Shown: in pieces, positions 1-64,000 of the stretch
How the letters are laid out: every line of letters starts with the position of its first letter
Position numbering within the stretch: position 1 is the stretch's first letter
Assembly: GCA_026707665.1 (NCBI GenBank)
Contig: JAPOWK010000093.1
Coordinates: 12,137-76,136 of the forward strand
Reading direction: 5' to 3'
Origin: Chloroflexota bacterium
Lineage (GTDB): Bacteria > Chloroflexota > Anaerolineae > Aggregatilineales > Phototrophicaceae
DNA: 64,000 nt
Notes under the pieces: generated by a model
Told to the model about the DNA's origin: nothing
The model's input: only the letters and a program-made list of their open reading frames with translations
The model's database searches: none
Translations under genes and position numbers: made by a program

Positions 1-524
1 ACCGTCCGCACCAGGACCGAATACAAGCCCCAGGTGACGGCGGAGACCGCGAGAAAGACATTGCCGAGGAAACTGTCCGAGCTGAAGTCGGCGGCGGCGG
101 GATTCAATATCACGACTACACCGAGGCTCGACAATACGATGCTGGCGAGACGCGCCCTCGTCAGCCGTTCCCGCAGCAATAGCATCGCGAACAAGACGAC
201 AAAAGCCGGCGACGCGCTGGTGACCAGGGCGCCATTCAAAGCCGTCGACAGGTCGGTGCCTACAAACTGCGTTCCCAAGCTGATGCCCAGACCGACGGCG
301 CCAATGCCCAGCATCTCTGCTTTAGTCTGACCGTCAGCGACGGCTTGCCCTCTTGCCCGGTTTAGCGGGAGCAAAACCAGCAGCGCCAGAAGAATGCGCA
401 GCGTCAGCAAAGTAAACGGAGGGACGGAAACGAGCGTCACATCAGAAACGACATACATGCCGCCCCAGATGCTCGCAGCGGAAATGCCGTATACGGCGCC
501 GCGCAGAAGTTCCGACTTCGACAT
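1..524 (-). CDS. EamA/DMT-family transporter, N-terminal part (gene continues beyond the window start)
   Basis: My reverse-strand translation from the ATG (complement of 522-524) reads MSKSELLRGAVYGISAASIWGGMYVVSDVTLVSVPPFTLLTLRILLALLVLLP...ASPAFVVLFAMLLLRERLT...AVSAVTWGLYSVLVRT. It contains several hydrophobic helices in an EamA-like pattern. It is missing from the ORF track because it has no stop inside the window. The + ORF 34..330 is its antisense shadow. Confidence 0.6.
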   Translation of the reverse strand, partial: MSKSELLRGAVYGISAASIWGGMYVVSDVTLVSVPPFTLLTLRILLALLVLLPLNRARGQAVADGQTKAEMLGIGAVGLGISLGTQFVGTDLSTALNGALVTSASPAFVVLFAMLLLRERLTRARLASIVLSSLGVVVILNPAAADFSSDSFLGNVFLAVSAVTWGLYSVLVRT

Positions 525-610
525 CGCTGCCTGATCCAAGTCGTTCCAAGCAAATAATGAGTATGATTGCAGTATGGACGCAATCCTCAAAACAACGAAA
601 GGCTGTAGGG

Positions 611-683
611 GCAAGCCGGTGGCTCGCCCGCTTTTCTAAAGATAGCTTGTCAGTTTTCGCATGACCAACTTGGTTTTAGTTAC
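611..683. repeat. Copy A of a ~75-bp repeat (GC hairpin plus conserved tail TTTCGCATGACNAACTTGGTTYTA), upstream of the TIR-NTPase-HEAT gene
   Basis: gcaagccggtggctcgccc...cagttttcgcatgaccaacttggttttagttac aligns by eye with 7326-7400. Its 3' ~30 bp also aligns with 60648-60678. Confidence 0.7.
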
Positions 684-855
684 GTGAATGCAAGCAAGAA
701 TCTTAGCCGACGCTGCCTGACCGGGACAGCCTTCGTTGCGATGAGAACGAGAAGATTGACGGCGATATTCGATATCTGCCTATCGAGCCAAGAGTATAAT
801 TCTCTTAGCACATCGTAATGCCTGCGCGCCGAGGGCTTCAGTCATCAACGAGAGC

Positions 856-3800
856 TTGATTTATCTTTCCTACCATAACATTGATTTGGCCTACGCCTTT
901 CAATTGTCGAACTTGCTGATTCGCTATTATCGCAACGTCTGGCTGGATCGCTTTGAAATCGGACTGACCGAAGACTGGCGCGCCAACATCCTTGAGGCGC
1001 GGTCGCGGGCGACCGGCGTCATAGTTGTGGTCAGCGATGATTACCTTCAGTCGCCCTATTGCCGCGCTGAGTTCGAGACCTTCCAGGAGCGCGGCATTCC
1101 AGTCACCGCGGTGATTCCGCGTGACTTCTCCACCGAAATGATCGCCGACTTCACCTTCAACGACTGGATTGATTTTCGCCGCTGGTTTGACGATCCCAGC
1201 GATCTCAGCGTGGAGAATCTGTTGAGCCAGGTTCCGCAATCGGAGTCGGTCGCCAAGACCGGCGAACGGCTCGACTATCTTCGGGGCTTCATACAGGAAA
1301 CTGTGTTGGCGCTGTCGAAGATGCCGACGTCCTGGGCTTCGCTGCGCAATGCAGACGCGGACGGCGCGGCTGAGCTGCGACCGCGAATGATTCAGCCGGG
1401 CATGCTGACCGACTGGGACTTCAAGGGCGAAAAAGGCGGGCATTCAATCCCGATTGAGAATCTGCTGGCTTGGTCACAAGAGCAACCGCAATTCGTCATT
1501 CGCGGCGAAACCGGCAGCGGAATAACTTATTTCGCGCGGCTCCTGGCGCTTCAGCAAGCGCAAGCGGCCATTCGTGATGAGAATGAGCCGGCGCCGATAT
1601 GGCTGGACCTGGCGCGCTGGGATGGGAGTCATGGGAATCTCAGCGCGTTCATAGAGTCGCAATGGAGCCTGCTCACCTACTGGCAGCACTGGCTGGACCA
1701 GCATCAGTCCCTGATCGTACTCGACAATTGGCGTGATTTTGCCAACAGTCAGCCGGCGCTCGTCAGCGAACTAACAAGCTGGATTGACGCGAGCCCGAGC
1801 CAGCGTTTCGTCGTCGTATCCGACTTGAAGCCGGTCATGTCGCCAGATTTGCCGACCCTTCAAATCAACGGGATCAGCGCCCAACGCGCGCAGACTTTTG
1901 CCAGCGGCTGGCTGACGCTCGACCAGCAGAACAGCTTCCGCGGGATTCTGAAGCAGAAGAGCGCCTATTTCGACAATTGCCATTTGGACCATTTGTCCAT
2001 CGGCGTGGAATTGCTGACCGCCGACCGGGCGCTGGCCTTCAATCAATGGCACGAGAATCCGATGTCCGCCTTGATCGCCCTGCGAAGCCAACAGGAACCA
2101 AGCCATACTCGTGGCTTGGATAACAGGCAACTGCTGGCCGGGCTGCAACAACTCGCCTGGACGATGATGCTGCAAGACCATCATCGCTTCCTGGCGCGGG
2201 ACTCGGCGCTGAGCCAGTCGATTGATCCGAGAATCATTGACCGCGCGCTGGATCTTGGCTTGATGGATGAGAGCGGTAAGGTTCTCCGCTTTCACTGTGA
2301 GATCTTTCAATTGCACCTGGCGGCTGAGGGGCTCAAACGGGATGGCTTGAACAAGTATCTGACAAGGCCGGAATTCAGCGCCGAGGGCGAGCGCATCCCC
2401 AGGAAATGGGACAAGCTGACGCTGCTTTTGGTCGATGGCCTGGCGGAAGAGAGCCGACTGCAGGTGATTGACCAAATCGCCGACGTTGATCCCTTTATCG
2501 CGGCGGCCTGTTTGACGCGCCATCCGGAACTATCCAGCAGCTATCAGGACGCGCTGATCACGAAACTGGCGCAACTCTGCGCGCAGAATCCGGCGGCGCA
2601 GAGCGCGTTCCGCAGCGCCATCGCTGATCTGCCGAACGCGGACCTGACGGCAGAGCTGTTGATTGCTCAACTGAGCCGTTTCAACAATTCGCAGCAGTTG
2701 TGGCTCTGGCGGGAGATTCGCGCGCTGCCGCTTGAACTGCCGCTGGACTTTATCGGTCTGGTCTCGGAAGTCGATCGCGGATCGCCCGCTGCTATTTCGC
2801 AAGAGTTGACGCCATTTGGCTTATCGCGCTCCCTCGCCTATCTGGTGAAACTGTCCGCCAATCAGGATCAACGCATTCGGCGGAACGCAATCTGGATGCT
2901 GGGCGAGATTAAGTATCTGCCGACGGCGATTATCTTGCTGTCCTGCCTTGAAGAGGGCGAAGGCAGCGATCATGATGAAGTCGTCTTGGCGCTGATGAAA
3001 TACGCCTATTCCGAGCTGCTGGTTCGGGTTCTGCGCTGGTCGCAGGATCACCCGCAGCATCGGCCTGCTGTGATCAGAGCGCTCGCCGAACGCAAACGCT
3101 TGGTGACGAGCCGACTACTGGCGCTGGCCGATGCACGGCGGCTTACGCTCCAGCCCGAATTCTACGATATTGTCGTGAACACAGCCGAAGAGGACATCGC
3201 CATCGGGCTGGCGCAGCTCGCCGAAGACTCAGTCGATTTGCCTGAAACGATCGAGACGGCCATCCACAGCAAGCAGAATGCGGCTGCATTGCGCGCGCGG
3301 CTTGCCGCTTCAATCAAGCACTGGCCCAACCGCCAGGGCATTGAGCAGTTGGTGCCAATCATCGGCCGCGTGCTGAGCGATCCGCCCGAGTCGACCATTG
3401 TCGCCGGCAGCAATATTGAGGCGCTGCTCTACGGCCAGCCACTCTTCGATGATATCAAAGCGCAGGCCGAGCGGGAGACAAGCGAGGGTCTGCCTGACGC
3501 GTTGCAGGCTCAGTTGCGGCACGATGATGGGGAGCAGCGGCGCGGCGCGCTGTACAGCTTGGCTGATCATCCGGCCGATCTCGCCCTGCCCCCGCTGCTG
3601 GAAGCGTCACAGGACGAATACAAGCGCGTGCGGCTGGCTGCCTACGAAATCCTGGCTCGTTTTGAGAACGAGGAGGCGGCGCAGAAGGCGGTAAGCGCCG
3701 CCCTTGCCGATAGCGACATTGAGATTGTTGACGCTGTTATGGAGCTGCTCAAAGCGATGCCGTCGTTAGATTGCGGCGCGCTCATTGACCTGCTCGACAG

Positions 3801-4806
3801 CGAGAATCCAGACACGGTGGCGGCCGCGATTGACCTGCTCGGCTATGCGCGTCATCGACCGGCCGCGGACTATTTGCGTGAGCTTCTATCAGACGAGCGG
3901 CTGCCGGCCTATCGAGGCAAAACAATCGGGCAGCTTGCGCGACAGGCTTTGAGCCTTATCGATACATCGTTGATGGATGGCGAGCGAGGAGCTTATGCTC
4001 CGGGCAAACCCTCAAGCACGCCGGGCGGGGATGACTCGCTTGAATTCAGTGACGAAGAGAAGATCATTCGAACGCTGACCCTTCTGCGCGATGATGATTG
4101 GGGTCGGACGCAGAAGGCGGCCAAATTCTTGCGCAAATTCGCGCGACACTTGCGCGGCACGAATAATCCCGAGATTCTAAAGTTGCTCGGCGGCGCCTTG
4201 CAAGACGACAATTGGAGCGTGCGCTGGGCGAGCGCCGAGGCGCTGGCGATGCTGAACGACCGAAGCGCGATTCCCGCTTTGAGCGCTTGCATCAATGACC
4301 CGAGTTGGATCGTCCAGGTGGCGGTGGTTCGCGCGCTGGTGGAGCTCGGCGCAGTTGGATTGACGGCAAAGCTGGCGCCGCTGCTTCAGAGCTCGCGAAA
4401 AGCCGTGCGCGAAGCGACCGCTGAAGCCTTGGGAGCGCTGGGCGAAGCCGAGGCGATTCCCGCTCTTGGCGAGACGCTCAAGCGCGACGCCGATGAGTTT
4501 GTTCGCTTCGCCGCCCTAAGAGCCATCCATCAACTGGATCCAGGTGGCGCCCGCCCTCATCTGGAACTGGCGCTGAGCGACAGCAGTGTTCATTTGCGCT
4601 GGTTTGCTCTGCGCCAGTTAACATCGCAAATGAACGAGACGGATTTGCCGATTCTGAAGCAGCTGCTCAATGATCACAACAAGCCATCTTGGGAAAATGA
4701 GTCCATTCATGACCTCGCCATTTCGGCGCTGCAGCGCATCGCTACCGATGAGTCCAGGGCACTGCTTGATGCCGTCTCGCTCGCGGAAAAGCGGACGAGC
4801 CCATGA
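856..4806 (+). CDS. TIR domain / P-loop STAND NTPase / HEAT-repeat protein (1316 aa)
   Basis: TTG start at 856. The N-terminal ~120 aa are TIR-like (IYLSYHNIDLAYA..., VIVVVSDDYLQSPYCRAEFE with Glu72). Walker A is GETGSGIT (aa 217-224, nt 1504-1527) and a Walker-B-like SLIVLD lies at aa 285-290. The C-terminal ~600 aa consist of HEAT/PBS-lyase-type repeats (NWSVRWASAEALAMLNDRSAIPAL, DPSWIVQVAVVRALVELG, VREATAEALGALGEAEAIPAL). Confidence 0.8.
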   Translation: MIYLSYHNIDLAYAFQLSNLLIRYYRNVWLDRFEIGLTEDWRANILEARSRATGVIVVVSDDYLQSPYCRAEFETFQERGIPVTAVIPRDFSTEMIADFTFNDWIDFRRWFDDPSDLSVENLLSQVPQSESVAKTGERLDYLRGFIQETVLALSKMPTSWASLRNADADGAAELRPRMIQPGMLTDWDFKGEKGGHSIPIENLLAWSQEQPQFVIRGETGSGITYFARLLALQQAQAAIRDENEPAPIWLDLARWDGSHGNLSAFIESQWSLLTYWQHWLDQHQSLIVLDNWRDFANSQPALVSELTSWIDASPSQRFVVVSDLKPVMSPDLPTLQINGISAQRAQTFASGWLTLDQQNSFRGILKQKSAYFDNCHLDHLSIGVELLTADRALAFNQWHENPMSALIALRSQQEPSHTRGLDNRQLLAGLQQLAWTMMLQDHHRFLARDSALSQSIDPRIIDRALDLGLMDESGKVLRFHCEIFQLHLAAEGLKRDGLNKYLTRPEFSAEGERIPRKWDKLTLLLVDGLAEESRLQVIDQIADVDPFIAAACLTRHPELSSSYQDALITKLAQLCAQNPAAQSAFRSAIADLPNADLTAELLIAQLSRFNNSQQLWLWREIRALPLELPLDFIGLVSEVDRGSPAAISQELTPFGLSRSLAYLVKLSANQDQRIRRNAIWMLGEIKYLPTAIILLSCLEEGEGSDHDEVVLALMKYAYSELLVRVLRWSQDHPQHRPAVIRALAERKRLVTSRLLALADARRLTLQPEFYDIVVNTAEEDIAIGLAQLAEDSVDLPETIETAIHSKQNAAALRARLAASIKHWPNRQGIEQLVPIIGRVLSDPPESTIVAGSNIEALLYGQPLFDDIKAQAERETSEGLPDALQAQLRHDDGEQRRGALYSLADHPADLALPPLLEASQDEYKRVRLAAYEILARFENEEAAQKAVSAALADSDIEIVDAVMELLKAMPSLDCGALIDLLDSENPDTVAAAIDLLGYARHRPAADYLRELLSDERLPAYRGKTIGQLARQALSLIDTSLMDGERGAYAPGKPSSTPGGDDSLEFSDEEKIIRTLTLLRDDDWGRTQKAAKFLRKFARHLRGTNNPEILKLLGGALQDDNWSVRWASAEALAMLNDRSAIPALSACINDPSWIVQVAVVRALVELGAVGLTAKLAPLLQSSRKAVREATAEALGALGEAEAIPALGETLKRDADEFVRFAALRAIHQLDPGGARPHLELALSDSSVHLRWFALRQLTSQMNETDLPILKQLLNDHNKPSWENESIHDLAISALQRIATDESRALLDAVSLAEKRTSP

Positions 4807-6548
4807 AGATCTTCGTCAGTTATGCCCGTGTCGACAAGCCCTATTGCATCCGCATCATCGAAACTTTGCATGCGCACGACGTCTGGTACGACCAGCGGCT
4901 TTACGCCGGTCAAGACTGGTGGAAAGAGATCCTCCGCCGCCTGGACTGGTCGGAAGTCTTCGTCTATTTGCTGTCGCCGGATTCAGTGGCGTCGCTCTAC
5001 TGCCGCCGCGAGCTGGAGATTGCGCTGCGGTTGAAGCGCGACATCATCCCGGTGCTTATCAATGGCGACACCGTGCTGCCAGAGAATATGAAAGACTGGC
5101 AATATGTCGACCTGCGCGACAGCCTGACGGTGGAAAACGTCTCGCAACTGCTGAATGCGATTCTGCTGGTCGAACGACAGCGAGCCGGGGCCGCGCCGAC
5201 CTTAACGGTCACCAACGATGCGGCCGAAAGCAGCCCCGCCGCCACCAGCAAACCGGCTGAGCTGATCAGCGAAGCCGTAAGCGCGCTGGAAAAGGGCGAC
5301 TACGACAATGCCATCCTGTTGCTGAAACAAGCGAAAACGAGCGGTTATCAATCGCGATTCGTCAGCCTTGACAAATTGCTGCGCATCGCCGAAAGCGCGG
5401 TTGCAGATCGGACCGAGACGCGTGAAATTCAGCGAGAATACCAGCATATTGTTGCCCTGTTCGCCTTTGAAAGCACGCGCAAATTGGCTTGCGAAGCCTT
5501 GGCGGAATTCAAAAGAGAATTCGGCGATTATGATCCACAGGACTTGCAGCGCCATTGCCAGCCGGTCGCGCCGATTCGAGAATCAGCAGACGGCAGGACC
5601 CGCACACTAACGGGACCGCGCCGCGCGAACCCGGCTCAACCGACAGCGAATGACCGCGCCTCAAATCAGAAGCAAGGGCGCTCCATCGCTATTCAGGCCA
5701 GCAGCCAGGCATTGACCAGACCACGCGCTCAGAACGCGATTCCAGTTGCCGCGACAACGCAAGCCGCCAAGGTGGATGCCCCGACCATCCGTCAGATTAC
5801 CTCCTCTGATGAGGATTCGCTCGGCGTCAAGGAAGTCCTGCCTATGCTACAATGGTGCGACGTTCCTCATGGCACAGTCACCATTTCCAGCATCGTGGGC
5901 GCCGATGAAGACTTCGGCGAAGTTACCGAACAGGTGGATAATTTTGTGATGAGCAAGTTCCCGGTAACCAATGCGCAATTCGCGATATTCGCTGACGCCG
6001 AGGATGGTTATCGCAATCCTCGCTGGTGGGATTTTTCCCCGCATGCGCAGCGCTGGTTCAAATTACGCAAAGGGGTAGCCAAGTCTCGATTCAGCGGCGA
6101 CGCGCGACCGCGGGAAAACGTAAACTGGTATGAAGCAGTGGCTTTTTCCAATTGGCTCGGCAATCTGCTGGGCATGAAAATTACGCTGCCGACCATTGCC
6201 CAGTGGCAGCGCGCGGCAAAGGGCGACGATGATCGTTATTTCCCCTGGGGCGACGAATATGATGAGGAGCACTGCAATACGCTCGAAACAGGCCTCAAGA
6301 CCACCACGCCAGTGGACCGCTATCGGATGGGCGCAAGCCCTTATGGCATATATGACATGGCGGGAAATGTTTGGGAGTGGACCTCGAACACCGCGGCCGC
6401 GGCCGAAACGGGGCGAGACTTCCGGCGCGCCGTCGCTGGCGGCAGCTTTGTCAGCCCTTGTGACCGGGCGCATACGACATTTCGCTATTATCTTGATCCG
6501 CGCGTGCGCTATTCGTCGATCGGCATTCGATTGGTGGGCTTGACCTAG
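4803..6548 (+). CDS. TIR domain protein with C-terminal FGE-sulfatase (SUMF1-like) domain (581 aa)
   Basis: The ATG overlaps the upstream stop (ATGA, 4803-4806). The N-terminus is TIR-like (KIFVSYARVDKPY, VFVYLLSPDSVASLYCRRELE, Glu70). A Pro/Ala/Gln/Thr-rich linker follows. The C-terminus carries FGE-sulfatase fold motifs (PVTNAQFAIF, NVNWYEAVAFSNWLG, YDMAGNVWEWT, GGSF...IGIRLVG). Confidence 0.8.
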   Translation: MKIFVSYARVDKPYCIRIIETLHAHDVWYDQRLYAGQDWWKEILRRLDWSEVFVYLLSPDSVASLYCRRELEIALRLKRDIIPVLINGDTVLPENMKDWQYVDLRDSLTVENVSQLLNAILLVERQRAGAAPTLTVTNDAAESSPAATSKPAELISEAVSALEKGDYDNAILLLKQAKTSGYQSRFVSLDKLLRIAESAVADRTETREIQREYQHIVALFAFESTRKLACEALAEFKREFGDYDPQDLQRHCQPVAPIRESADGRTRTLTGPRRANPAQPTANDRASNQKQGRSIAIQASSQALTRPRAQNAIPVAATTQAAKVDAPTIRQITSSDEDSLGVKEVLPMLQWCDVPHGTVTISSIVGADEDFGEVTEQVDNFVMSKFPVTNAQFAIFADAEDGYRNPRWWDFSPHAQRWFKLRKGVAKSRFSGDARPRENVNWYEAVAFSNWLGNLLGMKITLPTIAQWQRAAKGDDDRYFPWGDEYDEEHCNTLETGLKTTTPVDRYRMGASPYGIYDMAGNVWEWTSNTAAAAETGRDFRRAVAGGSFVSPCDRAHTTFRYYLDPRVRYSSIGIRLVGLT

Positions 6549-6599
6549 ACTGAAGCCTTTGCCGCCACTGAAAACCAGGACTGTTGTGATGAAGGGATC

Positions 6600-7121
6600 G
6601 TGATGATGAGCGCGAATGAAGGCAAGGGGCATGGCAGCATGTCGCTGCGACCTGATATCAACATTGACATTGATCACTTGTCGGTAACCGGGCACGTAGT
6701 ATTCGCCGGGCGCGACGGCCAGGTGAAGGTGCAGACTGGCGGCGATGTCGCCCAGCACACCAACCAAACAGTGACCGTAGGCGGCGTTGAAACGACGCCG
6801 CAGGAATTCGACATGATGCTCCAATGCATACGCAATGTCGAGGACACCATCCAGAAGGAGAATCTGGCGACCGAAAACCGAGAGGCGGCGATGCATGACC
6901 TGCACACCGTAGAGGCGCAGCTATCCTCCAGCAAGAAGCCCAATCCGCGGATTCTGATGCGCGCTGCGAAATCGCTGCTGCGCTTTTCGCCCGCATTAAC
7001 CGCCGCCGCGCTGACACTCTTCGACCAACCTTTGGTTGGCGCCATACTCGCCAGCGTCGGGGAAGCCGCCATCAACTTCCAGGAGGCGATCTCGGGGCAG
7101 CGAGCCTCCAAGAAAATCTGA
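6600..7121 (+). CDS. Small hypothetical protein (173 aa) of the TIR/STAND cluster
   Basis: GTG/ATG start preceded by GAAGGGA. I recognise no family. It contains LSVTGHVVFAGRDGQVKV, which matches a segment of the next protein, followed by a helical C-terminal half. Same strand, 51 nt after the TIR-FGE gene. Confidence 0.5.
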   Translation: MMMSANEGKGHGSMSLRPDINIDIDHLSVTGHVVFAGRDGQVKVQTGGDVAQHTNQTVTVGGVETTPQEFDMMLQCIRNVEDTIQKENLATENREAAMHDLHTVEAQLSSSKKPNPRILMRAAKSLLRFSPALTAAALTLFDQPLVGAILASVGEAAINFQEAISGQRASKKI

Positions 7122-7325
7122 GTCGAATCATGCCGCAGATTTTATTCCGCGAAGCGCGCCGCCCCACCCTGCGCGCGCGTGCAAATCTCATACTCGGGCG
7201 ATCGCGGGCCCGGTTCTAAGTTTCGCTTCATACGACTCTTTAGCCGAGCAGAAGTAGTTACGAGTAAGTAATGAGAGTGATCGCCATTTGAATGCAATTT
7301 TGAATACAATGCAAAGTGTGTACGA

Positions 7326-7400
7326 GCGAGCCGGCAGCTCGCCCACTCGTGCTATAGATTTTCAGTTATTTTCGCATGACTAACTTGGTTCTACTGAGAC
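7326..7400. repeat. Copy B of the ~75-bp repeat, ending 1 nt before the NACHT gene start codon
   Basis: gcgagccggcagctcgccc...cagttattttcgcatgactaacttggttctactgagac, immediately followed by aATG (7402). Confidence 0.7.
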
Positions 7401-7401
7401 A

Positions 7402-9819
7402 ATGAATCGACCCATTCAGCAAGTCCCGGAAAAGGCAATCACCCGGCCCACGCGGGCCGCTAGCAGCCAAATGATGATCACGACGCCGGCCGCCTGGCGC
7501 AGCTTCGTGCAGACAAACTGGGCTCATTTGAAACGGCAGGCGGACAGCGCGGCGCTGGAATCGCCCTATCAGAAGCTGGTCATGATGGTCTTTGCGCCAG
7601 TCATGCCCAACCCAAATACCAAGCTGACCTTGCTGCGCCGTCTGCTCAAGAAATTCCGCTATTGCGAATCACTGAGCAAACGCATGACCGAGATCTATCG
7701 CGATCGCAATTACGCGCGCACGGCGGAAGAATTGGCTCGCCTCGAGCTCGTGCCAGAAAAATTGGATACAGACGAACTGATCGGACTGGACTGGCTCATC
7801 GTCGCCACAGGCGGTCTGGACGGCTCGGCGAATCAAGGCGGGCAGGCGATTCAATTCGCGCGCAACCTGCTGGAAGCTATGCGCGAACAGCGCGACTACC
7901 CATCGGCGGTGCGCGTCCAGGCGGGCAGCATCTCGGCTGGCGGTCATGTGATCTTTGCCGGACAAGATGTCAACATCGTCGCCGAACACTATCACGGCAA
8001 CAAGTCGGCGCTGAAAGCTTACCTTGCCGCGGTTCGCTCCGAGTGGAATATTCCGACGACGACCATCCATCCGGCATCGCAGCATCACACGCCGGCGATG
8101 CTGCACCAATTGTATACGCCGGTGGATATCTGGACCGACCAACGCCAATTTCACAACGTCGGCGATGAAGAACTGAACGCCCGGCGCTACCAGGCGATTG
8201 AGCGGGACATGGGTTATGTGCGCGAGTCCGTATTTGAAGTCATCTCGGCGAATCCGCTGATCGTCATCACGGGCGCCGCCGGGACCGGCAAAAGCTCACT
8301 TTGCCGCTTTATCGTGACCGCGCTCGCCTATGCCTGTGACCCGCGGGCGGAACGGCAGGACAAGGTCAAAGGGCTGGAGATGCTGGGCGCTTCCTGGATT
8401 CATGGGCCCATCCTGCCCGTCTATGTCAGCTTGCGCGACTTTGCCAGTTCGCCCGATCTGTTTCCGAAATCGCTGGCAGCCGCTTCATCAGAGCAGCTCT
8501 TGAATTATGTGAAGAATGCGACCGGCAATCTGGCGCCGCACCTGGAAGCCTACCTGACCCAATCCGATGTGCCCACGCATGGCAGCTTGATCGTTCTCGA
8601 TGGCCTTGACGAAGTGTATGAAGAAAATGACCGCATCATCTTGCAGCGGATCATCGAGAATTGGGCCGATCGTTTTCCCAGCTGCCGCGTCATCGTCACC
8701 AGTCGCACCTACGCCTACCGCCACGATTCGCGCTGGCGCCTCTCCGAGCGTTTCGCCTCCGCTGAATTGGCGCCCTTCACCTGGCAGCAGGTCAAATCCT
8801 ACATTGAGCGCTGGTACGCCAACGTCGCTGAGACCCGGCCCAGCGTGTTGGGCGGGCGCGCCGTCGCCGCCAGGCAGGGCGCCTTGATGGCGGCCGATCT
8901 CAACCAAGCCATACGCGCGAATCGAGCGCTCTGGCCTCTAGCCCGTCAGCCGCTGATGCTGGCGCTGCTCACGCTGATTCACGAAGACTACAAGCAGCTG
9001 CCGGACAAGCGCGCGGAACTGTACGAGCATACGGTGGAATTGCTCGATCGCTGGAATATCCCGTCGCCGGCGGACAAGCTGCATGAAAAGCTGGCCAATA
9101 TCAACCTGGACCGCATGCGGGCGGCGCTGAAGCTGATCGCCTTTGAGCTGCACTCGGAGCAGCAGAGTTATCAGCGCTATCCAACCATTGTCCACCGCGC
9201 GCGTCTGCTCGACAAATTGATTGAGCAGCAGTCATTCGGGCGCGGCTTGGGCGCCGGCATTGAAGACGTACTGGAATATCTGGCGACGCGCAACGGCATC
9301 CTGGTTTCGGACGCTCCCAATCTTTACCGCTTTCCCCATCTCACGATTCAGGAGTATCTGGCGGCTAGCGCCTTGATCGAGTTTTACGACGAATGCAGAA
9401 TGCCATCCGGCTTGCGGCCCCACAGCGCGGATGGCTGGACTTTTCCTGAGAACATTGTCGCCCTGCTCTGCCATGATTATGCGCGCTGGCGCAATGTCGC
9501 GCTCTTCGCCGGCGCCATCATCGCGGCCGGCAAATGGCAAGACATGCGCTGGCAGCTCATAGACGAGTTGCTGCCGACCCGCCTTGACGCCCCCTTGTCG
9601 GAACAGGAGCTGCACTGCATCAGTGTTGGCGCCGAAATCTGGGGAGAGAGCTGGTTGAAGTCGCGAACGCGCGGCCAGCTCGTCATTGAAGCGCACCTGG
9701 TCCGCTGCCTGCGGCACATCCACGGCGACGAGCGCATTGACGCGCCGGAACGCGCCAACAATTATGCGGTCTTGGCGCAGATTTCTCGCGCGCAATCGGC
9801 CCGCCCAAGCAAGAGATAG
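7402..9819 (+). CDS. NACHT-family STAND NTPase (805 aa)
   Basis: Walker A is VITGAAGTGKSSL (aa 288-300, nt ~8263-8301). Walker B is LIVLDGLDEV, followed by RVIVTSR, the usual NACHT order. There is a ~280-aa N-terminal region of unknown type and a helical C-terminal region with no obvious repeat sensor. Confidence 0.8.
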   Translation: MNRPIQQVPEKAITRPTRAASSQMMITTPAAWRSFVQTNWAHLKRQADSAALESPYQKLVMMVFAPVMPNPNTKLTLLRRLLKKFRYCESLSKRMTEIYRDRNYARTAEELARLELVPEKLDTDELIGLDWLIVATGGLDGSANQGGQAIQFARNLLEAMREQRDYPSAVRVQAGSISAGGHVIFAGQDVNIVAEHYHGNKSALKAYLAAVRSEWNIPTTTIHPASQHHTPAMLHQLYTPVDIWTDQRQFHNVGDEELNARRYQAIERDMGYVRESVFEVISANPLIVITGAAGTGKSSLCRFIVTALAYACDPRAERQDKVKGLEMLGASWIHGPILPVYVSLRDFASSPDLFPKSLAAASSEQLLNYVKNATGNLAPHLEAYLTQSDVPTHGSLIVLDGLDEVYEENDRIILQRIIENWADRFPSCRVIVTSRTYAYRHDSRWRLSERFASAELAPFTWQQVKSYIERWYANVAETRPSVLGGRAVAARQGALMAADLNQAIRANRALWPLARQPLMLALLTLIHEDYKQLPDKRAELYEHTVELLDRWNIPSPADKLHEKLANINLDRMRAALKLIAFELHSEQQSYQRYPTIVHRARLLDKLIEQQSFGRGLGAGIEDVLEYLATRNGILVSDAPNLYRFPHLTIQEYLAASALIEFYDECRMPSGLRPHSADGWTFPENIVALLCHDYARWRNVALFAGAIIAAGKWQDMRWQLIDELLPTRLDAPLSEQELHCISVGAEIWGESWLKSRTRGQLVIEAHLVRCLRHIHGDERIDAPERANNYAVLAQISRAQSARPSKR

Positions 9820-9832
9820 AAAGGACGCCTGA

Positions 9833-12136
9833 ATGATACCCATTCGAATGACTTGCCTGATTGTGTTGTTACTTTCCCTAAGTTGGGCGCAGGCGCAGGA
9901 GAATGACACGCAAGTCGTAATCACGAGGGAAGACGCCCCGTCGGCACGCAATATAAGACTGACTACGGTGGTGACCGAATTTGATCGCCCTCTGTATGTA
10001 ACACACGCCGGAGACGGCTCCGGGCGGCTCTTCGTGGTCGAACAAGGCGGGAAGATCTGGATCGTGCGCGCGGGGGTAAAGTCGGCGCTGCCTTTTCTGG
10101 ACGTCTCGCAGTTGATTTCACCGATTGCCTTGACTGGCGAATACACCGAACGCGGTCTGCTCGGGTTGGCATTTCACCCCGACTACAAGAACAACGGACA
10201 GCTATTCATCAATTATACTGACCGCAAGGGAGATACTGTAGTCTCCCGATATCGCGTTTCAGCGGAGAATCCGGACACCGTCGACGCATTAAACGCCGAC
10301 CTCATACTTTATTTGCGCCAGCCACACGAGTTCCACAATGGCGGGCATCTCGCTTTTGGTTCTGACGGCTATCTTTACATGGCGCTTGGCGACGGCGGGC
10401 CCGAGAAAGACCCGGCAGGCGCGGGTCAGAATCGGCAGATACTGCACGGATCGATTTTGCGCGTAGATGTGGATAGTGGCTCGCCCTACGTGATTCCGGC
10501 GGATAACCCCTTCGTCAACGACGCAGGCGCGCGCGACGAAATCTGGGCATACGGGCTGCGCAATCCCTGGCGCTTTAGCTTCGACCGAGCGACTGACGAT
10601 ATGTACATTGGCGATGTCGGCGATAGAAAGTGGGAAGAAGTCAACTTTGAACCTGCCGATAGCAGCGGCGGCCGGAATTATGGCTGGAATGTGTATGAAG
10701 GGAACGCAGAATTCGCCGGTGGCGAAGCGCCAAACTATTCGCCTCCATTCTTCGTATATGGCCACGAACATGGCTGCTCGGTGACCGGCGGTTACGTCTA
10801 TCGCGGTGAGGCGATTCCCGACTTGCAGGGCGTTTATCTCTTTGGCGATTTCTGCAGTGGCCGCATCTGGGCGTCCTGGCGCGATCCGGGCTACCATCGG
10901 CGCGTGATCGAGCTGATGGATACAGACCTGACGATAAGCAGCTTTGGTGAAGACGAAGCGGGCGAAACGTATCTGGTTGATTTCAATCGCGGAAGACTGT
11001 ATCGCATTGACCCCTATTTCGTCACCGCGGTCACAACGCGGGATCAGGCGCCGCAAGTTGAGAATTTCTCGCTCACGAGAGTCGCGGCTGGCTTTCACAG
11101 GCCGCTATACGTCACGCATGCTGGCGATGCTTCCGGCAGGCTCTTCCTGGTCGAGCAGAGCGGCAAAATTTGGATCTTGCGCGATGGCGTAAAATCTGGA
11201 CAGCCCTTCCTTGATATTTCGCATTTGATCTCACAGGTCGCGCTAACAAGCCAGTATACCGAACAGGGATTGTTGGGCTTGGCATTTCATCCCGAGTACG
11301 CGACGAACGGCAGGTTCTTTGTCAACTATACGGACAGGGACGGCAGTACCCTTGTCTCGCGCTATCAAGTTTCACTGGACAATGCAGATTTTGCCGATGC
11401 CGCCAGCGCGCGAGTCATCTTCCAGTTGCCGCAGCCATACAACAACCACAACGGCGGGCATATTGACTTCGGGCACGATGGCTATCTGTATATCGCGCTT
11501 GGCGATGGCGGTTCGGCAAATGATCCGCTTGGCGCCGGGCAAAATCGGCAGCTTCTGCTCGGCTCAATCCTGCGAATTGATGTGGACAGCGCAAGCCCCT
11601 ACGCCATTCCACCGGACAATCCCTTTGTCAGCGACGCGTCGGGCCTCGACGAAATCTGGTCATACGGCTGGCGCAATCCCTGGCGTTTCAGCTTCGACCG
11701 CGCGACCGGGGATATGTACATCGCCGATGTCGGACAGAATCAATGGGAGGAAGTCAATTTCGAGCCAGCTTCCAGCATAGGCGGCGAGAATTATGGCTGG
11801 AACGTCTTTGAAGGAAACACCCAATTCTCCGGCGGCAGCGCGCCGGATGCGGTGGATCCCTTCTTTGTTTACGGGCATTCGCATGGCTGCTCTGTCACCG
11901 GCGGTTACATTTATCGTGGCGAAGCGATACCAGATCTTCAGGCAGCTTATCTCTTCGGCGACTTTTGCAGCGGGCGCATTTGGGCGACATGGCGCGACAG
12001 TGCATACATTTGGAGAGCGGCCGAACTGTTTCAGGCTGGATTTGAGATCAGCAGCTTCGGCGAGGACGAAGCGGGCGAAATGTACGTCATAGATTATGGC
12101 GGCGCGCTCTATCGATTTGATCCCGTTGACAACTAA
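9833..12136 (+). CDS. Secreted tandem-duplicated PQQ-dependent sugar (glucose/sorbosone) dehydrogenase-like beta-propeller protein (767 aa)
   Basis: N-terminal signal peptide (MIPIRMTCLIVLLLSLSWAQA). Two homologous halves are offset by ~371 aa. Each carries RPLYVTHAGD.SGRLF.VEQ.GKIWI, GLLGLAFHP.Y, NGGH..FG.DGYLY.ALGDGG and CSVTGGY.YRGEAIPDLQ. Confidence 0.75.
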   Translation: MIPIRMTCLIVLLLSLSWAQAQENDTQVVITREDAPSARNIRLTTVVTEFDRPLYVTHAGDGSGRLFVVEQGGKIWIVRAGVKSALPFLDVSQLISPIALTGEYTERGLLGLAFHPDYKNNGQLFINYTDRKGDTVVSRYRVSAENPDTVDALNADLILYLRQPHEFHNGGHLAFGSDGYLYMALGDGGPEKDPAGAGQNRQILHGSILRVDVDSGSPYVIPADNPFVNDAGARDEIWAYGLRNPWRFSFDRATDDMYIGDVGDRKWEEVNFEPADSSGGRNYGWNVYEGNAEFAGGEAPNYSPPFFVYGHEHGCSVTGGYVYRGEAIPDLQGVYLFGDFCSGRIWASWRDPGYHRRVIELMDTDLTISSFGEDEAGETYLVDFNRGRLYRIDPYFVTAVTTRDQAPQVENFSLTRVAAGFHRPLYVTHAGDASGRLFLVEQSGKIWILRDGVKSGQPFLDISHLISQVALTSQYTEQGLLGLAFHPEYATNGRFFVNYTDRDGSTLVSRYQVSLDNADFADAASARVIFQLPQPYNNHNGGHIDFGHDGYLYIALGDGGSANDPLGAGQNRQLLLGSILRIDVDSASPYAIPPDNPFVSDASGLDEIWSYGWRNPWRFSFDRATGDMYIADVGQNQWEEVNFEPASSIGGENYGWNVFEGNTQFSGGSAPDAVDPFFVYGHSHGCSVTGGYIYRGEAIPDLQAAYLFGDFCSGRIWATWRDSAYIWRAAELFQAGFEISSFGEDEAGEMYVIDYGGALYRFDPVDN

Positions 12137-13542
12137 ACTATCGCCTGCGGTTCATTGGAATTGGTGATGCCCGCGCGCGTTCGCTTGTATTGCGCGATCA
12201 AGGTCTTGATCTGCAACTCGATGGGATGATAGCGCTTCATCACTTGCTTGCCCTCGGTTTGCAATTGGAGCATCCTCGTCTCGATTTTGCGCAGGCTGGA
12301 CTCCAGCTTGCCGTCGCGGTTTTTCCAATCAATGTACGCGAGCGGCACCAAAAGGATGAAAAAGGCGCCCAAACCGTACACAACCGAGGCGTAATCGCGC
12401 TCGCCGTGATAATGCAAATAAAAGCCTAGCGCCCCGCTCGCCAATACCAGCATGAGGTGAAGTATCATGCGCCGGGAAAAGGCGCCCCGTTTCTGCCTTC
12501 TATCCAGCTTTCGCAGCAGCTTATCCCGCTGCTGTCGCAGGTCCTCCAATTCAGCGCGAATACTCTCAACGCGTTCCCGCATTGGCTGTCCCTCTTCAAT
12601 AAAGGTATCCAACCGATTTTTGACCAGCCGAGCCGCCTCCCAGCTGTCCATCATCCGGTTGTAATGGACTTCCAGCGCCTTAATCTGCAGCTCAAGCGGC
12701 TGATAGCTCTGGCGGTATTGCGCCCCTTCCTGTCTCAGCTCAAGTATTTGCGCTTCTAGCTTGCGCTGCCTGCGGGCGGTGCGCGTTCGCGGATTCTTCC
12801 AGTTGGCGATGACAATTGGGATCAAGACGGCGCATACGGCGGTTAGCCCAAGGGCGACCAGACTGAAATCCCGCTGGGTGTTCCAATAATGGAGGCTCAC
12901 AATGCCGCTCGCGGCGATTAAGACCACCAGCATCCCTAGCCGACGCAAGACAAAGGAGCGCTTCCTGCGGCTTTCGATGCTGGTCTGTGTTTCTTCATGC
13001 TCGGCCCTAAGAGCTTCCAACTCGCCGCGCAGGCCGATCAATTGCTCACGAGCCGGCTGCCCTTTCTCTCGCAGCGCATCCAGGCGTCGTTTGAACTGCT
13101 GAATATGCAGCCAATCGTCATACTGCTCCTGCCCGCCTACGAACCACTCGCCCGATTCTTCGTCGCCAAAGATGAAGCGCCCGAAGTCGAAACTATAGGG
13201 CATCGGCTTGCCAGTGCTGAGGCTTCGCTCCAAATCGCCGACCTCTTCCACCAGCTGTTCATGGAGCAGCAACAATAGATTCAAGGGGGCGGCGCGGCGT
13301 TTCAACTCATCCGCGCTCATATCCGCGCCGTTTTCACTAAAGGCGTCCCGATGCAGGGTCAGCTCGGTTCGCATTCGCCCGAGCTCTTGCCGGACCCGGC
13401 GGATACCAGCGGCGCGGTCTCGCGTTGTAAGATGGGGCTGAAACAGGCTCGTCACGCCAATCGCGTGAAGGTCATCCAGATAGTCTTGTGGATTTGGTCG
13501 TTCAATCATGCTTACGTCTCGTAGGCTCATGTTGCTGTGCAA
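12133..13542 (-). CDS. Hypothetical membrane / coiled-coil protein with internal duplication (469 aa)
   Basis: Two repeats of the same module: a coiled coil (GQP.RE...R.ELE.LR), then a basic stretch, then a pair of hydrophobic helices (LGMLVVLIAASGIVSLHYW...LIPIVIANWKN versus HLMLVLASGALGFYLHYH...LVPLAYIDWKN), then Y.P.ELQIK.L. No family recognised. Confidence 0.5.
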   Translation of the reverse strand: MHSNMSLRDVSMIERPNPQDYLDDLHAIGVTSLFQPHLTTRDRAAGIRRVRQELGRMRTELTLHRDAFSENGADMSADELKRRAAPLNLLLLLHEQLVEEVGDLERSLSTGKPMPYSFDFGRFIFGDEESGEWFVGGQEQYDDWLHIQQFKRRLDALREKGQPAREQLIGLRGELEALRAEHEETQTSIESRRKRSFVLRRLGMLVVLIAASGIVSLHYWNTQRDFSLVALGLTAVCAVLIPIVIANWKNPRTRTARRQRKLEAQILELRQEGAQYRQSYQPLELQIKALEVHYNRMMDSWEAARLVKNRLDTFIEEGQPMRERVESIRAELEDLRQQRDKLLRKLDRRQKRGAFSRRMILHLMLVLASGALGFYLHYHGERDYASVVYGLGAFFILLVPLAYIDWKNRDGKLESSLRKIETRMLQLQTEGKQVMKRYHPIELQIKTLIAQYKRTRAGITNSNEPQAIV

Positions 13543-13662
13543 CGCAAACAGAACCGACGGTCAACCGCTGGCAAGTCTAGGTCATTATAGCACATCCGAG
13601 TAATGCCATATAATGGTCGCAAGCAATAGCAAGTCTAAGCTGGCGCGTCTGGGAGACAGGGC

Positions 13663-14610
13663 ATGATAAAGAGCGAGCTATACCCGCTAAAGTTGCGGCC
13701 CGCCCTGCATGTGAAGGTTTGGGGCGGTCGCCGTTTGGCTAATATGATGGGCAAGCGCCTGCCCACAGCGATGCCCTACGGTGAATCTTGGGAGTTGCAC
13801 GACACGGCCCTGATCGCCAACGGACCGCTGCGAGGGGCAACACTGGGCGATCTGGCGCGTGATTATGGCGCCGATCTTCTGGGCGCGGGGGTCGACCCCG
13901 CCGCCGGTATTCCCCTGCTGGCCAAGTTCATCGACGCATCCGACTGGCTTTCTATTCAAGTCCATCCGAATGACGAGCAAGCGGGCGCCCTGGAGCGCGA
14001 GCTACGCGGCAAAACGGAAGCCTGGGTGATCCTGCATGCGGAGCCGGGCGCTCGGCTAGTCATCGGGCTGCAGCCAGGAACGACGCGCGAACAAATGGCG
14101 GAGGCGATTAAGCGCAATCAGTTGGAAGCGCGCCTGGTTTATGCCGATGTATGTACCGGCGATGTCCTCTACATACCAGCCAACACGATACATGCGCTGG
14201 GACCAGGCTTGCTGATTTACGAGATTCAGCAAGCCAGCGATGTCACTTACCGGCTTTATGATTGGGGCCGGCTGGGCTTGGACGGGCAGCCGCGCGAGCT
14301 GCATATCGAGAAAGGTGTGCAGGTAGCCGAGCTCGCGTCGCTGCCGCGCGTCCGCCAGCCCCAGAATGAGTTGCTCGTCGATGGCGAATACTTCCGGACC
14401 TGGCGTCATGAACTCGATGGCAAGGCGCTAAACATCGAAACCGAGGGCTGCTTTCAAGCGCTGACTTGCATCGCCGGCACGGTGCATGTGGCGTCGGCTG
14501 AAAATGATAGCATCAGGCTCAACAAAGGCGAAACCGGCTTGATTCCGGCTTGCCTCTCGGCTTTCGTGATGCGCGGCAGCGGATCTATCCTGCGCTCCTG
14601 CCAAGGTTGA
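13663..14610 (+). CDS. manA: Class I mannose-6-phosphate isomerase (cupin)
   Basis: YPLKLRPALHVKVWGG, YGESWELHD, LSIQVHPND and KTEAWVIL give the typical type I PMI motif order. Confidence 0.7.
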   Translation: MIKSELYPLKLRPALHVKVWGGRRLANMMGKRLPTAMPYGESWELHDTALIANGPLRGATLGDLARDYGADLLGAGVDPAAGIPLLAKFIDASDWLSIQVHPNDEQAGALERELRGKTEAWVILHAEPGARLVIGLQPGTTREQMAEAIKRNQLEARLVYADVCTGDVLYIPANTIHALGPGLLIYEIQQASDVTYRLYDWGRLGLDGQPRELHIEKGVQVAELASLPRVRQPQNELLVDGEYFRTWRHELDGKALNIETEGCFQALTCIAGTVHVASAENDSIRLNKGETGLIPACLSAFVMRGSGSILRSCQG

Positions 14611-14807
14611 GAACGGCTGCCCCCCACAAAGAGCTGAGTACCGGACAGGCCTGATATAAACGTATGTAGAAGCGCCGCGTTAGACGTCAAATGCAGCTCT
14701 CGCGGCGTAAATTGTAGACACACGCGCGACAATGCCGCCGCCCTCGCAACATGCCTTGCGTCTCGCTAAGGGCAAAAGACTGGATTAATCTAGAGTTCGC
14801 AAGGTCT

Positions 14808-14866
14808 AGCTCCCCCTCCATAGCTGGCTGGGGAGGGGGGGGTGGGGTGAACCGCCCCCCTCTGAC
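14808..14866. repeat. G/C-rich hairpin repeat (CTCCCCCTCC-N10-GGGGAGGGGG plus a GGTGGGGTGA tail)
   Basis: Inverted repeat read directly at 14810-14839. Same family as 45441-45490 and the 59.6-60.6 kb copies. Confidence 0.65.
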
Positions 14867-14958
14867 CGGCGATTACAAAGCATTTACACTCCTCTGACAC
14901 TCCTCTGACATCGCTGCCGGATACTTAAACTGTATCAACCGCCACCAAAGGGGGAGCT

Positions 14959-17571
14959 ATGGATTTCAGCCACTACACCAACAAAGCGCAAAACGCCGTG
15001 CTCAAAGCGCAGAGCATCGCTGGCGAGCATCACCACAGCGCCATCGAGCCGGTGCACATCTTCCTCGGACTCTTGGAGCAAGATGAAGGCTTGGTCCCGC
15101 GCATCATCCAGAAGATCGGCGCCCAACTCGCCGCCATTCACGCGGAGCTAACGAGCATGCTCGGCAATCTGCCGCGAGCCAGTCAGCCGGCATCCGGCAT
15201 TGGCATCGGGCGTCTGGCGATGCAGGTATTCAGTCAGGCGGAAAAAGAAGCCAAGTCTATGCGTGACGATTATACCAGCACCGAACATCTATTCCTGGCG
15301 CTCGCTAAAGATCAAGCTATGAGCGCCATTTTGAAGCGAAGCGAAATCGCCTATGACGACATCTTGTCGGCGCTGCAATCGATTCGCGGCAGCCAGCGCA
15401 TCAGCAGCCAGGATCCGGAATCGACCTACGAGAGCCTCGCCAAATTCGGGCGCGACTTGACCGCTGACGCGCGCCAGGGTCGGCTCGATCCGGTCATCGG
15501 GCGCGATGAAGAAATCCGGCGCGTGATCCACGTCATCAGCCGCCGCAAGAAGAACAACCCGGTGCTCATCGGCGAGGCCGGCGTCGGCAAGACTGCGATC
15601 GCTGAGGGCTTGGCACAGCGCCTCGTCAACGGCGATGTACCGGATAGCATGAAGGACAAAACGATCATCGCGCTGGATATGGGCGCGCTGGTCGCCGGCA
15701 GCAAGTTCCGCGGCGAATTCGAGGAACGCTTGCAAGCCGTCCTGAAAGAAATCGCCGACAGCGAGGGTGAGATTATCCTTTTCATCGACGAGCTGCATAA
15801 CATCGTCGGCGCCGGACGGGCCGAAGGCTCGATGGACGCGGGCAACATGCTCAAGCCGATGCTGGCGCGGGGTGAGCTGCGCATGATCGGCGCGACGACG
15901 CTTGATGAATATCGGCAGCACATCGAAAAGGACGCCGCACTGGAACGGCGCTTTCAGCCGATTTATGTCGACGAACCGACAGTCGAAGACACGATCAGCA
16001 TCCTGCGCGGGCTCAAGGAGCGCTACGAGCTGCATCACGGAGTTCGCATTCAGGATGGCGCGGTCATCGCCGCCGCCGCGCTCAGCCACCGCTATTTGCC
16101 CGACCGTCAGCTGCCGGACAAAGCCATCGATTTGATCGACGAAGCAGCCGCCCACCTCAAGATGGAAATCGACAGCAAGCCGCTTGAGCTCGATAAACGC
16201 GAGCGCCAGATCATGCAGTTGGAAATCGAACGCGCCGCCCTTACGCATGAATCGGACGAGGCATCCAGGCGCCGTCTACCTGATCTCGATGCTGAGCTGG
16301 CTGATGCGCAAGAGGCGCTCAAGGCGCTGCTGGCTGTCTGGCAGCATGAGAAAGACGCGATTCAGGCGGTATCGAGCATCAAAGCCGATATGGACGACGT
16401 CCGCAATCAATTGGAGCGCGCCGAACGGGGAGGCAATCTGGAAGAAGCCGCCCGCCTGCGTTATGGCACGCTGCCCGACCTCGAAAAGCTGCTGCGCCAG
16501 CGCGAGGCGACCATTGATGATATGCGCCAGAATGGGGCGCTCATGCTAAAGGAAGAAGTGGACGCGGACGAAGTCGCCACGATCGTCAGCCGCTGGACCG
16601 GCATACCGGTTGCGCGCATGCTCGAAGGCGAAATCGAAAAGCTGCTGCACATGGAGGCGCGTCTGCATGAGCGCGTTGTCGGGCAGGAAGATGCGGTCAA
16701 GGCGATTTCAGCCGCAGTCCGCCGGGGACGAGCCGGCCTGCAGGATCCAAATCGACCTTTGGGGACCTTTCTATTCCTGGGTCCGACGGGCGTCGGCAAA
16801 ACGGAAATGGCTCGCTCATTGGCGCAATTCCTCTTCGATGACGAAAGCGCGATGGTACGCATCGACATGAGCGAATATGGCGAAAAGCATAGCATCGCTC
16901 GCTTGATCGGCGCGCCGCCGGGATACGTCGGCTACGAAGAAGGCGGTCAACTGACGGAAGCTGTGCGCCGGCGCCCATACTGCGTCCTGCTCTTCGATGA
17001 AATCGAAAAAGCCCATCCTGACGTTTTCAACCTCTTCTTGCAGGTCTTTGATGATGGGCGCTTGACCGATGGGCAGGGACGCACCGTTCATTTCAGCAAC
17101 AGCGTGATCATATTGACCAGCAATGTCGGGGGCGCGTCGGTCAAACAGATGGGCGATGCCATTGACCGCGAAGGACAGCGCCAGGCGATCATGAGCGAAT
17201 TGGACCGGCATTTCCGCCCGGAGTTTCTCAACCGCCTGGACGACATCATCGTCTTCCATAGTCTCACGCGCGCGCATATTGTCCGCATCGTTGACCTTCA
17301 GCTTGAGCGGCTGACACAGATCCTTGCCGGCCGACGGATTACGATTGAGTTGAGCAATGCCGCCAAAACATACCTGGCCGATGCGGGTTGGGATCCGGTC
17401 TTTGGCGCCCGGCCCCTAAAGCGCGCCATTCAGCGCGAATTGCAGGATCCGCTGGCGCTGGCACTATTAGAAGGCGCGGTCCAAGAGGGCGATCATGTTT
17501 GGGTCGACCTCAATGAAAGCGGCGACGAACTCAGCTTTCAGCGTCAGACATTGGAGCATGCCATCAGCTAG
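14959..17571 (+). CDS. clpB: ATP-dependent chaperone ClpB
   Basis: 870 aa. It has a Clp N-domain, two AAA+ modules ([10 protein letters not shown] and GPTGVGKTE), a long coiled-coil middle domain, and the [19 protein letters not shown] signature. RBS AAGGGGGAG lies upstream. Confidence 0.95.
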
Positions 17572-17620
17572 GCCGGGGCAGAATCGCATGTACTGAAGGG
17601 GCGACGTTACGCCGCTCGTT

Positions 17621-17860
17621 TTATTCTGTGGGCGGGGGCACGGGAAGGTCGGATTCGTCCGTGTCCTTCCACTTCGCGCCTTCGTCGACAAGCATCACCG
17701 GAATGCCCTCGCGAATCGGATACTTGTAGCCGCTGTCATCGCAAACGAGCCAGCAATCCTGCACCAACCGCAGGCGACCGGGATCATCACCTTTGTCCTT
17801 ATAGTGGACCGCCACCGGACAGCGGAGAATCTCCATGAGTTCAGCGGATACGACTCCCAT
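17621..17860 (-). CDS. Trm112/YcaR-family small protein
   Basis: MGVVSAELMEILRCPV...YKYPIREGIPVMLVDEG. I chose the internal start at 17860 because GGAGGAG lies 7 nt upstream. The longer ORF-track form begins at 17914. Confidence 0.65.
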   Translation of the reverse strand: MGVVSAELMEILRCPVAVHYKDKGDDPGRLRLVQDCWLVCDDSGYKYPIREGIPVMLVDEGAKWKDTDESDLPVPPPTE

Positions 17861-18118
17861 TTTGCTCTCCTCCTGCCGTCCTTGAAGATCTGAAAACCAG
17901 TATAGCCTTCGCATCGGTCAGCGTCAATTGGAGCGGCTGGCGCAGGCTTTCCGCATTCGCGTCAAGATCAACACGGATATCCGCGCCCTACCCAGCCGGG
18001 ACGCCGCTCGCCTGGAGACGGTGTCAGCAGCTGCGGTCGTCGGATTCCTGGGCGAATTCAATGCCCTCCCCACTGTTTTGGATAGCGCCAATCCGTTTCC
18101 TGAACTACTCTCAAGGAT

Positions 18119-19783
18119 GTGATATTCACGAATGAAGATTGCTTCCGCAGTTTCACGCCCTACAAAGCCACGAGCGCGCCGGTTATCTTGAGGCGCAGAC
18201 TTGGCCGCGCAGCCAGGTTCTCTTTCCTGCTTGTCGCAATAGTAGCTCTCCTCGCGAGTCATTCAGCTAGCGCGCAGGTGCCCGCCCTGCCCACCACCGC
18301 GCCGGGCGGGCTAATCGACGCCGATGACTATATCCGCGCCGACCGGCTCGGCATCACGTTTGTCGGCTTCATCGACAACAATATGGGAGCGGAACGCTAT
18401 CGCAATGCTTTGATTCTGGGCGCCGGTTGGAACCGCTGGCCCCTGTATTGGGATCGCGTCGAGGCTCAGCCCGGCGAGTATGATTGGTTAGCTTACGACA
18501 AGCTGGTCGCGACCGATATCCGCCATGGTCTGCGAACCAACGCGATTCTGCTGGGCAGACCGGCATTCTGGCAAGCCGGGAATAGCATTTCCAATTTGTT
18601 CCAGCCCATCTTCGCCGATGGCACCGATAGCGGGGGACCCGATGTCGCGATCAATTTGAACAATCCCTGGGCGCAATTCGTGCATTACGCCGTCATGCGC
18701 TACATGCCCGGCGGTGTCCTGGCACAGAATAACGATTTCGGCGCTGACGCTGGCATTCGCGCCTGGGAGGTCTGGAATGAGCCCGATGTACCGCAATTCT
18801 GGAACGCCGGCAGCGAGGCTTATGCCCGCTTGTTGAAGGTGGCGGCGATCATCATCAAAACAGTCGATCCCGACGCGAAAGTCTTATTTGGAGGCTTGCT
18901 TTACGCCAATGATCAGAGCTTCCTTTCGCGGGTGCTGCGTCTGATTCAAATCGATCCGCTGCGCGATCACTTCAACTGGTTCTTTGATGTGGTCGCCTTG
19001 CACAGCTACGATGATCCCTGGCGCAGCGGCTGGCTGGCGAAAGTAGTCGAGGACACTTTGAAAGCTTATAAGATCACGCGCCCGGTTTGGGTGAACGAAA
19101 CCGGTGTGTCTGTTTGGGACGATTATCCCGGTCCCGTTTGGGCTTATAGCCCCGAACAGCGCAATCGACTGGCGACCGCGCAGCAGCAAGCGCACTTCTT
19201 GGTGATGAGCGCCGCCTTCGCCTGGTCCAAGGGCGTCGAGGTGGTATTCTATCATCAGCTTTACGACGATTGCGGCAACTATCCGGCCGGTACCGATTTC
19301 TTACCGCATAGTGGCGAACTATGCGCGAACGGCGCCTGCTTCGGCGACGCCTTCGGCATCTATCGAAACCAGCGAGGCTCGCACTGTTTCAGCCACCATC
19401 CCCACGCCAACACCCCGCGTCCGGTTGCGCAGGCTTTTTCGCTGCTGGCAGAGATATTTGGACGGCAGCCATTCGCAGCAGTCAGCCTTAACGGCATTGA
19501 TGATGAAGTGACTATCATCGCGTTCCAGCGCGCCAATGGGGAGCGTATCGTTGTCTTGTGGAATAACACGAGAGACGCGCGGATTGCTACACTCAAGGCA
19601 CAAGGTGATTTCGCCAACCTGCGCTTCATAAACGGCGAAACGACTACGATATTCGCCGACAACGGCAATTATTCGCTTGCACTCAAGCCAGCCGCGGATT
19701 ACAGTTTCCCCGATTTGGAGAGCAATCGAAGCAGCGCCATTGGCGGCGAGCCAGTGATACTGGTGGAATCGCCCGGACAATGA
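18119..19783 (+). CDS. Secreted glycoside-hydrolase-like TIM-barrel protein
   Basis: Signal-like segment FSFLLVAIVALLASHSASA. AWEVWNEPD and VWVNETG motifs are spaced as the acid/base and nucleophile glutamates of clan GH-A enzymes. The exact family is not determinable by eye. Confidence 0.5.
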   Translation: MIFTNEDCFRSFTPYKATSAPVILRRRLGRAARFSFLLVAIVALLASHSASAQVPALPTTAPGGLIDADDYIRADRLGITFVGFIDNNMGAERYRNALILGAGWNRWPLYWDRVEAQPGEYDWLAYDKLVATDIRHGLRTNAILLGRPAFWQAGNSISNLFQPIFADGTDSGGPDVAINLNNPWAQFVHYAVMRYMPGGVLAQNNDFGADAGIRAWEVWNEPDVPQFWNAGSEAYARLLKVAAIIIKTVDPDAKVLFGGLLYANDQSFLSRVLRLIQIDPLRDHFNWFFDVVALHSYDDPWRSGWLAKVVEDTLKAYKITRPVWVNETGVSVWDDYPGPVWAYSPEQRNRLATAQQQAHFLVMSAAFAWSKGVEVVFYHQLYDDCGNYPAGTDFLPHSGELCANGACFGDAFGIYRNQRGSHCFSHHPHANTPRPVAQAFSLLAEIFGRQPFAAVSLNGIDDEVTIIAFQRANGERIVVLWNNTRDARIATLKAQGDFANLRFINGETTTIFADNGNYSLALKPAADYSFPDLESNRSSAIGGEPVILVESPGQ

Positions 19784-19784
19784 G

Positions 19785-20888
19785 TTGGCAGAGCAAAAGA
19801 TCTTGTTGCGCACTGTCCGACTCATTGAATTTGGCCAGCCTTGGTTCGGTACATTAATGAACGTCAAACGAATTCTTTTCTTTGCCGCCAGCATCGCCGT
19901 AAGCGTGGCTTCGCTCGCCTTGATTCTGCGGGCGGTGCCCTTTAGCGAAGTCCTCAACAGCTTGAGCAGAACGGATCCGGTCTATTTGCTGCTATCCGTC
20001 TTCGCCGTCGCGCTGTCTTTGTTAACGCGCGGAGTCCGCTGGTGGATCTTGCTGAACCGTCGCATTTCCGTGCTGGAATCCTTCCACATGATCAACGTGA
20101 TGTTCCTCGGCAATCAGTTGCCCTTTCGGCTGGGCGAGGTCGCTCGCGGCGTCTTGGCCACCAGGCGTGGCGTACCCCTGGTCACATCGGGAACCAGCAT
20201 CATTGTGGAGCGCTTGATTGATGTACTGATGTTGGTTCTGTTAATCGCCGTCACGGTGAGCCGGATGCCGGCAGCTCCCGCCGATCTCACCGACCAAGCG
20301 TCGTTATTCGGCTTGCTCGCCCTGGTTGGCTTTCTGATCCTGCTCAGTTTCGCCTTCGCGCCCGCTACGGCGCAGCGTCTTATGAACAGACTGCTGCGCG
20401 CCTTCAAGCCACTGCAACGCCTTCCCATGAAAACTATGCTCAGTCATCTCCTTGATGGCTTGCAGCCGCTCACAGACATGCGTACGCTGCTGTTGACGGC
20501 CCTATGGACACTGCTCGCTTGGTCCGCCCCACTCGCCGCCCTGTATTTCTCGCACCTGGCGCTTGGAATAGAAGTGAATTACGCCATCAGCGTGCCACTT
20601 GGCATTGCCTTGACCGCGATCAGCATCGCCATGCCGGTCAGCATTGCCGCGCTCGGCCCCTTTGAGGTCGCCATTGTAGTGACCGGACAACTGGTCGGCA
20701 TGAGTGACGCTGACGCCATTGCGCTTGGCTTTCTGCTGCACGGGATCAACGTCATCAGTTACGCCGCCTGGGGAACAATCGGGCTGCTGGCGCTAGGCGC
20801 CTCGCCAGCCATTGCCTTTGGCTCCATGGGCGAGCGGTCCAATGACGGCGCTCAAGCCCGCGCGAGAAACTCATGCACCAGTGACTGA
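19785..20888 (+). CDS. Flippase-like / lysylphosphatidylglycerol-synthase TM-region (UPF0104) membrane protein
   Basis: Polytopic membrane protein with LGNQLPFRLGEVARGVLATRR. An alternative start is ATG 19857 (MNVKRILFFAAS). Confidence 0.55.
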   Translation: MAEQKILLRTVRLIEFGQPWFGTLMNVKRILFFAASIAVSVASLALILRAVPFSEVLNSLSRTDPVYLLLSVFAVALSLLTRGVRWWILLNRRISVLESFHMINVMFLGNQLPFRLGEVARGVLATRRGVPLVTSGTSIIVERLIDVLMLVLLIAVTVSRMPAAPADLTDQASLFGLLALVGFLILLSFAFAPATAQRLMNRLLRAFKPLQRLPMKTMLSHLLDGLQPLTDMRTLLLTALWTLLAWSAPLAALYFSHLALGIEVNYAISVPLGIALTAISIAMPVSIAALGPFEVAIVVTGQLVGMSDADAIALGFLLHGINVISYAAWGTIGLLALGASPAIAFGSMGERSNDGAQARARNSCTSD

Positions 20889-21967
20889 AAGTGGTGCACG
20901 CCGTTTTCACGCAAGACGGAAAAACGCCCGCGATTGTAGGCTTTCGATCGCAATCCCCGCTGGACCCATTCGCATAATTCGATGTCTTCGCGCTGTATTT
21001 CGTCGCTGAAGGCGATGATCTGCTGCATGCTCTCCCAGCCCTCACCCGTTCCCGGCGCTTCAAAGTACCACTCAAACACCGTCAGCGTCTTGTCATGCCC
21101 AAGGGGGATGATGATGTTAATTGAAGTATTGTCGAGGTAGACATTCAGCATCACATTGGGAAAGACCCAATAATAGAGCGCGTCCTCTTCCGCTTTGCCG
21201 CTGCGCACATAACGCCGGTCGCGAAGGTCGCCGGCCGCCGCGTCGCGTATGGGCGCGTGCTGCTTCGAATGATAGCGGCGTGTCTCCACGCGATATTGGT
21301 CATAATCCAATTCGCGAAATAGGCCCGGATGAGCGATGGGCAGGTGGTAGCCCTCGAGATAATTGTCAACGTAAACTTTCCAATTGCACTCGATCAGGTA
21401 ATCGCGGCGTTCGACCAGGCGCATCGCGTCCAGGTTGAAACCAGCCGCGGCAATCTCGCCCTCGATGACGCCGTAAGTGGTGGACATCGGCTGTGCCGCC
21501 GGGTCGAGATTGACAAATATCCAGGGACCCCAGGCGGCCACAAGCACCGGCTGCAAACATACCGTATTCGCATCCCAATTCTCGACGCCTTCGAACTCGG
21601 GCGCGCGCAGCAGCTTCCCGTCGAGGTCGTAGGTCCAGCCATGATATTTGCATTGCAAGCTTTGGCGATTTCCGCGTCCCTGCGCGACAACCGCCGCCCG
21701 ATGTGGGCAAACATTGTAGAATGCGCGCAATTCACCGGCGCGATTGCGCACGACCACCAGCGGCTGGTCCAGGACTTCGCAGCTGAAAAAGTCACCGGCT
21801 CGCGCGACGTCCTCTCGCCGACCGACCGGCTGCCAGGTCTTGTAGAAAATCTTCTCCGCTTCCAATGTCAGGAACTCGGGTTCGATATACCAGCGAGCGG
21901 GCATAGTCTCCGCGCTTGCCAGGTTTTCTGAAGGGTTGAAGTCGCGCAGATCCGGCGCAGTCCGCAT
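20852..21967 (-). CDS. Rieske [2Fe-2S] aromatic-ring-hydroxylating oxygenase alpha-subunit-like protein
   Basis: Rieske motif CPHRAAVV...CKYHGWTY plus a C-terminal catalytic domain (NWKVYVDNYLEGYH). Its 3' end overlaps the convergent gene by 37 nt. Confidence 0.8.
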   Translation of the reverse strand: MRTAPDLRDFNPSENLASAETMPARWYIEPEFLTLEAEKIFYKTWQPVGRREDVARAGDFFSCEVLDQPLVVVRNRAGELRAFYNVCPHRAAVVAQGRGNRQSLQCKYHGWTYDLDGKLLRAPEFEGVENWDANTVCLQPVLVAAWGPWIFVNLDPAAQPMSTTYGVIEGEIAAAGFNLDAMRLVERRDYLIECNWKVYVDNYLEGYHLPIAHPGLFRELDYDQYRVETRRYHSKQHAPIRDAAAGDLRDRRYVRSGKAEEDALYYWVFPNVMLNVYLDNTSINIIIPLGHDKTLTVFEWYFEAPGTGEGWESMQQIIAFSDEIQREDIELCEWVQRGLRSKAYNRGRFSVLRENGVHHFQSLVHEFLARA

Positions 21968-22235
21968 ATTCTCACCTCATTCGTCTATGGTCTCAAATTG
22001 GCATCGCCGACACGGCCTTCGATTGCAAAAGCTACCTGTCATCACCGGCGGCGACATATAGTCAACTTCGAAAACCGAAGCGCTACTTGAATCATATTAC
22101 AAAGATTTTACGAATGTAAAACCGAACCCGACCCGATTTCCGTATAATAAGAGGTGGGTAGTGATGCGGATACGCGGTATCTCACGGTAGCGGATACGTT
22201 ATAATCCAGGTTCGCAGACGTGAGAATTCGAGGGA

Positions 22236-23324
22236 ATGCCAGTGCATAGACGAACGCGCATGATCTGGGTACTGCTGCTGCTGGCGAGCATCGCTTGGAT
22301 TGGATTGGGGTCCTACCTGACATCCGAGCAATTCGACGGCGGCAATCTCGGCAGCGAACTGTCGAGCGAAATCCAATCGCTGGGCAGCGAGATTCAATTG
22401 GATGCTTTGGGGCAGCTGCCGCTGCCGATCTTCTTCCTGGCGACCGGGCTGCCATTCGCCCTCATTTCTATTTTCTTCCTGTGGCGCAACATCAAGCAGC
22501 ACGCCAGCACGATGCCGAGCGACGCCGAGGCGGTCATAAGGCGGCAGGCTTTCTTCGTGTCGCTTCTGGCGCTGATCTTTGCCCTCTTCCTTTGGAATAT
22601 TGGCGACAGACCGGGGCAAGCCGGCGCCGCTGCCAACGCAGATTTCTTGACGGCATCCCTGGCGCCCTTGCTATGGCCCGTTCGTCTCTTTGTCACCTTT
22701 GTCCACGAGGCCGGGCATTCGCTGGCGGCGCTGATTACTGGTGGCGAAGTCATCGGATTCACCATTTCGCCCAATGGGTCAGGATTGGCGCGAACCGCCG
22801 GCGGCTACCCGGCATTGATCTTGCCGGCCGGATATCTGGGCGCGGCGCTCTTCGGTTCGCTGCTGTTTTTTCTGACGAGCCGCAATCCCAAATGGACGCG
22901 CGGACTGTCCGTCTTCTTGGGCTTGTCGATTATCATCTTGACCGTGTTCTTTTCCGAGCGCGATGCCAACGGCAATATTACCGTGCAGTTGGTTGGCATC
23001 GGTTTCGGCGTTGCCATGGTCGCGCTTGGCTGGCTGGCGCCGCGCATCATCAACGTCTTCCTCCTCAACACGCTGGCCTTATTGACCGGCTTGAATGCGG
23101 TGATGGACCTGTCATATCTGGTACGCAATCCCGACGCCGGTATAGGCGATATTATGAATGACGCCGCCGCCTTCGCCGCCGAGTACACGCCGCTGCTGCC
23201 AGGATCCGTGGTCGCCTTCATCTGGTCCGCCGTTGCCGTGCTGATGTTGGGCGCGGCCGTTTACTTTGGTTTGTTCAAGCCAGCGGGAGGCGAGATCAGC
23301 GACGCCGTCAAAGGTAAGAATTGA
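22236..23324 (+). CDS. M50B-type integral membrane metallopeptidase-like protein
   Basis: HEAGHSLAALITGG (HExxH) within a polytopic membrane protein. Confidence 0.55.
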   Translation: MPVHRRTRMIWVLLLLASIAWIGLGSYLTSEQFDGGNLGSELSSEIQSLGSEIQLDALGQLPLPIFFLATGLPFALISIFFLWRNIKQHASTMPSDAEAVIRRQAFFVSLLALIFALFLWNIGDRPGQAGAAANADFLTASLAPLLWPVRLFVTFVHEAGHSLAALITGGEVIGFTISPNGSGLARTAGGYPALILPAGYLGAALFGSLLFFLTSRNPKWTRGLSVFLGLSIIILTVFFSERDANGNITVQLVGIGFGVAMVALGWLAPRIINVFLLNTLALLTGLNAVMDLSYLVRNPDAGIGDIMNDAAAFAAEYTPLLPGSVVAFIWSAVAVLMLGAAVYFGLFKPAGGEISDAVKGKN

Positions 23325-23410
23325 ACGACGATTGGCAGCTCGAATGCATCCATGAAATGAATCCACTCCGAAAAGGAGAGACCGAAAGCCAAAGTGCAAG
23401 GAGATAGATC

Positions 23411-24208
23411 ATGTTAAGAGAGTTCGTAGAGCGGAAGGTACGCCGGGAGATTGTGCGCAGAAACTTCGTAATTTCTGCCCTGGCCTTCGTTGGCATTTTT
23501 GCCCTCTGGTACATCGACTCGCTGTCCGGATTGGCTCACCCCTTCCGCATGTTGGTCAATAACATTCACGGCGGGCTCACCGCCTTCGCCATGCAGATAA
23601 CGGGCGGCACGGTTGACAGCTTCACGCTCTCGCAGGTAGGGACGTACCGAATCGAGTTTCGCGACGGCGCCGACGCCCTGACGATGACGGCCGGTTACCT
23701 CGGGTCTGCAGCGCTGGGCGCATTGATGTTCTTCCTGGTCAATCGGGCGCCGCATTTGGTTCGCCTGATCGCCGGGATCACCGGCGCATTCACGATCGGC
23801 TTCCTGGCGCTTTTCATCCGCCCGGCGGAAACCGGTGACCTGATCTCGATGATCATCTGCCTGGGCTTGGGCGCGCTGCTAATCGTGCTGGGCTGGACGG
23901 GCCGCGGCGATATAAATCAACTGCGCTCGCGCAAGTCTGTCACGCAGATTGTGTTGACCGTCATATCGCTCATGACCGGATTGCATATTCTGCTCGACCT
24001 GCCCCTGGTCCTTTCGACGCCGGCGTACACAGGCGATGTCATCACCAACCCGGTCGCCTATTTCGCGGAATACGTGATGCCGGGCGTTTCCGTGCAAGTC
24101 GTCGCCATCACTTGGGCGGCAATCGCCATCGCACTGATGGGCATCGCCTTCCAATTTGGCATCACCAGACGCCTGAAGCAGATCCCCAAGAACGACGACA
24201 TCGTCTGA
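23411..24208 (+). CDS. Paralogue of the preceding M50B-like protein, lacking the HExxH motif
   Basis: Collinear similarity to 22236..23324 (GYLGSAALGALMFFL versus GYLGAALFGSLLFFL; GL..LLDL versus GLNAVMDL). The metal site reads NIHGGLTAFAMQITGG. Confidence 0.5.
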   Translation: MLREFVERKVRREIVRRNFVISALAFVGIFALWYIDSLSGLAHPFRMLVNNIHGGLTAFAMQITGGTVDSFTLSQVGTYRIEFRDGADALTMTAGYLGSAALGALMFFLVNRAPHLVRLIAGITGAFTIGFLALFIRPAETGDLISMIICLGLGALLIVLGWTGRGDINQLRSRKSVTQIVLTVISLMTGLHILLDLPLVLSTPAYTGDVITNPVAYFAEYVMPGVSVQVVAITWAAIAIALMGIAFQFGITRRLKQIPKNDDIV

Positions 24209-24367
24209 GTCAGCGCCTTCTCCTATCGTACATTGTCCAACCGAGGACGTGCCAATATGGCGCGTCCTTTTGCTTTCACTGCCACTCTCTCTTGTCTCCA
24301 GAGCCCTTCATATCCTACGGATCCGAAGCGAAAGTTCCATTGCGATAAATTCATGTCTGATAATCGG

Positions 24368-24396
24368 TTGACAAAGTTCTTAACCCATGTTAAATT
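24368..24396 (+). promoter_or_regulatory. Sigma-70-like promoter candidate for the P-type ATPase
   Basis: TTGACA (24368-24373), a 17-nt spacer, then TAAATT (24391-24396). The ORF-track ATG at 24387 lies inside the spacer. Confidence 0.35.
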
Positions 24397-26405
24397 TAGG
24401 GTCGTACCAAGGTATTATCACTGTTTACCGGGAGAAACTTTTGGCCTCGCAGATCACGCGGTCACCGAATCAAGCCTTCGCCGCGGAAGCCCCGTTCCAA
24501 TGGCACAGTGAGAAGTGGCTGGCGCCTCGTCTCGTGGCGCTCACGCTCTTTGCGCTCATCGGCTCCCTGCTCGCTGAGCACGTCGGTCTTCCAAACACGG
24601 TAACGCTGTCATTGAATGTCCTGGCTTACGCCGCTGGCGGATTCTACGGCGCCAAGTCCGCCCTGGACAGCCTGCTCGCTGGCAAGATTGATGTCGATCT
24701 GCTCATGGTATTGGCGGCTCTGGGCGCGGCATTTATCGACCAGTGGCATGAAGGCGCGGTTCTGCTTTTCCTGTTCTCGCTCAGCAATACGCTGCAGGAC
24801 TATGCGATTGGTCGCAGCCGCCGCGCGATCAGCGGGCTCTTCGCGCACTATCCCGAAACCGCCAAAGTCAAGCGCGGCGACCGCGTCACGCAAGTCAACA
24901 TCAGCGATATCCACATCGGCGACACCATTCTCATCGAGCCCGGCGAGCGCATCCCGGTGGATGGCGAGGTCATGACGGGCGATTCCGCTATCGATGAAAG
25001 CCCAATCACCGGCGAATCCATTCCGGTCGACAAATCGGCCGGCGACGGCGTCTTTGCCGGCACGTTGAACAAGCACGGCATTCTTGACGTCCGCGCAACA
25101 CGCGCAGCCGAAAATACGACCCTGTCGCGCATCATCAAATTGGTGGAGGACGCGCAAGAGAGCCAAGCGCCCACCCAACGCTTCCTCGAACGCTTCGAGC
25201 AAATTTACGCGAAGCTCATCATTGTCGGCGTCCTTCTCATCGTCATCATTCCGCCGGCGCTGGGCCTCAGCGATTTTCAGCAGAACTTTTACCGCGCGAT
25301 GGTGCTGATGACAGTGGCTTCTCCCTGCGCCCTGATCATCAGCGTCCCGTCAGCCTTCATTTCAGCGATTGCTTCAGCGGCGCGCGGCGGCATCTTGTTC
25401 AAAGGCAGCGGCGGGCTGGAGCAGCTCGCGGGCATTAAGGCGGTCGCTTTCGACAAAACGGGCACGCTCACCTACGGGCAGCCGCGGGTCACCGATGTGA
25501 TTGCCGTTGCGCCGTATTCAGAGCCCGATGTGATCCTTACGGCCGCTTCCGCCGAAGCAAGATCGGAGCATCCGCTGGCCAAAGCGGTCGTCGTTTACGC
25601 GCGCGCCAAGTCGGTGCAATTCGCGCCGCCGGATGAATTCGAAGCGATTCCCGGGCGGGGCGTCCTCGCAAAGCTTGGCGGAAGCGAAATCCGTGTTGGG
25701 CGCGCGTCCAGGATTCAAGTCGGCTCAGCGATGCCGCCGGCTTTGAAGTGGAGGCAAACACAGCTTGAAGAGCAGGGTAAGACCGTAGTGGCTGTGCTGC
25801 GCGACGAACAGTGGCTTGGTCTGATCGCCTTTGCCGATGTGAGCCGCGTCGAAGCGCGCGCGCTGGTGGATCAACTGAAGCGTCGTGGCATCGCCGTGGC
25901 CGTGCTGACTGGCGACAATGCGCGCGCTGCCCACTCAATCGCGAGGCAAACGGACGTCGATCGGGTGTACGCCGAGCTCTTACCGGAGGAAAAAGCGAAA
26001 GCGATTGAGCAACTGCAGCGCGAATTTGGAGCCGTCGCCATGGTTGGTGATGGCATCAACGATGCGCCGGCGCTGGCAGTCGCCGACATCGGCATCGCTA
26101 TGGGCGGCGTCGGCGCCGATGTCGCGCTGGAAACAGCGGATATGGTGCTGATGGGGGACAAGCTGGAGCGCTTGGTCGACGCCCTGTGCTTGAGCCAGCG
26201 CGCTCGGCAGGTGGTTTGGCAGAATATTGCCTTCTCCATCGCCGTAATCGCGCTGCTAGTCGCCGGCGTATTCCTGGTGGACTTGCCACTGCCCCTGGGA
26301 GTCTTGGGGCATGAAGGCAGCACCGTTATCGTCGTGCTCAATGGGTTGATCAGCTTGCTGGTACTGCCCGAATTGAGCCGCGCGCGGGCTGCGATGCGAA
26401 GCTAG
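24387..26405 (+). CDS. Heavy-metal translocating P1B-type ATPase (P1B-4-like; no N-terminal metal-binding domain)
   Basis: DKTGTLT, GDGINDAPAL, TGES, an SPC motif (ASPCALIISVP) and HEGSTVIVVLNG. The true start is possibly TTG 24441, preceded by GGGAGAA. Confidence 0.88.
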   Translation: MLNLGSYQGIITVYREKLLASQITRSPNQAFAAEAPFQWHSEKWLAPRLVALTLFALIGSLLAEHVGLPNTVTLSLNVLAYAAGGFYGAKSALDSLLAGKIDVDLLMVLAALGAAFIDQWHEGAVLLFLFSLSNTLQDYAIGRSRRAISGLFAHYPETAKVKRGDRVTQVNISDIHIGDTILIEPGERIPVDGEVMTGDSAIDESPITGESIPVDKSAGDGVFAGTLNKHGILDVRATRAAENTTLSRIIKLVEDAQESQAPTQRFLERFEQIYAKLIIVGVLLIVIIPPALGLSDFQQNFYRAMVLMTVASPCALIISVPSAFISAIASAARGGILFKGSGGLEQLAGIKAVAFDKTGTLTYGQPRVTDVIAVAPYSEPDVILTAASAEARSEHPLAKAVVVYARAKSVQFAPPDEFEAIPGRGVLAKLGGSEIRVGRASRIQVGSAMPPALKWRQTQLEEQGKTVVAVLRDEQWLGLIAFADVSRVEARALVDQLKRRGIAVAVLTGDNARAAHSIARQTDVDRVYAELLPEEKAKAIEQLQREFGAVAMVGDGINDAPALAVADIGIAMGGVGADVALETADMVLMGDKLERLVDALCLSQRARQVVWQNIAFSIAVIALLVAGVFLVDLPLPLGVLGHEGSTVIVVLNGLISLLVLPELSRARAAMRS

Positions 26406-28234
26406 CGGCGGAATTGCGCCCCTTCCCATTGGGAGAAGAGCCCCTGCAGCTTGAGCCGCTGGTACTTCCCGGTTGACGTCACCGGAATCTCCTCGCCGAA
26501 GACAACCGCCTTGGGCGACTTTTCAAAGGTCAAAGCCTCACGGCAGCGCGCCAGTATCGTCTCTTCTTCGAGTTGCGCGCCGTCGTCCAAGACCACATAA
26601 GCGCCGACTTCTTCGCCGTAATAGTCATTCGGGAAGCCAATCGCCAAGCCGACCTTGACGCCATCAATGTCCAGAAGAACCTCCTCAATATCAAAGGGGC
26701 TGAACTTGACGCCGCCGCGGTTGATCAGTTCTTTGATGCGCCCGGTGATAAAGAAGAACTGCCGGCCCGTCTCGTCTCGCAGGAAGTAGCCTTCATCGCC
26801 GCTGCGAAACCACTGAAACTTAAAGGTCTCGGCATTGGCGTCAGGCCGCCGGAAATACCCCTGCATCACGTTATGCCCGCGGATGCAGATCTCGCCCCGT
26901 TCGCCTTCGCCCAGCTGCTTTCCGCTGCCGTCCGCGGCGAAAATCGCCATCTCGTTCGGCTCAAGCGGGCAGCCAATGCTCGGATAACCGTGATCCAAGA
27001 GCCAACTCTGATTCGCCTCCCAAGACAGACTGATGGGCAAGAAGCAGGAATAACAAGTCGATTCGCTTAAGCCATAGCCGTGCAGCAGCGTAAAGCCGAA
27101 CATCTCGCAGAATTCCTGCGCCAGCTTGACTGACAGGGTACCGGCGCCGCAGATAAAATGGCGAAATGCCGTCAAGTCCCGCCGGTTGATGGCGCCGCCA
27201 AAAATTGTATTTCCAGCCGCGAGTTCAGCCCGCCCATGCTCGATGAGGAATTGCAGCAGAGTCGGAACGACGCTGACGGTATTGACGCCTTCGCGCACGA
27301 TCCGTCCCCAGAAGCGAGAGGCGCTGAAGCGGCGGTTGAGCACGGTCGAGCCGCCCACATAGAGCGGTATCATGATGGTCACGACGATGCCGTTCACATG
27401 ATGGATCGGCAGCACGCACATCATTCGCTGATTGCCGGTGATCGCCTGCCACTGGCTGATGCCCTGCGCGTCCACCAGCAGATTATACTGCGACAAGATC
27501 ACGCCCTTTGGCGTACCGGTGGTGCCGCTGGTATAGACCAACAGCGCCTCATCATCAAGCGTGGCGCTGGCGGCATTGCCAGCGCCCAGAGGCATGTCGG
27601 CTGATTTGGCGCCGGAATCATCGCCGAGGAAGGTGGTCGGCCTATTCGCCAACGCCTCGTGGAAATGGATGTATTTGCCGCCGGGCGCCCCGCCCACTTC
27701 GACGATTGTCTCGATGTTGGGCGCGCCTTCGCCGCCATCCGCTCCCTTGATGATCGCTTCCGCCCGCGCGAGATAGTCCGTCCGCGCGAAGCAGACCTTC
27801 GCCTCGCTATTCCGCAGGATGAAGCCGATGCGGCGATCGTCTTCCGCCACATTCTGAGGCGCGACCGCCGCGCCAATCACCCAGCAGGCGAAGTAAATCA
27901 GGACGGTGTCGATATGATTGTCGGCGATGGTGGCGACGCGATCCCCGCGCCGGAGGCCGAGGTCCTCAACCATGAAGTTGGCCGCCTGATGCACCCGCGC
28001 GTTGAATTCGGCATAGGTGAGCGCTTGCCGCTTGTCATCCGCATCGTAATAGATCAGGAATGTCTTGCCGCCGGATGTCTTGCTGTGAAGTGAAAGCAGA
28101 TCGCGAATATTGCGATAGGGCACTTTGCGCATTTCCTGCGGCGCGCCATCCTTGACGTGCGCCTGGTAGAGATTGGCTTCCGTTTGAGAATTGAGCTCTC
28201 GCGTCATCACGTTCGCCTTTGCCTCCATCCGCAA
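26402..28234 (-). CDS. AMP-dependent acyl-CoA synthetase/ligase
   Basis: AMP-binding signature LVYTSGTTGTPKGV, followed by GYGLSE and GDEGYF...GRIKELINRGG. Confidence 0.85.
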   Translation of the reverse strand: MRMEAKANVMTRELNSQTEANLYQAHVKDGAPQEMRKVPYRNIRDLLSLHSKTSGGKTFLIYYDADDKRQALTYAEFNARVHQAANFMVEDLGLRRGDRVATIADNHIDTVLIYFACWVIGAAVAPQNVAEDDRRIGFILRNSEAKVCFARTDYLARAEAIIKGADGGEGAPNIETIVEVGGAPGGKYIHFHEALANRPTTFLGDDSGAKSADMPLGAGNAASATLDDEALLVYTSGTTGTPKGVILSQYNLLVDAQGISQWQAITGNQRMMCVLPIHHVNGIVVTIMIPLYVGGSTVLNRRFSASRFWGRIVREGVNTVSVVPTLLQFLIEHGRAELAAGNTIFGGAINRRDLTAFRHFICGAGTLSVKLAQEFCEMFGFTLLHGYGLSESTCYSCFLPISLSWEANQSWLLDHGYPSIGCPLEPNEMAIFAADGSGKQLGEGERGEICIRGHNVMQGYFRRPDANAETFKFQWFRSGDEGYFLRDETGRQFFFITGRIKELINRGGVKFSPFDIEEVLLDIDGVKVGLAIGFPNDYYGEEVGAYVVLDDGAQLEEETILARCREALTFEKSPKAVVFGEEIPVTSTGKYQRLKLQGLFSQWEGAQFRR

Positions 28235-28462
28235 TCCTGCCTTGCCAGTATAGCAAGCGCGAGACCCTTTTGTAAAAGCAATTCCACCCCGTTCTGCGCG
28301 CCGCGCCTCTTAGAATTAGTGTACGATGGCAGACGAGCCGAAACCTGATTTCTTCCGCCGCGCTCTGGTAAACTCAAGTTGCGAAAGATTGTGCCGGAGC
28401 GTGTATACAAGCATGCGAGAACAACCGCGTGAATCCGAGGGCAACGAGAGGGCAAATGCGAA

Positions 28463-29806
28463 ATGAGTGAACTCTGTGTGATCGGCAGCGGCTACGTTGG
28501 CTTGGTGACCGGCACCTGCTTCGCCGATCTGGGCAATCATGTCACCCTGGTCGACATTGACGAACGCAAAGTAACGATGCTGCAAAATGGCAAGATGCCG
28601 ATCTATGAACCCGGGCTGGCGGAGATGGTGCAGCGCAATACGGTCGCGGGCCGGATGAAATTCACCACTTGCTACGGCGAGGGCCTCAAAGGGGCGGAAT
28701 TTGTCTTCATCTGCGTCGGCACGCCCTCGGGCGTCGATGGCGAAGCCGACCTGCAATACGTGCGCAGCGCGGCCCAGACCATCGCTGAAACCATGGACCA
28801 TCCGCTGGTCATTATCAACAAATCGACGGTGCCCGTCGGCACTGGCGATTGGACCCGGGAAATCATCGAGCGTAACCAGCCGCAGCCGATCGACTTTGCG
28901 GTCGTCTCCTGCCCGGAATTCTTGCGCGAGGGCTCCGCCTTGGCCGATTTCATGCAGCCCGACCGCACCGTGCTGGGCTCCAGCGATCCGGCGGCCGCCC
29001 AAACGGTGGCCGAGCTTTACGCGCCGCTGGATGCCCCGATCGTCATCACCGATATTCGCACAGCCGAGATGATCAAGTACGCCTCCAACGCGTTTTTGGC
29101 CACGCGCATCAGCTTCATCAATGAAATTAGCATCATCTGCGAGCGGCTGGGCGCCGATGTGGAAGAAGTCGCGCGCGGTATGGGCTTCGACAAGCGCATC
29201 GGTCCGCATTTTCTGCAAGCGGGCGTGGGCTTTGGCGGCTCCTGCTTTCCCAAAGATGTCAAGGCGCTGGCCAATATGGCGCAGACGCATGGGATGCATC
29301 CGCAACTGCTCAACGCCGTCATGGAAATCAACGCCTTTCAACGGCGGCAAATCACGCTGAAGGCGCGCGAAATGCTGGGCGGCAGCCTCAACGGCAAGAC
29401 GGTCGCGATGCTGGGATTGGCATTCAAGCAGAATACCGACGACACCCGTGAGTCGCCGGCGCTAACGGTGGCGCGGTCGCTGCTGAACCAAGGGGCCACC
29501 GTCAAAGCCTACGACCCGGTCGCCATGGATAACGCCTGCGCCGAGGTGCCCGCGCTCATCCCTTGCGACAACTCATACAGCGCCGCCAAAGATGCCGAAG
29601 CATTGCTGGTCTTGACGCCATGGAACGAGTTTAAGCAGCTCGATATGCGGCGGATACGCCATTCCATGAAGCGCCCAATCTTGATCGACGGTCGCAACAT
29701 GTACAATCCCGATGAGTTGAGAACCCTCGGTTTCGAATATCGAGGCGTCGGCCGCGGCTATAATGGCGAGGGGCTGCCCCCCGCCGATGATGAGAAGACA
29801 GCTTGA
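28463..29806 (+). CDS. ugd: UDP-glucose 6-dehydrogenase
   Basis: [19 protein letters not shown], the catalytic [11 protein letters not shown] motif, and a C-terminal UDP-binding domain. Confidence 0.9.
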
Positions 29807-29818
29807 CGCGGAGACTGG

Positions 29819-30775
29819 TCAGCCGAAGAGCGCAAGCTGACGGGAACTGATGTCGGATTGTCGCGGCTGCCCGGCGACGCCGCCCACTCCGCCCGCGACG
29901 CCCCGACCACACTCGCAGGCAATTGACAGGCAACTGGCTAACGGCAAGTTATTCAACCAGCCCGCCAGAAATCCAGCGTCAAAGCTGTCGCCCGCGCCGA
30001 TCCCGTCGCCGCCCTCATTTGCTTCAAAGACCGACTGAGCAAATTCCTGATCTCCCTGCCAGGCGACCGCGCCGGCGATATCGCGCTTGACCACCAGCAG
30101 GGGAACGCGCTTCCGCAGATCCGAGATCGCCTCGCCATAAGAAAACTTCCCGCTCAGATACATCGCCTCCTGCTCATTGGGCAGCAGCACGTCAATGTAG
30201 CGGTAGGCGCGTTCTAGGTCGTGATCCCAGCGCTCGTCCGGATCCCAATTTGTATCCAGGGACACAGTCAAACCGAGATGTTTCGCCCGCCCCAAGATTT
30301 CGATCCAACGCGGCAGCAAGCCCGTATGCAAATACAAACTGCCATAATGCAAGTGCCGCGCCGAAGCCAGGATTTCGTCGGTAACATCGTCGGCCTTCAG
30401 CGTATTCAGCGAGCCCAAATGGGTTAACATGGCGCGATCGTCGCCCTGAACCAGATGGACGGTGATTCCGGTCCGAAGATCTTCGTCCACATCGATATAG
30501 CGCGTATCGACGCCCGCCTCCGCCAGCGTGTCCACAATCAGCTTGCCAAAGTAATCGGCGCCGACGCGGCCAAGAATGGCGACGCGCATGCCCAGCTTGG
30601 CCGCTTGCGCCGCAAAGATGCAGCAGGAGCCGCCCATCACCAGGTCATAACCGGCGACTGTCTTTTCGACCTGACCAAATTGCGGCACAACATTGTCATC
30701 GCGCAAGATCAAGTCGACGCAGGTATCGCCAAATACAATGATGTCGTATGGTTTATCCGAACGCCCATTCTGCAT
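29819..30775 (-). CDS. PfkB-family carbohydrate kinase (possibly 5-dehydro-2-deoxygluconokinase-like)
   Basis: YDIIVFGDTCVDLIL...GGSCCIFAAQAAKLG...GAGDSFDAGFLAG. I chose the internal start (M59 of the ORF-track protein) because AAGGAAA precedes it and the longer form would overlap iolD. Confidence 0.7.
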   Translation of the reverse strand: MQNGRSDKPYDIIVFGDTCVDLILRDDNVVPQFGQVEKTVAGYDLVMGGSCCIFAAQAAKLGMRVAILGRVGADYFGKLIVDTLAEAGVDTRYIDVDEDLRTGITVHLVQGDDRAMLTHLGSLNTLKADDVTDEILASARHLHYGSLYLHTGLLPRWIEILGRAKHLGLTVSLDTNWDPDERWDHDLERAYRYIDVLLPNEQEAMYLSGKFSYGEAISDLRKRVPLLVVKRDIAGAVAWQGDQEFAQSVFEANEGGDGIGAGDSFDAGFLAGWLNNLPLASCLSIACECGRGVAGGVGGVAGQPRQSDISSRQLALFG

Positions 30776-30800
30776 GAACGATTTCCTTTCCCGCGCCAGC

Positions 30801-32705
30801 TTACCAGTAGAAGCGTTGACCCGCCCGCCCTTCTTCGCGCTCATCGACGAGTTTTTTCGTGTCTTCGTCGTCTGTGACTTCGGCGCCGAAGACATCCCAC
30901 CAGATGCCTGAGCGCGGCAAGCGGCTGTAACGCTCAATTTGCGCCACAATCATGCAGGAACGCCGCTCCAGGCGCGCCTCTTCCAGCGCGGTCTTGAGTT
31001 GATCTTCGTCGATCACATTCCAGGCGCGCAAGCCGAGGCTCTCCGCGTTCCTGGCGTAATCGATTTCGACAAAGTCGCCATCATCCAGCTTGCCGGTTTC
31101 TGAATTGCGTACGCGGAATTCATTGCCCAGGCTATGCCCGACGAGCACCTTCTGATGACCGTGAATGGACTGAAAGCCGTCATTTTGCAGCAAAATCACC
31201 GTGAGTTTGACGTTTTCTTGCACGGCTGTCTTCAACTCCATTGGATGCAAGAGATAGTTGCCATCGCCCAGAAAGACGTAGACCTCAGCTTCGGCATTCG
31301 GGCGCGCCAGACGAACGCCGATCGCGCCCGGGATGTCATAGCCCATGCAGGAGTTGCCGAATTCGAGATGCAGAATGCGACCAGCCGTCGCTTCAAACAG
31401 CTGGTGCAAATCGCCGGGCGCCGTTCCGGCGGCGCAGACCAGCGTATCGCCGCTCTCCATTAAGTCGTTCAGAACGCCGATCACCTGCGCCTGGCTCATC
31501 CGCTCGTCCGGATATTGTACATAAACGGAATCGCGCTTCTGCTGCAGCCAGCCCTGCCGATCGACGGCGACCGACTCGACGTAACCGGCATTGGGCTTGA
31601 TGCCGGCCGCCCGGCCCGCTGCGATGAGCGCGCGCAATGTCTCACGCGCGTCAGCCACGATCGGCAGCGCCCCCAGCTTATGGGCATGCGCGCCGCTGAC
31701 ATTGATGCTGACAAACTTGACATCGGGGTGCTGCCAGGCTGAGTAGGAGCCGGTGGCAAAATCGGCCAGGCGCGTGCCGATGAGGAAGACCAGATCGGCA
31801 TCGGCGGCGTATTTGCCCGAAAGCGGCGTGCCGGTATGCCCGCTGCCACCGATCAGCAGCGGCGATTCTTCCTGCAGCGCGCCCCGCCCGGAGTGCGTTT
31901 CGCCGACTGGAATGCCGAAGGCGTCGGAAAATTCGCGCAATTCTGCCCAGGCTTTCGAATAATGCGCGCCACCGCCAGCCAGGATATAGGGGCGCTCGGC
32001 ATCTTTCAGCAAGGCAATCGCTTCGTCAATCCGCCGCGCGTCAGGTTGGCGCCGCTCAATCCGCCAGATCTTCTTACGGAAGAAGTTGGTTGGGCAGTCG
32101 AAGGCAACGCTCTGAATGTCTTGCGGCAGGGCGATCGTCGCCGGTCCGGCATCCACCGGATCGGTCATCACCCGCATCGCTTCCGGAGCGGCATAGAGGA
32201 TTTGCTCGGGCCGGGTAATGCGGTCGAAGAACTGGCTCACGACGCGAAAGCAGTCGGTCACGCTCATATCAAGCGACACCGGATGCTCGATATCTTGCAA
32301 GACCTGACCCTGAAAGCGGGTCGCATAATAATCGGAAGGCAGCAGGAGCACGGGCAAGCGGTTGATATGCGCGGTCGCCGCGCCCGTGATCATATTGGTC
32401 GCGCCCGGTCCGATTGATGTCGTACAGGCGAATGTCTGCGTGCGCAGGCGGGTGCGCGCAAAGGCGGAGGCGGCGTGCACCATCGACTGTTCGTTGGTCG
32501 GCTGATAATAGGGCAGATCGTCGCCGTATTCCCACAGCGCCTGGCTCAAGCCGCTGACGTTGCCGTGGCCGAAGATGCCCCAAATAGCGGGGATGAAGCG
32601 CTGAACTTCGCCGTCATATTCGGTGTATTGCGCTTGCAGGAATTTGATCAGCGCCTGCCCCATCGTCAGCCGTACCGTCTCTTGACGGCCAAAGGGTTGA
32701 AACAT
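30801..32705 (-). CDS. iolD: 3D-(3,5/4)-trihydroxycyclohexane-1,2-dione acylhydrolase (TPP enzyme, IolD-like)
   Basis: The N-terminus TMGQALIKFLQAQY...IWGIFGHGNV and the TPP-binding GDGNYLL are typical of IolD-type TPP enzymes. Confidence 0.8.
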   Translation of the reverse strand: MFQPFGRQETVRLTMGQALIKFLQAQYTEYDGEVQRFIPAIWGIFGHGNVSGLSQALWEYGDDLPYYQPTNEQSMVHAASAFARTRLRTQTFACTTSIGPGATNMITGAATAHINRLPVLLLPSDYYATRFQGQVLQDIEHPVSLDMSVTDCFRVVSQFFDRITRPEQILYAAPEAMRVMTDPVDAGPATIALPQDIQSVAFDCPTNFFRKKIWRIERRQPDARRIDEAIALLKDAERPYILAGGGAHYSKAWAELREFSDAFGIPVGETHSGRGALQEESPLLIGGSGHTGTPLSGKYAADADLVFLIGTRLADFATGSYSAWQHPDVKFVSINVSGAHAHKLGALPIVADARETLRALIAAGRAAGIKPNAGYVESVAVDRQGWLQQKRDSVYVQYPDERMSQAQVIGVLNDLMESGDTLVCAAGTAPGDLHQLFEATAGRILHLEFGNSCMGYDIPGAIGVRLARPNAEAEVYVFLGDGNYLLHPMELKTAVQENVKLTVILLQNDGFQSIHGHQKVLVGHSLGNEFRVRNSETGKLDDGDFVEIDYARNAESLGLRAWNVIDEDQLKTALEEARLERRSCMIVAQIERYSRLPRSGIWWDVFGAEVTDDEDTKKLVDEREEGRAGQRFYW

Positions 32706-32731
32706 TGAGCTACGCTCCTTTCCTTCCCCGG

Positions 32732-34138
32732 CTACATCGTCAAGCCGGAGCCATCAGTCACTTCCGCAGCCTGTTCGCTTTCGAAATTCATCAGCGCCAA
32801 TTCCTCGGCCAGGCCGATGTAGCTCATGGGCTTAAGCTGCTTTAGCATGGCTTTATCCGCTTCCGGTATCGCCAGCGCGTCGATGAATGCGCGCAAGTCT
32901 TCGCGGGTGACGCGAGCGCCACGGGTCAGCGCCTTCAAACGTTCGTAGGCGCCGGGCAAATGATGCTTGCGCATGACGGTTTGAATGGCCTCCGCCAGCA
33001 CCTCCCAAGCCCCGTCCAGGTCAGCGAGCAAGGCCGCCCGATCGACTTGGATTCTGGATAAGCCGCGCTCAGTGGAGAGCAGCGCCAAATAGCTGTGGGC
33101 GATGGCGACGCCGAAATTTCGCAATGCCGACGAATCACTCAAATCGCGCTGCAGCCGAGACAAGGGCAGCTTGTCAGCCAAGTGGGCAAATGTCGCGCTG
33201 CTGATTCCCAGATTGGCTTCCGCGTTTTCGAAATCTATCGGATTCACTTTGTGCGGCATGGTCGAGGACCCGACCTCGCCAGGCTTGACCTTCTGTCGAA
33301 AATAACCAAGCGAAATATACGTCCACATGTCGCGGCAGAAGTCGAGCAGAACGGTGTTGAAACGCATAAGACTGTGCGCCAGCTCGGCCAGATAATCGTG
33401 TGGTTCGGTCTGCGTCGTCAGCGGATTGTAGGTCAGGCCCAGGCCCTCGACAAATCGCCGGGACAATCCAAACCAATCCAGCTCGGGATAGGCGACATGA
33501 TGGGCGTTGAACGCGCCGACCGCGCCGTTGAATTTGCCGAGAAACTCTTGCGATTCAATAGCCTTACATTGACGTCGAAGCCGATGGGCGAATACGGCGA
33601 CTTCCTTACCCATGGTGGTGGGGCTGGCTGGCTGTCCATGTGTCCTCGCCAGCAGCGGGACATTCGCGTTAGCATGCGCCAGTTCATCCAGACGGTCAAT
33701 CAGCGCGCGCGCCCGCGGCCGCCAAACAGCGCGGATGGCATCGCGAAACATCATCGCGTATGCCAGATTATTAATGTCATCGGAGGTGCAGGCGAAATGC
33801 ACGGACTCGGCCACTTCGCGCAGGCTGGTCTCTCCAAGGCACTCCTTGATGTAATACTCCACAGCCTTGACATCGTGTTGGGTGACGGCTTCAAGGTCTT
33901 TGACGCGCTGCGCCGCTTCATCATCAAACTCGTGTGACAGCGCATTCAGGATGGCCTTCTCGTCCGCGCTGAATGGTCGCAAATGGGTAATCGCCGCTTC
34001 CTCCGCCATTGCCATGAGCCAGCGCGCTTCCACCAGCACGCGGTAGCGCATCAGCGCCCATTCCGAGAGAAAGTCTCGCAAAGGCGCAAGTTTGTCGGCA
34101 TAGCGTCCGTCAACTGGCGAGATCTGGCGCAACTGCAT
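32732..34138 (-). CDS. purB: Adenylosuccinate lyase
   Basis: ISPVDGRYADKLAPLRDFLSEWALMRYRVLVE plus the fumarate-lyase signature GSSTMPHKVNP. Confidence 0.9.
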   Translation of the reverse strand: MQLRQISPVDGRYADKLAPLRDFLSEWALMRYRVLVEARWLMAMAEEAAITHLRPFSADEKAILNALSHEFDDEAAQRVKDLEAVTQHDVKAVEYYIKECLGETSLREVAESVHFACTSDDINNLAYAMMFRDAIRAVWRPRARALIDRLDELAHANANVPLLARTHGQPASPTTMGKEVAVFAHRLRRQCKAIESQEFLGKFNGAVGAFNAHHVAYPELDWFGLSRRFVEGLGLTYNPLTTQTEPHDYLAELAHSLMRFNTVLLDFCRDMWTYISLGYFRQKVKPGEVGSSTMPHKVNPIDFENAEANLGISSATFAHLADKLPLSRLQRDLSDSSALRNFGVAIAHSYLALLSTERGLSRIQVDRAALLADLDGAWEVLAEAIQTVMRKHHLPGAYERLKALTRGARVTREDLRAFIDALAIPEADKAMLKQLKPMSYIGLAEELALMNFESEQAAEVTDGSGLTM

Positions 34139-34276
34139 CCGGCTCTTTCGCCGTCCGTCTTCTTGGTCAGAGCAAGTATTGTACTATGAACGAGCCAAGT
34201 TTTCTGTAGCGCCGGTAGATTCGACCTGCCGTTGCGCGGCGGAGGGGGGCATAATATCATCCTTGCGCCATGACCC

Positions 34277-35392
34277 GTGGGAGCCAATGCTTTGTCGCGC
34301 CTGATCGATTCAACACCCAAAGCGGACGGATTCCGCATGCCAGCCGAGTGGGAAGCGCACGTCGGCTGCTGGATGCTCTGGCCCCAGCGGCCCGATACCT
34401 GGCGCAACGGCGGCAAGCCGGCCCAGCGCGCCTTCGTCGAAGTAGCGCGGCAGATTTCCCGCTTCGAGCCGGTGACCATGGGCGTCAACTCCGATCAATA
34501 CGAAAACGCGCGCGCGCTGCTGCCTTCGACGGTACGCGTCTTGGAGCTATCCAGCAACGACGCCTGGATCCGCGATTGCGGCGCCAGCTTCGTCGTGGAC
34601 GACAAGGGCGAAGCGCGCGGCGTCGACTGGAACTTCAACGCCTGGGGCGGGCTGCAGAAGCTGATGTATTTCCCCTGGGACCAGGACAAACTGGTCGCGG
34701 CCAAAATGCTGGAGATCGAATCGCTCGACCGTTATCAGGCGCCTCTGGTCATGGAAGGCGGCTCATTTCACGTCGACGGTCAAGGCAGCTTGATCACGAC
34801 GGAACAATGCCTGCTGCATCCCAATCGCAATCCAGAGCTGACGCGCGCAGAGATTGAGCAGCTTCTGTCGGATTATCTCAACATAGAGAAGATACTCTGG
34901 CTGCCGCGCGGCGTCTACGAAGATGAGACCGATGGCCATGTCGACAATATATGCTGCTTCGCGCGCCCGGGCGTCGTCGCCATGACCTGGACCGACGACA
35001 AAGCGGATCCGCAATACGAACGCTCCGCCGAAGCATACGACGCCCTAAGATCGGCGCGCGACGCGCGGGACCGCCCACTCGAGATCCACAAGATTCACCA
35101 GCCGGATCCCATGACCATGACGCAAGAAGAAGCGGCGGGATTGGATGTCGTCGACAGCGCTTTCTTCCGCCCGACTGGCGAGCGTCTGGCCGGCTCGTAC
35201 ATCAATTTTTACATCGCCAATGGCGGTATACTCTTGCCGCAATTCCATGATCGACACGATGACCACGCGAGACGGAAATTGGCGCAGCTGTTTCCGAATC
35301 ACGAGATCATCGGCGTGCAATCGAGGGAGATCTTGCTCGGCGGCGGCAACATTCATTGCATCACGCAGCAGCAACCCGCCAGCGGAACGTGA
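34277..35392 (+). CDS. aguA: Agmatine deiminase
   Basis: [24 protein letters not shown] and [13 protein letters not shown] (catalytic Cys). Confidence 0.85.
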
Positions 35393-35413
35393 CAACTGAA
35401 GCGGGAACGCGCG

Positions 35414-35695
35414 ATGTCTGAATACGTCACGGTGGAGGTAGAATACGGCGACGACCCAAATGTCGCTGATCTTTACGTCAATCAGACGCTAACGGATGTA
35501 GAGGAAGAACGATATCTGAATCCGCAGGAGGGCGATTCCGGCTCGCCAATCGCGCAGTTGCTCTTCGGGGCGGTAGACGGCATCGAGATGCTGACTATTG
35601 AAAGCGACCGCCTTACGATAACGCGCGCGCCCGACCACCCCTGGGAAGCCATCATCGACGAAACGCGCGACGCCCTGCGCGACTGGTTCTTGTAA
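35414..35695 (+). CDS. Small acidic hypothetical protein (tentatively Nfu/NifU N-terminal-like)
   Basis: 93 aa. SPIAQLLFGAVDGIEMLTIESDRLTITR resembles the Nfu_N pattern. Assignment is weak. Confidence 0.35.
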   Translation: MSEYVTVEVEYGDDPNVADLYVNQTLTDVEEERYLNPQEGDSGSPIAQLLFGAVDGIEMLTIESDRLTITRAPDHPWEAIIDETRDALRDWFL

Positions 35696-35697
35696 TC

Positions 35698-36015
35698 TCA
35701 AACGCTATCGGCCGGATCAATCGTTGGCGAGCCTGAGCCGGCAGCGCCGGCCCCCGGTCCCGCGCCAACTTGCTTGAACATTTCATCCACCTGCCTGGTT
35801 TCGCCCGATTCCAAAACCGAGAGCATCTCCCTTGAAGACAGTTTGCGATAGTCCCGGCCGGATTTGGGAATCGCCACTTGCGTGATTAATCGCGTCAGCT
35901 CGCCCGCCTCGCATTCGGGGCAGCGCAGCGCCGCCACATCGTAGGAGGCGTAGGTTTTGAAGCGAAGGGAGAAGCGATGCTCGCAGCAATCGCAACGAAA
36001 ATCGTACTCAGGCAT
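35698..36015 (-). CDS. FmdB-family zinc-ribbon protein
   Basis: MPEYDFRCDCCEHRF...LRCPECEAGELTRLI (CxxC...CxxC). Confidence 0.7.
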   Translation of the reverse strand: MPEYDFRCDCCEHRFSLRFKTYASYDVAALRCPECEAGELTRLITQVAIPKSGRDYRKLSSREMLSVLESGETRQVDEMFKQVGAGPGAGAAGSGSPTIDPADSV

Positions 36016-36037
36016 GACTTGCGAAATGTCCTTGCTT

Positions 36038-36967
36038 CTAATTGGAATCGCGCCGCGAGCGGGCTTGCGCCACGCGCCGCTGCATCGCCTCGGTGTGGCT
36101 CATGTCCGGATTCCACTCGTCGGGCAGCGCATCCCGTTGCCTGGTGGCGATCCAGCCGCCCAAGTCCCGAGCGATGCGCTCCAGCATTTTGGGCTGCGCC
36201 CAGGTCGCCGTATCCACTTGCACCGCAATCGCCCCCGCCTCGATATAGTCGCGCGCGTCCTGCGGCGAATGGATGCCGCCCGATGCTATGATCGGAAGCT
36301 CAGCGGGGAGCTGACGCCGCAGCCGGCCAACCAGGCGCAGAATCATCGGCTTGATCAGCGGACCGTACAGCCGCCCGCTAACGAGCCTTCCCGTATGTCG
36401 ATCGCGAGCGGTCCCGCGCGGCGGCGCCGTCAACACCAGCGCGTCCGCTCCGGCATCCGCGATTGGCAATGCCAACTGATAAGCCTCGTAGAATGGCAAT
36501 CGCGCCAGCAATGGCTTTTCCATTCGCGCCGCTTCCGCCACCAAATGGACAGCGTCGGCTTCGTGTATGTCATCGCGCAAACCGAGTTCGACGGCGGCAA
36601 TCTCATCTACGTCGTCGATTAATTCGACTGCCCGTCTCATTTGCCTTACCGAGGACGCGACCAGGTGCAAGATGACTGGTATCGGCATGCCCCCCCAGGT
36701 ACGGCGATTCCGGCTGATGACCTTCGCCAGCCCGGGATTGGGGAGGCCGGTATGAAGCAAGACCCCGGCATCGAGCGAGATAACGCGCGTGCCTGCGGCC
36801 GGGCTCCAGGGTTCAATCGTCGCCGGATTGGTCACGATGGCGCCCAGCTTTTCAAAGTCGATCAGCGCGCGGTAGCGGTCGCCAAAGCCGACTGTCCCGG
36901 CGGCCGGCATAACCGGCGTCGAAACGATCAAACTGGTCTTTCCCGGGCGTACAATTTCGATTGCCAT
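36038..36967 (-). CDS. Dihydroorotate-dehydrogenase-like TIM-barrel flavoprotein (atypical; no Cys)
   Basis: PVMPAAGTVGFG, HTGLPNPGL and IIASGGIHSPQDARDYIEAGAIAVQV match the class-1 DHOD fold order. The catalytic-loop position reads ELGLRDD. Confidence 0.55.
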   Translation of the reverse strand: MAIEIVRPGKTSLIVSTPVMPAAGTVGFGDRYRALIDFEKLGAIVTNPATIEPWSPAAGTRVISLDAGVLLHTGLPNPGLAKVISRNRRTWGGMPIPVILHLVASSVRQMRRAVELIDDVDEIAAVELGLRDDIHEADAVHLVAEAARMEKPLLARLPFYEAYQLALPIADAGADALVLTAPPRGTARDRHTGRLVSGRLYGPLIKPMILRLVGRLRRQLPAELPIIASGGIHSPQDARDYIEAGAIAVQVDTATWAQPKMLERIARDLGGWIATRQRDALPDEWNPDMSHTEAMQRRVAQARSRRDSN

Positions 36968-36982
36968 CAGCAGCCTGCCGGG

Positions 36983-37741
36983 CTAATTCAATCGCAAGTC
37001 GGTCAAATCAAAAGCGGGACCGTCCACACATGCCAGCTTCTGCGCGCCGCGCAGGTTAATCGCGCAGGCATGGCAGGCGCCGACACCGCAGGGCAGATCG
37101 CGCTGTACGACAGCAAAGGCGTAGTTCGTCGGCATGTCGGCCTGTCGTTCGCGCATCAGCCGCGCGACGTCGCGATAATAGCCCATTTCGTCTCCTTGCC
37201 CGACCACGACAAATACTTGATCAGCCCAGCCCAAGGTCATCACCATATCGGGCCAAGTCAGATTGTCGTCCGCCTCGATGACCTCGACTTCCTCAGACAA
37301 ATGACTCGCTTCGTATTCCCTGGCTGACCCCATCAGGACCAGGGTTATGCCAACCTGCTTCGCCAAGAGTGGCGGCAACATCAGCAGCAGCGCCGCTGGC
37401 GTAGTATCATAGGCAATGAGCAGGATATTGCGCAGATTTTGGCGGAATTTAAATGGCCTGCCGACCGGACCGATAATGCTTAGCAGTTGGCCCGGTAGGT
37501 AATGAGCGCGGGCGGGGCGCTCCACGATGACGATATTACGCGCCAGGATTTCTACCGGGAACCAGAGCTCGCGCAGATAGGGGTCCCATTGTTCGGAATC
37601 ATAGTCCTTGTCGATGCGGCGCACAAGCAAAGCTTGCCCGGCGAACATCGCCGAAAGCGATTGGTCCACCGCCAGTTCCAGCCGCTGATACCCTCGATTG
37701 ACTCGCTTGATCCGCTCAATGTACGCTTGTGTCTCTCTCAT
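36983..37741 (-). CDS. PyrK-like electron-transfer subunit (FAD / 2Fe-2S)
   Basis: C-terminal CGVGACHACAI...CVDGPAFD cluster motif. It sits 15 nt upstream of the DHOD-like gene. Confidence 0.6.
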   Translation of the reverse strand: MRETQAYIERIKRVNRGYQRLELAVDQSLSAMFAGQALLVRRIDKDYDSEQWDPYLRELWFPVEILARNIVIVERPARAHYLPGQLLSIIGPVGRPFKFRQNLRNILLIAYDTTPAALLLMLPPLLAKQVGITLVLMGSAREYEASHLSEEVEVIEADDNLTWPDMVMTLGWADQVFVVVGQGDEMGYYRDVARLMRERQADMPTNYAFAVVQRDLPCGVGACHACAINLRGAQKLACVDGPAFDLTDLRLN

Positions 37742-37935
37742 TCGCCGTCTCCCTCTTGATCAATTATAGTCGGATTGAAGGAAGGCAACAGAACAAACGA
37801 TGATGGATAAGCGCCGGTCAGGTTGTAATATATGGGTAGAAAGGAGCCTAATAGGCCAGCCGGGATTATGGATCGTTTCCGGGGTTAGTCCCGGCTGACT
37901 CATTTATATCTCCGGCAGTCTCAACGGGAGTTGGC

Positions 37936-39318
37936 TTGACGTCAATACGAATTGAGGGGCGCGGCGCTTGGCTGCTGACGGCTATCCTGCTGCTTGGCTT
38001 TGTTTTGCGCGTCGCCTATGCGCTGGGGCAGCCGACGCTGGAACAGTATACCGGCGCCACCGGTGGCGATAGCAGCGGTTATCTGGCCAATGGTGCGGGT
38101 TTCTTCAGCGGAAAGGAACACGGCTGGATCCGCGACATCCCCTTCTATAACTCCAATCTGAAGCCAGCGCCCTTGTACGTTATTTTTGTCGGCGTCTTTC
38201 AGGTCTTCCTGCCCGATCACGAGGCGATCATCGCCATTCGCCTGGTCCAGTGCCTGGCCTCAATCGCGACCGTGTATCTGGCGTTTCGCCTGGCGTCGAT
38301 CATCGCAGGCAAGGAGCGCGCCGGTCTTATCGCCGCATCGCTATTGGCCTTGCATCCCGCCTTCGTCGCCGAACCGGCGCAGATTGGCACGGAGACGTTG
38401 TACATATTCTTCCTCGCGCTCGGTCTTTGGCTCTACGTAGAGTATATCGCCGGGCTTGTCGCTGGCTGGCGGCGCCAGCGAATCGGCGCAGCAAGCGTGC
38501 TGGCTCTGTCGGCGGCCGCCTTCGGCCTGGCGACCTTGACGCGAGGCGTGTCGGCACTCTTCCCCGTCGTCCTGCTTCTCCATCTCATTTTGCTGAGCCG
38601 CCGCCAAGTCTTGCGCGGCTGGCGCAGTCGTGCTTTGCTCTTGCTCATCGTGTACGCGGCGGTTGTGTCCACCTGGACCGTCTACAATCTCGTAAGCTGG
38701 AATCGCTTCATCATCGTTAGCGACCAGATGATGGGCGCCTTGTGGCGCGGCGCGGAGCGCAACGATGGCGCGCCGGAGCATAATGACCGGCTGCTGCTGG
38801 AAGGCGTAGAAGTCAACACACCCCCGGGTTGCGTAGTCGACTGCAAATATAATCACGCAACCGAAACTTACGTCAGCAAGATTGCCGCCATTGTAAGCGC
38901 GGATCCGCGAGGCTATCTGGTTCTCCGCGTTGAAGAACTTGCCTATTCCATTCTGCAGCCCTACGGGACGACCCCATTCGGCGATATCAGCGTAGTCGGC
39001 GCCGGACGCCATTGGCTGTTCGAGGATCGATCGCTTCAAGGATTTGCCCAGGTGCTTCAGATTGAAGGCTTCGCCATCAAATTGATGTTCTGGGTCTTCC
39101 ACTATGTCGGCATCGGCTTCGGCCTTCTTGGCATGGTCTGGACGCGCAGGCCTTGGGTCATGGCGGCGCCGCTCACGGCCTTCCTGGCTTACACAGTCGC
39201 CGTTCATTTCTTTCTGCTGGCGCTGCCGCGCTACCTTTTTCCCGTCGAGTTGGTCTGGATCGTATTTGCCGCTATCGCGCTGGGGGAGCTCTTTGAACGG
39301 CGAGCGAGACGGCTATGA
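37936..39318 (+). CDS. GT39/ArnT-like polytopic glycosyltransferase
   Basis: Roughly 11 or more hydrophobic segments. The N-terminal layout (RVAYALGQP...GGDSSGYL, loop, PLYVIFVG) is typical of PMT_2/ArnT-like enzymes. Confidence 0.6.
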   Translation: MTSIRIEGRGAWLLTAILLLGFVLRVAYALGQPTLEQYTGATGGDSSGYLANGAGFFSGKEHGWIRDIPFYNSNLKPAPLYVIFVGVFQVFLPDHEAIIAIRLVQCLASIATVYLAFRLASIIAGKERAGLIAASLLALHPAFVAEPAQIGTETLYIFFLALGLWLYVEYIAGLVAGWRRQRIGAASVLALSAAAFGLATLTRGVSALFPVVLLLHLILLSRRQVLRGWRSRALLLLIVYAAVVSTWTVYNLVSWNRFIIVSDQMMGALWRGAERNDGAPEHNDRLLLEGVEVNTPPGCVVDCKYNHATETYVSKIAAIVSADPRGYLVLRVEELAYSILQPYGTTPFGDISVVGAGRHWLFEDRSLQGFAQVLQIEGFAIKLMFWVFHYVGIGFGLLGMVWTRRPWVMAAPLTAFLAYTVAVHFFLLALPRYLFPVELVWIVFAAIALGELFERRARRL

Positions 39319-39398
39319 GGCTCGCCATCGTTGGCGCCAAATCTCGATAGACGGTTTGTAAGCACCGCAAGACGCCGGACCGCGACAAGGGGAATGCG

Positions 39399-39944
39399 AT
39401 GAAAATCTACACCAGGACGGGCGACGCTGGCGGGACCTCCCTGTTCGCTGGCGGCCGCGTACCCAAGCACCATGCGCGCGTCGAAGCCTACGGCACGATC
39501 GACGAACTCAATTCAGTCTTGGGCGTGGCGCGCGCGGCAGAGCCGAGCCGGCAGGTGGACGCCTGGCTGGAAAAAGCGCAGCATCAACTCTTCCATCTAG
39601 GGGCGGACCTGGCGACGCCGCTCGATGCCAAGGCCGATTGGATCACGCGCGTTTCCAAAGCGGACGTCGAATGGTTAGAACGGTCGATTGACCAAATGAG
39701 CGAAGCTTTGGCGCCGCTTAGCAACTTCATCCTGCCTGGCGGGACTACAGCCGCCGCCCAGCTTCAGCTAGCGCGAGCCGTCTGCCGCCGCGCCGAGCGC
39801 CTCATTGTCGCACTCGCGGAAAGCCAGGACATTAGCGAGCAAGCGCTGCCCTATATCAATCGACTCTCGGACTGGCTCTTCACACTGGCGCGTTATGAAA
39901 ACATGATAGCGAACGAACCAGAGTCCAAGTGGAGCCTTCGCTGA
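39399..39944 (+). CDS. PduO-type ATP:cob(I)alamin adenosyltransferase
   Basis: MKIYTRTGDAGGTSLFAGGRVPKHHARVEAYGTIDELNS. Confidence 0.85.
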   Translation: MKIYTRTGDAGGTSLFAGGRVPKHHARVEAYGTIDELNSVLGVARAAEPSRQVDAWLEKAQHQLFHLGADLATPLDAKADWITRVSKADVEWLERSIDQMSEALAPLSNFILPGGTTAAAQLQLARAVCRRAERLIVALAESQDISEQALPYINRLSDWLFTLARYENMIANEPESKWSLR

Positions 39945-39980
39945 TTGTTCTGGCTTGAGGACTTTCGATGGAGAGGGAGG

Positions 39981-40062
39981 TGCCGGAGGTGGGAGTCGAA
40001 CCCACACACCCGAAGGTACACGAGTTTGAGTCGTGCGCGTCTGCCAATTCCGCCACTCCGGC
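39981..40062 (-). tRNA. tRNA-Leu (anticodon CAA)
   Basis: The reverse complement GCCGGAGTGGCGGAATTGGCAGACGCGCACGACTCAAACTCGTGTACCTTCGGGTGTGTGGGTTCGACTCCCACCTCCGGCA folds as a cloverleaf with a long variable arm. The anticodon loop is CUCAAAC. Confidence 0.85.
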
Positions 40063-40131
40063 GCACCCTGTGGTAGTGTATTTTGGCTCTCGCCGATTGT
40101 CAATGGCATTGCCATTGGCGCTGGAGCCTAG

Positions 40132-40635
40132 ATGACGCGAATCGCGAATTACTGCGCTATCTGCGGCGGATTGCTGCAAAGCGAAATGGTATCGGGACGG
40201 ATAAGACCCTTTTGTTCGCGCTGCGACATGCCGGTCTACTTCGATCCTAAAGTCGCTGTGGTGGTCTTCATTGAACTCGATGAACGCGTCCTGCTGATCC
40301 GGCGGGCAGTCGATCCGGGAAAAGGAAAATGGGCGCTGCCGGCCGGGTTCGTCGATTACGACGAAGCGCCGGAAGCGGCGGCGCGGCGCGAAACACTGGA
40401 AGAAACGCATCTTCAAGTGCGTATCGACAAGCTGCTTGCCGTCTTCCCCAAGCGCGATCACGGCTTGGCCGACATTGTTATTGCTTATAGCGCTAAAGTC
40501 CTGGATGGCGAACTACAGGCTGGCGATGACGCCGCGGCTGTCGGCTTTTTCGCGCGCGGCAATCTCCCGCCGCTCGTTTTCTATCCCTCAATTACACTGA
40601 CGCGCCTCTGGTCCCAGGGCAAGCTAGAGCTCTGA
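40132..40635 (+). CDS. NUDIX hydrolase with N-terminal zinc ribbon
   Basis: CAICGG...CSRCD followed by the Nudix box GKWALPAGFVDYDEAPEAAARRETLEETHL. Confidence 0.8.
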   Translation: MTRIANYCAICGGLLQSEMVSGRIRPFCSRCDMPVYFDPKVAVVVFIELDERVLLIRRAVDPGKGKWALPAGFVDYDEAPEAAARRETLEETHLQVRIDKLLAVFPKRDHGLADIVIAYSAKVLDGELQAGDDAAAVGFFARGNLPPLVFYPSITLTRLWSQGKLEL

Positions 40636-40644
40636 CGAAAGCCC

Positions 40645-41829
40645 TTAGTCGCCTTTCGGCTGGATTCCCACCAGCTTCATAATTCGCGAGGCGAAAGCCA
40701 GGATATAGCTGTAAAAAATGGACGCGCTGACGCGGGTGGCGTTGCGGCCGTCATCGAGCGATCGGTAAATCGCGCGCGCTTGAGCGAATTGTCGGCGCGC
40801 GCCTTCAAAGTCCCAGCGCGACTGATAGACTGACCCCAGCGCAAAGAGATAACGCGCTTCATAGGCTGGATTGGCGACTTCACGCGCCGCATCTACCGCT
40901 CGTCCAAAATAGGCGGTGGCGATATCGAGCTTTCCTCTAAGCTCATGCCACTGCCCGAGCATGCCCAGCGTATACATTTCGTATGGCTTGTGCTCGACAT
41001 CTTGTGACAGCGCCAGCATCTGGTCGAAATAATTGCGGGCATCGTCGAAGTCATTTGCCGCCAGCATCGTGATCGCCAGGGAGTAGAGGCGCATGAATTC
41101 ATGAAATATCGCCTCCATGCCGCGCGCCACTTCCAGGGCGGTTAGCTGCTGCTCGATACCGCGCTGAAATGTATCGCTGTCTTGCGCCAGAACCATGCCC
41201 TGCTGGCCGATAATGAGGCTCTCGAGCAGGCGATCATGGGTCGACTGCGCCTTGCGAAGCGCCACCAACAAGCCATCGCTGGCTTTTTTGTATTCTGACT
41301 GGCGAATGAAGGCGTTCGACAGCAAGAGAATCGCCCGCGCCTCCATCTGGGCGTCATTGGCTTCGCGCGCGATATCAATCACGCGCCAGGCGTGCTTGTT
41401 GGAATCGGACGGATTGGCGGCGATCTCGCCCATGCCAAGCAGCGACTTCCCGTAGCGCCGCATATCGCCCGCTTCAAAGGCGAGGTCTACCGCGCGGCGA
41501 TAATCTTCATGGGCTTCCGTAGTCTGGAAAAAGCCTTCCCGCGCGACTCGAGCCCGTACATGCAACGCATCAACCGTCAGGCTGACTGAGCGGATATCCT
41601 CCGCTCGCTCCAGAGCCTGCCCGACATAATCACGGGCGAAGCCAAAATGACCGAGCGACGTCTGCGCTTCAGCCAAGCCGAGCAGCGCGATCACCTCCAC
41701 ACTGCCCCGGTTCTCGCGCCGCGCCAATGTCAGCTCCACATGGCAGCGATCGACGATTTCGTTGAACGCGCCTGATTTCATCAGTTCCTTGATGTCGTAA
41801 CGCAAGCTGTCTGTCTTGGTCGGCATCAC
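40645..41829 (-). CDS. Tetratricopeptide-repeat protein
   Basis: Repeated A..Y...AL.....G....A pattern along the whole protein. Confidence 0.55.
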   Translation of the reverse strand: MMPTKTDSLRYDIKELMKSGAFNEIVDRCHVELTLARRENRGSVEVIALLGLAEAQTSLGHFGFARDYVGQALERAEDIRSVSLTVDALHVRARVAREGFFQTTEAHEDYRRAVDLAFEAGDMRRYGKSLLGMGEIAANPSDSNKHAWRVIDIAREANDAQMEARAILLLSNAFIRQSEYKKASDGLLVALRKAQSTHDRLLESLIIGQQGMVLAQDSDTFQRGIEQQLTALEVARGMEAIFHEFMRLYSLAITMLAANDFDDARNYFDQMLALSQDVEHKPYEMYTLGMLGQWHELRGKLDIATAYFGRAVDAAREVANPAYEARYLFALGSVYQSRWDFEGARRQFAQARAIYRSLDDGRNATRVSASIFYSYILAFASRIMKLVGIQPKGD

Positions 41830-41914
41830 GTTCCCGCCTCAATATGGAGCCCTCATCAATCATTATACGCCATTGAGTCTAAAATGATTCGCGCCTGGCG
41901 CCAGTGGAACTCAT

Positions 41915-42892
41915 TCAGCGATCGGCAGACGCGCCCTTCCCCGTCAATCGCCGCATTCGGTGAATTAGCGCCAGCGTCCAATCCAGCGACGCCGGCGGCA
42001 GATAGCGCGTGTAGAAAGCATAAAGGCGGCGCTGCCTGGCCAAGGGCGGGTAGATGCGGGCCGCACGTAGAAAATGACGCCGTGCGTCCTCACGTTCACC
42101 CGCCCGCCACAAATACAGCGCATAAACATGATGTCTGGCCGCCTCCAGCTGATCGAACTCCGCCGCCGTCATGCAACGCTCCCAGCCATGCCGACGCGCC
42201 TTCTGTATCGTCTTCAAGCGCCCATAAGCGCCAGCGAGCTTGTCGTCAGAGATCATGCCGCTATGCACCCGCCGGTACACTAGCGGCTCGTCAATGCCAT
42301 GAAAGCGAAAGCGCAGCGCCAGACGCAAAAAGAGATCCCAGTCTTCGGCGCTGCGGAACTTGACATCATCGGCAAAGCCGCCAACGGCGCGCAAGGCGGC
42401 GCTGCGGAACATGCTGGAGCTGGTCAAGATGCGGCAGCCGGTCTGCCGCAAAAGCTCGCAATAGACTTCGTCGGAATATCCTTCGAATGGACCCGTCGAT
42501 ACTGGCGTCGAGCCGTCGCCTGCCACCTGCTGATAGTGCGTGTAGATGACCGAAACATCCGGTTGCCGGCGGAAAACTTCCAAGCCAATCTCTATCTTGC
42601 GTTCATGCAGCTGGTCATCGGCATCGAGAAAATGAATGATCTCTCCGACCGCCACATCTACGCCGCGATTGCGAGCGATGCCCGGACCCTGATTGTCCTG
42701 ATAAACATAACGAACGCGATCGCCGTAGCGCCCTTGCAGATAGCTTTCGGTGCCATCGCTGCTGCCATCGTCAACGACGATAATCTCGCAGTTGCCGTAG
42801 GTCTGAGCCAGGCAGCTTTCAATGGCGTCGGCGACGAACTGCCGGCGATTGTACGTCGGAATAACGATGCTGACTAAGGGATTGCTTTGCAT
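41915..42892 (-). CDS. Family 2 glycosyltransferase
   Basis: VSIVIPTYNRRQFVADAIESCLAQTY...IIVVDDGSSDGT...FLDADD. Confidence 0.8.
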   Translation of the reverse strand: MQSNPLVSIVIPTYNRRQFVADAIESCLAQTYGNCEIIVVDDGSSDGTESYLQGRYGDRVRYVYQDNQGPGIARNRGVDVAVGEIIHFLDADDQLHERKIEIGLEVFRRQPDVSVIYTHYQQVAGDGSTPVSTGPFEGYSDEVYCELLRQTGCRILTSSSMFRSAALRAVGGFADDVKFRSAEDWDLFLRLALRFRFHGIDEPLVYRRVHSGMISDDKLAGAYGRLKTIQKARRHGWERCMTAAEFDQLEAARHHVYALYLWRAGEREDARRHFLRAARIYPPLARQRRLYAFYTRYLPPASLDWTLALIHRMRRLTGKGASADR

Positions 42893-42968
42893 AGGCCTTT
42901 AAGATTTCCGCAGAGATGCGACTGTCATACTGGAGTTGAGCCAGTTGAAGCGCAATAGCGTTCGCAAA

Positions 42969-45320
42969 TTAGAATTCGCTTACCGTCGAATTGCCATCAA
43001 TCTTGGCGGCGATCCAGCCGACGACGAAGTTAGCCGTTTGCACCCTCCACCATTCGTAGCGACTCTCACGATAGGGGCCGGCGAGGATTGCAACATAATC
43101 CCCGGTCTCCAATCTACCGATAACGGGGCTATTCGTGCTGGGATCCTGGCGAATGTTCATGTTCCGCGCAAGCCGCAACTGCTGCCCCGGCAGATACTCC
43201 GCGCCCTCGATAACGCCGGCGGGAATTGTCGATGATGCGAATCCGAATCCGCCAGCGCTGAACTGCGGATCGCTCAGTTGGTCGGTGGCATCCTTGACGC
43301 CGCCGCCGTCGACCTGTACCGCGTATTGCCGGCCCTGCACGGAAACGACTACCATGCTGCGATCGGGCAGCCAGCGAACATCTTCCGGCGGGGCGTGACC
43401 GATGAATCCGGAAATCTGCGTGCCAAACTGATCATAGAGCGCGACCGGTCCGCCGCCCGGCGCGCCCGGACGCCCCAAGGCGACGATCTGTCCATTGGGC
43501 CGGCGCACGGCATCGCGCAGCCACAGGCCCCGCGCGCTAGCGTCGAGTATGACGCGCTCGCCCGACAAATCGCTTTCTACTTCGGCGACAACAATGCGGC
43601 CATCGGGGCGGCGGCCGCTGACGATAATGCCCTGCCCGTTTAAATTCCAATGGCCGTAATCATAGCGTACGAAATGCGGCGCCCGGCTGGCTTGATGCTG
43701 AGATTGCTCGCGCACCGCTTGGGCGATTGCCAGGGCATTGCGGCTTTCTTCCGGCAATTCCACGGTGAGCAATACTGTATTGCTGCCCGGAATTGGCGAC
43801 CATGAGACCGCCCTCGTTTGCCACAGCCGCGCGTTGCTGGCATGGACAAAAGAACATGAATGGTAGCCCTCATTCGGACAGTCACGGATGATCGGATAGG
43901 TTGGATCATACTGAGTCACGTTCTGCGGCTGCCAGAACCAGACGCCGGCGTTGGCCGTGTCGGTGCCTGAGGGCGGCGCAATGCGAAAACTGAATTGCCG
44001 CCCGTCAGCCGACCAATCCAATTCAACGACGTAGTTCTTGTTCTCTTCGATGCTGGGCACGCGAAAGCCCGCGAAGAAGGGCGAAGTGCTCATCACGCCC
44101 TCTTGCGAAGCGCCGATGGGTCGGTAGCGCAGCAGGCCGGTGTGATCGGTTCGGATCCAACTGGCGCTATCGACCGGATTGGGCAGGAAAAGGCGAACGC
44201 CATCGCCCAACTGGATATTCTGGAACGTGAATAGCTGAGCCGGACCCACATTGTACTGATAGGCCGGCGCGCTATCGACGTTGAATGTCGACGCAAAGGA
44301 CACCAACGCGATTGTCGGCTGAATTAAATCCGGCTGGACCGCCACCGTCGGCTGGAAGCGCGTGGGCGAAGCTGTAGCAGTCTGCTCGCGTACGCCAACA
44401 TCGGCCGGTGCAGTCGCGTCGCTCGGCGTCGGCGAAGCAAGCGGCGTCGCTTCAGTCGTCGGACCAAGCGCCGCATCGGGCAATTGCACCGTCGGCGCGG
44501 CCGTCCAGGTGGCTGGCGCTGTCGGGCGCGGGGGCAGAGTCGCCAAGAGCCTCGCAACTTCAGTGTCGTCGACCGTAGGCAAGGCAGTAAAGGTCGGTTC
44601 AAATGACCGCTGCGAGATCACAATGATATCGCTCGTTGAGGTGGGCGCAGCCTCCTCCGCCCGCTGTGGCCGGCTTGGCTCTTCAGTTGGGATGGATGTG
44701 GCTCTTGGCGATGCTGTCGCTGTAGACGGCAAGCGCGTAGGCTGCTCCGTCGGCGTATGGGTGTTGGTAGCGGTCGGCGGCTCCGTTGCGCTTGCTCGCT
44801 CGGCGTCGGCTGCCAGCGGCGTATGCGTAGCTGTCAAGGTCGCTGTCGCTGCATCCGTCGCCCTAGGTCTGCTTGTGTCCGTGGCTGTTGCTGTGTTCGT
44901 CGCCGTCGGCTCGTCCGTATCGGATGCGCTTAGGGTAGCGGCTGCTGTCGCTGAAGCCGTCGCCGTCGGCTCGTCGGTATCGGTTGCGGCTAAGGTATCG
45001 GTCGCCGTCGCTGTTGCTGTGCTTGTCGCCTGTGGCTCGCCACTGTCTGTTGCTGTCGGGGTCGCAGTCGCCGATGCCGTTGATGACGCAGTCATGGTTG
45101 CAGCCACCGATCCGGTCGGCGTTGGCGTAATGCTTACGGTCTCAGCGGCTGTCGGCACGCCGGTGACATCGGTCGCTTCGGGCGAAACCGTTTCAATTGG
45201 CGCAAGCGTCAACGTGACATCGGGGCGACGCAATGTACAGGCGCCAGCGAACAACACCACGATGAGCAAAGCAAGACCAGCCCGAACGCGCAATAGCGAC
45301 TCCTGCGGCCTGATTTCCAA
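42969..45320 (-). CDS. Membrane-anchored or secreted protein with a Thr/Ala/Asp/Pro-rich low-complexity region and a C-terminal SH3b-like domain (783 aa)
   Basis: N-terminal anchor GLALLIVVLFAGAC. Residues ~60-330 are TA-rich with repeated DTDEPTAT units. The C-terminus NMNIRQDPSTNSPVIGRLETGDYVAILAG...WWRVQ is SH3b-like. Confidence 0.55.
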   Translation of the reverse strand: MEIRPQESLLRVRAGLALLIVVLFAGACTLRRPDVTLTLAPIETVSPEATDVTGVPTAAETVSITPTPTGSVAATMTASSTASATATPTATDSGEPQATSTATATATDTLAATDTDEPTATASATAAATLSASDTDEPTATNTATATDTSRPRATDAATATLTATHTPLAADAERASATEPPTATNTHTPTEQPTRLPSTATASPRATSIPTEEPSRPQRAEEAAPTSTSDIIVISQRSFEPTFTALPTVDDTEVARLLATLPPRPTAPATWTAAPTVQLPDAALGPTTEATPLASPTPSDATAPADVGVREQTATASPTRFQPTVAVQPDLIQPTIALVSFASTFNVDSAPAYQYNVGPAQLFTFQNIQLGDGVRLFLPNPVDSASWIRTDHTGLLRYRPIGASQEGVMSTSPFFAGFRVPSIEENKNYVVELDWSADGRQFSFRIAPPSGTDTANAGVWFWQPQNVTQYDPTYPIIRDCPNEGYHSCSFVHASNARLWQTRAVSWSPIPGSNTVLLTVELPEESRNALAIAQAVREQSQHQASRAPHFVRYDYGHWNLNGQGIIVSGRRPDGRIVVAEVESDLSGERVILDASARGLWLRDAVRRPNGQIVALGRPGAPGGGPVALYDQFGTQISGFIGHAPPEDVRWLPDRSMVVVSVQGRQYAVQVDGGGVKDATDQLSDPQFSAGGFGFASSTIPAGVIEGAEYLPGQQLRLARNMNIRQDPSTNSPVIGRLETGDYVAILAGPYRESRYEWWRVQTANFVVGWIAAKIDGNSTVSEF

Positions 45321-45440
45321 CCTGTTTCGCGTCTGAACTGATTATAGCAGGCGCGCCAATCGGCGGGGCTTCTAATTCAACTGTAGACACCCGCGCGATG
45401 ACGCCACCGTCCACGCAAAATACCTCGCATCCTGCGTGTT

Positions 45441-45490
45441 TGGCTCCCCCTCCCTCTCTATGGGGGAGGGGGCCGGAGGATGAGGCGCGC
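45441..45490. repeat. G/C-rich hairpin repeat (GGCTCCCCCTCCC-tctcta-TGGGGGAGGGGGCC plus a GGAGGATGAGG tail)
   Basis: Inverted repeat read directly. Same family as 14808-14866. Confidence 0.65.
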
Positions 45491-45556
45491 CGCCCGCAAC
45501 AGCGCCCAATAATAGAAAGGAGTCAGGAACGGAGACCGGGCCCCCGCTCCCGTTGT

Positions 45557-45982
45557 TTAGCTCTGCAACAGATTATCCAGCTCGGCTCTGATGCCGGCGT
45601 CATTGAGAACGCCAAACCAGCGTCCCACAGTGGCGCCATCGGCATTGACCAGGAAGTATTGCGCTTGCGCGGTCGATCCCAACTCGGCTCGCTTGGCGTC
45701 ATGCGCGGAGTTATCGACATCGAGAACGACAAACTCAATCCGACCCGTGTACGTTTCTTGCAACCCACTCACGGTAGGTTGATTGCGGCGACAGGTCGGT
45801 CACCACGATGCCCAGGACTCATAGAAAGTAAAGCGGGGCACGCTCGGCTCGGCGACCACCTCCGGCGACGACGGCTCGGTTGAACCTGAATCGCCCACTA
45901 ACATAGACCGCAGCGCCGAGCAACCGCTAAGGGCTAGCGCGCCGACAAGCAGCAGCACTATCAATCGAATCATTGCTTTCAT
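45557..45982 (-). CDS. Thioredoxin-fold lipoprotein with in-frame TGA at the first CxxC position (candidate selenoprotein; alternatively a pseudogene)
   Basis: ORF-track entries 45800..45982 and 45557..45772 are in the same frame (426 nt in total). They are separated only by TGA (45800-45802) and nine sense codons. The joined product is MKAMIRLIVLLLVGALALSGC (lipobox) ...RFTFYESWASW-[TGA]-PTCRRNQPTVSGLQETYTGRIEFVVLDVDN... Confidence 0.55.
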
Positions 45983-46154
45983 TTGCGCTCCATTTCATCT
46001 CGTATGCGCATTATCGTACGCTTCAATGCTAACGAAAGCGTTACACGATGCAAACAGATTCACACAGACGTATAGTAAGGGGCAATTTGCCAGCGCGAAA
46101 TGGATTTCTGCACCAATGGTGGCGGCTGACGCGAGCGTCGCTGACGGAATGGCC

Positions 46155-47177
46155 TCAAGCGCGAGGCGTCGCGGCCAGCCTCTCGGCATAATTCAGTTCA
46201 GCCTGTCGCCGACGGTAGGTCAGCGGCGGCGCGATTGGGTTTGCATTGAAGTAGTCGACGATCTCCGCCAGGTAATCAGGCAGCGCGCTATAACTGATGC
46301 CGAGTTCCGCTTTGCTTCGGCTATTGTCCAGGTCGCTCATCCATCGTTCGCTGAATGGCGAGCAATCGGGCATGAAGCCACTGACGATCAAATCGCTGCG
46401 CTTGGCGCTGATGCTTTGCGCTTCCGTACCCATGATCCCGGCAAGGATAGAAAGAAACTCAGTATGGCTGACTCGCTCGTCCTGAGCGATGTTGTACGCC
46501 CGGCCTTTGCCCTGCCCCGTATCGATCAATTGCATAATGATATCAACGACATCAAGCGCATATACGTGGTTCAGCGCGTAGTTGGGCGTTTCTGGAACGA
46601 GTATCGCCCCGCCGTCGCGCAGCCGAAGATAATAATTGAAAAGCCGATGGTAGGGATCGCGCGCGCTGTTGACCATTGGAAGGCGCAAGATAGTCGCCGG
46701 GAACTGTGAACTCGACCAGGCGGCGCGAAGCTGATCTTCAGCATCACGCTTTTCCACACCGTAAGTCCACTCCTCAAAGGCGTAGGAATTCGCTTTCGGC
46801 GCCGGCATCAAGCGGCCTTCGTAGTCTTCTTCGTGGAAGGGCCGCGGCAGACCCTCGCGCACCAGATATACCTGTCCGGTGCTGATGAAAATAAAGTGAT
46901 CGACATGACCGCGCAGGAGCTCAATTACGGTCCGCGCTTCATCGCCGCGGTACAAGACAAAGTCAACCACGACATCAAAAGACTTCGCCAGCAACGCACG
47001 CCGCATCTGCTGGTGGTCGGTTCGGTCGGCGTGCAATCGATGTATCGATCGCGGAAGTTCATCTTTGGTGATCCCGCGATTTAACAGCGTCAGGTCATAG
47101 CCGGATTCCACCAGCCGCTGCGACAGGTAGTGGCCCATGTTGCGGGTGCCGCCAATGATGAGAACACGTTTGGTCAT
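46155..47177 (-). CDS. NAD-dependent epimerase/dehydratase-family protein
   Basis: MTKRVLIIGGTRNMGHYL (Rossmann GxxGxxG). I chose the internal start at M38 of the ORF-track protein. Confidence 0.7.
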   Translation of the reverse strand: MTKRVLIIGGTRNMGHYLSQRLVESGYDLTLLNRGITKDELPRSIHRLHADRTDHQQMRRALLAKSFDVVVDFVLYRGDEARTVIELLRGHVDHFIFISTGQVYLVREGLPRPFHEEDYEGRLMPAPKANSYAFEEWTYGVEKRDAEDQLRAAWSSSQFPATILRLPMVNSARDPYHRLFNYYLRLRDGGAILVPETPNYALNHVYALDVVDIIMQLIDTGQGKGRAYNIAQDERVSHTEFLSILAGIMGTEAQSISAKRSDLIVSGFMPDCSPFSERWMSDLDNSRSKAELGISYSALPDYLAEIVDYFNANPIAPPLTYRRRQAELNYAERLAATPRA

Positions 47178-47414
47178 GATATGCCTAAACCGTAAATCAA
47201 CAATCTTGGGGCGAGATTCCGCCTGAATCAGAAAACGCGAAACCTGGCGCTGCCCGCAGACAAGAGCGCCGGTCGGCCGGCGCATCACGGGCGGGAGCGC
47301 CGGACAGCGCTGTTACAATCTATTGTAACGTCGTAAAGGAGTAGCCACAGGAGATTTGGCGCCATTTGTACACATCGCCTAAGGGGCGCCAAGGTCCGGC
47401 GCCCGATTCCGCCC

Positions 47415-47444
47415 TTGTCCAAACCGCTGATGCGCCACTATAAT
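47415..47444 (+). promoter_or_regulatory. Promoter candidate for tRNA-Lys
   Basis: TTGTCC (47415-47420), an 18-nt spacer, then TATAAT (47439-47444), 27 nt before the tRNA 5' end. Confidence 0.4.
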
Positions 47445-47470
47445 CTTGAGTCGCAAAGCTTGCAGCAAGA

Positions 47471-47544
47471 GGCCCTGTAGCTCAATTTGGCAGAGCAAGC
47501 GACTCTTAATCGTTAGGTTGAAGGTTCGAGTCCTTCCAGGGTCA
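47471..47544 (+). tRNA. tRNA-Lys (anticodon CTT)
   Basis: GGCCCTGTAGCTCAATTTGGCAGAGCAAGCGACTCTTAATCGTTAGGTTGAAGGTTCGAGTCCTTCCAGGGTCA. Anticodon loop CUCUUAA, T-loop GGTTCGAGTCC. No CCA is encoded. Confidence 0.9.
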
Positions 47545-47559
47545 CTGACAGCGAATCAG

Positions 47560-47586
47560 GCGTCTCCAGCGAGGCGCTCTTTGTTT
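47560..47586 (+). terminator. Rho-independent terminator candidate after tRNA-Lys
   Basis: 7-bp stem GCGTCTC/GAGGCGC (one G-U pair), loop CAGC, followed by TCTTTGTTT. Confidence 0.45.
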
Positions 47587-47610
47587 CGCGATACCGACTT
47601 TGCGCGGACT

Positions 47611-47964
47611 TTATCCGATTGCGCGTTTGAGAGCGTCCTGATAACCCAGGCGCATCCGTTGACTGACGCCCGCTGTCGGCGCCATGTTTTCCCCACCATG
47701 ATACATGCCAGGTATCACGACCAGTTCAGTCCGGACGCCGGCCGCCATCAGGCGCTGCGCATAATCAATGTCTTCATCGCGGAAAAGATCTTCCGTGGCG
47801 ACCGTGACAAAGGCCGGCGGCAAGGCGTCGACCATTGCTTGCATTAGGCCTTCCAGCATGGCGCGCGCGGCCGGCGGGTCGTCGCCGCATGCGGTGACCA
47901 ATTCGGCTGGAAACAATTCGATAGCTTCGAAAAGTTCTGGATCGACTCGGTCTATGAATGACAT
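47611..47964 (-). pseudogene. In-frame internal-deletion remnant of the alpha/beta-hydrolase paralogues (117 aa; N-terminal ~48 aa fused to C-terminal ~68 aa)
   Basis: MSFIDRVDPELFEAIELFPAEL...MVDALPP-AFVTVATEDLFRDEDIDYAQRLMAAGV...ALKRAIG aligns with both ends of the 315-aa copies. It lacks the HGGG and GxSxG regions. Confidence 0.6.
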
Positions 47965-48024
47965 GGGATGCCTCTGTGGGAATATGTGAGAGTTGCGTGG
48001 GCCCGCTCGGCTGCGCCATCGAAC

Positions 48025-48972
48025 TCAGCCGATGGCGCGCTTCAGCGCGTCGCGATATTCTGTTCTCATCCGCCTGCTGACCACCGCATCGGGCACGGAC
48101 ATTTCGGCGCCGTGGTACATCCCGGCATAGACTTGCAGATCAGTCGGCACACCGGCGGCCATCAAGCGCTGCGCAAATTCAATATCCTCGTCACGGAACA
48201 AGTCCATCGCGCCCACCGTAACCAAGGCCGGCGGCAAGCCGCTAAGATCTTTGGCCCGGGCCGCCGCCGCATACGGGGACACACAATCTGTACCATATTC
48301 GTCGCCCAAGTACATCTTCCAGGCTTTGAATGACAGTTCACGGTTCCAGACTGTGGGATGCGTGACCGCGTGGCCAGAAGGCGTGTCATGTCTATCGTCT
48401 AGCATCGGGTAAATCAGCAGTTGGAAGGCGACATCATGCCCGGCATGATCGCGATTGTACAGCGATACACCCGCTGTTAAGCCGCCGCCAGCGCTCGCTC
48501 CGCCGATAGCGATGCGCATAGGATCGACACCCAGTTGACTTGCGCTGTCGAAAATCCAATTCAGCGCGCCTACGCAATCGGACACGGCAGCCTGATACCT
48601 GTTTTCAGGCGCGAGACGGTAATCCACCGAGACGACCGTACAGCCGACATGTTCGGAAAAGCCGATACCGTGGGGATCATTGCGTCCTGAGCCGATGATG
48701 AAACCGCCGCCATGGATCCAAAGCAGAGCTCCGCGCGGCGCCGGCGTCGGCGGTTCATAAACGACGATCGCGATCTCGCCATCGGGACCTGGAATGGTCC
48801 GCTCTTCGATCGTGATTTCGGACGGCTGCAGGTCGTCAGCAAGGGCATCCCAAATCGGCTGATACATCTCGCGCGCTTTCGGCGGATCATCGCCGACGGC
48901 CTTCATCAATTCGACCGGGAAGAACTCCAGTCCGCGCGCGATTTCGGGGTCTACTTGATCGACGAAGGACAT
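48025..48972 (-). CDS. Alpha/beta hydrolase (hormone-sensitive-lipase-like esterase), tandem copy 1
   Basis: LWIHGGGFIIGS (oxyanion HGGG), GGASAGG (nucleophile elbow), DLFRDE (Asp), MYHGAE (His). Confidence 0.8.
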   Translation of the reverse strand: MSFVDQVDPEIARGLEFFPVELMKAVGDDPPKAREMYQPIWDALADDLQPSEITIEERTIPGPDGEIAIVVYEPPTPAPRGALLWIHGGGFIIGSGRNDPHGIGFSEHVGCTVVSVDYRLAPENRYQAAVSDCVGALNWIFDSASQLGVDPMRIAIGGASAGGGLTAGVSLYNRDHAGHDVAFQLLIYPMLDDRHDTPSGHAVTHPTVWNRELSFKAWKMYLGDEYGTDCVSPYAAAARAKDLSGLPPALVTVGAMDLFRDEDIEFAQRLMAAGVPTDLQVYAGMYHGAEMSVPDAVVSRRMRTEYRDALKRAIG

Positions 48973-49043
48973 GGCTCGCCTCGCTATTATTCCGTCGCAA
49001 TATGACAGGTTTCAGCCGCGAATTTACGGTCTGTCCAGCTAGA

Positions 49044-49991
49044 TCAGCCGATGGCGCGCTTCACAGCGTCGCGATATTCCTTTCTCATCCGTCTGCTGAC
49101 CACCGCTTCGGGCACGGACATTTCGGCGCCGTGAATCATTCCCGGATAAACCTGCAAATCCGTCGGCACGCCAGCCGCCATGAGTCGCTGCGCATAATCG
49201 ATGTTCTCGTCACGGAACAAATCCAGGGCGCCTACCGTTACGAAGGCGGGCGGCAAATTGCTGAAATCCTTGGCGCGCGCCGCCGCCGCGTAAGGCGACA
49301 CTGGATCCCTGCCAAATTCGTCGCCCAAATACATCTTCCAGGCGGCCAAGGACACCTGACGATGCCAGACTGTGGGATGCGTAATTTCATGTCCCGATGG
49401 CGTATCATGCCTATCGTCAATCATCGGATATAGCATCAATTGCAGCTTAAGCGCAGGACCGCCCTGGTCACGGTTGTAATGCGCCAGCCCAGCGGTCAAG
49501 CCGCCGCCCGCGCTGCCGCCGCCTATTGCGATGCGCTCCCGGTCAATTCCCAATGCAGACGCGTTATCCACCATCCATTTCAGCGCCGCGAAACAATCGG
49601 CGATGCTCTCTTTGTAAGTCGATTCGGGCGCCAGGCGATAGTCCACTGAAACGACGGTACAGTCCACGTGCTCGGCGAATCCAACACCGTGATAATCAGC
49701 GCGCGCCGTGCCCACGATGTAGCCGCCGCCATGCATCCACAGCAATCCCCCGCGCGGCGCCGGCGTCGGCGGCTGATAGATGACGACGGGAATGTCGCCA
49801 TCCGGTCCGGCGAAGGCAGTCTCTTCAATCGTCACCTCAGTATGTGGTAGCGCGTCCCGCAATCTACTTTGGTACTCTTCCGTCAACTGTCGCGCTCTTG
49901 GCGGGTCTTCGCCGACGGCGACAAAGCGCTCAGCCGGCATCAGGTCGAGCGCGCCGACGAGTTCGGGGTCGATTCGGTCGATGAAGGACAT
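49044..49991 (-). CDS. Alpha/beta hydrolase (HSL-like esterase), tandem copy 2
   Basis: LWMHGGGYIVGT, GGGSAGG, DLFRDE, MIHGAE. 315 aa. Confidence 0.8.
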   Translation of the reverse strand: MSFIDRIDPELVGALDLMPAERFVAVGEDPPRARQLTEEYQSRLRDALPHTEVTIEETAFAGPDGDIPVVIYQPPTPAPRGGLLWMHGGGYIVGTARADYHGVGFAEHVDCTVVSVDYRLAPESTYKESIADCFAALKWMVDNASALGIDRERIAIGGGSAGGGLTAGLAHYNRDQGGPALKLQLMLYPMIDDRHDTPSGHEITHPTVWHRQVSLAAWKMYLGDEFGRDPVSPYAAAARAKDFSNLPPAFVTVGALDLFRDENIDYAQRLMAAGVPTDLQVYPGMIHGAEMSVPEAVVSRRMRKEYRDAVKRAIG

Positions 49992-50062
49992 GAGTCTGCT
50001 CCCTAGGTTTCCGGCGAGAAAAGTGGCGCCCTTATGGCGACTGCCCGCTCGCTCCGTCGCAG

Positions 50063-51010
50063 TCAGCCGATCGCGCGCTTCAAGGGCTCAAGGTAGCCCA
50101 AACGCATGCGCTTGCTGACATCGGCATCCGGCGCCTTCAATTCCGCGCCGTGATACACTTGGGCGTAAACTTGCAGGTCGGTCGCCACGCCCGCCGCCAT
50201 CAGTCGCTGCGCATAATCAATATTCTCATCGCGGAACAAGTCCAGCGTGCCGACGGTGACCAAAGCCGGCGGCAAAGCGCTGAGGTCTTCTGCCCGTGTC
50301 GGCGCCGCGTAGGGCGACACCTCGTCACTGCCGAAGTCGTCTCCCAAGTACATCTTCCAGGCTTTGAAGGACACATCCCGATTCCAGACGGCCGGATAGG
50401 TAACCTCGTGACTGGAGGGCGTCTCATGCGCGTCGTCAAGCATCGGGTAAATCAGCAATTGGAATGCCAGCTCGGGACCCTTGTTGTCGCGGTTGTAAAG
50501 CGCCAAGCCAGCCGATAAGCCGCCACCGGCGCTGCGCCCGCCGATGGCGACGCGTTGCCTGTCGATGCCGAGCTCGGCAGCCTGGTCCACCATCCAGTTT
50601 AGCGCGGTAAAGCTATCCGAGATGATCTCCCTGAATGTCACTTCAGGCGCAAGACGATAGCCCACCGAAACTACGGTGCAGCCGACAAAATCGGCGATTT
50701 CAACGCAGGGCGGGTCGTCGCGCTCGTCGCCAACGATGTAGCCACCGCCGTGAAACCAAAGCAGCCCCCCGCGCGGTCCAGGAACCGGCGGCTGATAGAC
50801 GGCCAGCGGGAGTTCGCAATCCGGACCCGGAATCGTCAATTCGGTAATTTCGACGTCCGTCGGCGGGAGCTTGGCGCGCGCTTCAAGGTTGACCTCATCG
50901 GTCATCTCGCGCCCTAGAGGCGGATCGTCGCCGATGGCCCGGTAGCGTTCGGCCTGATGGGCGTCGAGTGCGTCGACGATTTCGGGGTCGACTAGGTCGA
51001 GGAAGGACAT
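50063..51010 (-). CDS. Alpha/beta hydrolase (HSL-like esterase), tandem copy 3
   Basis: LWFHGGGYIVGD, GGRSAGG, DLFRDE, VYHGAE. 315 aa. Confidence 0.8.
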   Translation of the reverse strand: MSFLDLVDPEIVDALDAHQAERYRAIGDDPPLGREMTDEVNLEARAKLPPTDVEITELTIPGPDCELPLAVYQPPVPGPRGGLLWFHGGGYIVGDERDDPPCVEIADFVGCTVVSVGYRLAPEVTFREIISDSFTALNWMVDQAAELGIDRQRVAIGGRSAGGGLSAGLALYNRDNKGPELAFQLLIYPMLDDAHETPSSHEVTYPAVWNRDVSFKAWKMYLGDDFGSDEVSPYAAPTRAEDLSALPPALVTVGTLDLFRDENIDYAQRLMAAGVATDLQVYAQVYHGAELKAPDADVSKRMRLGYLEPLKRAIG

Positions 51011-51129
51011 GGGTATGGCTCCAAAGGTAAGTATTCGTCAAAATGCTCTACTCTAGTCGCACAAGATTATCGCAGTTGGCAATCGCAGGCAACTCTGTAA
51101 GAATGGTGCCGAATCGAAGGAGGAGCGAA

Positions 51130-52377
51130 ATGCCACAGATTGAAGTCATGCTGGAGGTTCCGCTGAAAATAGCAGCGGGCTTGGCGAGTGGTCAATTGGA
51201 GCGCGTTGGTGGCGTCGTGGTTGATGCAGCAAGCAAGCAAGTCGTAGCTTGGCTGCGCGAAGGCGGACAAATGGCCAACAATCCCGACCTTGCAGGCGGC
51301 CTTCTGAAGACTGTGCTTGATTTGAGCGCCGGTGGGTTGGCTTCAAATGCTATTGGATTGCTAGACACCGCGGTGACAGCGAGGTCACATTTCCTGATTA
51401 TGCAACAGTTGCAGGGACTTTCAAATTTGGTCGGATTCGCTGCAGGAATCGGCGTGCTGAATCTTGGCGCTACAATCATTTCGACTGCTGTCATGCTAAA
51501 ACGTCTTGGTGACCTTGAGAAGGCCATAGAAGGACTATATGAACTCGTAACAAAGGAATTCAGCCAAGATCGTCGGGTGAAGCTGGCATCCGCAATTCAA
51601 ACGGCCAAAAACGCAATGACATTTGAAGACAACGACCCTCGAACATTCCAAGCCAACTTGGCAATAAACAGCCTGTATGCGGCTCGTCAGCACATTTGGC
51701 TAGAAATGGACAACATGAAAGGCAGCGCAGGTACGGCTGAGAACAACAAACTGATGCAGGACAACTTGTTGCAAGCTATGCAATTGGATGAGCTTCGATC
51801 CAGGTGCCTGCTAGAACTGAACTTGCAGTCAAACGCACTAGAGTATCTAACGGAAAGTCTCGGCACCTATCGTGAGAGTACGCGTCATTTAATACATAGG
51901 CATCTCGGTGAACATCGCGCAGTGTATTTTCATAAGTCAGTTGCAGAAAGTGACCTGATGCGATACTTCGCCATTGAGCATTGGCTGCGGAGTGAGGGAG
52001 ATCGGCTCCTGGAAATTGTTCTAGCCAACCGACATGACTTTTGGAACAGGGACATTGCAAGCGAATCAACGGTCGCGGCGGCGGATAAGGACAGACGTCG
52101 TAGGCGACGTAAGCGGAATAAAGCTAGTTCGGACGATCAACCGCACATTGAAGCACTCACCATGTCAGAGCTTCTCATAGAAAATTATCAGCGCTTCGAG
52201 GGACTCCATGCGGAAATCCAAGCAATAGAACGGCTTCGCATTTCGCACTCGGATTGGGAAAACCAACAGAACGTTGCACTTGCAAAAGCTGAAATCAGCC
52301 TCGACGATCACAATGACTATGTGCTTCTTGTCGACGAAGATTGGCTGGCCGACCAGTCCGACTCAACTGCTGCCTGA
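51130..52377 (+). CDS. Orphan hypothetical protein (416 aa) with a Gly/Ala-rich hydrophobic N-terminal region, a helical body and a poly-basic patch
   Basis: Start ATG 51130 is preceded by AGGAGGAG. The protein begins MPQIEVMLEVPLKIAAGLASGQLERVGGVVVDAASKQVVAWLREGG. It has a hydrophobic segment LSNLVGFAAGIGVLNLGATIISTAVML and a DKDRRRRRRKRNK patch. It is visibly AT-richer than its neighbours. Confidence 0.55.
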   Translation: MPQIEVMLEVPLKIAAGLASGQLERVGGVVVDAASKQVVAWLREGGQMANNPDLAGGLLKTVLDLSAGGLASNAIGLLDTAVTARSHFLIMQQLQGLSNLVGFAAGIGVLNLGATIISTAVMLKRLGDLEKAIEGLYELVTKEFSQDRRVKLASAIQTAKNAMTFEDNDPRTFQANLAINSLYAARQHIWLEMDNMKGSAGTAENNKLMQDNLLQAMQLDELRSRCLLELNLQSNALEYLTESLGTYRESTRHLIHRHLGEHRAVYFHKSVAESDLMRYFAIEHWLRSEGDRLLEIVLANRHDFWNRDIASESTVAAADKDRRRRRRKRNKASSDDQPHIEALTMSELLIENYQRFEGLHAEIQAIERLRISHSDWENQQNVALAKAEISLDDHNDYVLLVDEDWLADQSDSTAA

Positions 52378-52555
52378 AACCGCGACAGTCACCTACCGCC
52401 CCCCTAACCCCGTCGCCTTGACCGCCCGCATATTCTGCCGCTGGAAGAGGATGTAGACCGCCAGCGCCCGCGCCAAGTTCACCCCCCCCATCCAAGTTGT
52501 CAAGATTCTGCGCTGTATGTGTCAAAATCCAGCTACGCGCAGTGAGAGGCAATTG

Positions 52556-52584
52556 TTGACAAAGGGTGCGCGCCGATTTATCGT
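52556..52584 (+). promoter_or_regulatory. Sigma-70-like promoter candidate for the SDR / enolase-superfamily / kinase / enolase operon
   Basis: TTGACA (52556-52561), a 17-nt spacer, then TATCGT (52579-52584), ~40 nt upstream of ATG 52626. Confidence 0.35.
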
Positions 52585-52625
52585 CATAGCCAGCATGAAG
52601 CGCATTCCGATTCGCGAGAGACCTG

Positions 52626-53402
52626 ATGTGTAAACGTTTGAATGGCAAGTCCGCATTCGTCACCGGCGCCGGTCAAGGTATCGGGCGCGGCATCGCTGAG
52701 CAGTTGGCGGCAAACGGCGCCAGCGTAACAATCGCCGAGATCAACGAGGAATCCGGCAACTCGACCGCCGACGAGCTTTGTCATGCTGGCTGCGAGGCGC
52801 AATTCGCGCAAGTCGATATTCGTTCCGAGGACGACATCAAAGCGGGCATCGCGGCGCACATGGAACGATTTGGCGCGCTCGATATCCTCGTCAACAACGC
52901 GGGACAGAATCAGCATTTCGATGCCTCAAAGATGACCGTGGACGAGTGGGAACAGTCCATGAGCCTAAACCTGCGCGGCGCCTGGCTCTGCGCCAAACAT
53001 GCCCTGCCAATCATGGCTCAACAGGAGGCCGGTGTCATCGTGAATATCGCCAGCGTGCACGCGACAATGACCATGTACAACTTCTTTCCCTATAATGTCG
53101 CCAAATCGGGCATCTTGGGATTGACGCGCAGCCTGGCGCTGGATTGGGGAAAACATAATATCCGCGCAGTCGCGGTCAGTCCCGGCTGGGTGCGCACGCA
53201 GCCGGCGATTGATTACTTGGAGCAAGCCGATGACCCGGCGGCCGAAGAAGAGCGCGTTCGCAATCTTCATCCGCTTAGGCGCATCGGCGAGCCAAAAGAC
53301 ATCGGCGCGCTGGTCGCCTTTCTGGCGAGCGACGAGGCGAGCTACATCACCGGCACGGAAATCGTAATTGACGGCGGCATAACGGCGCGTCACGCCGATT
53401 AG
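52626..53402 (+). CDS. SDR-family oxidoreductase
   Basis: GKSAFVTGAGQGIGRGIA, NNAG, and the Y..AK catalytic pair (YNVAKSG). Confidence 0.8.
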   Translation: MCKRLNGKSAFVTGAGQGIGRGIAEQLAANGASVTIAEINEESGNSTADELCHAGCEAQFAQVDIRSEDDIKAGIAAHMERFGALDILVNNAGQNQHFDASKMTVDEWEQSMSLNLRGAWLCAKHALPIMAQQEAGVIVNIASVHATMTMYNFFPYNVAKSGILGLTRSLALDWGKHNIRAVAVSPGWVRTQPAIDYLEQADDPAAEEERVRNLHPLRRIGEPKDIGALVAFLASDEASYITGTEIVIDGGITARHAD

Positions 53403-53439
53403 CAATTTGTGGCAGAGGCAATTGGGGGACTGACTAGCC

Positions 53440-54543
53440 ATGAAAATCGAGCGCATCGCCGCTTATCAAGTGGACCTGCCGCTGCACGAAGGCAGCTATA
53501 AATGGTCGGGCGGGAAGTCGGTCGAAGTCTTCGATAGCACGATAGTCCGCGTCGATACCGACAGCGGGATTTCGGGCTACGGCGAAGTCTGCCCGCTGGG
53601 TCCCTTTTACCTGCCGGCTTATGCCGACGGTGTGCGCGCCGGCATCCGAGAACTGGCGCCACATTTGCTCGGCGCCGATCCGGCGCAGCTGAGCCCGCTC
53701 AATCGACAAATGGAAGCGGCGCTGAAAGGGCACCCCTACGTCAAGGCGGGCATCGACATCGCTTGCTGGGACATCCTGGGAAAAGTGACGGGACAGCCGG
53801 TCTGCACCCTGCTCGGCGGCCGTTACGGCGACGACTTTGTGCTCTATCGCGCCATCTCGCAGGGCAGTCCCGAAGCAATGGCGGAGAATGTTGCCGGCTA
53901 TCGCGCCGACGGCTATCGACGCTTTCAGCTCAAAGTGGGCGCCAATCCGGAAGAAGACATTGAACGAATCCGGCAAGTCGCCGATCTGCTGGAGCCGAGC
54001 GACAAGCTCATCGCCGATGCCAACACCGGCTGGCTGATGCACGAAGCGGCGCGCGTCGTTCGCGGCGTCGATGATATCGACGTTTATATCGAGCAGCCCT
54101 GCCTCACTTACGAAGAATGCCTATCGATTCGCCGCCGCTGCACCCATCCATTCGTGCTGGATGAAAACGTCGATGGCATTGGCATGCTCCTGCGAGGCCA
54201 TGCTGACCAGGCGATGGATGTGGTCAATATCAAGATCAGCAAATTCGGCGGGTTGACCCAATCCACCTTGGCGCGCGATCTCTGCCTGGAGATGGGGGTG
54301 GCGATGACCATCGAAGACAGCTGGGGCGGCGATATTACAACAGCGGCGATCGCCCACCTGGCGCATAGCACACCGACCGAGTTCCTCTTCACCGCCACCG
54401 ATTTCAATAGTTACGTCACCGTCAGTACCGCGGATGGCGCGCCACAGCGAGCCCAGGGACGTATGGCTGCTTCGAAGGCGCCAGGCTTGGGTGTCGAGCC
54501 AAAATGGGATGTGCTGGGCGAGCCGGTTGTTGACATCCGCTAG
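53440..54543 (+). CDS. Mandelate racemase / muconate lactonizing enzyme family (enolase superfamily) protein
   Basis: [15 protein letters not shown]...GYGE capping domain. The barrel carries KLKVG-like FQLKVGA, DANTGW, IEQP and DE. Substrate unknown. Confidence 0.75.
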
Positions 54544-54550
54544 ACGCGAC

Positions 54551-55585
54551 ATGACATCACAACTTGATACTCTCAATATCGAAGAGCCAGACCAGCTTCT
54601 CCCTTACTTGCGCGCGCGAGGCTTGATCGCCTCCGACGAAGCGCCAGCATTCCACACACTTAGCGGCGGCGTTTCCAATCGTACGGTCCGGGTCGGGCGC
54701 CAGAACGGCGCCGACTGGGTGATCAAACAGGCGCTGGCAAAGCTGCGTGTTCAGGTCGACTGGTTCAGCGATCCGACGCGCATCCGACGCGAAACCGCCG
54801 GTCTGCGCTGGCTGGGTAGAATCATCCCCGGCCATGTCCCCGAATTCATCTTTGAAGACGCCAAAAGCAATATCCTGGCGATGACCGCCATCCCGCAGCC
54901 GCATGAGAATTGGAAGGCGGTTCTGCTCAAGGGCCAAACAGAGGGGAGATTGGCCCAGTCTTTCGGCGGATTGCTGGCGAAGATTCATAGCGCGGCCGCC
55001 GATTATCCGCAGCTCGCCGATGAATTTGCCGAGCGGCGTTTCTTTGAAGAGTTACGGCTGGAACCCTACTACGGATATACAGCGACGCAAGTGCCGGAAG
55101 CGGCGCCCTTCCTGACAGAGCTTATCGAAGCGACGCGCGCCCGCCGATTGGCGCTCGTGCACGGCGATTACAGCCCGAAGAATGTGCTGATACATCAGGA
55201 CAGGTTGATCATTCTCGATTACGAAGTCATCCATTTCGGCGATCCCGCCTTTGATATCGGCTTTTCGCTAACGCATTTCTTGAGCAAGGCCCATCATTTG
55301 CCTGCGCGCCGCGAGTCTTTTCTCGACCTGGCGCGGCATTACTGGCGAGCCTACCACAACAATCTCACAGCGCCCTTGCGCGAATCAACGCGAGCATTCG
55401 CCGTCAAGCATAGCTTGGCTTGCATGCTTGCGCGCGTCGCCGGCCGCTCGCCGCTGGAGTACCTGGATGCCAGCGAACGCCAGCGACAAAAGCGCATCGT
55501 ACTCGAATTGATGCCGCAAGATTTATGCGAAGTACCGAGCCTTATAGACGCTTTCGGCGCAGAACTGAAGCGCGTTAATGAGTGA
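54551..55585 (+). CDS. APH-fold phosphotransferase (aminoglycoside / methylthioribose-kinase-like small-molecule kinase)
   Basis: LSGGVSNRTVRV...WVIKQAL and the catalytic HGDYSPKNVLI...ILDYEV. I chose the internal start at ATG 54551 because the longer ORF-track form overlaps the upstream gene by 110 nt. Confidence 0.7.
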   Translation: MTSQLDTLNIEEPDQLLPYLRARGLIASDEAPAFHTLSGGVSNRTVRVGRQNGADWVIKQALAKLRVQVDWFSDPTRIRRETAGLRWLGRIIPGHVPEFIFEDAKSNILAMTAIPQPHENWKAVLLKGQTEGRLAQSFGGLLAKIHSAAADYPQLADEFAERRFFEELRLEPYYGYTATQVPEAAPFLTELIEATRARRLALVHGDYSPKNVLIHQDRLIILDYEVIHFGDPAFDIGFSLTHFLSKAHHLPARRESFLDLARHYWRAYHNNLTAPLRESTRAFAVKHSLACMLARVAGRSPLEYLDASERQRQKRIVLELMPQDLCEVPSLIDAFGAELKRVNE

Positions 55586-56849
55586 GATTGAATCCGTCTC
55601 CGCGGTAGAGATTCTTGACAGCCGCGGGCGCCCCACCCTGCTCGCCTTCTGTCGGCTTGCTGATGGCGTGACCGGGCAAGCGTCGGTGCCATCAGGCGCG
55701 TCGACCGGCGCCGCTGAGGCTTTGGAGCTGCGCGACGGCGATCCGAAGCGTTATGACGGTCTTGGCTGTCTAAAAGCCGTAGACAACATCAAGGGCGAGA
55801 TCAACGACGCGCTCGCCGGGCGCCATTTTGAATCACAGGCGGAGCTGGACCACTTCCTGATAGAGCTGGACGGTACTGAAAATAAGAGACGCCTCGGCGC
55901 CAATGCAATTCTCGGCGTTTCGCTGGCCTTCTGCCGGGCGCAGGCATCCCAACGCAGCGCCCCGCTCTACGCCCATTTGGCTCAGTTGGCGGGATTAGGC
56001 CCTCGCCTGCCGCGACCGATGATCAACCTTTTCAGTGGCGGCGCCCACGCCGGCGGACAAGTCGCCATTCAAGATGTGCAGATTGTCGTGCCCCGCGCGG
56101 GCAGCATCCGCCAAACTCTCGAAATCACGTCTGAGGTATTCCGCGCCGCTTTCAATCTCGTCTCGGAACGCTACGGAATGCGCCTGCTGACCGCCGACGA
56201 AGGCGGTTTGGCGCCGCCCTTTGAGACATCGGAAGCGATGCTGAGTACCGCAGTCGAAGCGATCAAACTCGCCGGCTACTTCCCAGGGCTAGAAGTCTCG
56301 CTGGCGCTTGATGTGGCGGCTTCTCAATTCTATTCGGAGGGCCGGTATCACATCGACGGCAATAGCATTGACCGCAACGGCATGCTCGACCTTTTCTATG
56401 AATGGTGCACAACATTCCCAATCGTGAGACTGGAAGATGGCCTGCACGAGTCGGATTGGGTAGGCTGGCAGCAACTAAAGAAAGTCCTGGCTGGCCACAC
56501 TTTGACAATCGGCGATGATCTCCTTTGTACCAACCCGGCCCGGATTCGGCGCGCGATCGATCTACAAGCCTGCGCCAGTCTTCTACTCAAGGTCAATCAG
56601 ATCGGCACGTTAACAGAAGCGCTGGAGGCCATGCGCCTGGCGCGGAAGGCCAACTGGCAGGTCGTTGTGAGCGCCCGCAGCGGCGAAACGGAAGACGACT
56701 GGCTGGCCGATCTGGCAGTCGGCTGGGCGGGGGACTACATCAAGGTGGGTTCCATCACGCAATCCGAACGTTTGGCAAAATACAACCGTCTCCTGATCCT
56801 GGAGGCGACAACTGACTTGAAGCTTACGAACTTGCCTACAGCAGGCTAG
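55578..56849 (+). CDS. Divergent enolase (phosphopyruvate hydratase) paralogue
   Basis: AVEILDSRGRPTL, SVPSGASTGAAEALELRDGD, DEGGLAP, LKVNQIGTLTEA and SARSGETEDDWLADLAV. Overlaps the kinase gene by 8 nt. Confidence 0.75.
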   Translation: MSEIESVSAVEILDSRGRPTLLAFCRLADGVTGQASVPSGASTGAAEALELRDGDPKRYDGLGCLKAVDNIKGEINDALAGRHFESQAELDHFLIELDGTENKRRLGANAILGVSLAFCRAQASQRSAPLYAHLAQLAGLGPRLPRPMINLFSGGAHAGGQVAIQDVQIVVPRAGSIRQTLEITSEVFRAAFNLVSERYGMRLLTADEGGLAPPFETSEAMLSTAVEAIKLAGYFPGLEVSLALDVAASQFYSEGRYHIDGNSIDRNGMLDLFYEWCTTFPIVRLEDGLHESDWVGWQQLKKVLAGHTLTIGDDLLCTNPARIRRAIDLQACASLLLKVNQIGTLTEALEAMRLARKANWQVVVSARSGETEDDWLADLAVGWAGDYIKVGSITQSERLAKYNRLLILEATTDLKLTNLPTAG

Positions 56850-57627
56850 ACAGCAAGCCGCCATCAATGCGATAACTTGCGCCGGTGATGAACGAGGCCT
56901 CATCGCTTGCCAGGAAGAGCACTAGCTTCGCCACCTCTTCCGGCCGTCCGACGCGACCAATCGGGTGCTGCTCGCCCCAATCTTGAATCGCGCCCTCTGG
57001 GTCGTCAGGACCAAAGAGCTGGGCGGCTTCATCCAGCATCGGCGTGTGGATTGAACCGGGCGCAATGCAATTGCAGCGGATATTTTCCCGCGCATGATCC
57101 AGCGCGACCGTCGTCGTAAAGCTCGTCACCGCGCCCTTTGACGCGGCATACGCGGCCACCGTGCGCTGGGATGCCACCGCCTGCACCGACGAGGTATTGA
57201 CGATGGCGCCGCCGCTGCGCTTGCGCATCTCCGGAATACAATACTTGCAAGTCAGGAACATGGCGCGCAGGTTGATGTTGATCTGGTAATCCCAGTCTTC
57301 AACCGGCTGATCGACGACCGTGCCATAGCGAACGACGCCGGCATTGTTATGCAATACATCGACGCCTCCGAATTGCTCAACCGCCTCGTTAGCTAGATGT
57401 TTGACATAAGTTTCTTTGGCGATGTCCCCAGCGACAAAAAGCGCCTGCCCGCCCTTGTCTTCAATGAGATTCCTGACGATTTCACCGGCTCGGCGGTCAA
57501 TATCGGCGATGACGACGCTCGCCCCTTCATCGGCGAAGGCGATGGCGCAGGCGCGCCCGATGCCTTTGCCAGCGCCAGTTACGATGACAACCTTATCTTT
57601 GAATCGCTGCCTCATGGCATCGGTCAC
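56836..57627 (-). CDS. SDR-family oxidoreductase
   Basis: KVVIVTGAGKGIGRA, NNAG, YAASKGA. The GTG start overlaps the upstream stop (GTGA). Confidence 0.8.
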   Translation of the reverse strand: MTDAMRQRFKDKVVIVTGAGKGIGRACAIAFADEGASVVIADIDRRAGEIVRNLIEDKGGQALFVAGDIAKETYVKHLANEAVEQFGGVDVLHNNAGVVRYGTVVDQPVEDWDYQININLRAMFLTCKYCIPEMRKRSGGAIVNTSSVQAVASQRTVAAYAASKGAVTSFTTTVALDHARENIRCNCIAPGSIHTPMLDEAAQLFGPDDPEGAIQDWGEQHPIGRVGRPEEVAKLVLFLASDEASFITGASYRIDGGLLSSLL

Positions 57628-58685
57628 TTGAGCTGGACCCTGCCCGCGCTATCAATGTGCGCAACACCGGCGCGCGACTCATAGAACACGACCTTCATCT
57701 CAACTTCACGGGATTCGCCCGGCTGCAAGGTCAGATGCGAGCCCGTCGATTCCATCACCGCGCTCAAGCCATGCCCGGGAATCGACGAGGCCGGTTCGAT
57801 AGCGATGACATACGAGCGCCTGTAAAAGGGGAATCCCGGCGAAGAATTCAACTCCTGCCAGAACCAGGCATAGGGGAATACGTCTGAGTCCCAGCTGAAT
57901 CCGATGCCGAAGCCAAGCTGCTGGTTGGTGATGCTATACCAACCGGTTTCGAATTCCTTGAGATAACCGAGCAGGTCGCGCGGCTGATCCGGCGGCGGGA
58001 TCGTTGACAAATCGAGATCGCCGGCAAGGGGCCAAGTGTATTCCTTGTCAAGCGTCAAGGGATTGGCGGCGCCCTCATAGCTGTCGTCCGCTTGCAATAT
58101 TCTTGCGTCGGTATCGATGACACAGTGTTTGCTGAGAAAGGGCGCGCCAAAGGCCGGATGGTGGCTCCACATGCAATCCATCGCTTCACCGGCCTCATTG
58201 GTGATTCGTTCGCGAATACGCAGGATCGGGCGGCCCGCCTCCAAACGCATCCAGCGCTCGATGGTAAAAGGACTGCGCGATAAATGCAGCGACAGCTTCA
58301 GCTCGATAGATGTGGCGGAGTCTTCAATGAGCTGGTAGTCCCAAGCGGCCATGGAAGCCTCGCCGTGGTAGCCCAGTTCAACGCCCTTATAGGTGTTGGC
58401 GAAGCCGCCGTTGGGGAAGAGCACCTGCCAACCGCCGGCGTAAGCCTCCAACCAAGCCGTCATCGAATCGACGGCGGAATCGAAGCCGCGCGCCGCTTCC
58501 TTCAGCCCCCAAGGCGACTTCCACATCACGTCCGTATTTTTGGGTTTGTAGATCAAGCGATAGATATCCGCGCCCTTGTCGAGCAGGATAGTGACTGAGA
58601 GGATGTCATTTTCGATATTGAGCGCGCGCAGCGTTCGACCGAGCACGACCTCTCGCGCCTTACATGCCATCGTTCGCCTTCCCAT
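57624..58685 (-). CDS. Aldose-1-epimerase-like (DUF4432-type) beta-sandwich protein
   Basis: GADIYRLIYKP...MWKSPWG...GGWQVLFPNGG...HGEASMAAWDY...HPAFG follows the galactose-mutarotase-like motif order. Confidence 0.55.
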   Translation of the reverse strand: MGRRTMACKAREVVLGRTLRALNIENDILSVTILLDKGADIYRLIYKPKNTDVMWKSPWGLKEAARGFDSAVDSMTAWLEAYAGGWQVLFPNGGFANTYKGVELGYHGEASMAAWDYQLIEDSATSIELKLSLHLSRSPFTIERWMRLEAGRPILRIRERITNEAGEAMDCMWSHHPAFGAPFLSKHCVIDTDARILQADDSYEGAANPLTLDKEYTWPLAGDLDLSTIPPPDQPRDLLGYLKEFETGWYSITNQQLGFGIGFSWDSDVFPYAWFWQELNSSPGFPFYRRSYVIAIEPASSIPGHGLSAVMESTGSHLTLQPGESREVEMKVVFYESRAGVAHIDSAGRVQLK

Positions 58686-59456
58686 TTATAGCTGAATGGT
58701 CAAGCCGCCATCGGCGACAATGGCGGCGCCGGTGATGAAGGACGAGGCATCGCTGCATAAGAACAGCGCGACCTGCGCCATTTCTTCCGGCTGACCAACC
58801 CTGCCCAGCACATGCAGCCCGCCCCATTCTTTGATGGCGCCGTCCGGGTCCTCCGGCTGCATTTGCTCGGCGGCGAAGCGCAGCAATGGCGTTTCAATCG
58901 AACCGGGACAGATACTGTTGGCGCGGATATTGTCGGCCGCGTGGTCAATCGCCATCGTACGCGTCATCGCGATGACGGCGCCCTTGGAGGCCGCATAAGC
59001 CGCGACATTGGGCTGGCTGAACAAACCTTGCACCGAAGCGACCGTGACCACCGCGCCGCCGCCCCGTTTCGCCATTTCCGGAATGCAGTACTTCGCCGCC
59101 AAATAAACGCCCTTCGCGTTCACATCCAGTGTGCGGTCCCAAACGTCCTCGTCCGTGCTGACGACCGAACCATACGTTTGGATGCCGGCGCTGGCCACCA
59201 GATAGTCGATGCCGCCAAATGCGGCAACCGCCTCTTGCGCGATCCGCTGCGCATCAGCCGGAACGGAAATATCCGCGACCACAGCGAGGCAATCCCCGCC
59301 GGCCGCCCGCAGCCTCTCCGTCCGCTCGTTGAGATCGCTTTCGTTGACATCGCTGAGTACGACGCACGCGCCCTCAGCGCTGAAGGCGTCGGCCGTGGCG
59401 CCGCCGATGCCGGTGGCCGCACCGGTAACAACGGCAATCTTGTCCTTGAATCGCAT
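58686..59456 (-). CDS. SDR-family oxidoreductase
   Basis: MRFKDKIAVVTGAATGIGGA, YAASKGA. I chose the internal start at 59456 because it is preceded by GGAGGAGGA. The 5' extension in the ORF track runs into repeat sequence. Confidence 0.8.
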   Translation of the reverse strand: MRFKDKIAVVTGAATGIGGATADAFSAEGACVVLSDVNESDLNERTERLRAAGGDCLAVVADISVPADAQRIAQEAVAAFGGIDYLVASAGIQTYGSVVSTDEDVWDRTLDVNAKGVYLAAKYCIPEMAKRGGGAVVTVASVQGLFSQPNVAAYAASKGAVIAMTRTMAIDHAADNIRANSICPGSIETPLLRFAAEQMQPEDPDGAIKEWGGLHVLGRVGQPEEMAQVALFLCSDASSFITGAAIVADGGLTIQL

Positions 59457-59654
59457 CCGATCCTCCTCCATATCTGCAAAGCGCGCAATGTAAGCAAATT
59501 GTGGCATATCAGCAGCAAAATGTCGATTGCCGCCAGCAGAAAGGACGGCTATCGACTCACTCGCCACAATGCCGCCGCCCACAAATCCCATCCCCACGCC
59601 CCATCCCAATCTGTAAGGCTTGTCCGATACTGCAGAAAGCCTGTTTTCCTTACG

Positions 59655-59720
59655 TTTTACCCCATCCCCGGCCCTTCCCGTAGGTCTATGTCTACGTGAC
59701 CCAGTGAACTAGGGAAGGGT
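59655..59720. repeat. G/C-rich hairpin repeat (TTTTACCCCATCCCCGGCCCTTCCC...CTATGTCTACGTG...GGGAAGGG)
   Basis: The 5' part is nearly identical to 60583-60610. The loop segment CTATGTCTACGTG recurs at 59981-59993. Confidence 0.6.
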
Positions 59721-59795
59721 GACTCGACAGCGGAATTGGGATATTCGCGTGCTGTGACAGTCAGGAACCCGTAGATTAGAGCGCACGGCAAGAGT

Positions 59796-59873
59796 GCTCC
59801 CCCTTCCTTAGCTTGCTGGATGCCCGCCATAGAGATGGCGGGAGAGGGGGTTGGGGGGATGGGGTGTAACCGG
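59796..59873. repeat. G/C-rich nested hairpin repeat (CTCCCCCTTCC...CCCGCCATAGAGATGGCGGG-AGAGGGGG plus a TTGGGGGGATGGGGTG tail)
   Basis: Read directly. The tail resembles the GGTGGGGTGA tail at 14840-14850. Confidence 0.55.
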
Positions 59874-59960
59874 CGAGAAAGCATGGCGCAGTATCGGACA
59901 AGCCTTGTAGGGGCGACACTTGTGTCGCCCTCCCGTAAATGCCATCCCCCGCATGCAGCG

Positions 59961-60033
59961 TCACCCCCTCTCTCAAAGCGCTATGTCTACGTGCGCCCCT
60001 TGTGGGAGAGGGGGCCAAGGGGTGAGGGGTACA
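59961..60033. repeat. G/C-rich hairpin repeat (CCCCCTCTCTC...CTATGTCTACGTG...GGGAGAGGGGG plus a CCAAGGGGTGAGGGGT tail)
   Basis: Read directly. It shares the loop word with 59686-59698. Confidence 0.55.
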
Positions 60034-60108
60034 ATAACCGCCACGCCACACCACCGGACAAGCCCTGCAGGATTTCCCTTTGGAGGAAATCTGGTTAGAA
60101 TCCGAAAC

Positions 60109-60516
60109 ATGGCAAAGACCGAGCATGGCAGCAAAAACGTCTTCAACATCAGCAATCCAGCGCGTTATCGCTGCCAGATATTTCATTACCATCGCAAACT
60201 CTCGCGCCTCTACCTGAGCGTTTATCAAGGGCAGCGGGAACAGCCAGCTTTCTACCTGCTCTTCGCCGATGTTGCCTACATCGACGCGCCGATGAGCTGG
60301 ATCGGCGCCGACTTCGACATTGCCGAGCGAGACGAGTGCGTCGCGCTCATGCTGGATCTTGGCTTGGTGGGTGATGCAATTCACCGGTTTCCGGACGCCT
60401 ATGCCTCAATCACCGACTACGCCCGTCTCTATCGTGTGGGGTCCGTTCACAGCAAGATCCGCATCATCGCGGGCAGCGGCGCCATCTTGCAGACGATTCC
60501 CCGCGAAATTCAGTAA
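60109..60516 (+). CDS. Hypothetical protein (135 aa)
   Basis: MAKTEHGSKNVFNISNPARYRCQIFHYHRKLSRLYLSVYQGQREQPAFYLLFADVAYIDAPMSW... I chose the internal ATG at 60109 because the upstream part of the ORF-track ORF (59920-60108) is repeat-derived. No family recognised. Confidence 0.45.
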   Translation: MAKTEHGSKNVFNISNPARYRCQIFHYHRKLSRLYLSVYQGQREQPAFYLLFADVAYIDAPMSWIGADFDIAERDECVALMLDLGLVGDAIHRFPDAYASITDYARLYRVGSVHSKIRIIAGSGAILQTIPREIQ

Positions 60517-60582
60517 CCATTCCCCACCAGCCCGCGCCAGAAGTAGTTCCAACTAAGTAGTGAGAATTCTGGTTTGCCGCTA

Positions 60583-60628
60583 TTTTACCCCATCCCCCGG
60601 CCCCTTCCCCAGCGAGCTAGGGAAGGGG
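60583..60628. repeat. G/C-rich hairpin repeat (TTTTACCCCATCCCCCGGCCCCTTCCCC-agcgagcta-GGGAAGGGG)
   Basis: Short-loop version of 59655-59720. Confidence 0.6.
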
Positions 60629-60647
60629 AGGTCGCTAGCGAGGCGGT

Positions 60648-60678
60648 ATTTCGCATGACAAACTTGGTTCTACTGAGA
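60648..60678. repeat. Copy C (3' ~30 bp only) of the repeat found upstream of the two STAND NTPase genes
   Basis: atttcgcatgacaaacttggttctactgaga compared with 7369-7398 ttttcgcatgactaacttggttctactgaga. Confidence 0.65.
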
Positions 60679-60818
60679 AGTGAGCAGGTCGCCGCTAAGC
60701 GCTGTACTGACTGTGAGGCATTCCAAAGGCGGTCGCCAAGCCATGTCGACGCGCTCATGATATAATCACTGAATCTGCCAGGACCGAGAACCGCCGCCAC
60801 CGAAACTATAGGAATTCA

Positions 60819-61553
60819 ATGAGACATCCGCCTTCAAAACCCCCCAATCCGAATGCCCCGAAACCGACTTTTAGCGTGGTCATCCCTTGCTATAACGAGG
60901 TCAACACGGTGAAAGATATCGTGACCCGCGTGCTTGCCGAAGAGATTGTCGACGAAGTCATCATCATTGATGACGGCTCGACAGATGGCTCGCGCGATGT
61001 GTTGATGGCGATTGAGGCGCAGGGCAGCAGCAAGGTCCGCGTCCTTTACCATGAGCGAAATCAAGGCAAGGGCGCCGCGCTCGTGACTGGATTCCGCGAA
61101 ACCACCGGCGAGGTGATCATCATTCAGGATGCCGATTTCGAGTACGACCCGCGCGAATACGGGCTGCTGCTGCGGCCGATACAGGAGGGGGTCGCGACAG
61201 TCGTGTATGGATCGCGCTTTCTCGGCGGCACGCGCAAGGCAATGAATTTCTGGAATATGGTCGCCAACAAAGGTTTGACGCTCATTACCAATATCTTATT
61301 CAACGCCATCATCAGCGACATGGAAACATGCTACAAATGTTTTCGCCGCGAAGTGGTCGAAGACATGAAGATCAACGCGCGCGGTTTCGAATTCGAGCCG
61401 GAATTCACCGCCAAAGTGCTGCGGCAAGGCATACGCATCGTTGAAGTGCCCATCTCCTATTACGGGCGCGAATATGACGAGGGTAAAAAGATTAAATGGA
61501 CCGACGCCCCAATCGCCGCCTGGACGCTTCTGCGCTATCGATTCTTCGGCTGA
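60819..61553 (+). CDS. Family 2 glycosyltransferase (polyprenol-phosphate sugar synthase-like)
   Basis: FSVVIPCYNEVNTV...IIIDDGSTDGS...IIQDADFEYDP...VYGSRF. Confidence 0.8.
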   Translation: MRHPPSKPPNPNAPKPTFSVVIPCYNEVNTVKDIVTRVLAEEIVDEVIIIDDGSTDGSRDVLMAIEAQGSSKVRVLYHERNQGKGAALVTGFRETTGEVIIIQDADFEYDPREYGLLLRPIQEGVATVVYGSRFLGGTRKAMNFWNMVANKGLTLITNILFNAIISDMETCYKCFRREVVEDMKINARGFEFEPEFTAKVLRQGIRIVEVPISYYGREYDEGKKIKWTDAPIAAWTLLRYRFFG

Positions 61554-61602
61554 GGCTTTTCGCAGGCTGGCGGCTGCCCCGGTCAACTTGAATGAAGCTC
61601 AG

Positions 61603-63075
61603 CTACATCGGCCCGATACGCTCGGGACCCCGATAAAGCGTCAGCATGGTCGCGTCAAAGCTGCGCTGCAGCAAATCCAGCTTCAGCCCTTGATGCGCCG
61701 CGCTGTCCCACAGGTCTTCAAACTCGCCCGGGTCGGTCTCCAGGTCATAGAGTTCGCCCAGGTCGTGGTTGTGATAGACGATGAGCTTGTAGCGGCTGTC
61801 GACGTACATGGTGGCGACCGTGGCGGCGGGCATATCCAGCGCGTCTATGAATTCGCAACGCGCGAAATCGCGATGATGGTCTGGTGAGCGCATTCCTCGC
61901 AGGATCGGCAGCAGCGACTTTCCTGTGATGGTGCTCGGGACATCCAAGCCGCAGGCTTCCAGCAGCGTCGGCACAATGTCAGTCAATTCGACCAAGGCAT
62001 TGCTGCGCAGTCCGCTGGCGAACCTACCACGCCAGGACCAGATCAAGGGGACGCGAACCAGCCCCTCGTAAAAGCGACAGCCCTTCTGAATCAAGCCGTG
62101 ATCGCCCAGGGATTCGCCATGATCGCTGGTGAATATGACGATCGTGTTTTCGCCCTGCTCAAATGTATCCAGCGCCTCCATGATCCGCCCCACTTTGTCA
62201 TCAATGAGTTTGATCATCGCATAATAGGCGGCAATCAAGGTTTGCGCATCACGCTCGCCGCCGGTCTCCGGCTCCGCGTAGGACGGAGTGGGCGATTGCG
62301 GCAGGATCGGGCTCTTGATGTCGAGATCATCGGGACGGCGCGCTTCCGACTGAAAATCAATAGCCGCTAGTTTCGCCTGCTGCGCCAGGTCGCTTTCACG
62401 GAACAGCGGCGGCTTTACCTCGCTAGGATCAAAAAGGTCGCGATAGCTCTGCGGCGGATTGAATGGCGGATGCGGATCATAGATGTTGACGCTGGCAAAC
62501 CAGGGTCGATCTTGATTCGCCTCGATGAATTCGATGGTCTTTTCCGCGCACCAGGTCGTCTGATGCAGCTCGGCTGGTACGCCCGCCACGTCTTTGGTCA
62601 GCTCGCCCAGGTCGGCGCCCTGGGAACGCACCCAATCGGCGTAATCGTGCCCGTTCTCCCAGTCATCACGCGGCGCGTGACTGTATTGCCAATAGCTGTA
62701 GCCGTCATCGGTCCGCTTCTCGATCCGACCGTAGGCGCTGGTCATATGCAGCTTGCCGATCAGCCCGCAGGTGTAGCCGGCCTCAGCCAGGCGCTTGCTG
62801 ATCAAGGGCGGGAAATCAGGGAAGGTCGGATTTCCATTGCGGTTGACGTGAATCGAGCTGGGATACATTCCGGTGAGAAAGCTGGCGCGGCTTGGCGTGC
62901 AGATTGGCGCTTGGCAGTACGCCCGTTCAAAGGCGACGCCGGATCGCGTGAGCTGGTCTAGGTTGGGCGTGGACACTTGAGGATAACCCAGCGCAGCGAT
63001 GGTGTCATAGCGCTGCTGATCGGTGCATATCCAGAGAATGTTGGGACTTCTTTCACCTTGATTCATGTCGTCCAC
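61603..63075 (-). CDS. Sulfatase (formylglycine-dependent arylsulfatase family)
   Basis: PNILWICTDQQRYD plus the CTPSRASFLTG sulfatase signature. Confidence 0.85.
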   Translation of the reverse strand: MDDMNQGERSPNILWICTDQQRYDTIAALGYPQVSTPNLDQLTRSGVAFERAYCQAPICTPSRASFLTGMYPSSIHVNRNGNPTFPDFPPLISKRLAEAGYTCGLIGKLHMTSAYGRIEKRTDDGYSYWQYSHAPRDDWENGHDYADWVRSQGADLGELTKDVAGVPAELHQTTWCAEKTIEFIEANQDRPWFASVNIYDPHPPFNPPQSYRDLFDPSEVKPPLFRESDLAQQAKLAAIDFQSEARRPDDLDIKSPILPQSPTPSYAEPETGGERDAQTLIAAYYAMIKLIDDKVGRIMEALDTFEQGENTIVIFTSDHGESLGDHGLIQKGCRFYEGLVRVPLIWSWRGRFASGLRSNALVELTDIVPTLLEACGLDVPSTITGKSLLPILRGMRSPDHHRDFARCEFIDALDMPAATVATMYVDSRYKLIVYHNHDLGELYDLETDPGEFEDLWDSAAHQGLKLDLLQRSFDATMLTLYRGPERIGPM

Positions 63076-63292
63076 CCTTTTGACTTCTGTCAGTCAATTT
63101 AGCCGCAATTCTAATCTTATGTTCAGTCAATCGACGATACAATCTATACATCATCCGATTGAGAGTTTTCCGTCGGTTGACTAATGGAACAGAGGAGCCC
63201 GCATGTTTCGATAGCTGCGACCGCGCGCGCGATCTCCCCCATCATCTCGTGAACCCAGCCGGACAAACGATGTGAAAACGGGAGGAGACAAT

Positions 63293-63742
63293 ATGGTTGA
63301 GATTCGTGATATGCGCAGTCCGGATGTTGATGCCGCGCTACGGATTCGTCTCGAGTGGCTCTCGGCGCAATTCGACGTGACGGAAACGACCGAGTTGGTG
63401 CGAGCCTCTTTCGCGCGCTACCCGGGCAACGAGGCGGCGCCGGCGCTTGTGGCCGCGGACGGCGACCAAATCGTGGGCTACTTGCTCTGCGCGCTGACGA
63501 CGCACCCCACTGCAATCGGCACTGTGGCCGAAATTGACGAACTCTGCGTGACCAAGAGCTATCGCCGACGAGGCATCGGCAGGCGTATGGTGGAAACAAT
63601 ACGCCAGCGGCTCCAGCATTCTGTCGACGATCTGACGGCCATTCAGGCGCGAACCGATCGTGCGGACAAGCCGGCGCAGGCTTTTCTGGACGCTATGGGA
63701 TTCGAGCAATCTACGCTCGAATTCACTGATTACCTCGAATAG
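63293..63742 (+). CDS. GNAT-family N-acetyltransferase
   Basis: The acetyl-CoA site RRRGIGRRMV follows ELCVTKSY. Start ATG 63293 is preceded by GGGAGGAGA. The ORF track begins at 63272. Confidence 0.7.
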   Translation: MVEIRDMRSPDVDAALRIRLEWLSAQFDVTETTELVRASFARYPGNEAAPALVAADGDQIVGYLLCALTTHPTAIGTVAEIDELCVTKSYRRRGIGRRMVETIRQRLQHSVDDLTAIQARTDRADKPAQAFLDAMGFEQSTLEFTDYLE

Positions 63743-63762
63743 TTCGCGGCAACGGGAACAAC

Positions 63763-63788
63763 ATGCCCCTCTCGCGCGGGAGGGGCAT
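63763..63788. terminator. 9-bp-stem hairpin between the convergent GNAT gene and rnpB
   Basis: ATGCCCCTC-tcgcgcgg-GAGGGGCAT. There is no clear U-tract on the + strand and only GTTGTT on the - strand. Confidence 0.35.
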
Positions 63789-63789
63789 C

Positions 63790-64000
63790 ATGTGCCGGGT
63801 CGACGCCGTAAGCCGCATTCTGTCCGTCGAGACGGGGGAATCATCTATCTGGGATCGGCGTCGCCACCGATCTCTAGCGGCGTACCCGGCGCTTTCTACG
63901 GAACGGGCCACTCCCCGGCGCCTGTTTCGCCTTGCTCCCGATGGGGTTTGCCTGGCCATCGACATCGCTGCCGATGCCGGTGCGCTCTTACCGCACCCTT
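63790..64000 (-). ncRNA. rnpB: RNase P RNA (bacterial type A), 3' portion; the 5' part lies beyond the window end
   Basis: The reverse complement contains AAGGGUGCGGUAAGAGCGCACCG, GGCAAACCCCAUCGGGAGCAAGGCGAAACAGG, CCCAGAUAGAUGAUU and GACGGACAGAAUGCGGCUUACGG. These are collinear with the conserved blocks of E. coli M1 RNA as I recall them. The 3' boundary is approximate. Confidence 0.88.

What the first reader, a model, noticed from the sequence alone, without database searches (positions are those of the whole stretch)
611..9819. Candidate uncharacterised TIR / STAND-NTPase conflict system: TIR-NTPase-HEAT, TIR-FGE-sulfatase domain, small protein and NACHT NTPase on one strand
Seen in sequence: four consecutive same-strand genes.
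- 856-4806 encodes a 1316-aa protein with an N-terminal TIR-like domain, a P-loop (GETGSGIT) with an SLIVLD Walker B, and ~600 aa of HEAT repeats.
- 4803-6548 encodes a second TIR-like domain fused through a low-complexity linker to an FGE-sulfatase fold. Its ATG overlaps the upstream stop (ATGA).
- 6600-7121 encodes a 173-aa protein of no recognisable family.
- 7402-9819 encodes a NACHT NTPase (GAAGTGKS / LIVLDGLDEV) with no recognisable effector or repeat sensor.

Both TIR-like domains keep the glutamate after the conserved Cys (CRAEFE, CRRELE). This is the position of the catalytic Glu in NAD+-cleaving TIR domains.

Established knowledge: TIR domains are NADase or signal-generating effectors in Thoeris and other bacterial immune systems. 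STAND/NACHT NTPases (Avs, bNACHT) are bacterial pattern-recognition switches. FGE-sulfatase domains recur as ligand-binding modules in NTP-dependent conflict systems of multicellular bacteria.

Inference: the parts are distributed as effector plus switch plus sensor in gene 1, effector plus sensor without a switch in gene 2, and a switch with neither in gene 4. This suggests a multi-component system rather than four independent genes. I do not recognise this arrangement as a named defence system.
Basis: partly seen in the sequence, partly recalled or inferred. Interest (0 to 1): 0.85.

Follow-up and report, generated by a model that had tools for sequence, protein, structure and literature searches.

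The report
Conserved four-gene TIR–NACHT signalling cassette
Four neighbouring genes in a sponge-associated Chloroflexota genome (two TIR proteins, a small unknown protein and a NACHT ATPase) form one real, co-inherited module built like an innate-immune receptor system, yet its core evolves as slowly as a housekeeping chaperone.

Summary
The four ORFs and their domains are real. G1 is TIR + STAND-like P-loop + HEAT. G2 is TIR + FGE-sulfatase (FGS). G3 is a 173-aa orphan. G4 is a NACHT ATPase.

The genes are functionally linked, not just adjacent:
- About 66 species-level genomes keep the order G1-G2-G3-G4 at one syntenic locus.
- Six more distant genomes keep the order with unrelated flanks.
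- A still more distant clade keeps HEAT protein + TIR-FGS + G3 + NACHT in rearranged orientations, with an added receiver-domain gene.
- The remotest G3 relative still sits between an FGS protein and a NACHT protein.

New points:
- G3 and G4 share a 27-residue β-motif (hhalign E 4.7e-7). It is the best-conserved part of both proteins and appears to change in parallel.
- G1's NTPase is degenerate. In this genome the Walker-A lysine is Ile. G4's motifs are invariant.
- Both TIR glutamates are invariant.
- The FGS domain lacks the FGE cysteine pair and is not hypervariable.
- G4 is more conserved than ClpB in 47 of 47 genomes.

Verdict: a new variant of the STAND/TIR "conflict-type" systems of multicellular bacteria. 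A defence role is plausible but unproven. Its core-gene-like evolution is atypical for defence.

The parts
556..690 (+). Upstream non-coding region of G1 carrying copy 1 of a short repeat (core TTTTCGCATGACCAACTTGGTT at 654-675). Possible regulatory element.
   Evidence: Three copies in the window, none expected by chance. The region is homologous to the G1-upstream region of the nearest relative, L009.
856..4806 (+). G1: TIR (aa 1-115) + degenerate STAND/NACHT-like NTPase (aa ~206-420; Walker A GETGSGIT, Walker B LIVLDN) + helical region + HEAT repeats (aa ~860-1316).
   Evidence: Pfam TIR_2 3.2e-13 and HEAT_2 4.7e-45. hhalign to the G4 NACHT core, E 2e-6. E72 invariant 71/71. Walker-A Lys present in 57/72 homologues but Ile here. 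This is the fastest-evolving gene of the cassette.
856..1200 (+). G1 TIR domain with CRAE motif (E72).
3433..4806 (+). G1 HEAT-repeat module. This is the only part of G1 retained in the most distant clade, as a 409-450-aa stand-alone protein.
4803..6548 (+). G2: TIR (aa 1-120) + helical linker (161-260) + low-complexity linker (261-345) + FGE-sulfatase/FGS lectin-like domain (346-581). Its start overlaps the G1 stop.
   Evidence: Pfam TIR_2 1.6e-22 and FGE-sulfatase 4.6e-39. E70 invariant 74/74. PDB relatives are ToxD, EgtB, FGE and TvpA; the FGE Cys pair is absent. Within the core clade the FGS domain is 81 % identical, and its last 42 aa are 90 % identical.
6600..7121 (+). G3: small orphan protein. 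It has a variable leader, a conserved β-motif (aa 16-42), a helical hairpin (67-109) and a moderately hydrophobic C-terminus.
   Evidence: No Pfam, NCBIfam or PDB match. The family is tiny: 37 clusters among 1.84 billion representatives, all stand-alone proteins of 140-180 aa apart from a few shorter, probably truncated, entries. It is as conserved as ClpB.
6645..6725 (+). G3 copy of the shared 27-residue motif (…INIDIDHLSVTGHVVFAGRDGQV).
   Evidence: hhalign G3 16-42 vs G4 166-192: prob 92.6 %, E 4.7e-7. 93 % identity across the core clade.
7262..7400 (+). G3-G4 spacer carrying copy 2 of the repeat (core at 7369-7390). Its 3' half is homologous to the G1-upstream region of relative L009. A promoter-like site lies at 7281-7310.
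   Evidence: In orthologous loci this spacer is only 22-134 nt.
7402..9819 (+). G4: all-α N-domain (aa 26-163) + shared β-motif (166-192) + NACHT NTPase (281-475; GAAGTGKS, LIVLDGLDEV) + winged-helix/helical C-terminal region. No repeats.
   Evidence: Pfam NACHT 1.1e-11. AF2 pLDDT 72; Foldseek to NLRP3 NACHT, E 9e-6. Walker A and B invariant in 77/77. More conserved than ClpB in 47/47 genomes.
7897..7977 (+). G4 copy of the shared motif (YPSAVRVQAGSISAGGHVIFAGQDVNI).
   Evidence: (95 % identity in the core clade).

Best explanation
The four genes are one vertically inherited, operon-like STAND/TIR signalling cassette. It is restricted to filamentous Anaerolineae-type Chloroflexota, labelled Aggregatilineales or Phototrophicaceae in the records; many of the genomes come from sponges and corals.

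Shown:
- The invariant core is a HEAT-repeat module, a TIR-FGS protein, the small protein G3 and the NACHT ATPase G4.
- G4 is the only component with a strictly intact NTPase.
- G3 and G4 share a conserved 27-residue motif.
- Both TIR domains keep the catalytic-position glutamate.

Inferred mechanism:
1. G1 (HEAT) and G2 (FGS, a non-catalytic lectin-like fold) are made in a fixed ratio through translational coupling. Together they bind a conserved ligand.
2. Ligand binding drives TIR-TIR assembly. The result is NAD+ cleavage or production of an NAD-derived signal.
3. G4 acts as the ATP-dependent oligomerising switch or hub. It is coupled to G3 through the shared motif by homotypic docking, as in the 'effector-associated domain' logic. 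G3 serves as the adaptor or executor.

The most likely output is growth arrest or death of a cell in the filament, that is, an NLR-like immune or regulated-cell-death response. The trigger would be conserved rather than rapidly evolving.
For: Domains.

Linkage:
- Same order and same flanks in about 66 species-level genomes.
- Same order with unrelated flanks in L007, L008, L068, L072, L074 and L083.
- Rearranged [<-TIR-FGS <-HEAT][G3-> REC->][<-NACHT] in four different contexts: L165, L166, L167 and L169.
- G4 convergent with G2-G3-REC in L079 and L081, and with G3-REC in L082, where the locus ends before any G2.
- The remotest G3 relative (about 22 % identity) still lies between an FGS protein and a NACHT protein, with an overlapping stop/start.
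- The 4-nt G1/G2 overlap occurs in 63/71 loci.

G3-G4 coupling:
- Profile-profile match E 1.1e-5 and E 4.7e-7, at a single site in the 805-aa G4. There is none in G1 or G2.
- The motif is the most conserved segment of both proteins, 93 % and 95 %.
- Partner motifs change together: FAG/FAG in the core and middle clades, IAG/IAG in the far clade, VAVTG/VAIAG in L168.

Switch assignment: G4 Walker A and B are invariant in 77/77. G1 has lost the Walker-A Lys in 15/72 and its Walker B is D-N.

TIR competence: the Glu is invariant. The G2 CxxE motif aligns with the WCxxE of the NADase Cat1.

General logic: it matches the NTP-dependent conflict systems of multicellular bacteria (PMC7159879, PMC8195603).
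Against: - There is no experimental or contextual evidence of defence. No PADLOC system is called, and the neighbours are EamA, GSDH, PMI and ClpB.
- The locus is fixed and syntenic across about 66 species.
- G4 is more conserved than ClpB in 47/47 genomes, and G3 equals ClpB.
- The presumed sensor FGS is 81-90 % conserved, with no hypervariable region.
- These features are unusual for arms-race immune genes.
- No recognisable receptor for a TIR-made nucleotide (SLOG, SAVED, Macro) is present.
- The G3 and G4 N-terminal folds are unknown.
- AF2 does not model the motif as β. It gives low or medium confidence there.
- The motif covariation rests on only a few independent lineages, and L074 is an exception.
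Confidence: 0.5

Rival explanations
1. This is a lineage-specific housekeeping or regulatory signalling module, not immunity. The cassette senses an endogenous or host-derived conserved ligand, for example a metabolite, a cell-envelope or glycan fragment, or filament or symbiosis status. It regulates physiology through NAD+-linked signalling and a NACHT switch. In the distant clade a receiver domain ties it to phosphorelay signalling.
For: - G4 is more conserved than ClpB in 47/47 genomes. G3 is about equal to ClpB. FGS is 81-90 % conserved.
- The position is fixed among core genes in about 66 species, with no mobile-element or defence neighbours. Insertions next to the cassette are peptide ABC transporter genes.
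- A stand-alone REC gene is embedded in the far-clade cassette.
- Only 198 of 589 STAND clades are defence-associated, and non-immune STANDs are interspersed among them (PMC13581612).
Against: - The TIR + STAND + repeat and TIR + FGS architectures are those that recur in predicted or proven conflict systems (PMC7159879, PMC8195603).
- G1 evolves fast, 23 identity points below ClpB. This fits a diversifying sensor.
- In the middle clade the cassette sits beside a transposase and a SLATT pore-type effector gene.
- The Nature 2026 criteria would score a TIR-carrying STAND as defence-related.
Confidence: 0.3
2. This is a sensor/helper relay of the Thoeris or plant-TNL type. The TIR proteins G1 and G2 are the sensors and make an NAD-derived small molecule. 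G4, through its unknown α N-domain or through G3, is the helper that binds the signal, oligomerises and executes.
For: - Two TIRs have invariant catalytic Glu.
- The 'sensor' G1 is fast-evolving and has a dispensable or degenerate P-loop. The 'helper' G4 is ultra-conserved, has an intact P-loop and has no sensor repeats.
- G4 and G3 carry uncharacterised domains that could bind a ligand.
Against: - No known nucleotide-sensor domain (SLOG, SAVED, Macro, EDS1-like) is detected.
- In the far clade only one TIR remains.
- The idea rests purely on analogy.
Confidence: 0.15
3. This is amyloid-like (BASS/HET-s-type) templating. Activated G4 oligomers expose their 27-residue motif and template the same motif in G3. 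G3's helical, hydrophobic C-terminal half then attacks the membrane.
For: - A short G/V/Q/T-rich motif is shared by an NLR, just N-terminal of its NOD, and by an adjacent small protein. The motif changes in parallel in the two partners.
- The motif region has low AF2 confidence in the monomer.
- The G3 C-terminus is borderline hydrophobic (KD19 1.55).
- There is precedent in filamentous bacteria and in E. coli Bab/Agp (10.1101/2020.01.06.895854, 10.1101/2024.11.07.622273).
Against: - The topology is reversed relative to BASS pairs. The motif is N-terminal in G3. In G4 it is internal, after a 160-aa domain.
- No Bell/HeLo-like domain is detectable.
- The pseudo-repeat hypothesis failed (E 0.27).
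- AF2 puts part of the G4 motif in a helix.
Confidence: 0.15
4. The genes are adjacent by chance. Four unrelated genes simply travel together because the whole neighbourhood is syntenic in one clade.
For: In the core clade the flanking ABC, APH, EamA, GSDH, PMI and ClpB genes are conserved too. Synteny alone therefore proves nothing there.
Against: The cassette persists without any of those flanks. It persists in three different gene orders and orientations, down to 22 % identity for G3 and 40 % for G4.
Confidence: 0.02

Closest known systems
NTP-dependent conflict systems of multicellular bacteria (Kaur, Burroughs, Iyer & Aravind 2020, PMC7159879; STAND-FGS/EAD systems, Kaur et al. 2021, PMC8195603)
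   Same: - Occurs in a filamentous lineage.
- Has TIR effectors.
- Has an FGS lectin-like domain at the C-terminus with other domains N-terminal to it.
- Has HEAT super-structure repeats.
- Has an inactive-looking STAND.
- A short module is shared between the N-terminal region of an NTPase and a separate small protein (the 'EAD principle').
- Has an orphan receiver domain in some versions.
   Different: - No vWA or MoxR components.
- TIR is fused directly to FGS without an NTPase.
- The shared G3/G4 module is a 27-residue motif, not one of the described EAD domains. No Pfam hit was found.
- FGS is not DGR-diversified.
- There is a single copy at a fixed core locus, with very slow evolution. 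The described systems are multi-copy and diversifying.
Bacterial NACHT (bNACHT) and Avs antiviral STAND proteins
   Same: - G4 has a bona fide NACHT module (Pfam; Foldseek to NLRP3).
- G4 gives a weak NCBIfam hit to the antiphage NACHT protein EruA (E 1.6e-6, far below the cut-off).
- G1 has the tripartite effector-NTPase-repeat layout.
   Different: - Those are mostly single-gene systems that carry a recognised effector and a large sensor.
- G4 has neither. G1's NTPase is degenerate.
- No association with a defence island.
Thoeris (ThsB TIR sensor + ThsA effector)
   Same: TIR domains with the catalytic Glu. Weak PADLOC ThsB hits to the G2 TIR (best E 7.2e-6).
   Different: No ThsA-type (SIR2-SLOG, Macro or TM) effector. 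The TIRs are fused to FGS or to STAND-HEAT. NACHT and G3 components are present.
NLR-associated amyloid signalling pairs (BASS/Bell in filamentous bacteria; Bab/Agp; fungal HET-S/NWD2)
   Same: An adjacent NLR and a small protein share a short β-prone motif located N-terminal of the NOD. Found in a multicellular host lineage.
   Different: - The motif position is reversed in the small protein and internal in the NLR.
- No Bell/HeLo domain.
- Amyloid behaviour is untested.
- Two TIR proteins are additional obligatory partners.
Plant TNL sensor / helper NLR networks
   Same: A fast-evolving TIR-NTPase-repeat protein with a dispensable P-loop sits next to a highly conserved, repeat-less NLR with an intact P-loop.
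   Different: This is analogy only. There is no homology beyond the TIR and STAND folds, and no EDS1-like relay.

Membership tests
TIR NADase / signal-generating TIR domains | TIR fold with the catalytic glutamate (WCxxE-type motif) | tested here: met
   TIR_2 E 3.2e-13 (G1) and 1.6e-22 (G2). E72 and E70 invariant in 71/71 and 74/74. The G2 CRRE motif aligns with the Cat1 WCWDE motif.
TIR NADase / signal-generating TIR domains | Demonstrated NAD+ cleavage or cyclic ADPR-type product | not testable with these tools
   Needs biochemistry.
NACHT-clade STAND NTPase (NLR-like) | NACHT P-loop core with intact Walker A (GxxxxGK[ST]) and Walker B (hhhhDG/DE), followed by a winged-helix region | tested here: met
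   G4: Pfam NACHT 1.1e-11. Foldseek to NLRP3 NACHT E 9e-6. GxxGxGKS and LLVLDGLDEV invariant in 77/77.
NACHT-clade STAND NTPase (NLR-like) | The same motifs in G1 | tested here: not met
   The G1 core is homologous to the G4 NACHT core (hhalign E 2e-6). But the Walker-A Lys is Ile here and is lost in 15/72 homologues. Walker B is D-N, and there is no sensor-1 Arg. G1 is therefore best described as a degenerate, iSTAND-like domain.
bNACHT / Avs single-gene antiviral STANDs | A recognised N-terminal effector and a C-terminal sensor in the same protein; enrichment next to defence genes; phage protection | tested here: not met
   G4 has no recognisable effector or sensor. The neighbours are housekeeping genes. 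Phage protection cannot be tested here.
Thoeris | ThsB TIR protein together with a ThsA effector (SIR2/SLOG, Macro or TM) | tested here: not met
   Only weak ThsB hits (E 7e-6 to 6e-3). No ThsA-like hit in any cassette gene.
vWA-MoxR ternary systems (VMAP / iSTAND; Kaur 2020) | MoxR AAA+ ATPase + vWA protein + VMAP or iSTAND third component | tested here: not met
   No vWA or MoxR gene in the window cassette or in any related locus. Only the iSTAND-like, FGS and TIR themes are shared.
EAD-coupled STAND systems (Kaur 2020/2021) | The same adaptor module on the N-terminal side of the NTPase and on a separately encoded partner | tested here: met
   G3 aa 16-42 ~ G4 aa 166-192: hhalign E 1.1e-5 and 4.7e-7. 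The module is a short motif, not a described EAD family.
BASS / NLR amyloid signalling pairs | A motif shared by the NLR N-terminus and the C-terminus of an adjacent Bell-domain effector | tested here: inconclusive
   A shared motif is present. However, it is N-terminal in G3 and internal in G4 (after aa 26-163), and no Bell-like domain is detected. Pseudo-repeats are not supported.
BASS / NLR amyloid signalling pairs | Fibril formation and cross-seeding | not testable with these tools
   Needs ThT/EM or prion assays.
Formylglycine-generating enzyme (catalytic FGE) | The conserved Cys pair of the copper site in the C-terminal segment | tested here: not met
   Alignments to solved FGEs stop at WEWTSN. 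The corresponding segment, GGSFVSPCDRAHTTFRYY, has a single Cys. The domain is therefore an FGS lectin-like binding module.
DGR-diversified FGS/CLec sensors | A hypervariable C-terminal VR (with a template repeat and reverse transcriptase) | tested here: not met
   The last 42 aa of the FGS domain are 90 % identical across the core clade. No reverse-transcriptase gene appeared in the cassettes inspected. The rest of the genome was not searched.

The most novel reading that the evidence does not exclude
This could be a bacterial sensor-NLR / helper-NLR pair with a templated executor.
- G1 is TIR + P-loop-degenerate STAND + HEAT. With G2 (TIR-FGS) it would form the diversifying sensor arm.
- G4 is an ultra-conserved 'helper' NACHT. 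It would be activated by TIR catalysis or by direct contact.
- G4 would pass the signal to the small protein G3 by homotypic, possibly prion-like, pairing of a 27-residue motif. G3 would execute membrane damage or growth arrest.

This would be a prokaryotic counterpart of plant TNL-helper networks combined with fungal HET-S-type signalling. It would be fixed as a core gene set in a symbiotic, filamentous Chloroflexota lineage.
Probability: 0.15. Interest if true: 0.85.

Novelty: new variant of a known kind. Interest (0 to 1): 0.6.

Why it matters
Bacterial NLR-like systems are mostly studied as single, mobile, fast-evolving defence genes in model Proteobacteria. This case is different.
- The labour is split across four proteins.
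- The active switch (G4) and its small partner (G3) are as conserved as, or more conserved than, ClpB.
- The TIR-STAND-HEAT arm evolves fast and is losing its P-loop.

If it is immune, it is a natural example of sensor/helper division and of motif-mediated adaptor coupling in bacteria. If it is not, it is a well-defined case of a TIR/NACHT module recruited to core physiology in a major group of animal-associated Chloroflexota.

Either way it offers three things:
- a compact, testable set of mutations (E72/E70, the G4 Walker A, and the shared motif);
- a new small-protein family, G3;
- a new NACHT-associated N-terminal domain.

Tried and rejected
1. **GSDH (9833-12136) and the 469-aa coiled-coil/2×2TM protein (12133-13542, minus strand) as cassette members: rejected.** Both are absent from the middle and far clades. 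Peptide ABC transporter genes are inserted between G4 and GSDH in L045 and L052. The 469-aa protein gives no SLATT hit.
2. **G3 as a two-pseudo-repeat (HET-s-like) protein: rejected.** Repeat 1 vs repeat 2 gives E 0.27, and repeat 2 vs the G4 motif gives E 0.06.
3. **Fold or sequence identification of G3 and of the G4 N-domain: nothing found.** For G3, the best Foldseek hit has E 1 and the PDB profile search is at E ≥0.045. The G4 N-domain gave no significant PDB sequence match and no Pfam hit.
4. **Testing 'coreness' with a metagenome scan anchored on the neighbouring PMI gene: uninformative.** That collection holds no close relatives (best 58 % identity) and shows no cassette nearby.
5. **Genome scan with broad G3 alignments: refused.** There was no sufficiently conserved stretch. 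The G4 alignment was used instead.
6. **PADLOC PDC-M14B similarity of G3 (E 2.4e-5): could not be interpreted.** No paper mentions PDC-M14.
7. **Rfam search of 1-12500: no RNA family.**
8. **Paralogues of the cassette elsewhere in the window: none.**
9. **The repeat motif upstream of G1 as a broadly conserved operator: not supported.** Beyond the window it appears only in L009 and weakly in L001, L041 and L061.

Full report
**Observation**

The window carries four consecutive + strand ORFs exactly as described.
- G1 (856-4806, 1316 aa) has an N-terminal TIR_2 domain (E 3.2e-13) and C-terminal HEAT repeats (HEAT_2 E 4.7e-45).
- G2 (4803-6548) has TIR_2 (E 1.6e-22) and FGE-sulfatase (E 4.6e-39) domains. 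Its ATG overlaps the G1 stop codon.
- G3 (6600-7121) matches no Pfam or NCBIfam family. It gives only a weak PADLOC hit, PDC-M14B at E 2.4e-5.
- G4 (7402-9819) is a NACHT protein (Pfam E 1.1e-11). Its AlphaFold2 model (pLDDT 72) matches the NLRP3 NACHT domain (Foldseek E 9e-6, prob 1.0).

Upstream lies a divergently transcribed EamA-type transporter gene. Downstream come a glucose/sorbosone dehydrogenase gene, a coiled-coil membrane protein on the opposite strand, PMI and ClpB. No PADLOC system is called. Only weak single-domain hits appear.

**Is the adjacency meaningful?**

G3 has 172 close homologues, all from Chloroflexota MAGs. A scan of one genome per GTDB species with a G4 alignment returned 76 loci. 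All are labelled Chloroflexota, Anaerolineae, Aggregatilineales or Phototrophicaceae, and many come from sponge or coral metagenomes.

In about 66 of these loci the order G1-G2-G3-G4 is kept, but so are the flanks (ABC transporter, APH, EamA | cassette | GSDH, coiled-coil protein, PMI, ClpB). On its own this proves only clade-wide synteny. The decisive evidence comes from more distant relatives.

1. Six loci have G4 at 51-58 % identity: L007, L008, L068, L072, L074 and L083. A JGI contig shows the same. All keep the order G1-G2-G3-G4 with none of the window's flanks.
2. In loci with G4 at about 40-44 % identity the genes are re-oriented but still together.
   - L079 and L081 have G4 convergent with G2-G3-REC. 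L082 has G4 convergent with G3-REC, and the locus ends before any G2.
   - L165, L166, L167 and L169 have [<-TIR-FGS <-HEAT-only protein][G3-> receiver domain->][<-NACHT] in four unrelated genomic contexts.
3. The remotest G3 relative retrievable has about 22 % identity. It still lies between an FGE-sulfatase protein and a NACHT protein, with an overlapping stop/start.

The 4-nt G1/G2 overlap is present in 63 of 71 loci. The G3 family is tiny: 37 clusters at 50 % identity among 1.84 billion representatives. Its members are always stand-alone proteins.

Chance adjacency is therefore excluded. The conserved core is a HEAT module + TIR-FGS + G3 + NACHT. The TIR and NTPase portions of G1 are additions, or retentions, of the core and middle clades.

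**Anatomy and residues**

Both TIR domains keep the glutamate three residues after the conserved Cys. This is E72 in G1 and E70 in G2, invariant in 71/71 and 74/74 homologues. In G2 the motif aligns with the WCxxE of the NAD+-cleaving CRISPR-associated TIR protein Cat1.

G4's Walker A (GxxGxGKS) and Walker B (LLVLDGLDEV) are invariant in 77/77 homologues.

G1's NTPase is homologous to the NACHT core (hhalign prob 89.5 %, E 2e-6), but it is degenerate.
- Its Walker B is hhhhD-N.
- The sensor-1 Arg is missing.
- The Walker-A lysine is replaced in 15 of 72 homologues.
- In this window it is Ile (GETGSG-I-T, codon ATA at 1522-1524), whereas the nearest relatives have Lys.

G4 is the conserved switch.

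The FGE-sulfatase domain is related to ToxD, EgtB, FGE and the DGR variable protein TvpA. It lacks the FGE cysteine pair. It is 81 % conserved across the core clade, and its last 42 residues are 90 % conserved. It is a non-catalytic lectin-like binding module with no DGR-style hypervariability.

**A link between G3 and G4**

BLASTP noticed GHV(V/I)FAG(R/Q)D in both proteins. Profile-profile comparison confirms it.
- The whole-family alignments give a 39-column match (prob 82 %, E 1.1e-5).
- My ortholog alignments give a single 27-column match, G3 aa 16-42 to G4 aa 166-192 (prob 92.6 %, E 4.7e-7). No counterpart exists in G1 or G2 (E 0.6-0.8).

This segment is the most conserved part of each protein in the core clade: 93 % in G3 and 95 % in G4. 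The two copies also track each other across clades:
- core and middle clades: VVFAGRD / VIFAGQD;
- far clade: VVIAGRD / V(V/I)IAGRD;
- L168: VAVTGKGD / VAIAGGD.

L074 is an exception.

In G4 the motif sits between a confidently modelled all-α N-domain (aa 26-163, pLDDT 85-90) and the NACHT module. In G3 it follows a variable 15-residue leader and precedes a helical hairpin and a moderately hydrophobic C-terminus. Neither the G3 fold nor the G4 N-domain matches anything in Pfam or the PDB.

I read the shared motif as a homotypic docking element. It follows the 'effector-associated domain' logic of Kaur et al. (PMC7159879, PMC8195603) and, more speculatively, the NLR/effector amyloid motifs of filamentous bacteria (10.1101/2020.01.06.895854). 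The topology differs from BASS pairs, and my test for HET-s-like pseudo-repeats failed.

**Evolutionary behaviour**

I compared identity to the window protein in the 47 species-level loci that have complete data.

| Gene | Identity relative to ClpB |
|---|---|
| G4 | higher in 47/47 (median 84.3 % vs 79.0 %) |
| G3 | +0.2 points |
| G2 | -8.4 points |
| PMI | -12.7 points |
| G1 | -22.9 points |

The locus is fixed among housekeeping genes. The only insertions seen next to it are peptide ABC transporter genes. This is not how mobile, arms-race defence genes usually behave.

Other observations point the opposite way. G1 is fast-evolving. In the middle clade the cassette sits next to a transposase and is followed by a DUF4231/SLATT_1 pore-type effector gene. 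[quoted passage not shown] Both readings are therefore legitimate.

**Most likely mechanism**

Shown:
- The four-component linkage.
- The intact G4 NTPase versus the degenerate G1 NTPase.
- The invariant TIR glutamates.
- The non-catalytic, conserved FGS domain.
- The shared G3/G4 motif.

Inferred:
- G1 (HEAT) and G2 (FGS), made in a fixed ratio by translational coupling, bind a conserved ligand and bring their TIR domains together.
- TIR assembly cleaves NAD+ or makes an NAD-derived signal.
- G4 acts as the ATP-dependent oligomerising hub and is coupled to G3 through the shared motif.
- G3 acts as adaptor or executor.
- The output is growth arrest or death of a cell in the filament.

I put about 0.5 on this NLR-like immune or regulated-cell-death reading. 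I put about 0.3 on a non-immune, endogenous-signal role. The sensor/helper-relay and amyloid-templating variants are sub-hypotheses at about 0.15 each. Chance adjacency is ≤0.02.

**Comparison with known systems**

The cassette shares its parts list and logic with the NTP-dependent conflict systems of multicellular bacteria. Shared features are TIR, an FGS domain with N-terminal partner domains, HEAT repeats, an inactive STAND, adaptor pairing and orphan receiver domains.

It fails the defining features of the named families:
- No vWA or MoxR, so it is not a VMAP/iSTAND ternary system.
- No ThsA, so it is not Thoeris.
- G4 has no effector or sensor and is not in a defence island, so it is not a typical bNACHT or Avs.
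- It has no Bell domain, and the motif topology is reversed, so it is not a canonical BASS pair.
- No hypervariable FGS, so it is not a DGR target.

My literature searches found no description of this gene set. I rate it a new variant of a known kind.

**Side observations**

The window's G3-G4 spacer is 280 nt, against 22-134 nt in relatives. It is a mosaic. Its 5' half matches the G3-G4 spacer of the nearest relative, L009. Its 3' ~150 nt match L009's region upstream of G1. A piece of the G1 upstream region, which includes a promoter-like site and a 22-30-nt core repeat, has therefore been duplicated in front of G4 in this genome. A third copy of the core lies upstream of a glycosyltransferase gene at 60.6 kb.

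Noticed in passing
window 654-675, 7369-7390, 60648-60678 (extended copies ~556-690 and ~7262-7400): A short dispersed repeat (core TTTCGCATGACnAACTTGGTTCTACTGAGA) occurs three times, with 0 expected by chance. The copies lie upstream of G1, immediately upstream of G4, and ~150 nt upstream of a GT2 glycosyltransferase ORF (60819-61553). The G4 copy is part of a ~150-nt duplication of the G1-upstream region, judged by homology to relative L009. It may be a promoter or operator element. Outside the window it was found only in L009 and weakly in L001, L041 and L061.
   Followed up: partly
window 1522-1524: Codon ATA (Ile) replaces the Walker-A lysine of G1. The five nearest relatives have Lys (AAA/AAG-type). 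It is either a genuine inactivating substitution or a single-base assembly error.
   Followed up: partly
window 9833-12136: The glucose/sorbosone dehydrogenase gene directly after G4 is a tandem-duplicated fusion of 767 aa with two GSDH domains and a signal-peptide-like N-terminus. Most relatives have a ~395-aa single-domain gene. L025, L042 and L057 also show long matches of about 760-800 aa.
   Followed up: partly
window 12133-13542 (minus strand): A 469-aa protein with an internal duplication; each half is coiled-coil plus two transmembrane helices. It is conserved at 62-91 % in the core clade, always convergent with GSDH. It has no Pfam family, is not SLATT by HMM, and is absent from the middle and far clades.
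   Followed up: partly
L007 12595-13659 (and a JGI contig): In the middle clade a 354-aa DUF4231 + SLATT_1 protein (a predicted 2TM pore-type effector) is encoded directly after G4. In L007 a DDE transposase lies directly upstream of G1.
   Followed up: partly
L079 12336-12737, L081 3716-4138, L082 9995-10435, L165 10551-10958, L166, L167, L169: In the most distant clade a stand-alone response-regulator receiver domain gene (132-146 aa) always follows G3. No histidine kinase lies adjacent, although L166 has a PAS/HATPase_c gene about 7 kb away.
   Followed up: partly
L045 3331-7369, L052 12409-16213 (also L066): A three-gene Opp/Dpp-type peptide ABC transporter block (two permeases plus a family-5 solute-binding protein) is inserted between G4 and GSDH in some genomes. 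This marks the downstream boundary of the cassette.
   Followed up: yes
L083 12728-22295: A giant ORF of more than 3189 aa, running off the locus, starts about 400 nt after G4 in one middle-clade genome. It was not annotated.
   Followed up: no
L091 313-999 (minus strand): In an unrelated metagenome contig, a protein 27 % identical to the N-terminal 213 aa of G2 (TIR plus helical linker) lies next to a PMI gene. No other cassette gene is nearby.
   Followed up: no
L008 2412-3548 and the JGI contig; L169 17401-18561: Glycosyltransferase genes with precomputed hits to Pfam GT4-conflict (PF20706) lie near some middle- and far-clade cassettes. The hits overlap generic GT4 families, so their significance is unclear.
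   Followed up: no

Follow-up and report, generated by a model that had tools for sequence, protein, structure and literature searches.

The gene described here encodes a 581-aa protein, predicted to be cytoplasmic, which combines an N-terminal TIR domain, a conserved helical module and a C-terminal FGE-like domain (an FGE/C-type-lectin fold, designated FGS) without the catalytic cysteine pair. In the window, i.e. the whole 64-kb stretch of DNA analysed, it overlaps the end of a gene encoding a TIR-STAND-HEAT protein, and both belong to a four-gene cassette that is vertically inherited in this lineage (Table 1). We consider the chances evenly balanced that the protein provides the sensor (FGS) and the TIR effector of an NLR-like conflict or cell-death system working with its HEAT partner. 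The idea of a TIR+FGS sensor-effector is not new, such fusions having already been catalogued by comparative genomics.

Table 1. Location of the TIR-FGS gene, its domains and its cassette neighbours (positions in the window; aa, amino acids of the 581-aa protein unless a gene length is given)
Feature	Position	Strand	Basis
Upstream partner gene, 1316 aa: TIR, then NACHT-like STAND NTPase, then HEAT repeats	856..4806	+	Pfam
TIR-helical-FGS gene (subject of this analysis)	4803..6548	+	ATG start, 581 aa
ATGA start/stop overlap, upstream gene/TIR-FGS gene	4803..4806	+	Read directly in sequence
TIR domain, aa 1-129	4803..5189	+	Pfam TIR_2; Foldseek
TIR catalytic-type Glu70 codon	5010-5012	+	Alignment with L6, Cat1
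Family-specific helical module, aa 151-252	5253..5558	+	AlphaFold2, conservation
Disordered linker, aa 256-345	5568..5837	+	pLDDT, low identity
FGE/C-type-lectin-fold (FGS) domain, aa 346-581	5838..6545	+	Pfam FGE-sulfatase, Foldseek
Single Cys553 codon in FGS domain	6459-6461	+	Cys alignment
Third cassette gene, 173 aa, no Pfam family	6600..7121	+	Colinearity, 59/61 loci
Fourth cassette gene, 805-aa NACHT NTPase	7402..9819	+	Pfam NACHT, E 1e-11

A TIR domain joined to an FGE fold had been proposed in an earlier, sequence-only reading, and this architecture is borne out by Pfam matches far above chance, with which the AlphaFold2 model agrees (mean pLDDT 84, folded parts >90; Foldseek matches to FGE, pFGE, EgtB, ToxD and TvpA folds and to the SPARTA TIR). 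The N-terminal TIR_2 match extends over aa 3-116 (E 1.6e-22, profile positions 1-121 of 122) and is joined by Foldseek matches of the predicted structures to known TIRs, the SPARTA TIR being found at rank 50 with the good model while a weaker first model matched those of SPARTA, SARM1, MyD88 and AbTir. Glu70 lines up with the catalytic Glu of L6 ('CLMEL') and Cat1 ('CWDEL'); it is invariant within the clade, and its conservation still reaches at least 90% among more remote family members (relatives 29-57% identical). The domain has in common with the TIR NADases SPARTA TIR-APAZ, Thoeris ThsB, Cat1 and AbTir both the fold and the catalytic Glu in a 'C-x-x-E-L' helix, and on this alignment it may cleave NAD+. 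These NADases are activated by induced oligomerisation. Unlike SPARTA, Thoeris and Cat1, the window locus has no Argonaute, ThsA or CRISPR partner, and the domain that follows the TIR is an FGE fold, unlike in any of the four effectors. PADLOC returned only weak ThsB-like TIR matches for the locus, an observation that weighs against a conflict system.

The stretch between the TIR and FGS domains, first read as a single Pro/Ala/Thr/Gln-rich linker, was misjudged, the conserved helical module at aa 151-252 having been overlooked; only aa 130-150 and 256-345 are both variable and disordered. The module is predicted to consist of a TPR-like hairpin and, after it, two long helices (helices at aa 151-163, 167-179, 189-219, 223-240 and 248-252; pLDDT about 90), with a mean identity of 76% to the reference and a dN/dS of 0.02-0.14. 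It corresponds to no Pfam family, searches with Pfam and PDB profiles yielding sub-threshold TPR and PPR-like matches only, and has no paralogue within the 64-kb window. The linker proper has a pLDDT <50, a mean identity to the reference of 21% and a dN/dS of 0.39-0.58; it is rich in Ala, Arg, Thr, Gln, Pro and Ser, varies in length and is far shorter in distant relatives.

The FGE-sulfatase match of Pfam covers aa 352-578 (E 4.6e-39, profile positions 6-254 of 255), and Foldseek matches the domain to ToxD, EgtB, CalU17, pFGE, FGE and TvpA (E 1e-16 to 1e-14). With the FGEs of human (SUMF1), Thermomonospora, Streptomyces and Mycobacterium it shares the fold (Foldseek E about 1e-15) and the motifs W-Y-E-A-x-A-F, G-N-V-W-E-W and G-G-S. 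Alignment of the family HMM with human SUMF1 (a sequence 100% identical to PDB 1y1e) places 'GGSFV---SPC' against 'GGSYMchrSYC', so that the one Cys visible at first sight, Cys553, corresponds to human Cys341 while a deletion of 3 residues removes the equivalent of human Cys336. Within the clade neither Cys553 nor Cys491 varies; distant members have Tyr, His, Gly, Ala, Gln or Ser in place of Cys553. The loss of the catalytic pair suspected from the outset is thus real, with one Cys left in the clade and none conserved in the wider family; pFGE/SUMF2, the inactive FGE paralogue, likewise has no catalytic Cys pair.

That the domain is nevertheless a genuine FGE maturing the sulfatase at 61603..63075 is extremely improbable. 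With its Cys-type CTPSR motif this sulfatase depends on a maturase, and no second FGE homologue occurs in the 64-kb window, but the sulfatase lies 55 kb away and its maturase may be encoded outside the window (e.g. anSME). One of the two essential copper-binding Cys has been lost by deletion, and its counterpart is variable within the family; the domain is part of a TIR fusion, is co-transcribed with STAND/HEAT genes and, unlike FGE, comes with no signal peptide, ER/periplasmic context or sulfatase neighbourhood: in the related loci inspected, neither the gene calls nor the conserved flanks include a sulfatase. The first reading, which saw no role in sulfatase maturation, therefore holds. We also regard as improbable that the domain is another enzyme, a ToxD- or CalU17-like oxidase or transferase that possibly uses Cys553 and could have as substrate a small molecule connected with TIR products. 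The best PDB matches (ToxD, E 1.8e-17, Foldseek 1.3e-16; EgtB; CalU17) do rank ahead of true FGEs, the two clade-invariant cysteines are compatible with it and NCBI calls the family 'SUMF1/EgtB/PvdO family nonheme iron enzyme'. This name, however, is a generic superfamily label, Cys553 is not retained across the same architecture and the family-wide conserved residues are structural fold motifs. Moreover, every NCBIfam enzyme model falls far under its cut-off (EgtB, OvoA, SenA, PvdO and GldK at 35-75 bits for cut-offs of 350-500), and the iron-binding DinB domain of EgtB/OvoA is absent, the N-terminus being a TIR according to Pfam. Without the copper-binding Cys pair and without DinB, the FGS domain is best explained as a binding module rather than a sulfatase maturase.

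A binding or sensor role, as first suggested, agrees with the FGS conflict systems of Kaur, Burroughs, Iyer and Aravind (eLife 2020, PMC7159879; eLife 2021, PMC8195603), with the receptor survey in Nature 2026 (PMC13581612) and with metagenomic relatives. FGS domains have been proposed as non-enzymatic domains that directly bind invader molecules and always lie C-terminal to effectors, including TIR (PMC7159879, PMC8195603); the supplement of Kaur et al. lists 94 'TIR+FGS' entries, some of which pair a (vWA-L+)TIR+FGS gene with an NTPase-like gene that bears a TIR. The window protein fits their 'strict architectural syntax', the linkage to STAND NTPases and the occurrence in Chloroflexi and other filamentous bacteria. 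Unlike those systems, it is accompanied by no MoxR, vWA, EAD/Death-like adaptor or diversity-generating retroelement (DGR), contains a helical module between TIR and FGS, has an obligatory HEAT-repeat partner and is core-genomic under strong purifying selection, with an invariant FGS C-terminus where theirs is hypervariable. In JGI metagenomes, the closest FGS relatives form the C-terminal domain of NACHT proteins: upstream DNA was long enough in 54 loci, and in 30 of these a NACHT homologue immediately precedes the FGS, in one reading frame with it in 28. The position behind a NACHT is a sensor position (PMC8195603, PMC13581612), in agreement with a sensor reading of TIR-FGS. STAND/NACHT proteins with FGE-sulfatase-like C-terminal sensors, for which TIR is a common effector, have been described (bNACHT, Kibby et al., preprint 10.1101/2022.07.19.500537; 'Diverse bacterial pattern recognition receptors', Nature 2026). 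In the window, unlike in these receptors, FGS and NTPases are on separate polypeptides, TIR-FGS has no NTPase switch of its own and the neighbouring NACHT has no sensor repeats.

The same fold also serves as a ligand-binding scaffold in the DGR variable proteins Treponema TvpA (2y3c, fold match E 5e-14) and Bordetella phage Mtd. There is no sign that it is diversified by a DGR: neither reverse transcriptase nor template repeat occurs in the 64-kb window, and the position of the 'variable region', at the C-terminus, is invariant among orthologues (dN/dS 0.03-0.19). This invariance and the dN/dS of 0.05-0.10 for the whole domain, unlike DGR-linked hypervariable sensors or arms-race receptors, weigh against the sensor reading.

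The upstream ORF terminates with the TGA at 4804-4806, overlapping the ATG of the TIR-FGS gene. The ATGA noted initially is real and suggests translational coupling of the two genes; 63 of 73 related loci share it despite differing flanking bases, so that the link to the upstream TIR-NTPase(-HEAT) gene is conserved. In distant relatives it is mostly replaced by a gap of 6-45 nt (125 and 210 nt in two). The partner matches TIR_2 at aa 2-113 (E 3e-13), HEAT_2 (E 5e-45) and, weakly, NACHT (E 0.0027, about aa 214-349). Its TIR Glu72 is conserved. Its Walker A reads GETGSGIT, with Ile where orthologues have Lys; the partner may accordingly be impaired in this genome, and this weighs against a conflict system working with it. 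A partner homologue lies directly upstream in the 61 clade loci and in loci L066-L070, L075, L077 and L079, and the HEAT part alone, TIR-STAND being absent, in L063, L071, L072 and L074; HEAT-only versions included, the association extends down to about 34-40% identity.

If the protein is a sensor and effector, it would be co-translated with the TIR-STAND-HEAT partner and would probably form a complex with it. Recognition of a molecular cue by the FGS domain would bring about TIR-TIR association, in which the TIR domains of both proteins could co-assemble, and the assembled active sites would cleave NAD+, leading to its depletion or to an ADP-ribose-derived signal. The sensor-effector on one polypeptide imagined earlier stands as regards the TIR and FGE fold but is too simple given the conserved HEAT pairing and the four-gene cassette. 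Alternatively, although this is rather unlikely, the partner or the neighbouring NACHT senses and oligomerises, FGS not being the primary sensor, and TIR-FGS is recruited through TIR-TIR contacts or HEAT binding to its helical/FGS module, as an extra TIR subunit, regulator or brake. Both proteins begin with TIR_2 and retain the catalytic Glu; the conserved overlap implies a fixed stoichiometry; the HEAT module is the portion of the partner that the subfamily nearest the window protein always keeps, even without TIR-STAND; and the slow evolution of FGS is expected of a protein-protein interface with a co-inherited partner. Kaur et al. also describe analogous pairs with the same N-terminal domain on an NTPase and on a separate effector, including TIR-TERNS3 with vWA-L+TIR+FGS. 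The two TIR domains are, however, only 25% identical, too little for a recent duplication, FGS domains of other systems stand where NACHT proteins carry their sensor, and more distant members with no HEAT/STAND neighbour stand alone or as tandem paralogues (L076, L179-L181), indicating that TIR-FGS can be an autonomous unit.

The cassette (TIR-STAND-HEAT, TIR-FGS, a protein of ca. 170 aa and a short NACHT) is colinear in 59 of 61 species-level relatives. The 173-aa product has a conserved hydrophobic C-terminus, an N-terminal beta-rich motif in common with the NACHT protein (hhalign probability 83%, E 1e-5) and a weak match to the PADLOC candidate PDC-M14B (E 2e-5). The NACHT protein, devoid of a repeat-type sensor domain, has a median identity of 84% across the clade. 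The flanks are in conserved synteny (ABC transporter, EamA, GSDH, PMI, ClpB) and the rest of the window encodes ordinary metabolism. No defence island is seen around the cassette, whose place between housekeeping genes (ABC transporter, ClpB, PMI) weighs against a conflict system.

A role outside defence is possible, but unlikely: the cassette would then serve filamentous Chloroflexota, sponge symbionts among them, as a lineage-specific module for housekeeping signalling or regulated cell death, and FGS would read not a phage product but a conserved self- or host-derived molecule (e.g. a glycan or a component of the cell envelope). The core-genome synteny across the 61 species-level genomes would fit such a module, as would the strong purifying selection on the folded parts (dN/dS 0.02-0.14, below the 0.20-0.26 of housekeeping PMI) and a NACHT neighbour whose conservation exceeds that of ClpB in 28 of 31 loci. 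In addition, no DGR, mobile-element or known defence genes lie near the cassette within the window, viral contigs yielded no full-length family member, and the sponge Aplysina aerophoba is the source of at least one member (L061, MPMG01 bin20). On the other hand, some distant members adjoin restriction-modification or Prim-Pol genes (L178, L077), and the four genes occur together in different flanking contexts in L075 and L067, hence the cassette can move. Moreover, TIR proteins with STAND/NACHT and the catalytic Glu are, to our knowledge, immune or abortive-infection devices wherever tested (Thoeris, Avs, bNACHT, SPARTA).

Overall, the family comprises TIR-helical-FGE-fold proteins of ca. 500 aa, all named members of which are from Chloroflexota. 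Within it, the TIR-FGS protein of the window is unusually well conserved and is part of a four-gene Chloroflexota cassette that also occurs in a sponge symbiont.

The start codon of the gene encoding the TIR-helical-FGS protein (hereafter TIR-FGS, FGS being the FGE / C-type-lectin-fold domain) lies within the end of the upstream TIR-STAND-HEAT gene, as is seen directly from the sequence ...GCCC ATG A AG..., in which it overlaps the partner's TGA stop by 4 bp. This start/stop overlap with a giant TIR-NTPase gene, reported in the sequence-only reading, is conserved as ATGA in 63 of 73 related loci despite differing adjacent bases; most of the distant relatives have intergenic gaps of 6-45 nt in its place, and two have gaps of 125 and 210 nt. 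The overlap suggests that TIR-FGS is co-translated with its partner. In the latter, Pfam detected TIR_2 and many HEAT repeats with a weak NACHT-like NTPase match between them (E 0.0027), and further downstream of TIR-FGS a 173-aa protein with no Pfam family is followed by an 805-aa NACHT protein. A promoter and terminator scan of positions 1..10200 was uninformative, terminators occurring at or below shuffle expectation.

Features of the locus, with mean identity to the reference in the alignment of full-length relatives, median identity to the window across the clade, and pairwise dN/dS
Feature	Position	Strand	Description (source)	Mean identity	Median identity	dN/dS
TIR-STAND-HEAT gene	856..4806	+	1316 aa (ORF listing)		55%	
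TIR-FGS gene	4803..6548	+	581 aa, ATG start (ORF listing)		69%	
TIR module	aa 1-125			87%		0.04-0.08
Variable stretch	aa 126-150			33%		
Helical module	aa 151-255			76%		0.02-0.14
Variable stretch	aa 256-345			21%		
Linkers						0.13-0.58
FGE-fold domain	aa 346-581			84%		0.05-0.10
Small protein	6600..7121	+	173 aa		79%	
NACHT	7402..9819	+	805 aa		84%	0.05-0.08 (comparison)
PMI					67%	0.20-0.26 (comparison)
460-aa ORF					73%	
ClpB					82%	
Sulfatase	61603..63075	-	Sulfatase (E 3e-49) + SGSH_C, Cys-type CTPSR motif (Pfam)			

The architecture of a TIR domain fused to an FGE-sulfatase domain was borne out by two nearly full-profile Pfam matches, TIR_2 at aa 3-116 (E 1.6e-22) and FGE-sulfatase PF03781 at aa 352-578 (E 4.6e-39, profile positions 6-254 of 255). 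The region in between had been read as one Pro/Ala/Thr/Gln-rich linker. An alignment of 119 full-length relatives from the protein search shows two variable stretches there, with a conserved helical module between them, so that the single "linker" hides a real domain. A first AlphaFold2 run, for which 62 orthologues with identities of 63% or more gave a shallow alignment, reached a mean pLDDT of only 55 and gives weak support, whereas a second one with 70 diverse relatives reached 84, with folded parts above 90, and predicted helices at 151-163, 167-179, 189-219, 223-240 and 248-252, with disordered stretches at 136-145 and 263-340. No Pfam family corresponds to the helical module. In profile searches against Pfam and PDB, only its first hairpin resembled a TPR, and this below threshold; PPR matches to designer repeat proteins were discarded as artefacts of summed weak repeats. 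No paralogue of the module was found elsewhere in the 64-kb window, and no P-loop domain lies between TIR and FGS, the space being taken up by this ~100-aa module and linker. The protein is cytoplasmic: a signal peptide is not evident, strand beta-A of the TIR already starting at residue 2.

Fold comparisons agree with this anatomy. With Foldseek, the N-terminus of the second model (pLDDT above 90 in the TIR) matched the SPARTA TIR, which together with Pfam TIR_2 confirms the expected flavodoxin-like TIR fold; the weaker first model had matched the TIRs of SPARTA, SARM1, MyD88 and AbTir. The C-terminal domain matched ToxD, EgtB, CalU17, pFGE, copper-bound FGE, TvpA, CarF, PvdO and PorK (E 1e-16 to 1e-9), including the FGE structures 6s07, 2q17 and 6muj at E 1e-13 to 1e-15, and thus has the FGE / C-type-lectin-like fold by both Pfam and Foldseek.

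Human FGE binds Cu(I) through Cys336 and Cys341. Since phmmer alignments of the FGE domain against PDB covered true FGEs only over query residues 101-197 and missed the Cys region, the family HMM was aligned instead to human SUMF1 (residues 89-374, 100% identical to PDB 1y1e over 286 residues). In this alignment, 'GGSFV---SPCDRA' of the family faces human 'GGSYMchrSYCYRY': Cys553, invariant in the clade of the 61 species-level loci closest to the window protein, occupies the position of Cys341, and Cys336 falls in a 3-residue segment missing from the family. The sequence-only reading, in which only one Cys was visible, was therefore correct, and the Cu(I)-binding Cys pair of catalytic FGE/SUMF1 is absent from the TIR-FGS family. 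Among distant members that share this architecture, residue 553 varies between Tyr, His, Gly, Ala, Gln and Ser, and its column is not one of those conserved in the wider family. A sulfoxide synthase of the EgtB/OvoA/SenA type was also ruled out: these NCBIfam models scored 54-75 bits against cut-offs of 360-420 (35-75 bits against 350-500 when PvdO and GldK are included), and Pfam detected no N-terminal DinB-like domain with its three-His iron site, the N-terminus being occupied by the TIR. With the Cys pair lost, enzyme models below cut-off and DinB replaced by TIR, the domain is neither FGE nor EgtB-type but an FGE fold stripped of the catalytic features of both. That it keeps some other, non-FGE enzymatic activity is very unlikely.

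The same data bear on sulfatase maturation, a role already disfavoured from the sequence in preference to binding or sensing. The only sulfatase in the window carries a Cys-type motif and hence needs a maturase, and no other FGE homologue or obvious anSME was found in the 64 kb. It stands, however, 55 kb from the TIR-FGS gene, whose product lacks the Cys pair, and the related loci inspected show no sulfatase gene, either among their called genes or in the conserved flanks. No functional or genomic link of TIR-FGS to a Cys-type sulfatase was thus found; that TIR-FGS matures this sulfatase is extremely improbable, and the gene for its maturase presumably lies in another part of the genome.

At the other end of the protein, Glu70 in 'YCRRELEIA' lines up with the Glu of L6 'WCLMEL' and Cat1 'WCWDEL', that is, with the alpha-C-helix catalytic Glu of TIR NAD+ hydrolases. 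This Glu does not vary within the clade, and its conservation is still at least 90% in relatives only 29-57% identical; Glu72 of the partner TIR is also conserved. By these residues, the TIR domain of TIR-FGS is catalytically plausible.

More than 120 clusters, formed at 90% identity, came out of the word-indexed protein search; they comprise full-length proteins 63-90% identical, all with TIR_2 and FGE-sulfatase and, where named, from Chloroflexota MAGs. A scan of one genome per GTDB species gave 70 loci, all in Chloroflexota (Anaerolineae, Aggregatilineales or Phototrophicaceae). One of these, MPMG01 bin20, comes from the sponge Aplysina aerophoba, and several other bins (isolate names COS, APA, CAR, RHO and SB0662) are presumably from sponges too; published work specifically on TIR proteins of sponge Chloroflexi did not come up in a literature search.

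The one-strand order TIR-STAND-HEAT, TIR-FGS, ~170-aa gene and NACHT is colinear in 59 of the 61 clade loci, between syntenic flanks (ABC transporter, APH and EamA upstream; GSDH, a 460-aa ORF, PMI and ClpB downstream). The same four genes occur under different flanks in two related loci, L075 (55% identity over the N-terminal 253 residues) and L067, which indicates that the cassette is a unit. The remaining genes of the window belong to ordinary metabolism. In pairwise comparisons of the window with six relatives, dN/dS values (see table) show that TIR-FGS is under strong purifying selection. The C-terminal 62 residues of FGS are near-invariant (dN/dS 0.03-0.19) and no template-repeat-like copy of the 3' 300 nt of the gene was found in the window; diversification by a DGR was dismissed, there being neither template repeat nor variable C-terminus.

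Several features of the neighbouring genes were recorded. The NACHT protein has no repeat-type sensor, and its conservation is extreme; its median identity is computed over 57 species-level relatives and its conservation exceeds that of ClpB in 28 of 31 loci, which is atypical for an immune receptor. Positions 6642-6725 of the small-protein gene (aa 15-42) match 7894-7977 of the NACHT gene (aa 165-192), a resemblance reminiscent of the short motifs pairing NLRs with separate effectors in adaptor or amyloid-type signalling, and suggesting that genes 3 and 4 form a pair. The partner Walker A (window 1504-1527, aa 217-224) reads GETGSGIT; the closest orthologues have GETGSGKT, with the essential Lys, and in a separate subclade Thr, Arg or Gly stands in its place. 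The partner NTPase may be inactive in this genome or the Ile may be a sequencing error. The gene for glucose/sorbosone dehydrogenase (GSDH; 9833-12136) is a tandem two-domain form of 767 aa, apparently shared with two related loci (L047 and L055), most syntenic relatives being single-domain (~395 aa). Finally, three tandem ORFs of 315 aa each on the minus strand (48025-51010), of which the one scanned (48028-48972) is of the Abhydrolase_3 esterase/lipase type, look like a local paralogue expansion.

Searched exhaustively with phmmer, 1.84 billion representatives yielded 1257 proteins at E <= 1e-30. About 100 of the best 150 are 480-560 aa long, match at aa 1-255 and 345-580, and share the three-module architecture at 30-57% identity; the named family members are all from Chloroflexota or Anaerolineae. 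Among the related loci examined, TIR-STAND-HEAT is directly upstream in L066-L070, L075, L077 and L079; a HEAT-only protein of 294-535 aa sharing the partner's C-terminal HEAT module takes this place in L063, L071, L072 and L074; L178 has a HEAT-methyltransferase fusion and a restriction enzyme downstream; and L076 and L179-L181 have no HEAT/STAND neighbour and sometimes tandem paralogues. In the subfamily nearest to the window protein, the constant companion is a specific HEAT module. It is conceivable, if doubtful, that TIR-FGS is mainly recruited or regulated by the partner through TIR-TIR or HEAT contacts; the members without HEAT/STAND neighbours indicate that the protein can be autonomous. 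In two of these loci, TIR-FGS paralogues stand in tandem or nearby pairs (L181 6001-9284, preceded by two DnaJ-domain genes; L179 1384-2742 and 6001-7476). Unlike the window, the surroundings of L178 (7753-10025; a HEAT-repeat-N6/N4 methyltransferase fusion and a CfrBI-type restriction enzyme) and of L077 (1-3579; Prim-Pol and methyltransferase genes) are defence-island or mobile-element-like.

Metagenomes were scanned with an FGS-domain-only pattern, which returned mostly FGS-domain relatives and hence gives no census of the full-length family; a scan of viral contigs matched only the FGS domain and no full-length TIR-helical-FGS protein. In JGI metagenomes, most of the nearest FGS relatives form the C-terminal domain of a NACHT protein: of the 54 loci that extend 2.5 kb or more upstream, 30 have a NACHT homologue just upstream, in 28 of these 30 as one open frame of ~900-1200 aa. 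By a Rosetta-stone argument from such fusions, the window NACHT might use the FGS domain of TIR-FGS in trans, which is given a low probability because any NACHT query would match them at 25-33% identity.

The TIR-FGS concept is already in the literature. FGS domains have been described as 'neutralising' or binding effectors without enzyme function that in every case follow other domains C-terminally (Kaur et al. 2020, PMC7159879), and as an intracellular domain of lectin fold that senses invaders and is combined with STAND NTPases and TIR (Kaur et al. 2021, PMC8195603); the Kaur et al. supplement lists 'TIR+FGS' 94 times, e.g. TIR-TERNS3 with MoxR, vWA and vWA-L+TIR+FGS, and defence STANDs bear FGE-sulfatase-like sensors in a Nature 2026 survey (PMC13581612). 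The sequence-only interpretation was largely right, but incomplete in that it missed the helical module, and not new. As in the Kaur conflict systems, FGS is C-terminal to an N-terminal effector (here TIR, helical module, FGS). Those systems have a regulatory NTPase core (STAND or MoxR-vWA ternary) in the same neighbourhood. Here two STAND-type genes flank TIR-FGS, no MoxR, vWA, EAD or Death-like domain was detected among the neighbours of the window gene, and some distant family members have no NTPase neighbour at all. The window locus further differs by its family-specific helical module and HEAT partner, by the lack of adaptor domains, and by the lack of the DGR-driven hypervariable FGS C-terminus found in many, though not all, of those systems.

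The cassette also departs from them in being core-genome and slowly evolving throughout. Two further readings concern the cassette. One, a conserved function of the cassette outside defence, for instance in cell-fate control or host interaction, is unlikely. The other, quite unlikely, is that the four genes are a vertically inherited core-genome 'split NLR' network reading a conserved self or host ligand and controlling cell fate. TIR-helical-FGS would then be a detachable sensor/effector arm, the counterpart of the C-terminal half of NACHT-FGS, serving the sensor-less NACHT and/or the TIR-STAND-HEAT switch; the FGS ligand would be conserved, the cell's own or the host's, rather than a fast-evolving phage protein, and what is controlled would be filament or symbiont cell fate rather than classical anti-phage defence. 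The carrier clade of Chloroflexota does include a sponge symbiont.

Among known immune systems, Thoeris was rejected: the ThcB4 model scored 15 bits against a cut-off of 220, PADLOC ThsB matches were partial (E 7e-6 to 6e-3) and no ThsA-like neighbour (SIR2 or TM plus SLOG/Macro) is present. Single-chain NLRs of the Avs / bNACHT type carry their NTPase switch in the same polypeptide, whereas TIR-FGS has none.

Neither TIR-FGS proteins nor FGE-fold sensors of bacterial immune-type systems have, to our knowledge, been characterised biochemically. That TIR assembly leads to NAD+ cleavage is established for the TIR effectors SPARTA, Thoeris, SARM1 and plant TNLs. In line with these effectors and with the FGS proposal of Kaur et al., TIR-FGS is proposed, with about an even chance, to be a sensor-effector protein of which FGS, a predicted binding module, would be the sensing part. 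Ligand binding, or partner activation, would gather the TIR domains, which would then cleave NAD+.

Public annotation misleads in this family, using 'SUMF1/EgtB/PvdO family nonheme iron enzyme' (the NCBI name of the relatives) or 'formylglycine-generating enzyme required for sulfatase activity'. What FGS-type domains recognise is the question raised by both Kaur et al. papers and the 2026 STAND survey, and the family offers a compact test case for it: ~500-580 aa, a confident model, a single Glu to mutate, an FGS that is conserved instead of hypervariable, and a defined HEAT partner. It introduces no new principle but is a clean and tractable representative of an uncharacterised class of sensors. 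Its evolutionary signature is atypical, and its unusual conservation bears on whether every bacterial TIR/STAND module is an arms-race defence gene.

What the first reader, a model, noticed from the sequence alone, without database searches (positions are those of the whole stretch)
45557..45982. In-frame TGA at the first cysteine position of a thioredoxin-fold CxxC motif (W-U-P-T-C): candidate selenoprotein with a downstream SECIS-like hairpin
Seen in sequence (minus strand): the two ORF-track entries 45800..45982 and 45557..45772 share one frame. The junction reads ...TTC TAT GAG TCC TGG GCA TCG TGG TGA CCG ACC TGT CGC..., which translates as F-Y-E-S-W-A-S-W-[TGA]-P-T-C-R. The joined 141-codon product looks like a complete thioredoxin-fold lipoprotein. 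It has a lipobox (LSGC), the (F/Y)xxxWxxW-CxxC context, then GRIEFVVLDVDN and a C-terminal beta-alpha segment.

The stop codon therefore sits exactly where the redox-active N-terminal Cys is expected. TGA is one substitution from TGC or TGT. Eighteen nt after the TGA lies a 7-bp stem, CAACCUA / UGGGUUG, with a 7-nt loop CCGUGAG (plus-strand 45761-45781).

Established knowledge: bacterial SECIS elements are hairpins within the coding sequence shortly 3' of the UGA. Thioredoxin-like, Prx-like and DsbA-like UxxC selenoproteins with Cys-containing homologues are documented in bacteria.

Inference: this is either Sec recoding, a recent nonsense mutation, or a sequencing error. No sel genes lie in this window.
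Basis: partly seen in the sequence, partly recalled or inferred. Interest (0 to 1): 0.8.

Follow-up and report, generated by a model that had tools for sequence, protein, structure and literature searches.

The report
Selenocysteine thioredoxin-like lipoprotein gene
The apparent stop codon inside this small gene very probably encodes selenocysteine at the active site of a membrane-anchored thioredoxin-like enzyme; about a hundred relatives in Chloroflexota keep the same feature, and gene callers cut the gene in two, so no named database entry seen here calls it a selenoprotein.

Summary
One 141-codon frame on the minus strand (45982..45557) has a TGA at 45802..45800, at the first Cys position of a thioredoxin W-C-x-x-C motif.

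The TGA is neither a sequencing error nor a decaying pseudogene:
- The locus is 100% identical in assemblies from four runs or samples.
- All 17 orthologues from other Chloroflexota genomes (59-90% identity) carry TGA there, never TAA or TAG.
- All 80 metagenomic members of a divergent sister clade, and three further lineages, do the same.
- Downstream codons are under purifying selection (dN/dS about 0.12).
- TGA is the commonest true terminator in the window.
- Full-length homologues have Cys at this column.

The hairpin at 45781..45761 meets every criterion of the published bacterial SECIS model. It is conserved across both clades, and five of its eight pairs show compensatory changes.

The best explanation is SelB/SECIS-directed insertion of selenocysteine, giving an extracytoplasmic UxxC thiol/selenol oxidoreductase lipoprotein. 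I could not check for selA/selB/selC/selD in the same genomes.

In 28 of 65 testable sister-clade loci the gene precedes csoR and copA (csoR-copZ-copA in the one fully annotated locus), but not in this window.

This is a new member of a known kind. Confidence is about 0.93.

The parts
45557..45982 (-). Complete selenoprotein gene: 141 codons including Sec61, plus the TAA stop (45559..45557). The product is a thioredoxin-fold lipoprotein.
   Evidence: Single frame. Pfam Thioredoxin hit. 17 full-length orthologues with the same architecture. The family profile matches PDB thioredoxins at E about 4e-20.
45988..45991 (-). Shine-Dalgarno-like GGAG, 5 nt upstream of the ATG.
   Evidence: Read directly from the sequence. 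Inference only.
45920..45982 (-). Lipoprotein signal peptide MKAMIRLIVLLLVGALALSGC, with lipobox L-S-G-C. Cys21 is the predicted lipidated residue.
   Evidence: Sequence. An L-[AS]-[GA]-C lipobox is kept in all 18 clade members and in most full-length Cys homologues examined.
45800..45802 (-). In-frame TGA, the predicted Sec codon (residue 61).
   Evidence: TGA in 18/18 orthologues, while the true terminators vary among TAA, TAG and TGA. TGA in 80/80 sister-clade loci and in L105-L108. Homologues have Cys at the same column.
45791..45802 (-). Redox motif U-P-T-C (TGA CCG ACC TGT). It aligns with the WCGPC active site of thioredoxin.
   Evidence: Profile alignment to PDB thioredoxins. The second Cys is invariant but its codon varies synonymously (TGT x10, TGC x8), so it is constrained as protein.
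45761..45781 (-). SECIS apical hairpin. The 5' arm is 45781..45774, the loop CGUGA is 45773..45769, and the 3' arm is 45768..45761. The core conserved across clades is 6 bp (45779..45774 paired with 45768..45763).
   Evidence: Folding. In the window's clade, 93.8% of cells are paired and 3 of 8 pairs show compensatory changes. Across 86 sequences from two clades, the 6-bp core is paired in about 99% of cells (4 unpaired of 516), 5 of 8 pairs have double changes, and 0 of 500 shuffles reach the covariation score. It meets all four bSECIS model criteria (PMC13188914).
45524..45552 (-). Terminator-like hairpin (13 pairs) just after the true stop codon.
   Evidence: Consensus scan only. Function is inferred.

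Best explanation
This is one intact gene for a selenoprotein.

Mechanism, inferred from established bacterial Sec biology: the mRNA is translated from ATG 45982. [quoted passage not shown] SelB carries Sec-tRNA(Sec), selenocysteine is inserted, and translation continues to TAA 45559..45557.

Predicted fate of the product: the 141-residue protein has a lipoprotein signal peptide. It is therefore predicted to be exported, lipidated on Cys21 and anchored on the outer face of the cytoplasmic membrane.

Predicted activity: its roughly 95-residue thioredoxin-fold domain carries a U-P-T-C redox centre in which Sec replaces the nucleophilic N-terminal Cys. That would make it an extracytoplasmic thiol/selenol-disulfide oxidoreductase, most likely a reductase, because the W-C-P-T-C type of motif is shared with CcmG/DsbE-type reductants.

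Shown here: the conserved in-frame UGA, translation of the downstream part, the conserved and covarying hairpin, Cys homologues, the Trx fold and the lipobox.

Inferred: SelB dependence, actual selenium incorporation, export and lipidation, the direction of redox chemistry, and the substrate. A copper-stress role is suggested only by the operon context of a sister clade.
For: (1) The TGA is real. The locus is 100% identical over 726 nt in ERZ23500023, ERR5004219 and ERR5002190, and over the 679 nt available in ERR5005006.

(2) All 17 orthologues from distinct Chloroflexota genomes (59-90% identity) cover residues 1-141 and have TGA at the same column. Their terminators vary among TAA, TAG and TGA.

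(3) Median dN/dS downstream of the TGA is about 0.12, with synonymous sites near saturation (window vs L024 dS about 1.8). The codons between the TGA and the first possible restart codon (P-T-C-R-R-N) are invariant as protein.

(4) TGA terminates 21 of 41 long ORFs in the window, so the code is not reassigned.

(5) An exhaustive HMMER search found about 50 full-length homologues with W-C-x-x-C at the aligned position. It also found about 55 fragments of 56-83 aa that start just after that position.

(6) All 80 metagenomic loci of a divergent sister clade have TGA at the column. So do L105-L108.

(7) The hairpin lies over the same codons (P-x-V-x-G) in both clades, with loop CGUG(A/C). Over 86 sequences, the 6-bp core has only 4 unpaired cells of 516. 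Pair 34-42 switches A-U to G-C in 20 sequences and pair 35-41 switches U-A to C-G in 18. No shuffle (0/500) reaches the covariation score, and slid registers fall to 15-45% paired.

(8) Synonymous variation is reduced in codons +1..+16 (pS 0.43 against 0.62-0.67 elsewhere).

(9) All four published bSECIS criteria are met: 5-nt loop, 8-bp stem, G at loop position 2 followed by U, 26-nt spacing, MFE -9.1 kcal/mol (criteria from PMC13188914).

(10) Trx fold: PF00085 scores above its cutoff, and the profile matches PDB thioredoxins with the active sites aligned.

(11) Chloroflexota are documented Sec users (PMC13326102, PMC13582414, PMC1794560).
Against: No selA, selB, selD or tRNA-Sec gene was found in the window or in any fetched flank. 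I could not search the rest of these genomes, so the trans-acting machinery is unverified for this lineage.

Literature support for Sec use in Chloroflexota concerns mainly Dehalococcoidia, not this family.

On a single sequence the hairpin is only mildly more stable than shuffles (z = -2.1). 13 of the 86 hairpins are weaker than the -7.5 kcal/mol model threshold, including 4 clade members with a C-A mismatch.

No Rfam family matched. There are no expression, proteomic or selenium-labelling data.
Confidence: 0.93

Rival explanations
1. The UGA is read through, but not as selenocysteine. For example, Cys might be inserted by a Sec-like tRNA/SelB system, or Trp/Cys by near-cognate suppression. 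The protein would then be an ordinary CxxC (or WxxC) thioredoxin-like lipoprotein made through programmed read-through.
For: The Sec machinery was not demonstrated in these genomes. The conservation and selection data prove read-through, not the identity of the inserted residue.
Against: The hairpin has the position, size and G-U loop signature of SelB-dependent bSECIS elements (PMC13188914). The UGA sits exactly where Cys/Sec exchange is the rule in Trx-fold selenoproteins. A lineage needing Cys could simply use TGY, as about 50 homologous clusters do. Keeping TGA plus a hairpin in more than 100 sequences implies a benefit specific to the recoded residue.
Confidence: 0.04
2. The locus encodes two separate products: a 60-residue lipopeptide that terminates at the TGA, and a C-terminal fragment that restarts downstream (GTG 45772). 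This is how the gene callers annotate it.
For: Gene callers report a 60-aa ORF and, in relatives, 71-75 aa ORFs. A GTG lies 10 codons after the TGA.
Against: The split would cut a thioredoxin fold through its active site. The nine codons between the TGA and the GTG are protein-constrained: P-T-C-R-R-N is invariant, and the Cys codon varies synonymously. The putative restart codon is not a conserved feature, because sister-clade fragments start at different positions. Cys homologues are single full-length proteins.
Confidence: 0.02
3. It is a pseudogene created by a nonsense mutation, or the TGA is a sequencing or assembly error.
For: TGA is one substitution from TGC or TGT. A single window cannot distinguish these cases.
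Against: The sequence is identical in four independent runs or assemblies. The same codon is present in 18/18, 80/80 and 3/3 related lineages separated by saturated synonymous divergence. dN/dS is about 0.12 downstream, and no frameshifts or additional stops were seen in any copy.
Confidence: 0.01

Closest known systems
Sec-containing thioredoxin (Trx, PF00085, UxxC), e.g. Treponema denticola. Listed as experimentally verified in the prokaryotic selenoprotein inventories (PMC13188914, PMC9312934).
   Same: It has a thioredoxin fold. Sec replaces the N-terminal nucleophilic Cys of the CxxC motif (UxxC). It has Cys-containing homologues, and its SECIS lies inside the coding sequence just 3' of the UGA.
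   Different: This protein is a lipoprotein with a signal peptide and a linker of about 25 residues, so it is predicted to be extracytoplasmic rather than cytosolic. It scores only 34 bits on the TrxA equivalog TIGR01068 (cutoff 96.8). Its motif is W-U-P-T-C rather than W-U-G-P-C. In the window's clade the residue aligned to the canonical cis-Pro is Ala.
[quoted passage not shown]
   Same: They are Trx-superfamily members with a UxxC motif and a presumed thiol-disulfide oxidoreductase role outside the cytoplasm. They were identified by the same Sec/Cys-homology plus bSECIS logic used here.
   Different: I could not compare sequences with the catalogue representatives or with BSepDB. The Pfam hits to PF08534, PF13905 and PF13462 are below their cutoffs, and PF13098 was not among the hits at E up to 0.1. 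None of the NCBIfam selenoprotein-specific models matched. Whether the catalogues already include this Chloroflexota family is unknown.
Membrane-anchored extracytoplasmic thioredoxin-like reductants: CcmG/DsbE, ResA, StoA and TlpA (named from NCBIfam hits), and surface Trx lipoproteins of Gram-positive bacteria (my own knowledge).
   Same: The active-site context W-x-x-W-C-P-T-C-R resembles the CcmG/DsbE type. Like them, it is membrane-tethered with an outward-facing Trx domain. A role as a reductant is plausible.
   Different: All scores are far below the family cutoffs (dsbE 23 vs 123, TlpA 22.5 vs 230, ResA 19 vs 170). The domain is minimal (about 95 residues) and lacks the extra insert typical of those families. 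It has Sec instead of Cys. No ccdA/dsbD or cytochrome c maturation genes were seen among the neighbours.
Trx-fold proteins of copper handling: Sco1/SenC, TlpA (reduces ScoI and CoxB), and CopG, which is linked to copA (PMC7558416).
   Same: In the sister clade the Sec-Trx gene lies directly upstream of, and co-directional with, csoR, with copA beyond it (copZ as well in the Pfam-annotated loci L107 and L108). This holds in 28 of 65 non-redundant loci with enough flank. A two-ligand U/C-x-x-C site could bind Cu(I) or repair copper-induced disulfides.
   Different: There is no sequence membership: the motif is UxxC, not the CxxxC plus His of Sco or the CxCC of CopG. The copper context is absent from the window and from all 17 close orthologues. 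It is a lead for the family, not evidence for this gene.

Membership tests
Bacterial selenoprotein gene (Sec-UGA plus bSECIS) | In-frame UGA conserved at the same column in orthologues, while ordinary stop codons vary. | tested here: met
   TGA in 18/18 clade members. Their terminators are TAA, TAG or TGA. TGA in 80/80 sister-clade loci and in L105-L108.
Bacterial selenoprotein gene (Sec-UGA plus bSECIS) | Homologues with Cys aligned to the UGA column. | tested here: met
   About 50 full-length cluster representatives have W-C-x-x-C at the aligned position.
Bacterial selenoprotein gene (Sec-UGA plus bSECIS) | The sequence 3' of the UGA is translated, i.e. under purifying selection in the same frame. 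| tested here: met
   Median dN/dS is 0.125 downstream and 0.095 in codons +1..+16, with dS near saturation.
Bacterial selenoprotein gene (Sec-UGA plus bSECIS) | bSECIS model: 3-9 nt apical loop; 4-16 bp upper stem; G in the first two loop positions; 16-37 nt between UGA and loop; MFE of -7.5 kcal/mol or lower (PMC13188914). | tested here: met
   The loop is CGUGA (5 nt, G at position 2 followed by U), the stem is 8 bp, the spacing is 26 nt, and the MFE is -9.1 kcal/mol. 73 of 86 family sequences pass the MFE threshold. Covariation supports the stem.
Bacterial selenoprotein gene (Sec-UGA plus bSECIS) | The genome encodes selA, selB, selD and tRNA-Sec (selC). | not testable with these tools
   None is present in the 64-kb window or in any fetched flank. 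A SelA protein query returned only Enterobacteriaceae.
Bacterial selenoprotein gene (Sec-UGA plus bSECIS) | Selenium is physically present in the protein. | not testable with these tools
   This requires 75Se labelling or mass spectrometry.
Thioredoxin superfamily (Pfam PF00085) | HMM match above the gathering score. | tested here: met
   30.6 bits against 23.5 with Cys substituted. The family profile matches PDB thioredoxins at E = 4e-20.
Thioredoxin superfamily (Pfam PF00085) | A CxxC-type redox motif aligned with WCGPC. | tested here: met
   W-[U/C]-p-t-C aligns on W-C-G-P-C in 2yj7_A and in thioredoxin domain-containing protein 5.
Thioredoxin superfamily (Pfam PF00085) | A conserved cis-Pro loop facing the active site. 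| tested here: inconclusive
   The profile position aligned to the Pro of 'IPT' in thioredoxin is Pro in the sister clade (Q-P) but Ala in all 18 window-clade sequences (A-Q-A-Q-Y). This rests on alignment only; no structure was predicted.
TrxA equivalog (TIGR01068) and TlpA/ResA/DsbE families (NCBIfam) | Score at or above the curated cutoff. | tested here: not met
   TIGR01068 34 vs 96.8; dsbE 23.3 vs 123; TlpA 22.5 vs 230; ResA 19.2 vs 170.
NCBIfam selenoprotein-specific Trx-like families (e.g. SaoT NF040730, HUIPC NF047660, VPGUxxT NF041383, WAxxUGC NF041054) | Match to the family model. | tested here: not met
   The only hit is a 15.4-bit hit to NF041054 against a cutoff of 300. The other models gave no hit at E up to 0.01.
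Bacterial lipoprotein | An N-terminal signal peptide ending in a lipobox [LVI][ASTVI][GAS]C. | tested here: met
   MKAMIRLIVLLLVGALA-LSGC. The lipobox is kept in all orthologues and in most Cys homologues. It was judged by inspection; no dedicated predictor was run. An lgt gene lies nearby in the sister clade.

The most novel reading that the evidence does not exclude
This gene could be a member of a previously uncatalogued family of exported, lipid-anchored selenoproteins found across Anaerolineae-type Chloroflexota. In that family the selenolate of a U-x-x-C site would work in copper handling on the outer face of the membrane. It might bind or reduce copper, or undo copper-catalysed disulfides, as the first gene of a Sec-Trx/csoR/copZ/copA operon. 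The window's sponge/coral-associated clade would then be a derivative that has moved to a cell-envelope glycoprotein neighbourhood. That would be a direct genetic link between selenium use and copper homeostasis.
Probability: 0.2. Interest if true: 0.7.

Novelty: new member of a known kind. Interest (0 to 1): 0.5.

Why it matters
1. Annotation. Gene callers cut this gene and its Sec-type relatives in two. The fragments appear in the protein collections without a name or as 71-75 aa 'hypothetical proteins'. None of the named family hits seen here is called a selenoprotein, so selenium use in this lineage may be under-counted.

2. A usable SECIS model. The family offers an unusually clean natural data set of more than 100 sequences from two clades, with a nearly invariant CGUG(A/C) loop and compensatory stem changes that include amino-acid-changing ones. 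It could be used to build a Chloroflexota SECIS model and to study how coding and RNA-structure constraints are reconciled.

3. Biology. A selenoprotein that is exported and lipidated shows Sec being used on the oxidising side of the membrane. The sister clade's position at the head of csoR and copA gives a directly testable hypothesis linking selenium to copper stress.

None of this overturns current understanding, because Trx-fold UxxC proteins are the commonest type of bacterial selenoprotein.

Tried and rejected
Searches that led nowhere:
- A word-seeded protein search with the joined protein found nothing, because the database holds only the split fragments.
I used the exact 80-aa post-TGA fragment instead.
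- Rfam gave nothing relevant at gathering or permissive thresholds.

Attempts to find the Sec machinery:
- ARAGORN on the window and all loci found no tRNA-Sec.
- tblastn with E. coli SelA/SelB/SelD, recalled from memory, found nothing in any held DNA. The SelA recall proved 99-100% identical to database E. coli entries.
- A database search with SelA returned only Enterobacteriaceae in its top 120 hits, so Chloroflexota SelA could not be reached.
- Literature searches found no statement about Sec in Phototrophicaceae or Anaerolineae, and no BSepDB supplement is held.

Other checks:
- A scan of the window for other in-frame TGA ORF fusions was too noisy at 59% GC to yield a second candidate.
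- Two family alignments were too diverse for the metagenome pattern search. A four-sequence alignment worked.
- The extended lower stem predicted for the single sequence (window 45799..45789 paired with 45753..45740) is rejected as a conserved feature. It shows no compensatory changes, and several of its pairs are unpaired in most sequences (10-14 of 18 at three of them). The rest are explained by conserved Pro, Thr, Gly and Arg codons.

Interpretations rejected: genome-wide TGA reassignment, pseudogene, sequencing error and split gene (see the rival explanations).

Full report
**1. The observation**

On the minus strand, the two listed ORFs 45800..45982 and 45557..45772 lie in one frame. Translating 45982..45557 gives 141 codons with a single internal TGA at 45802..45800. 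The context is F-Y-E-S-W-A-S-W-[TGA]-P-T-C-R.

A GGAG sits 5 nt upstream of the ATG. The N-terminus, MKAMIRLIVLLLVGALA-LSGC, is a lipoprotein signal peptide with a lipobox. With Cys placed at the TGA, Pfam Thioredoxin scores above its gathering cutoff (30.6 vs 23.5 bits).

It folds as an 8-bp stem with a 5-nt loop, CAACCUAC-CGUGA-GUGGGUUG. On its own it is only mildly unusual (z = -2.1).

**2. Not an error, not a pseudogene**

The 60-aa N-terminal ORF is on record in assemblies of four separate runs or samples (ERZ23500023, ERR5004219, ERR5002190, ERR5005006). The DNA of all copies is 100% identical to the window across the gene and its flanks.

A scan of one genome per species found 17 orthologous loci. 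They come from Chloroflexota MAGs labelled Phototrophicaceae, Aggregatilineales, Anaerolineae or Chloroflexi, and some isolate names suggest sponge or coral hosts. They are 59-90% identical and each covers residues 1-141.

Every one has an in-frame stop at the same column, and in every case it is TGA. The genuine terminators of the same genes are TAA, TAG or, once, TGA.

Downstream of the TGA the median pairwise dN/dS is about 0.12, while synonymous sites are near saturation. The residues between the TGA and the first possible restart codon (P-T-C-R-R-N) are invariant. The second Cys codon alternates TGT/TGC, so it is constrained as an amino acid.

TGA ends 21 of the 41 long ORFs in the window, so the genetic code is standard.

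**3. Sec/Cys pairs and the breadth of the family**

The word-seeded protein search found nothing, because databases hold only fragments. An exhaustive HMMER search with the exact 80-residue post-TGA fragment found 126 cluster representatives.

- About 50 are full-length proteins with W-C-x-x-C at the aligned position, most of them with lipoboxes of their own.
- About 55 are proteins of 56-83 aa that begin a few residues after that position, which is what a gene caller makes of a Sec gene.

To test this I fetched DNA for a divergent sister clade, whose motif is PxVHGLE...IDFVYLDIDDP. All 80 metagenomic loci have TGA at the first Cys position. Three further lineages reached through contig look-ups show the same: a TGA, a lipobox and a hairpin.

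Public sources call the Cys forms 'thiol:disulfide interchange protein' or 'thioredoxin domain-containing protein' from Anaerolineae, Anaerolineales or Chloroflexi. The fragments are 'hypothetical protein' or have no name, and none is annotated as a selenoprotein.

**4. The SECIS element**

Within the window's clade the hairpin is paired in 93.8% of cells, and 3 of 8 pairs show compensatory double changes. The longer lower stem predicted for the single sequence shows no covariation and is explained by conserved codons.

The sister clade has a hairpin over the same codons (P-x-V-x-G), with loop CGUGC instead of CGUGA.

In the ungapped 86-sequence alignment of both clades, the 6-bp core has only 4 unpaired cells of 516:

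| Pair (columns) | Change seen |
|---|---|
| 34-42 | A-U to G-C in 20 sequences |
| 35-41 | U-A to C-G in 18 sequences |
| 30-46, 33-43, 28-48 | also show double changes |

Some of these changes pair an amino-acid substitution on one arm (Ile/Val, Thr/Ala) with a synonymous change on the other. No shuffle (0/500) reaches the observed covariation score, and sliding the 3' arm by 1-3 nt drops pairing to 15-45%. Synonymous variation is also reduced in codons +1..+16.

The published bacterial SECIS model requires a 3-9 nt loop, a 4-16 bp stem, G in the first two loop positions (usually followed by G or U), 16-37 nt between UGA and loop, and an MFE of -7.5 kcal/mol or lower (PMC13188914). The window element has a 5-nt loop with G at position 2 followed by U, an 8-bp stem, a 26-nt spacing and an MFE of -9.1 kcal/mol.

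**5. What the protein is**

The family profile matches solved classical thioredoxins at E about 4e-20. W-[U/C]-x-x-C lies on W-C-G-P-C, so Sec takes the place of the nucleophilic N-terminal Cys.

It is not a TrxA, TlpA, ResA or DsbE family member by NCBIfam cutoffs, and none of the selenoprotein-specific NCBIfam models matches.

The mature protein would be a linker of about 25 residues plus a minimal Trx domain of about 95 residues, tethered to the membrane by a lipid anchor. In the window's clade the position aligned to the canonical cis-Pro is Ala. That is an oddity I did not resolve.

A terminator-like hairpin follows the stop codon.

**6. Context and function**

In the window's clade the order tRNA-Lys(CTT) - NAD-dependent epimerase - Sec-Trx - PT-rich SH3_3 lipoprotein - GT2 glycosyltransferase is conserved. 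This is a cell-envelope-like neighbourhood with no redox partner or metal genes.

In the sister clade, 28 of 65 non-redundant loci with enough downstream sequence have a CsoR-family repressor directly downstream and co-directional, and a CopA-type ATPase follows where the flank reaches far enough. 19 of 42 loci with enough upstream sequence have a divergent TlpA-like redoxin, usually followed by lgt.

L107 shows the whole arrangement: Lgt <- Redoxin <- | -> Sec-Trx -> CsoR -> CopZ -> CopA.

Trx-fold proteins are established in copper handling: Sco1, TlpA and CopG (PMC7558416). A copper-related role is therefore a reasonable hypothesis for that subclade. For the window gene it is only a lead, because no csoR or copA lies in the window or in its 17 orthologous loci.

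**7. What could not be done**

None of those genes is in any DNA I hold.

The literature shows that Chloroflexota include Sec users, some of them very selenoprotein-rich, but it says nothing specific about this family.

**8. Verdict**

This is a genuine selenoprotein gene with high probability (about 0.93). It meets the field's standard computational criteria: a conserved UGA, Sec/Cys homology, a translated downstream region and a model-conforming, covarying SECIS. It meets them in far more sequences than is usual.

In kind it is a Trx-fold UxxC selenoprotein, the commonest type, so it is a new member of a known kind. Its added interest lies in three points: its lipoprotein nature, the systematic mis-annotation of the Sec forms in Chloroflexota, and the copper-operon association of a sister clade.

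Noticed in passing
L107:8020-13528 (GCA_035256145.1, DATEYQ010000132.1); also L032, L033, L041, L042, L046, L049, L051, L056-L058, L073, L074, L087, L097, L102 and L108: In a sister clade the Sec-Trx gene is the first gene of an apparent copper operon. In the Pfam-annotated loci L107 and L108 it reads Sec-Trx -> CsoR -> CopZ -> CopA; in L107 a divergent TlpA-like redoxin and lgt lie upstream. In the other loci listed, CsoR and CopA (and usually the redoxin and lgt) were detected by tblastn, and CopZ was not probed. CsoR follows the gene in 28 of 65 non-redundant loci with enough flank. This context is absent from the window's own clade.
   Followed up: partly
L030:1612 and 2182; L031:1591 and 2200; L077:1540 and 2414 (positions of the TGA codons): Three metagenomic loci carry two tandem Sec-Trx genes on the same strand. 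The second copy has a different residue pair before the Sec (Y-N-U or F-Y-U instead of x-W-U).
   Followed up: no
window 45644..45670 (minus strand; residues S-T-A-Q-A-Q-Y-F-L): The position aligned to the near-universal cis-Pro of thioredoxin-fold proteins is Ala in all 18 window-clade sequences (A-Q-A-Q-Y). It is Pro in the sister clade (Q-P) and Ser in some Cys forms (R-S-Q-Y). This is unusual for a redox-active Trx fold. It rests on alignment only.
   Followed up: partly
L036, L060, L071, L082, L086, L094, L095: In seven sister-clade loci the residue before Sec is not Trp (Y-D-U, D-T-U, F-G-U, F-T-U). L036 also has a different hairpin, with a 7-bp stem and a GUU loop.
   Followed up: no
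window 48025-51010 (minus) and 47611-47964 (minus): There are three tandem 315-aa Abhydrolase_3 (esterase/lipase) paralogues, followed by a 117-aa C-terminal fragment of a fourth copy.
   Followed up: no
window 42969-45320 (minus): Immediately downstream of the Sec-Trx gene is a 783-aa putative lipoprotein with a long Pro/Thr/Ala/Asp-rich repeat region and an SH3_3 domain. It is conserved in that position in 16 of 17 orthologous loci. Its repeat region creates long spurious antisense ORFs (e.g. 44362..45336 on the plus strand), which gene callers report.
   Followed up: no
window 45443-45474 (minus strand): There is a G/C-rich inverted repeat (GGCCCCCTCCCCC-ATAGAGA-GGGAGGGGGAGCC) in the intergenic region between the Sec-Trx gene and the SH3_3 gene. 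It lies about 50 nt beyond the terminator-like hairpin.
   Followed up: no
window 63793-64000 (minus): This is the 3' part of a bacterial class A RNase P RNA (Rfam RF00010, 130.7 bits), cut off by the end of the window.
   Followed up: no
window 45398-45883 (plus): Gene callers report a 161-aa antisense ORF overlapping the Sec-Trx gene in several assemblies (L001, L004-L006). It is most likely spurious, a side effect of the real gene being split.
   Followed up: no
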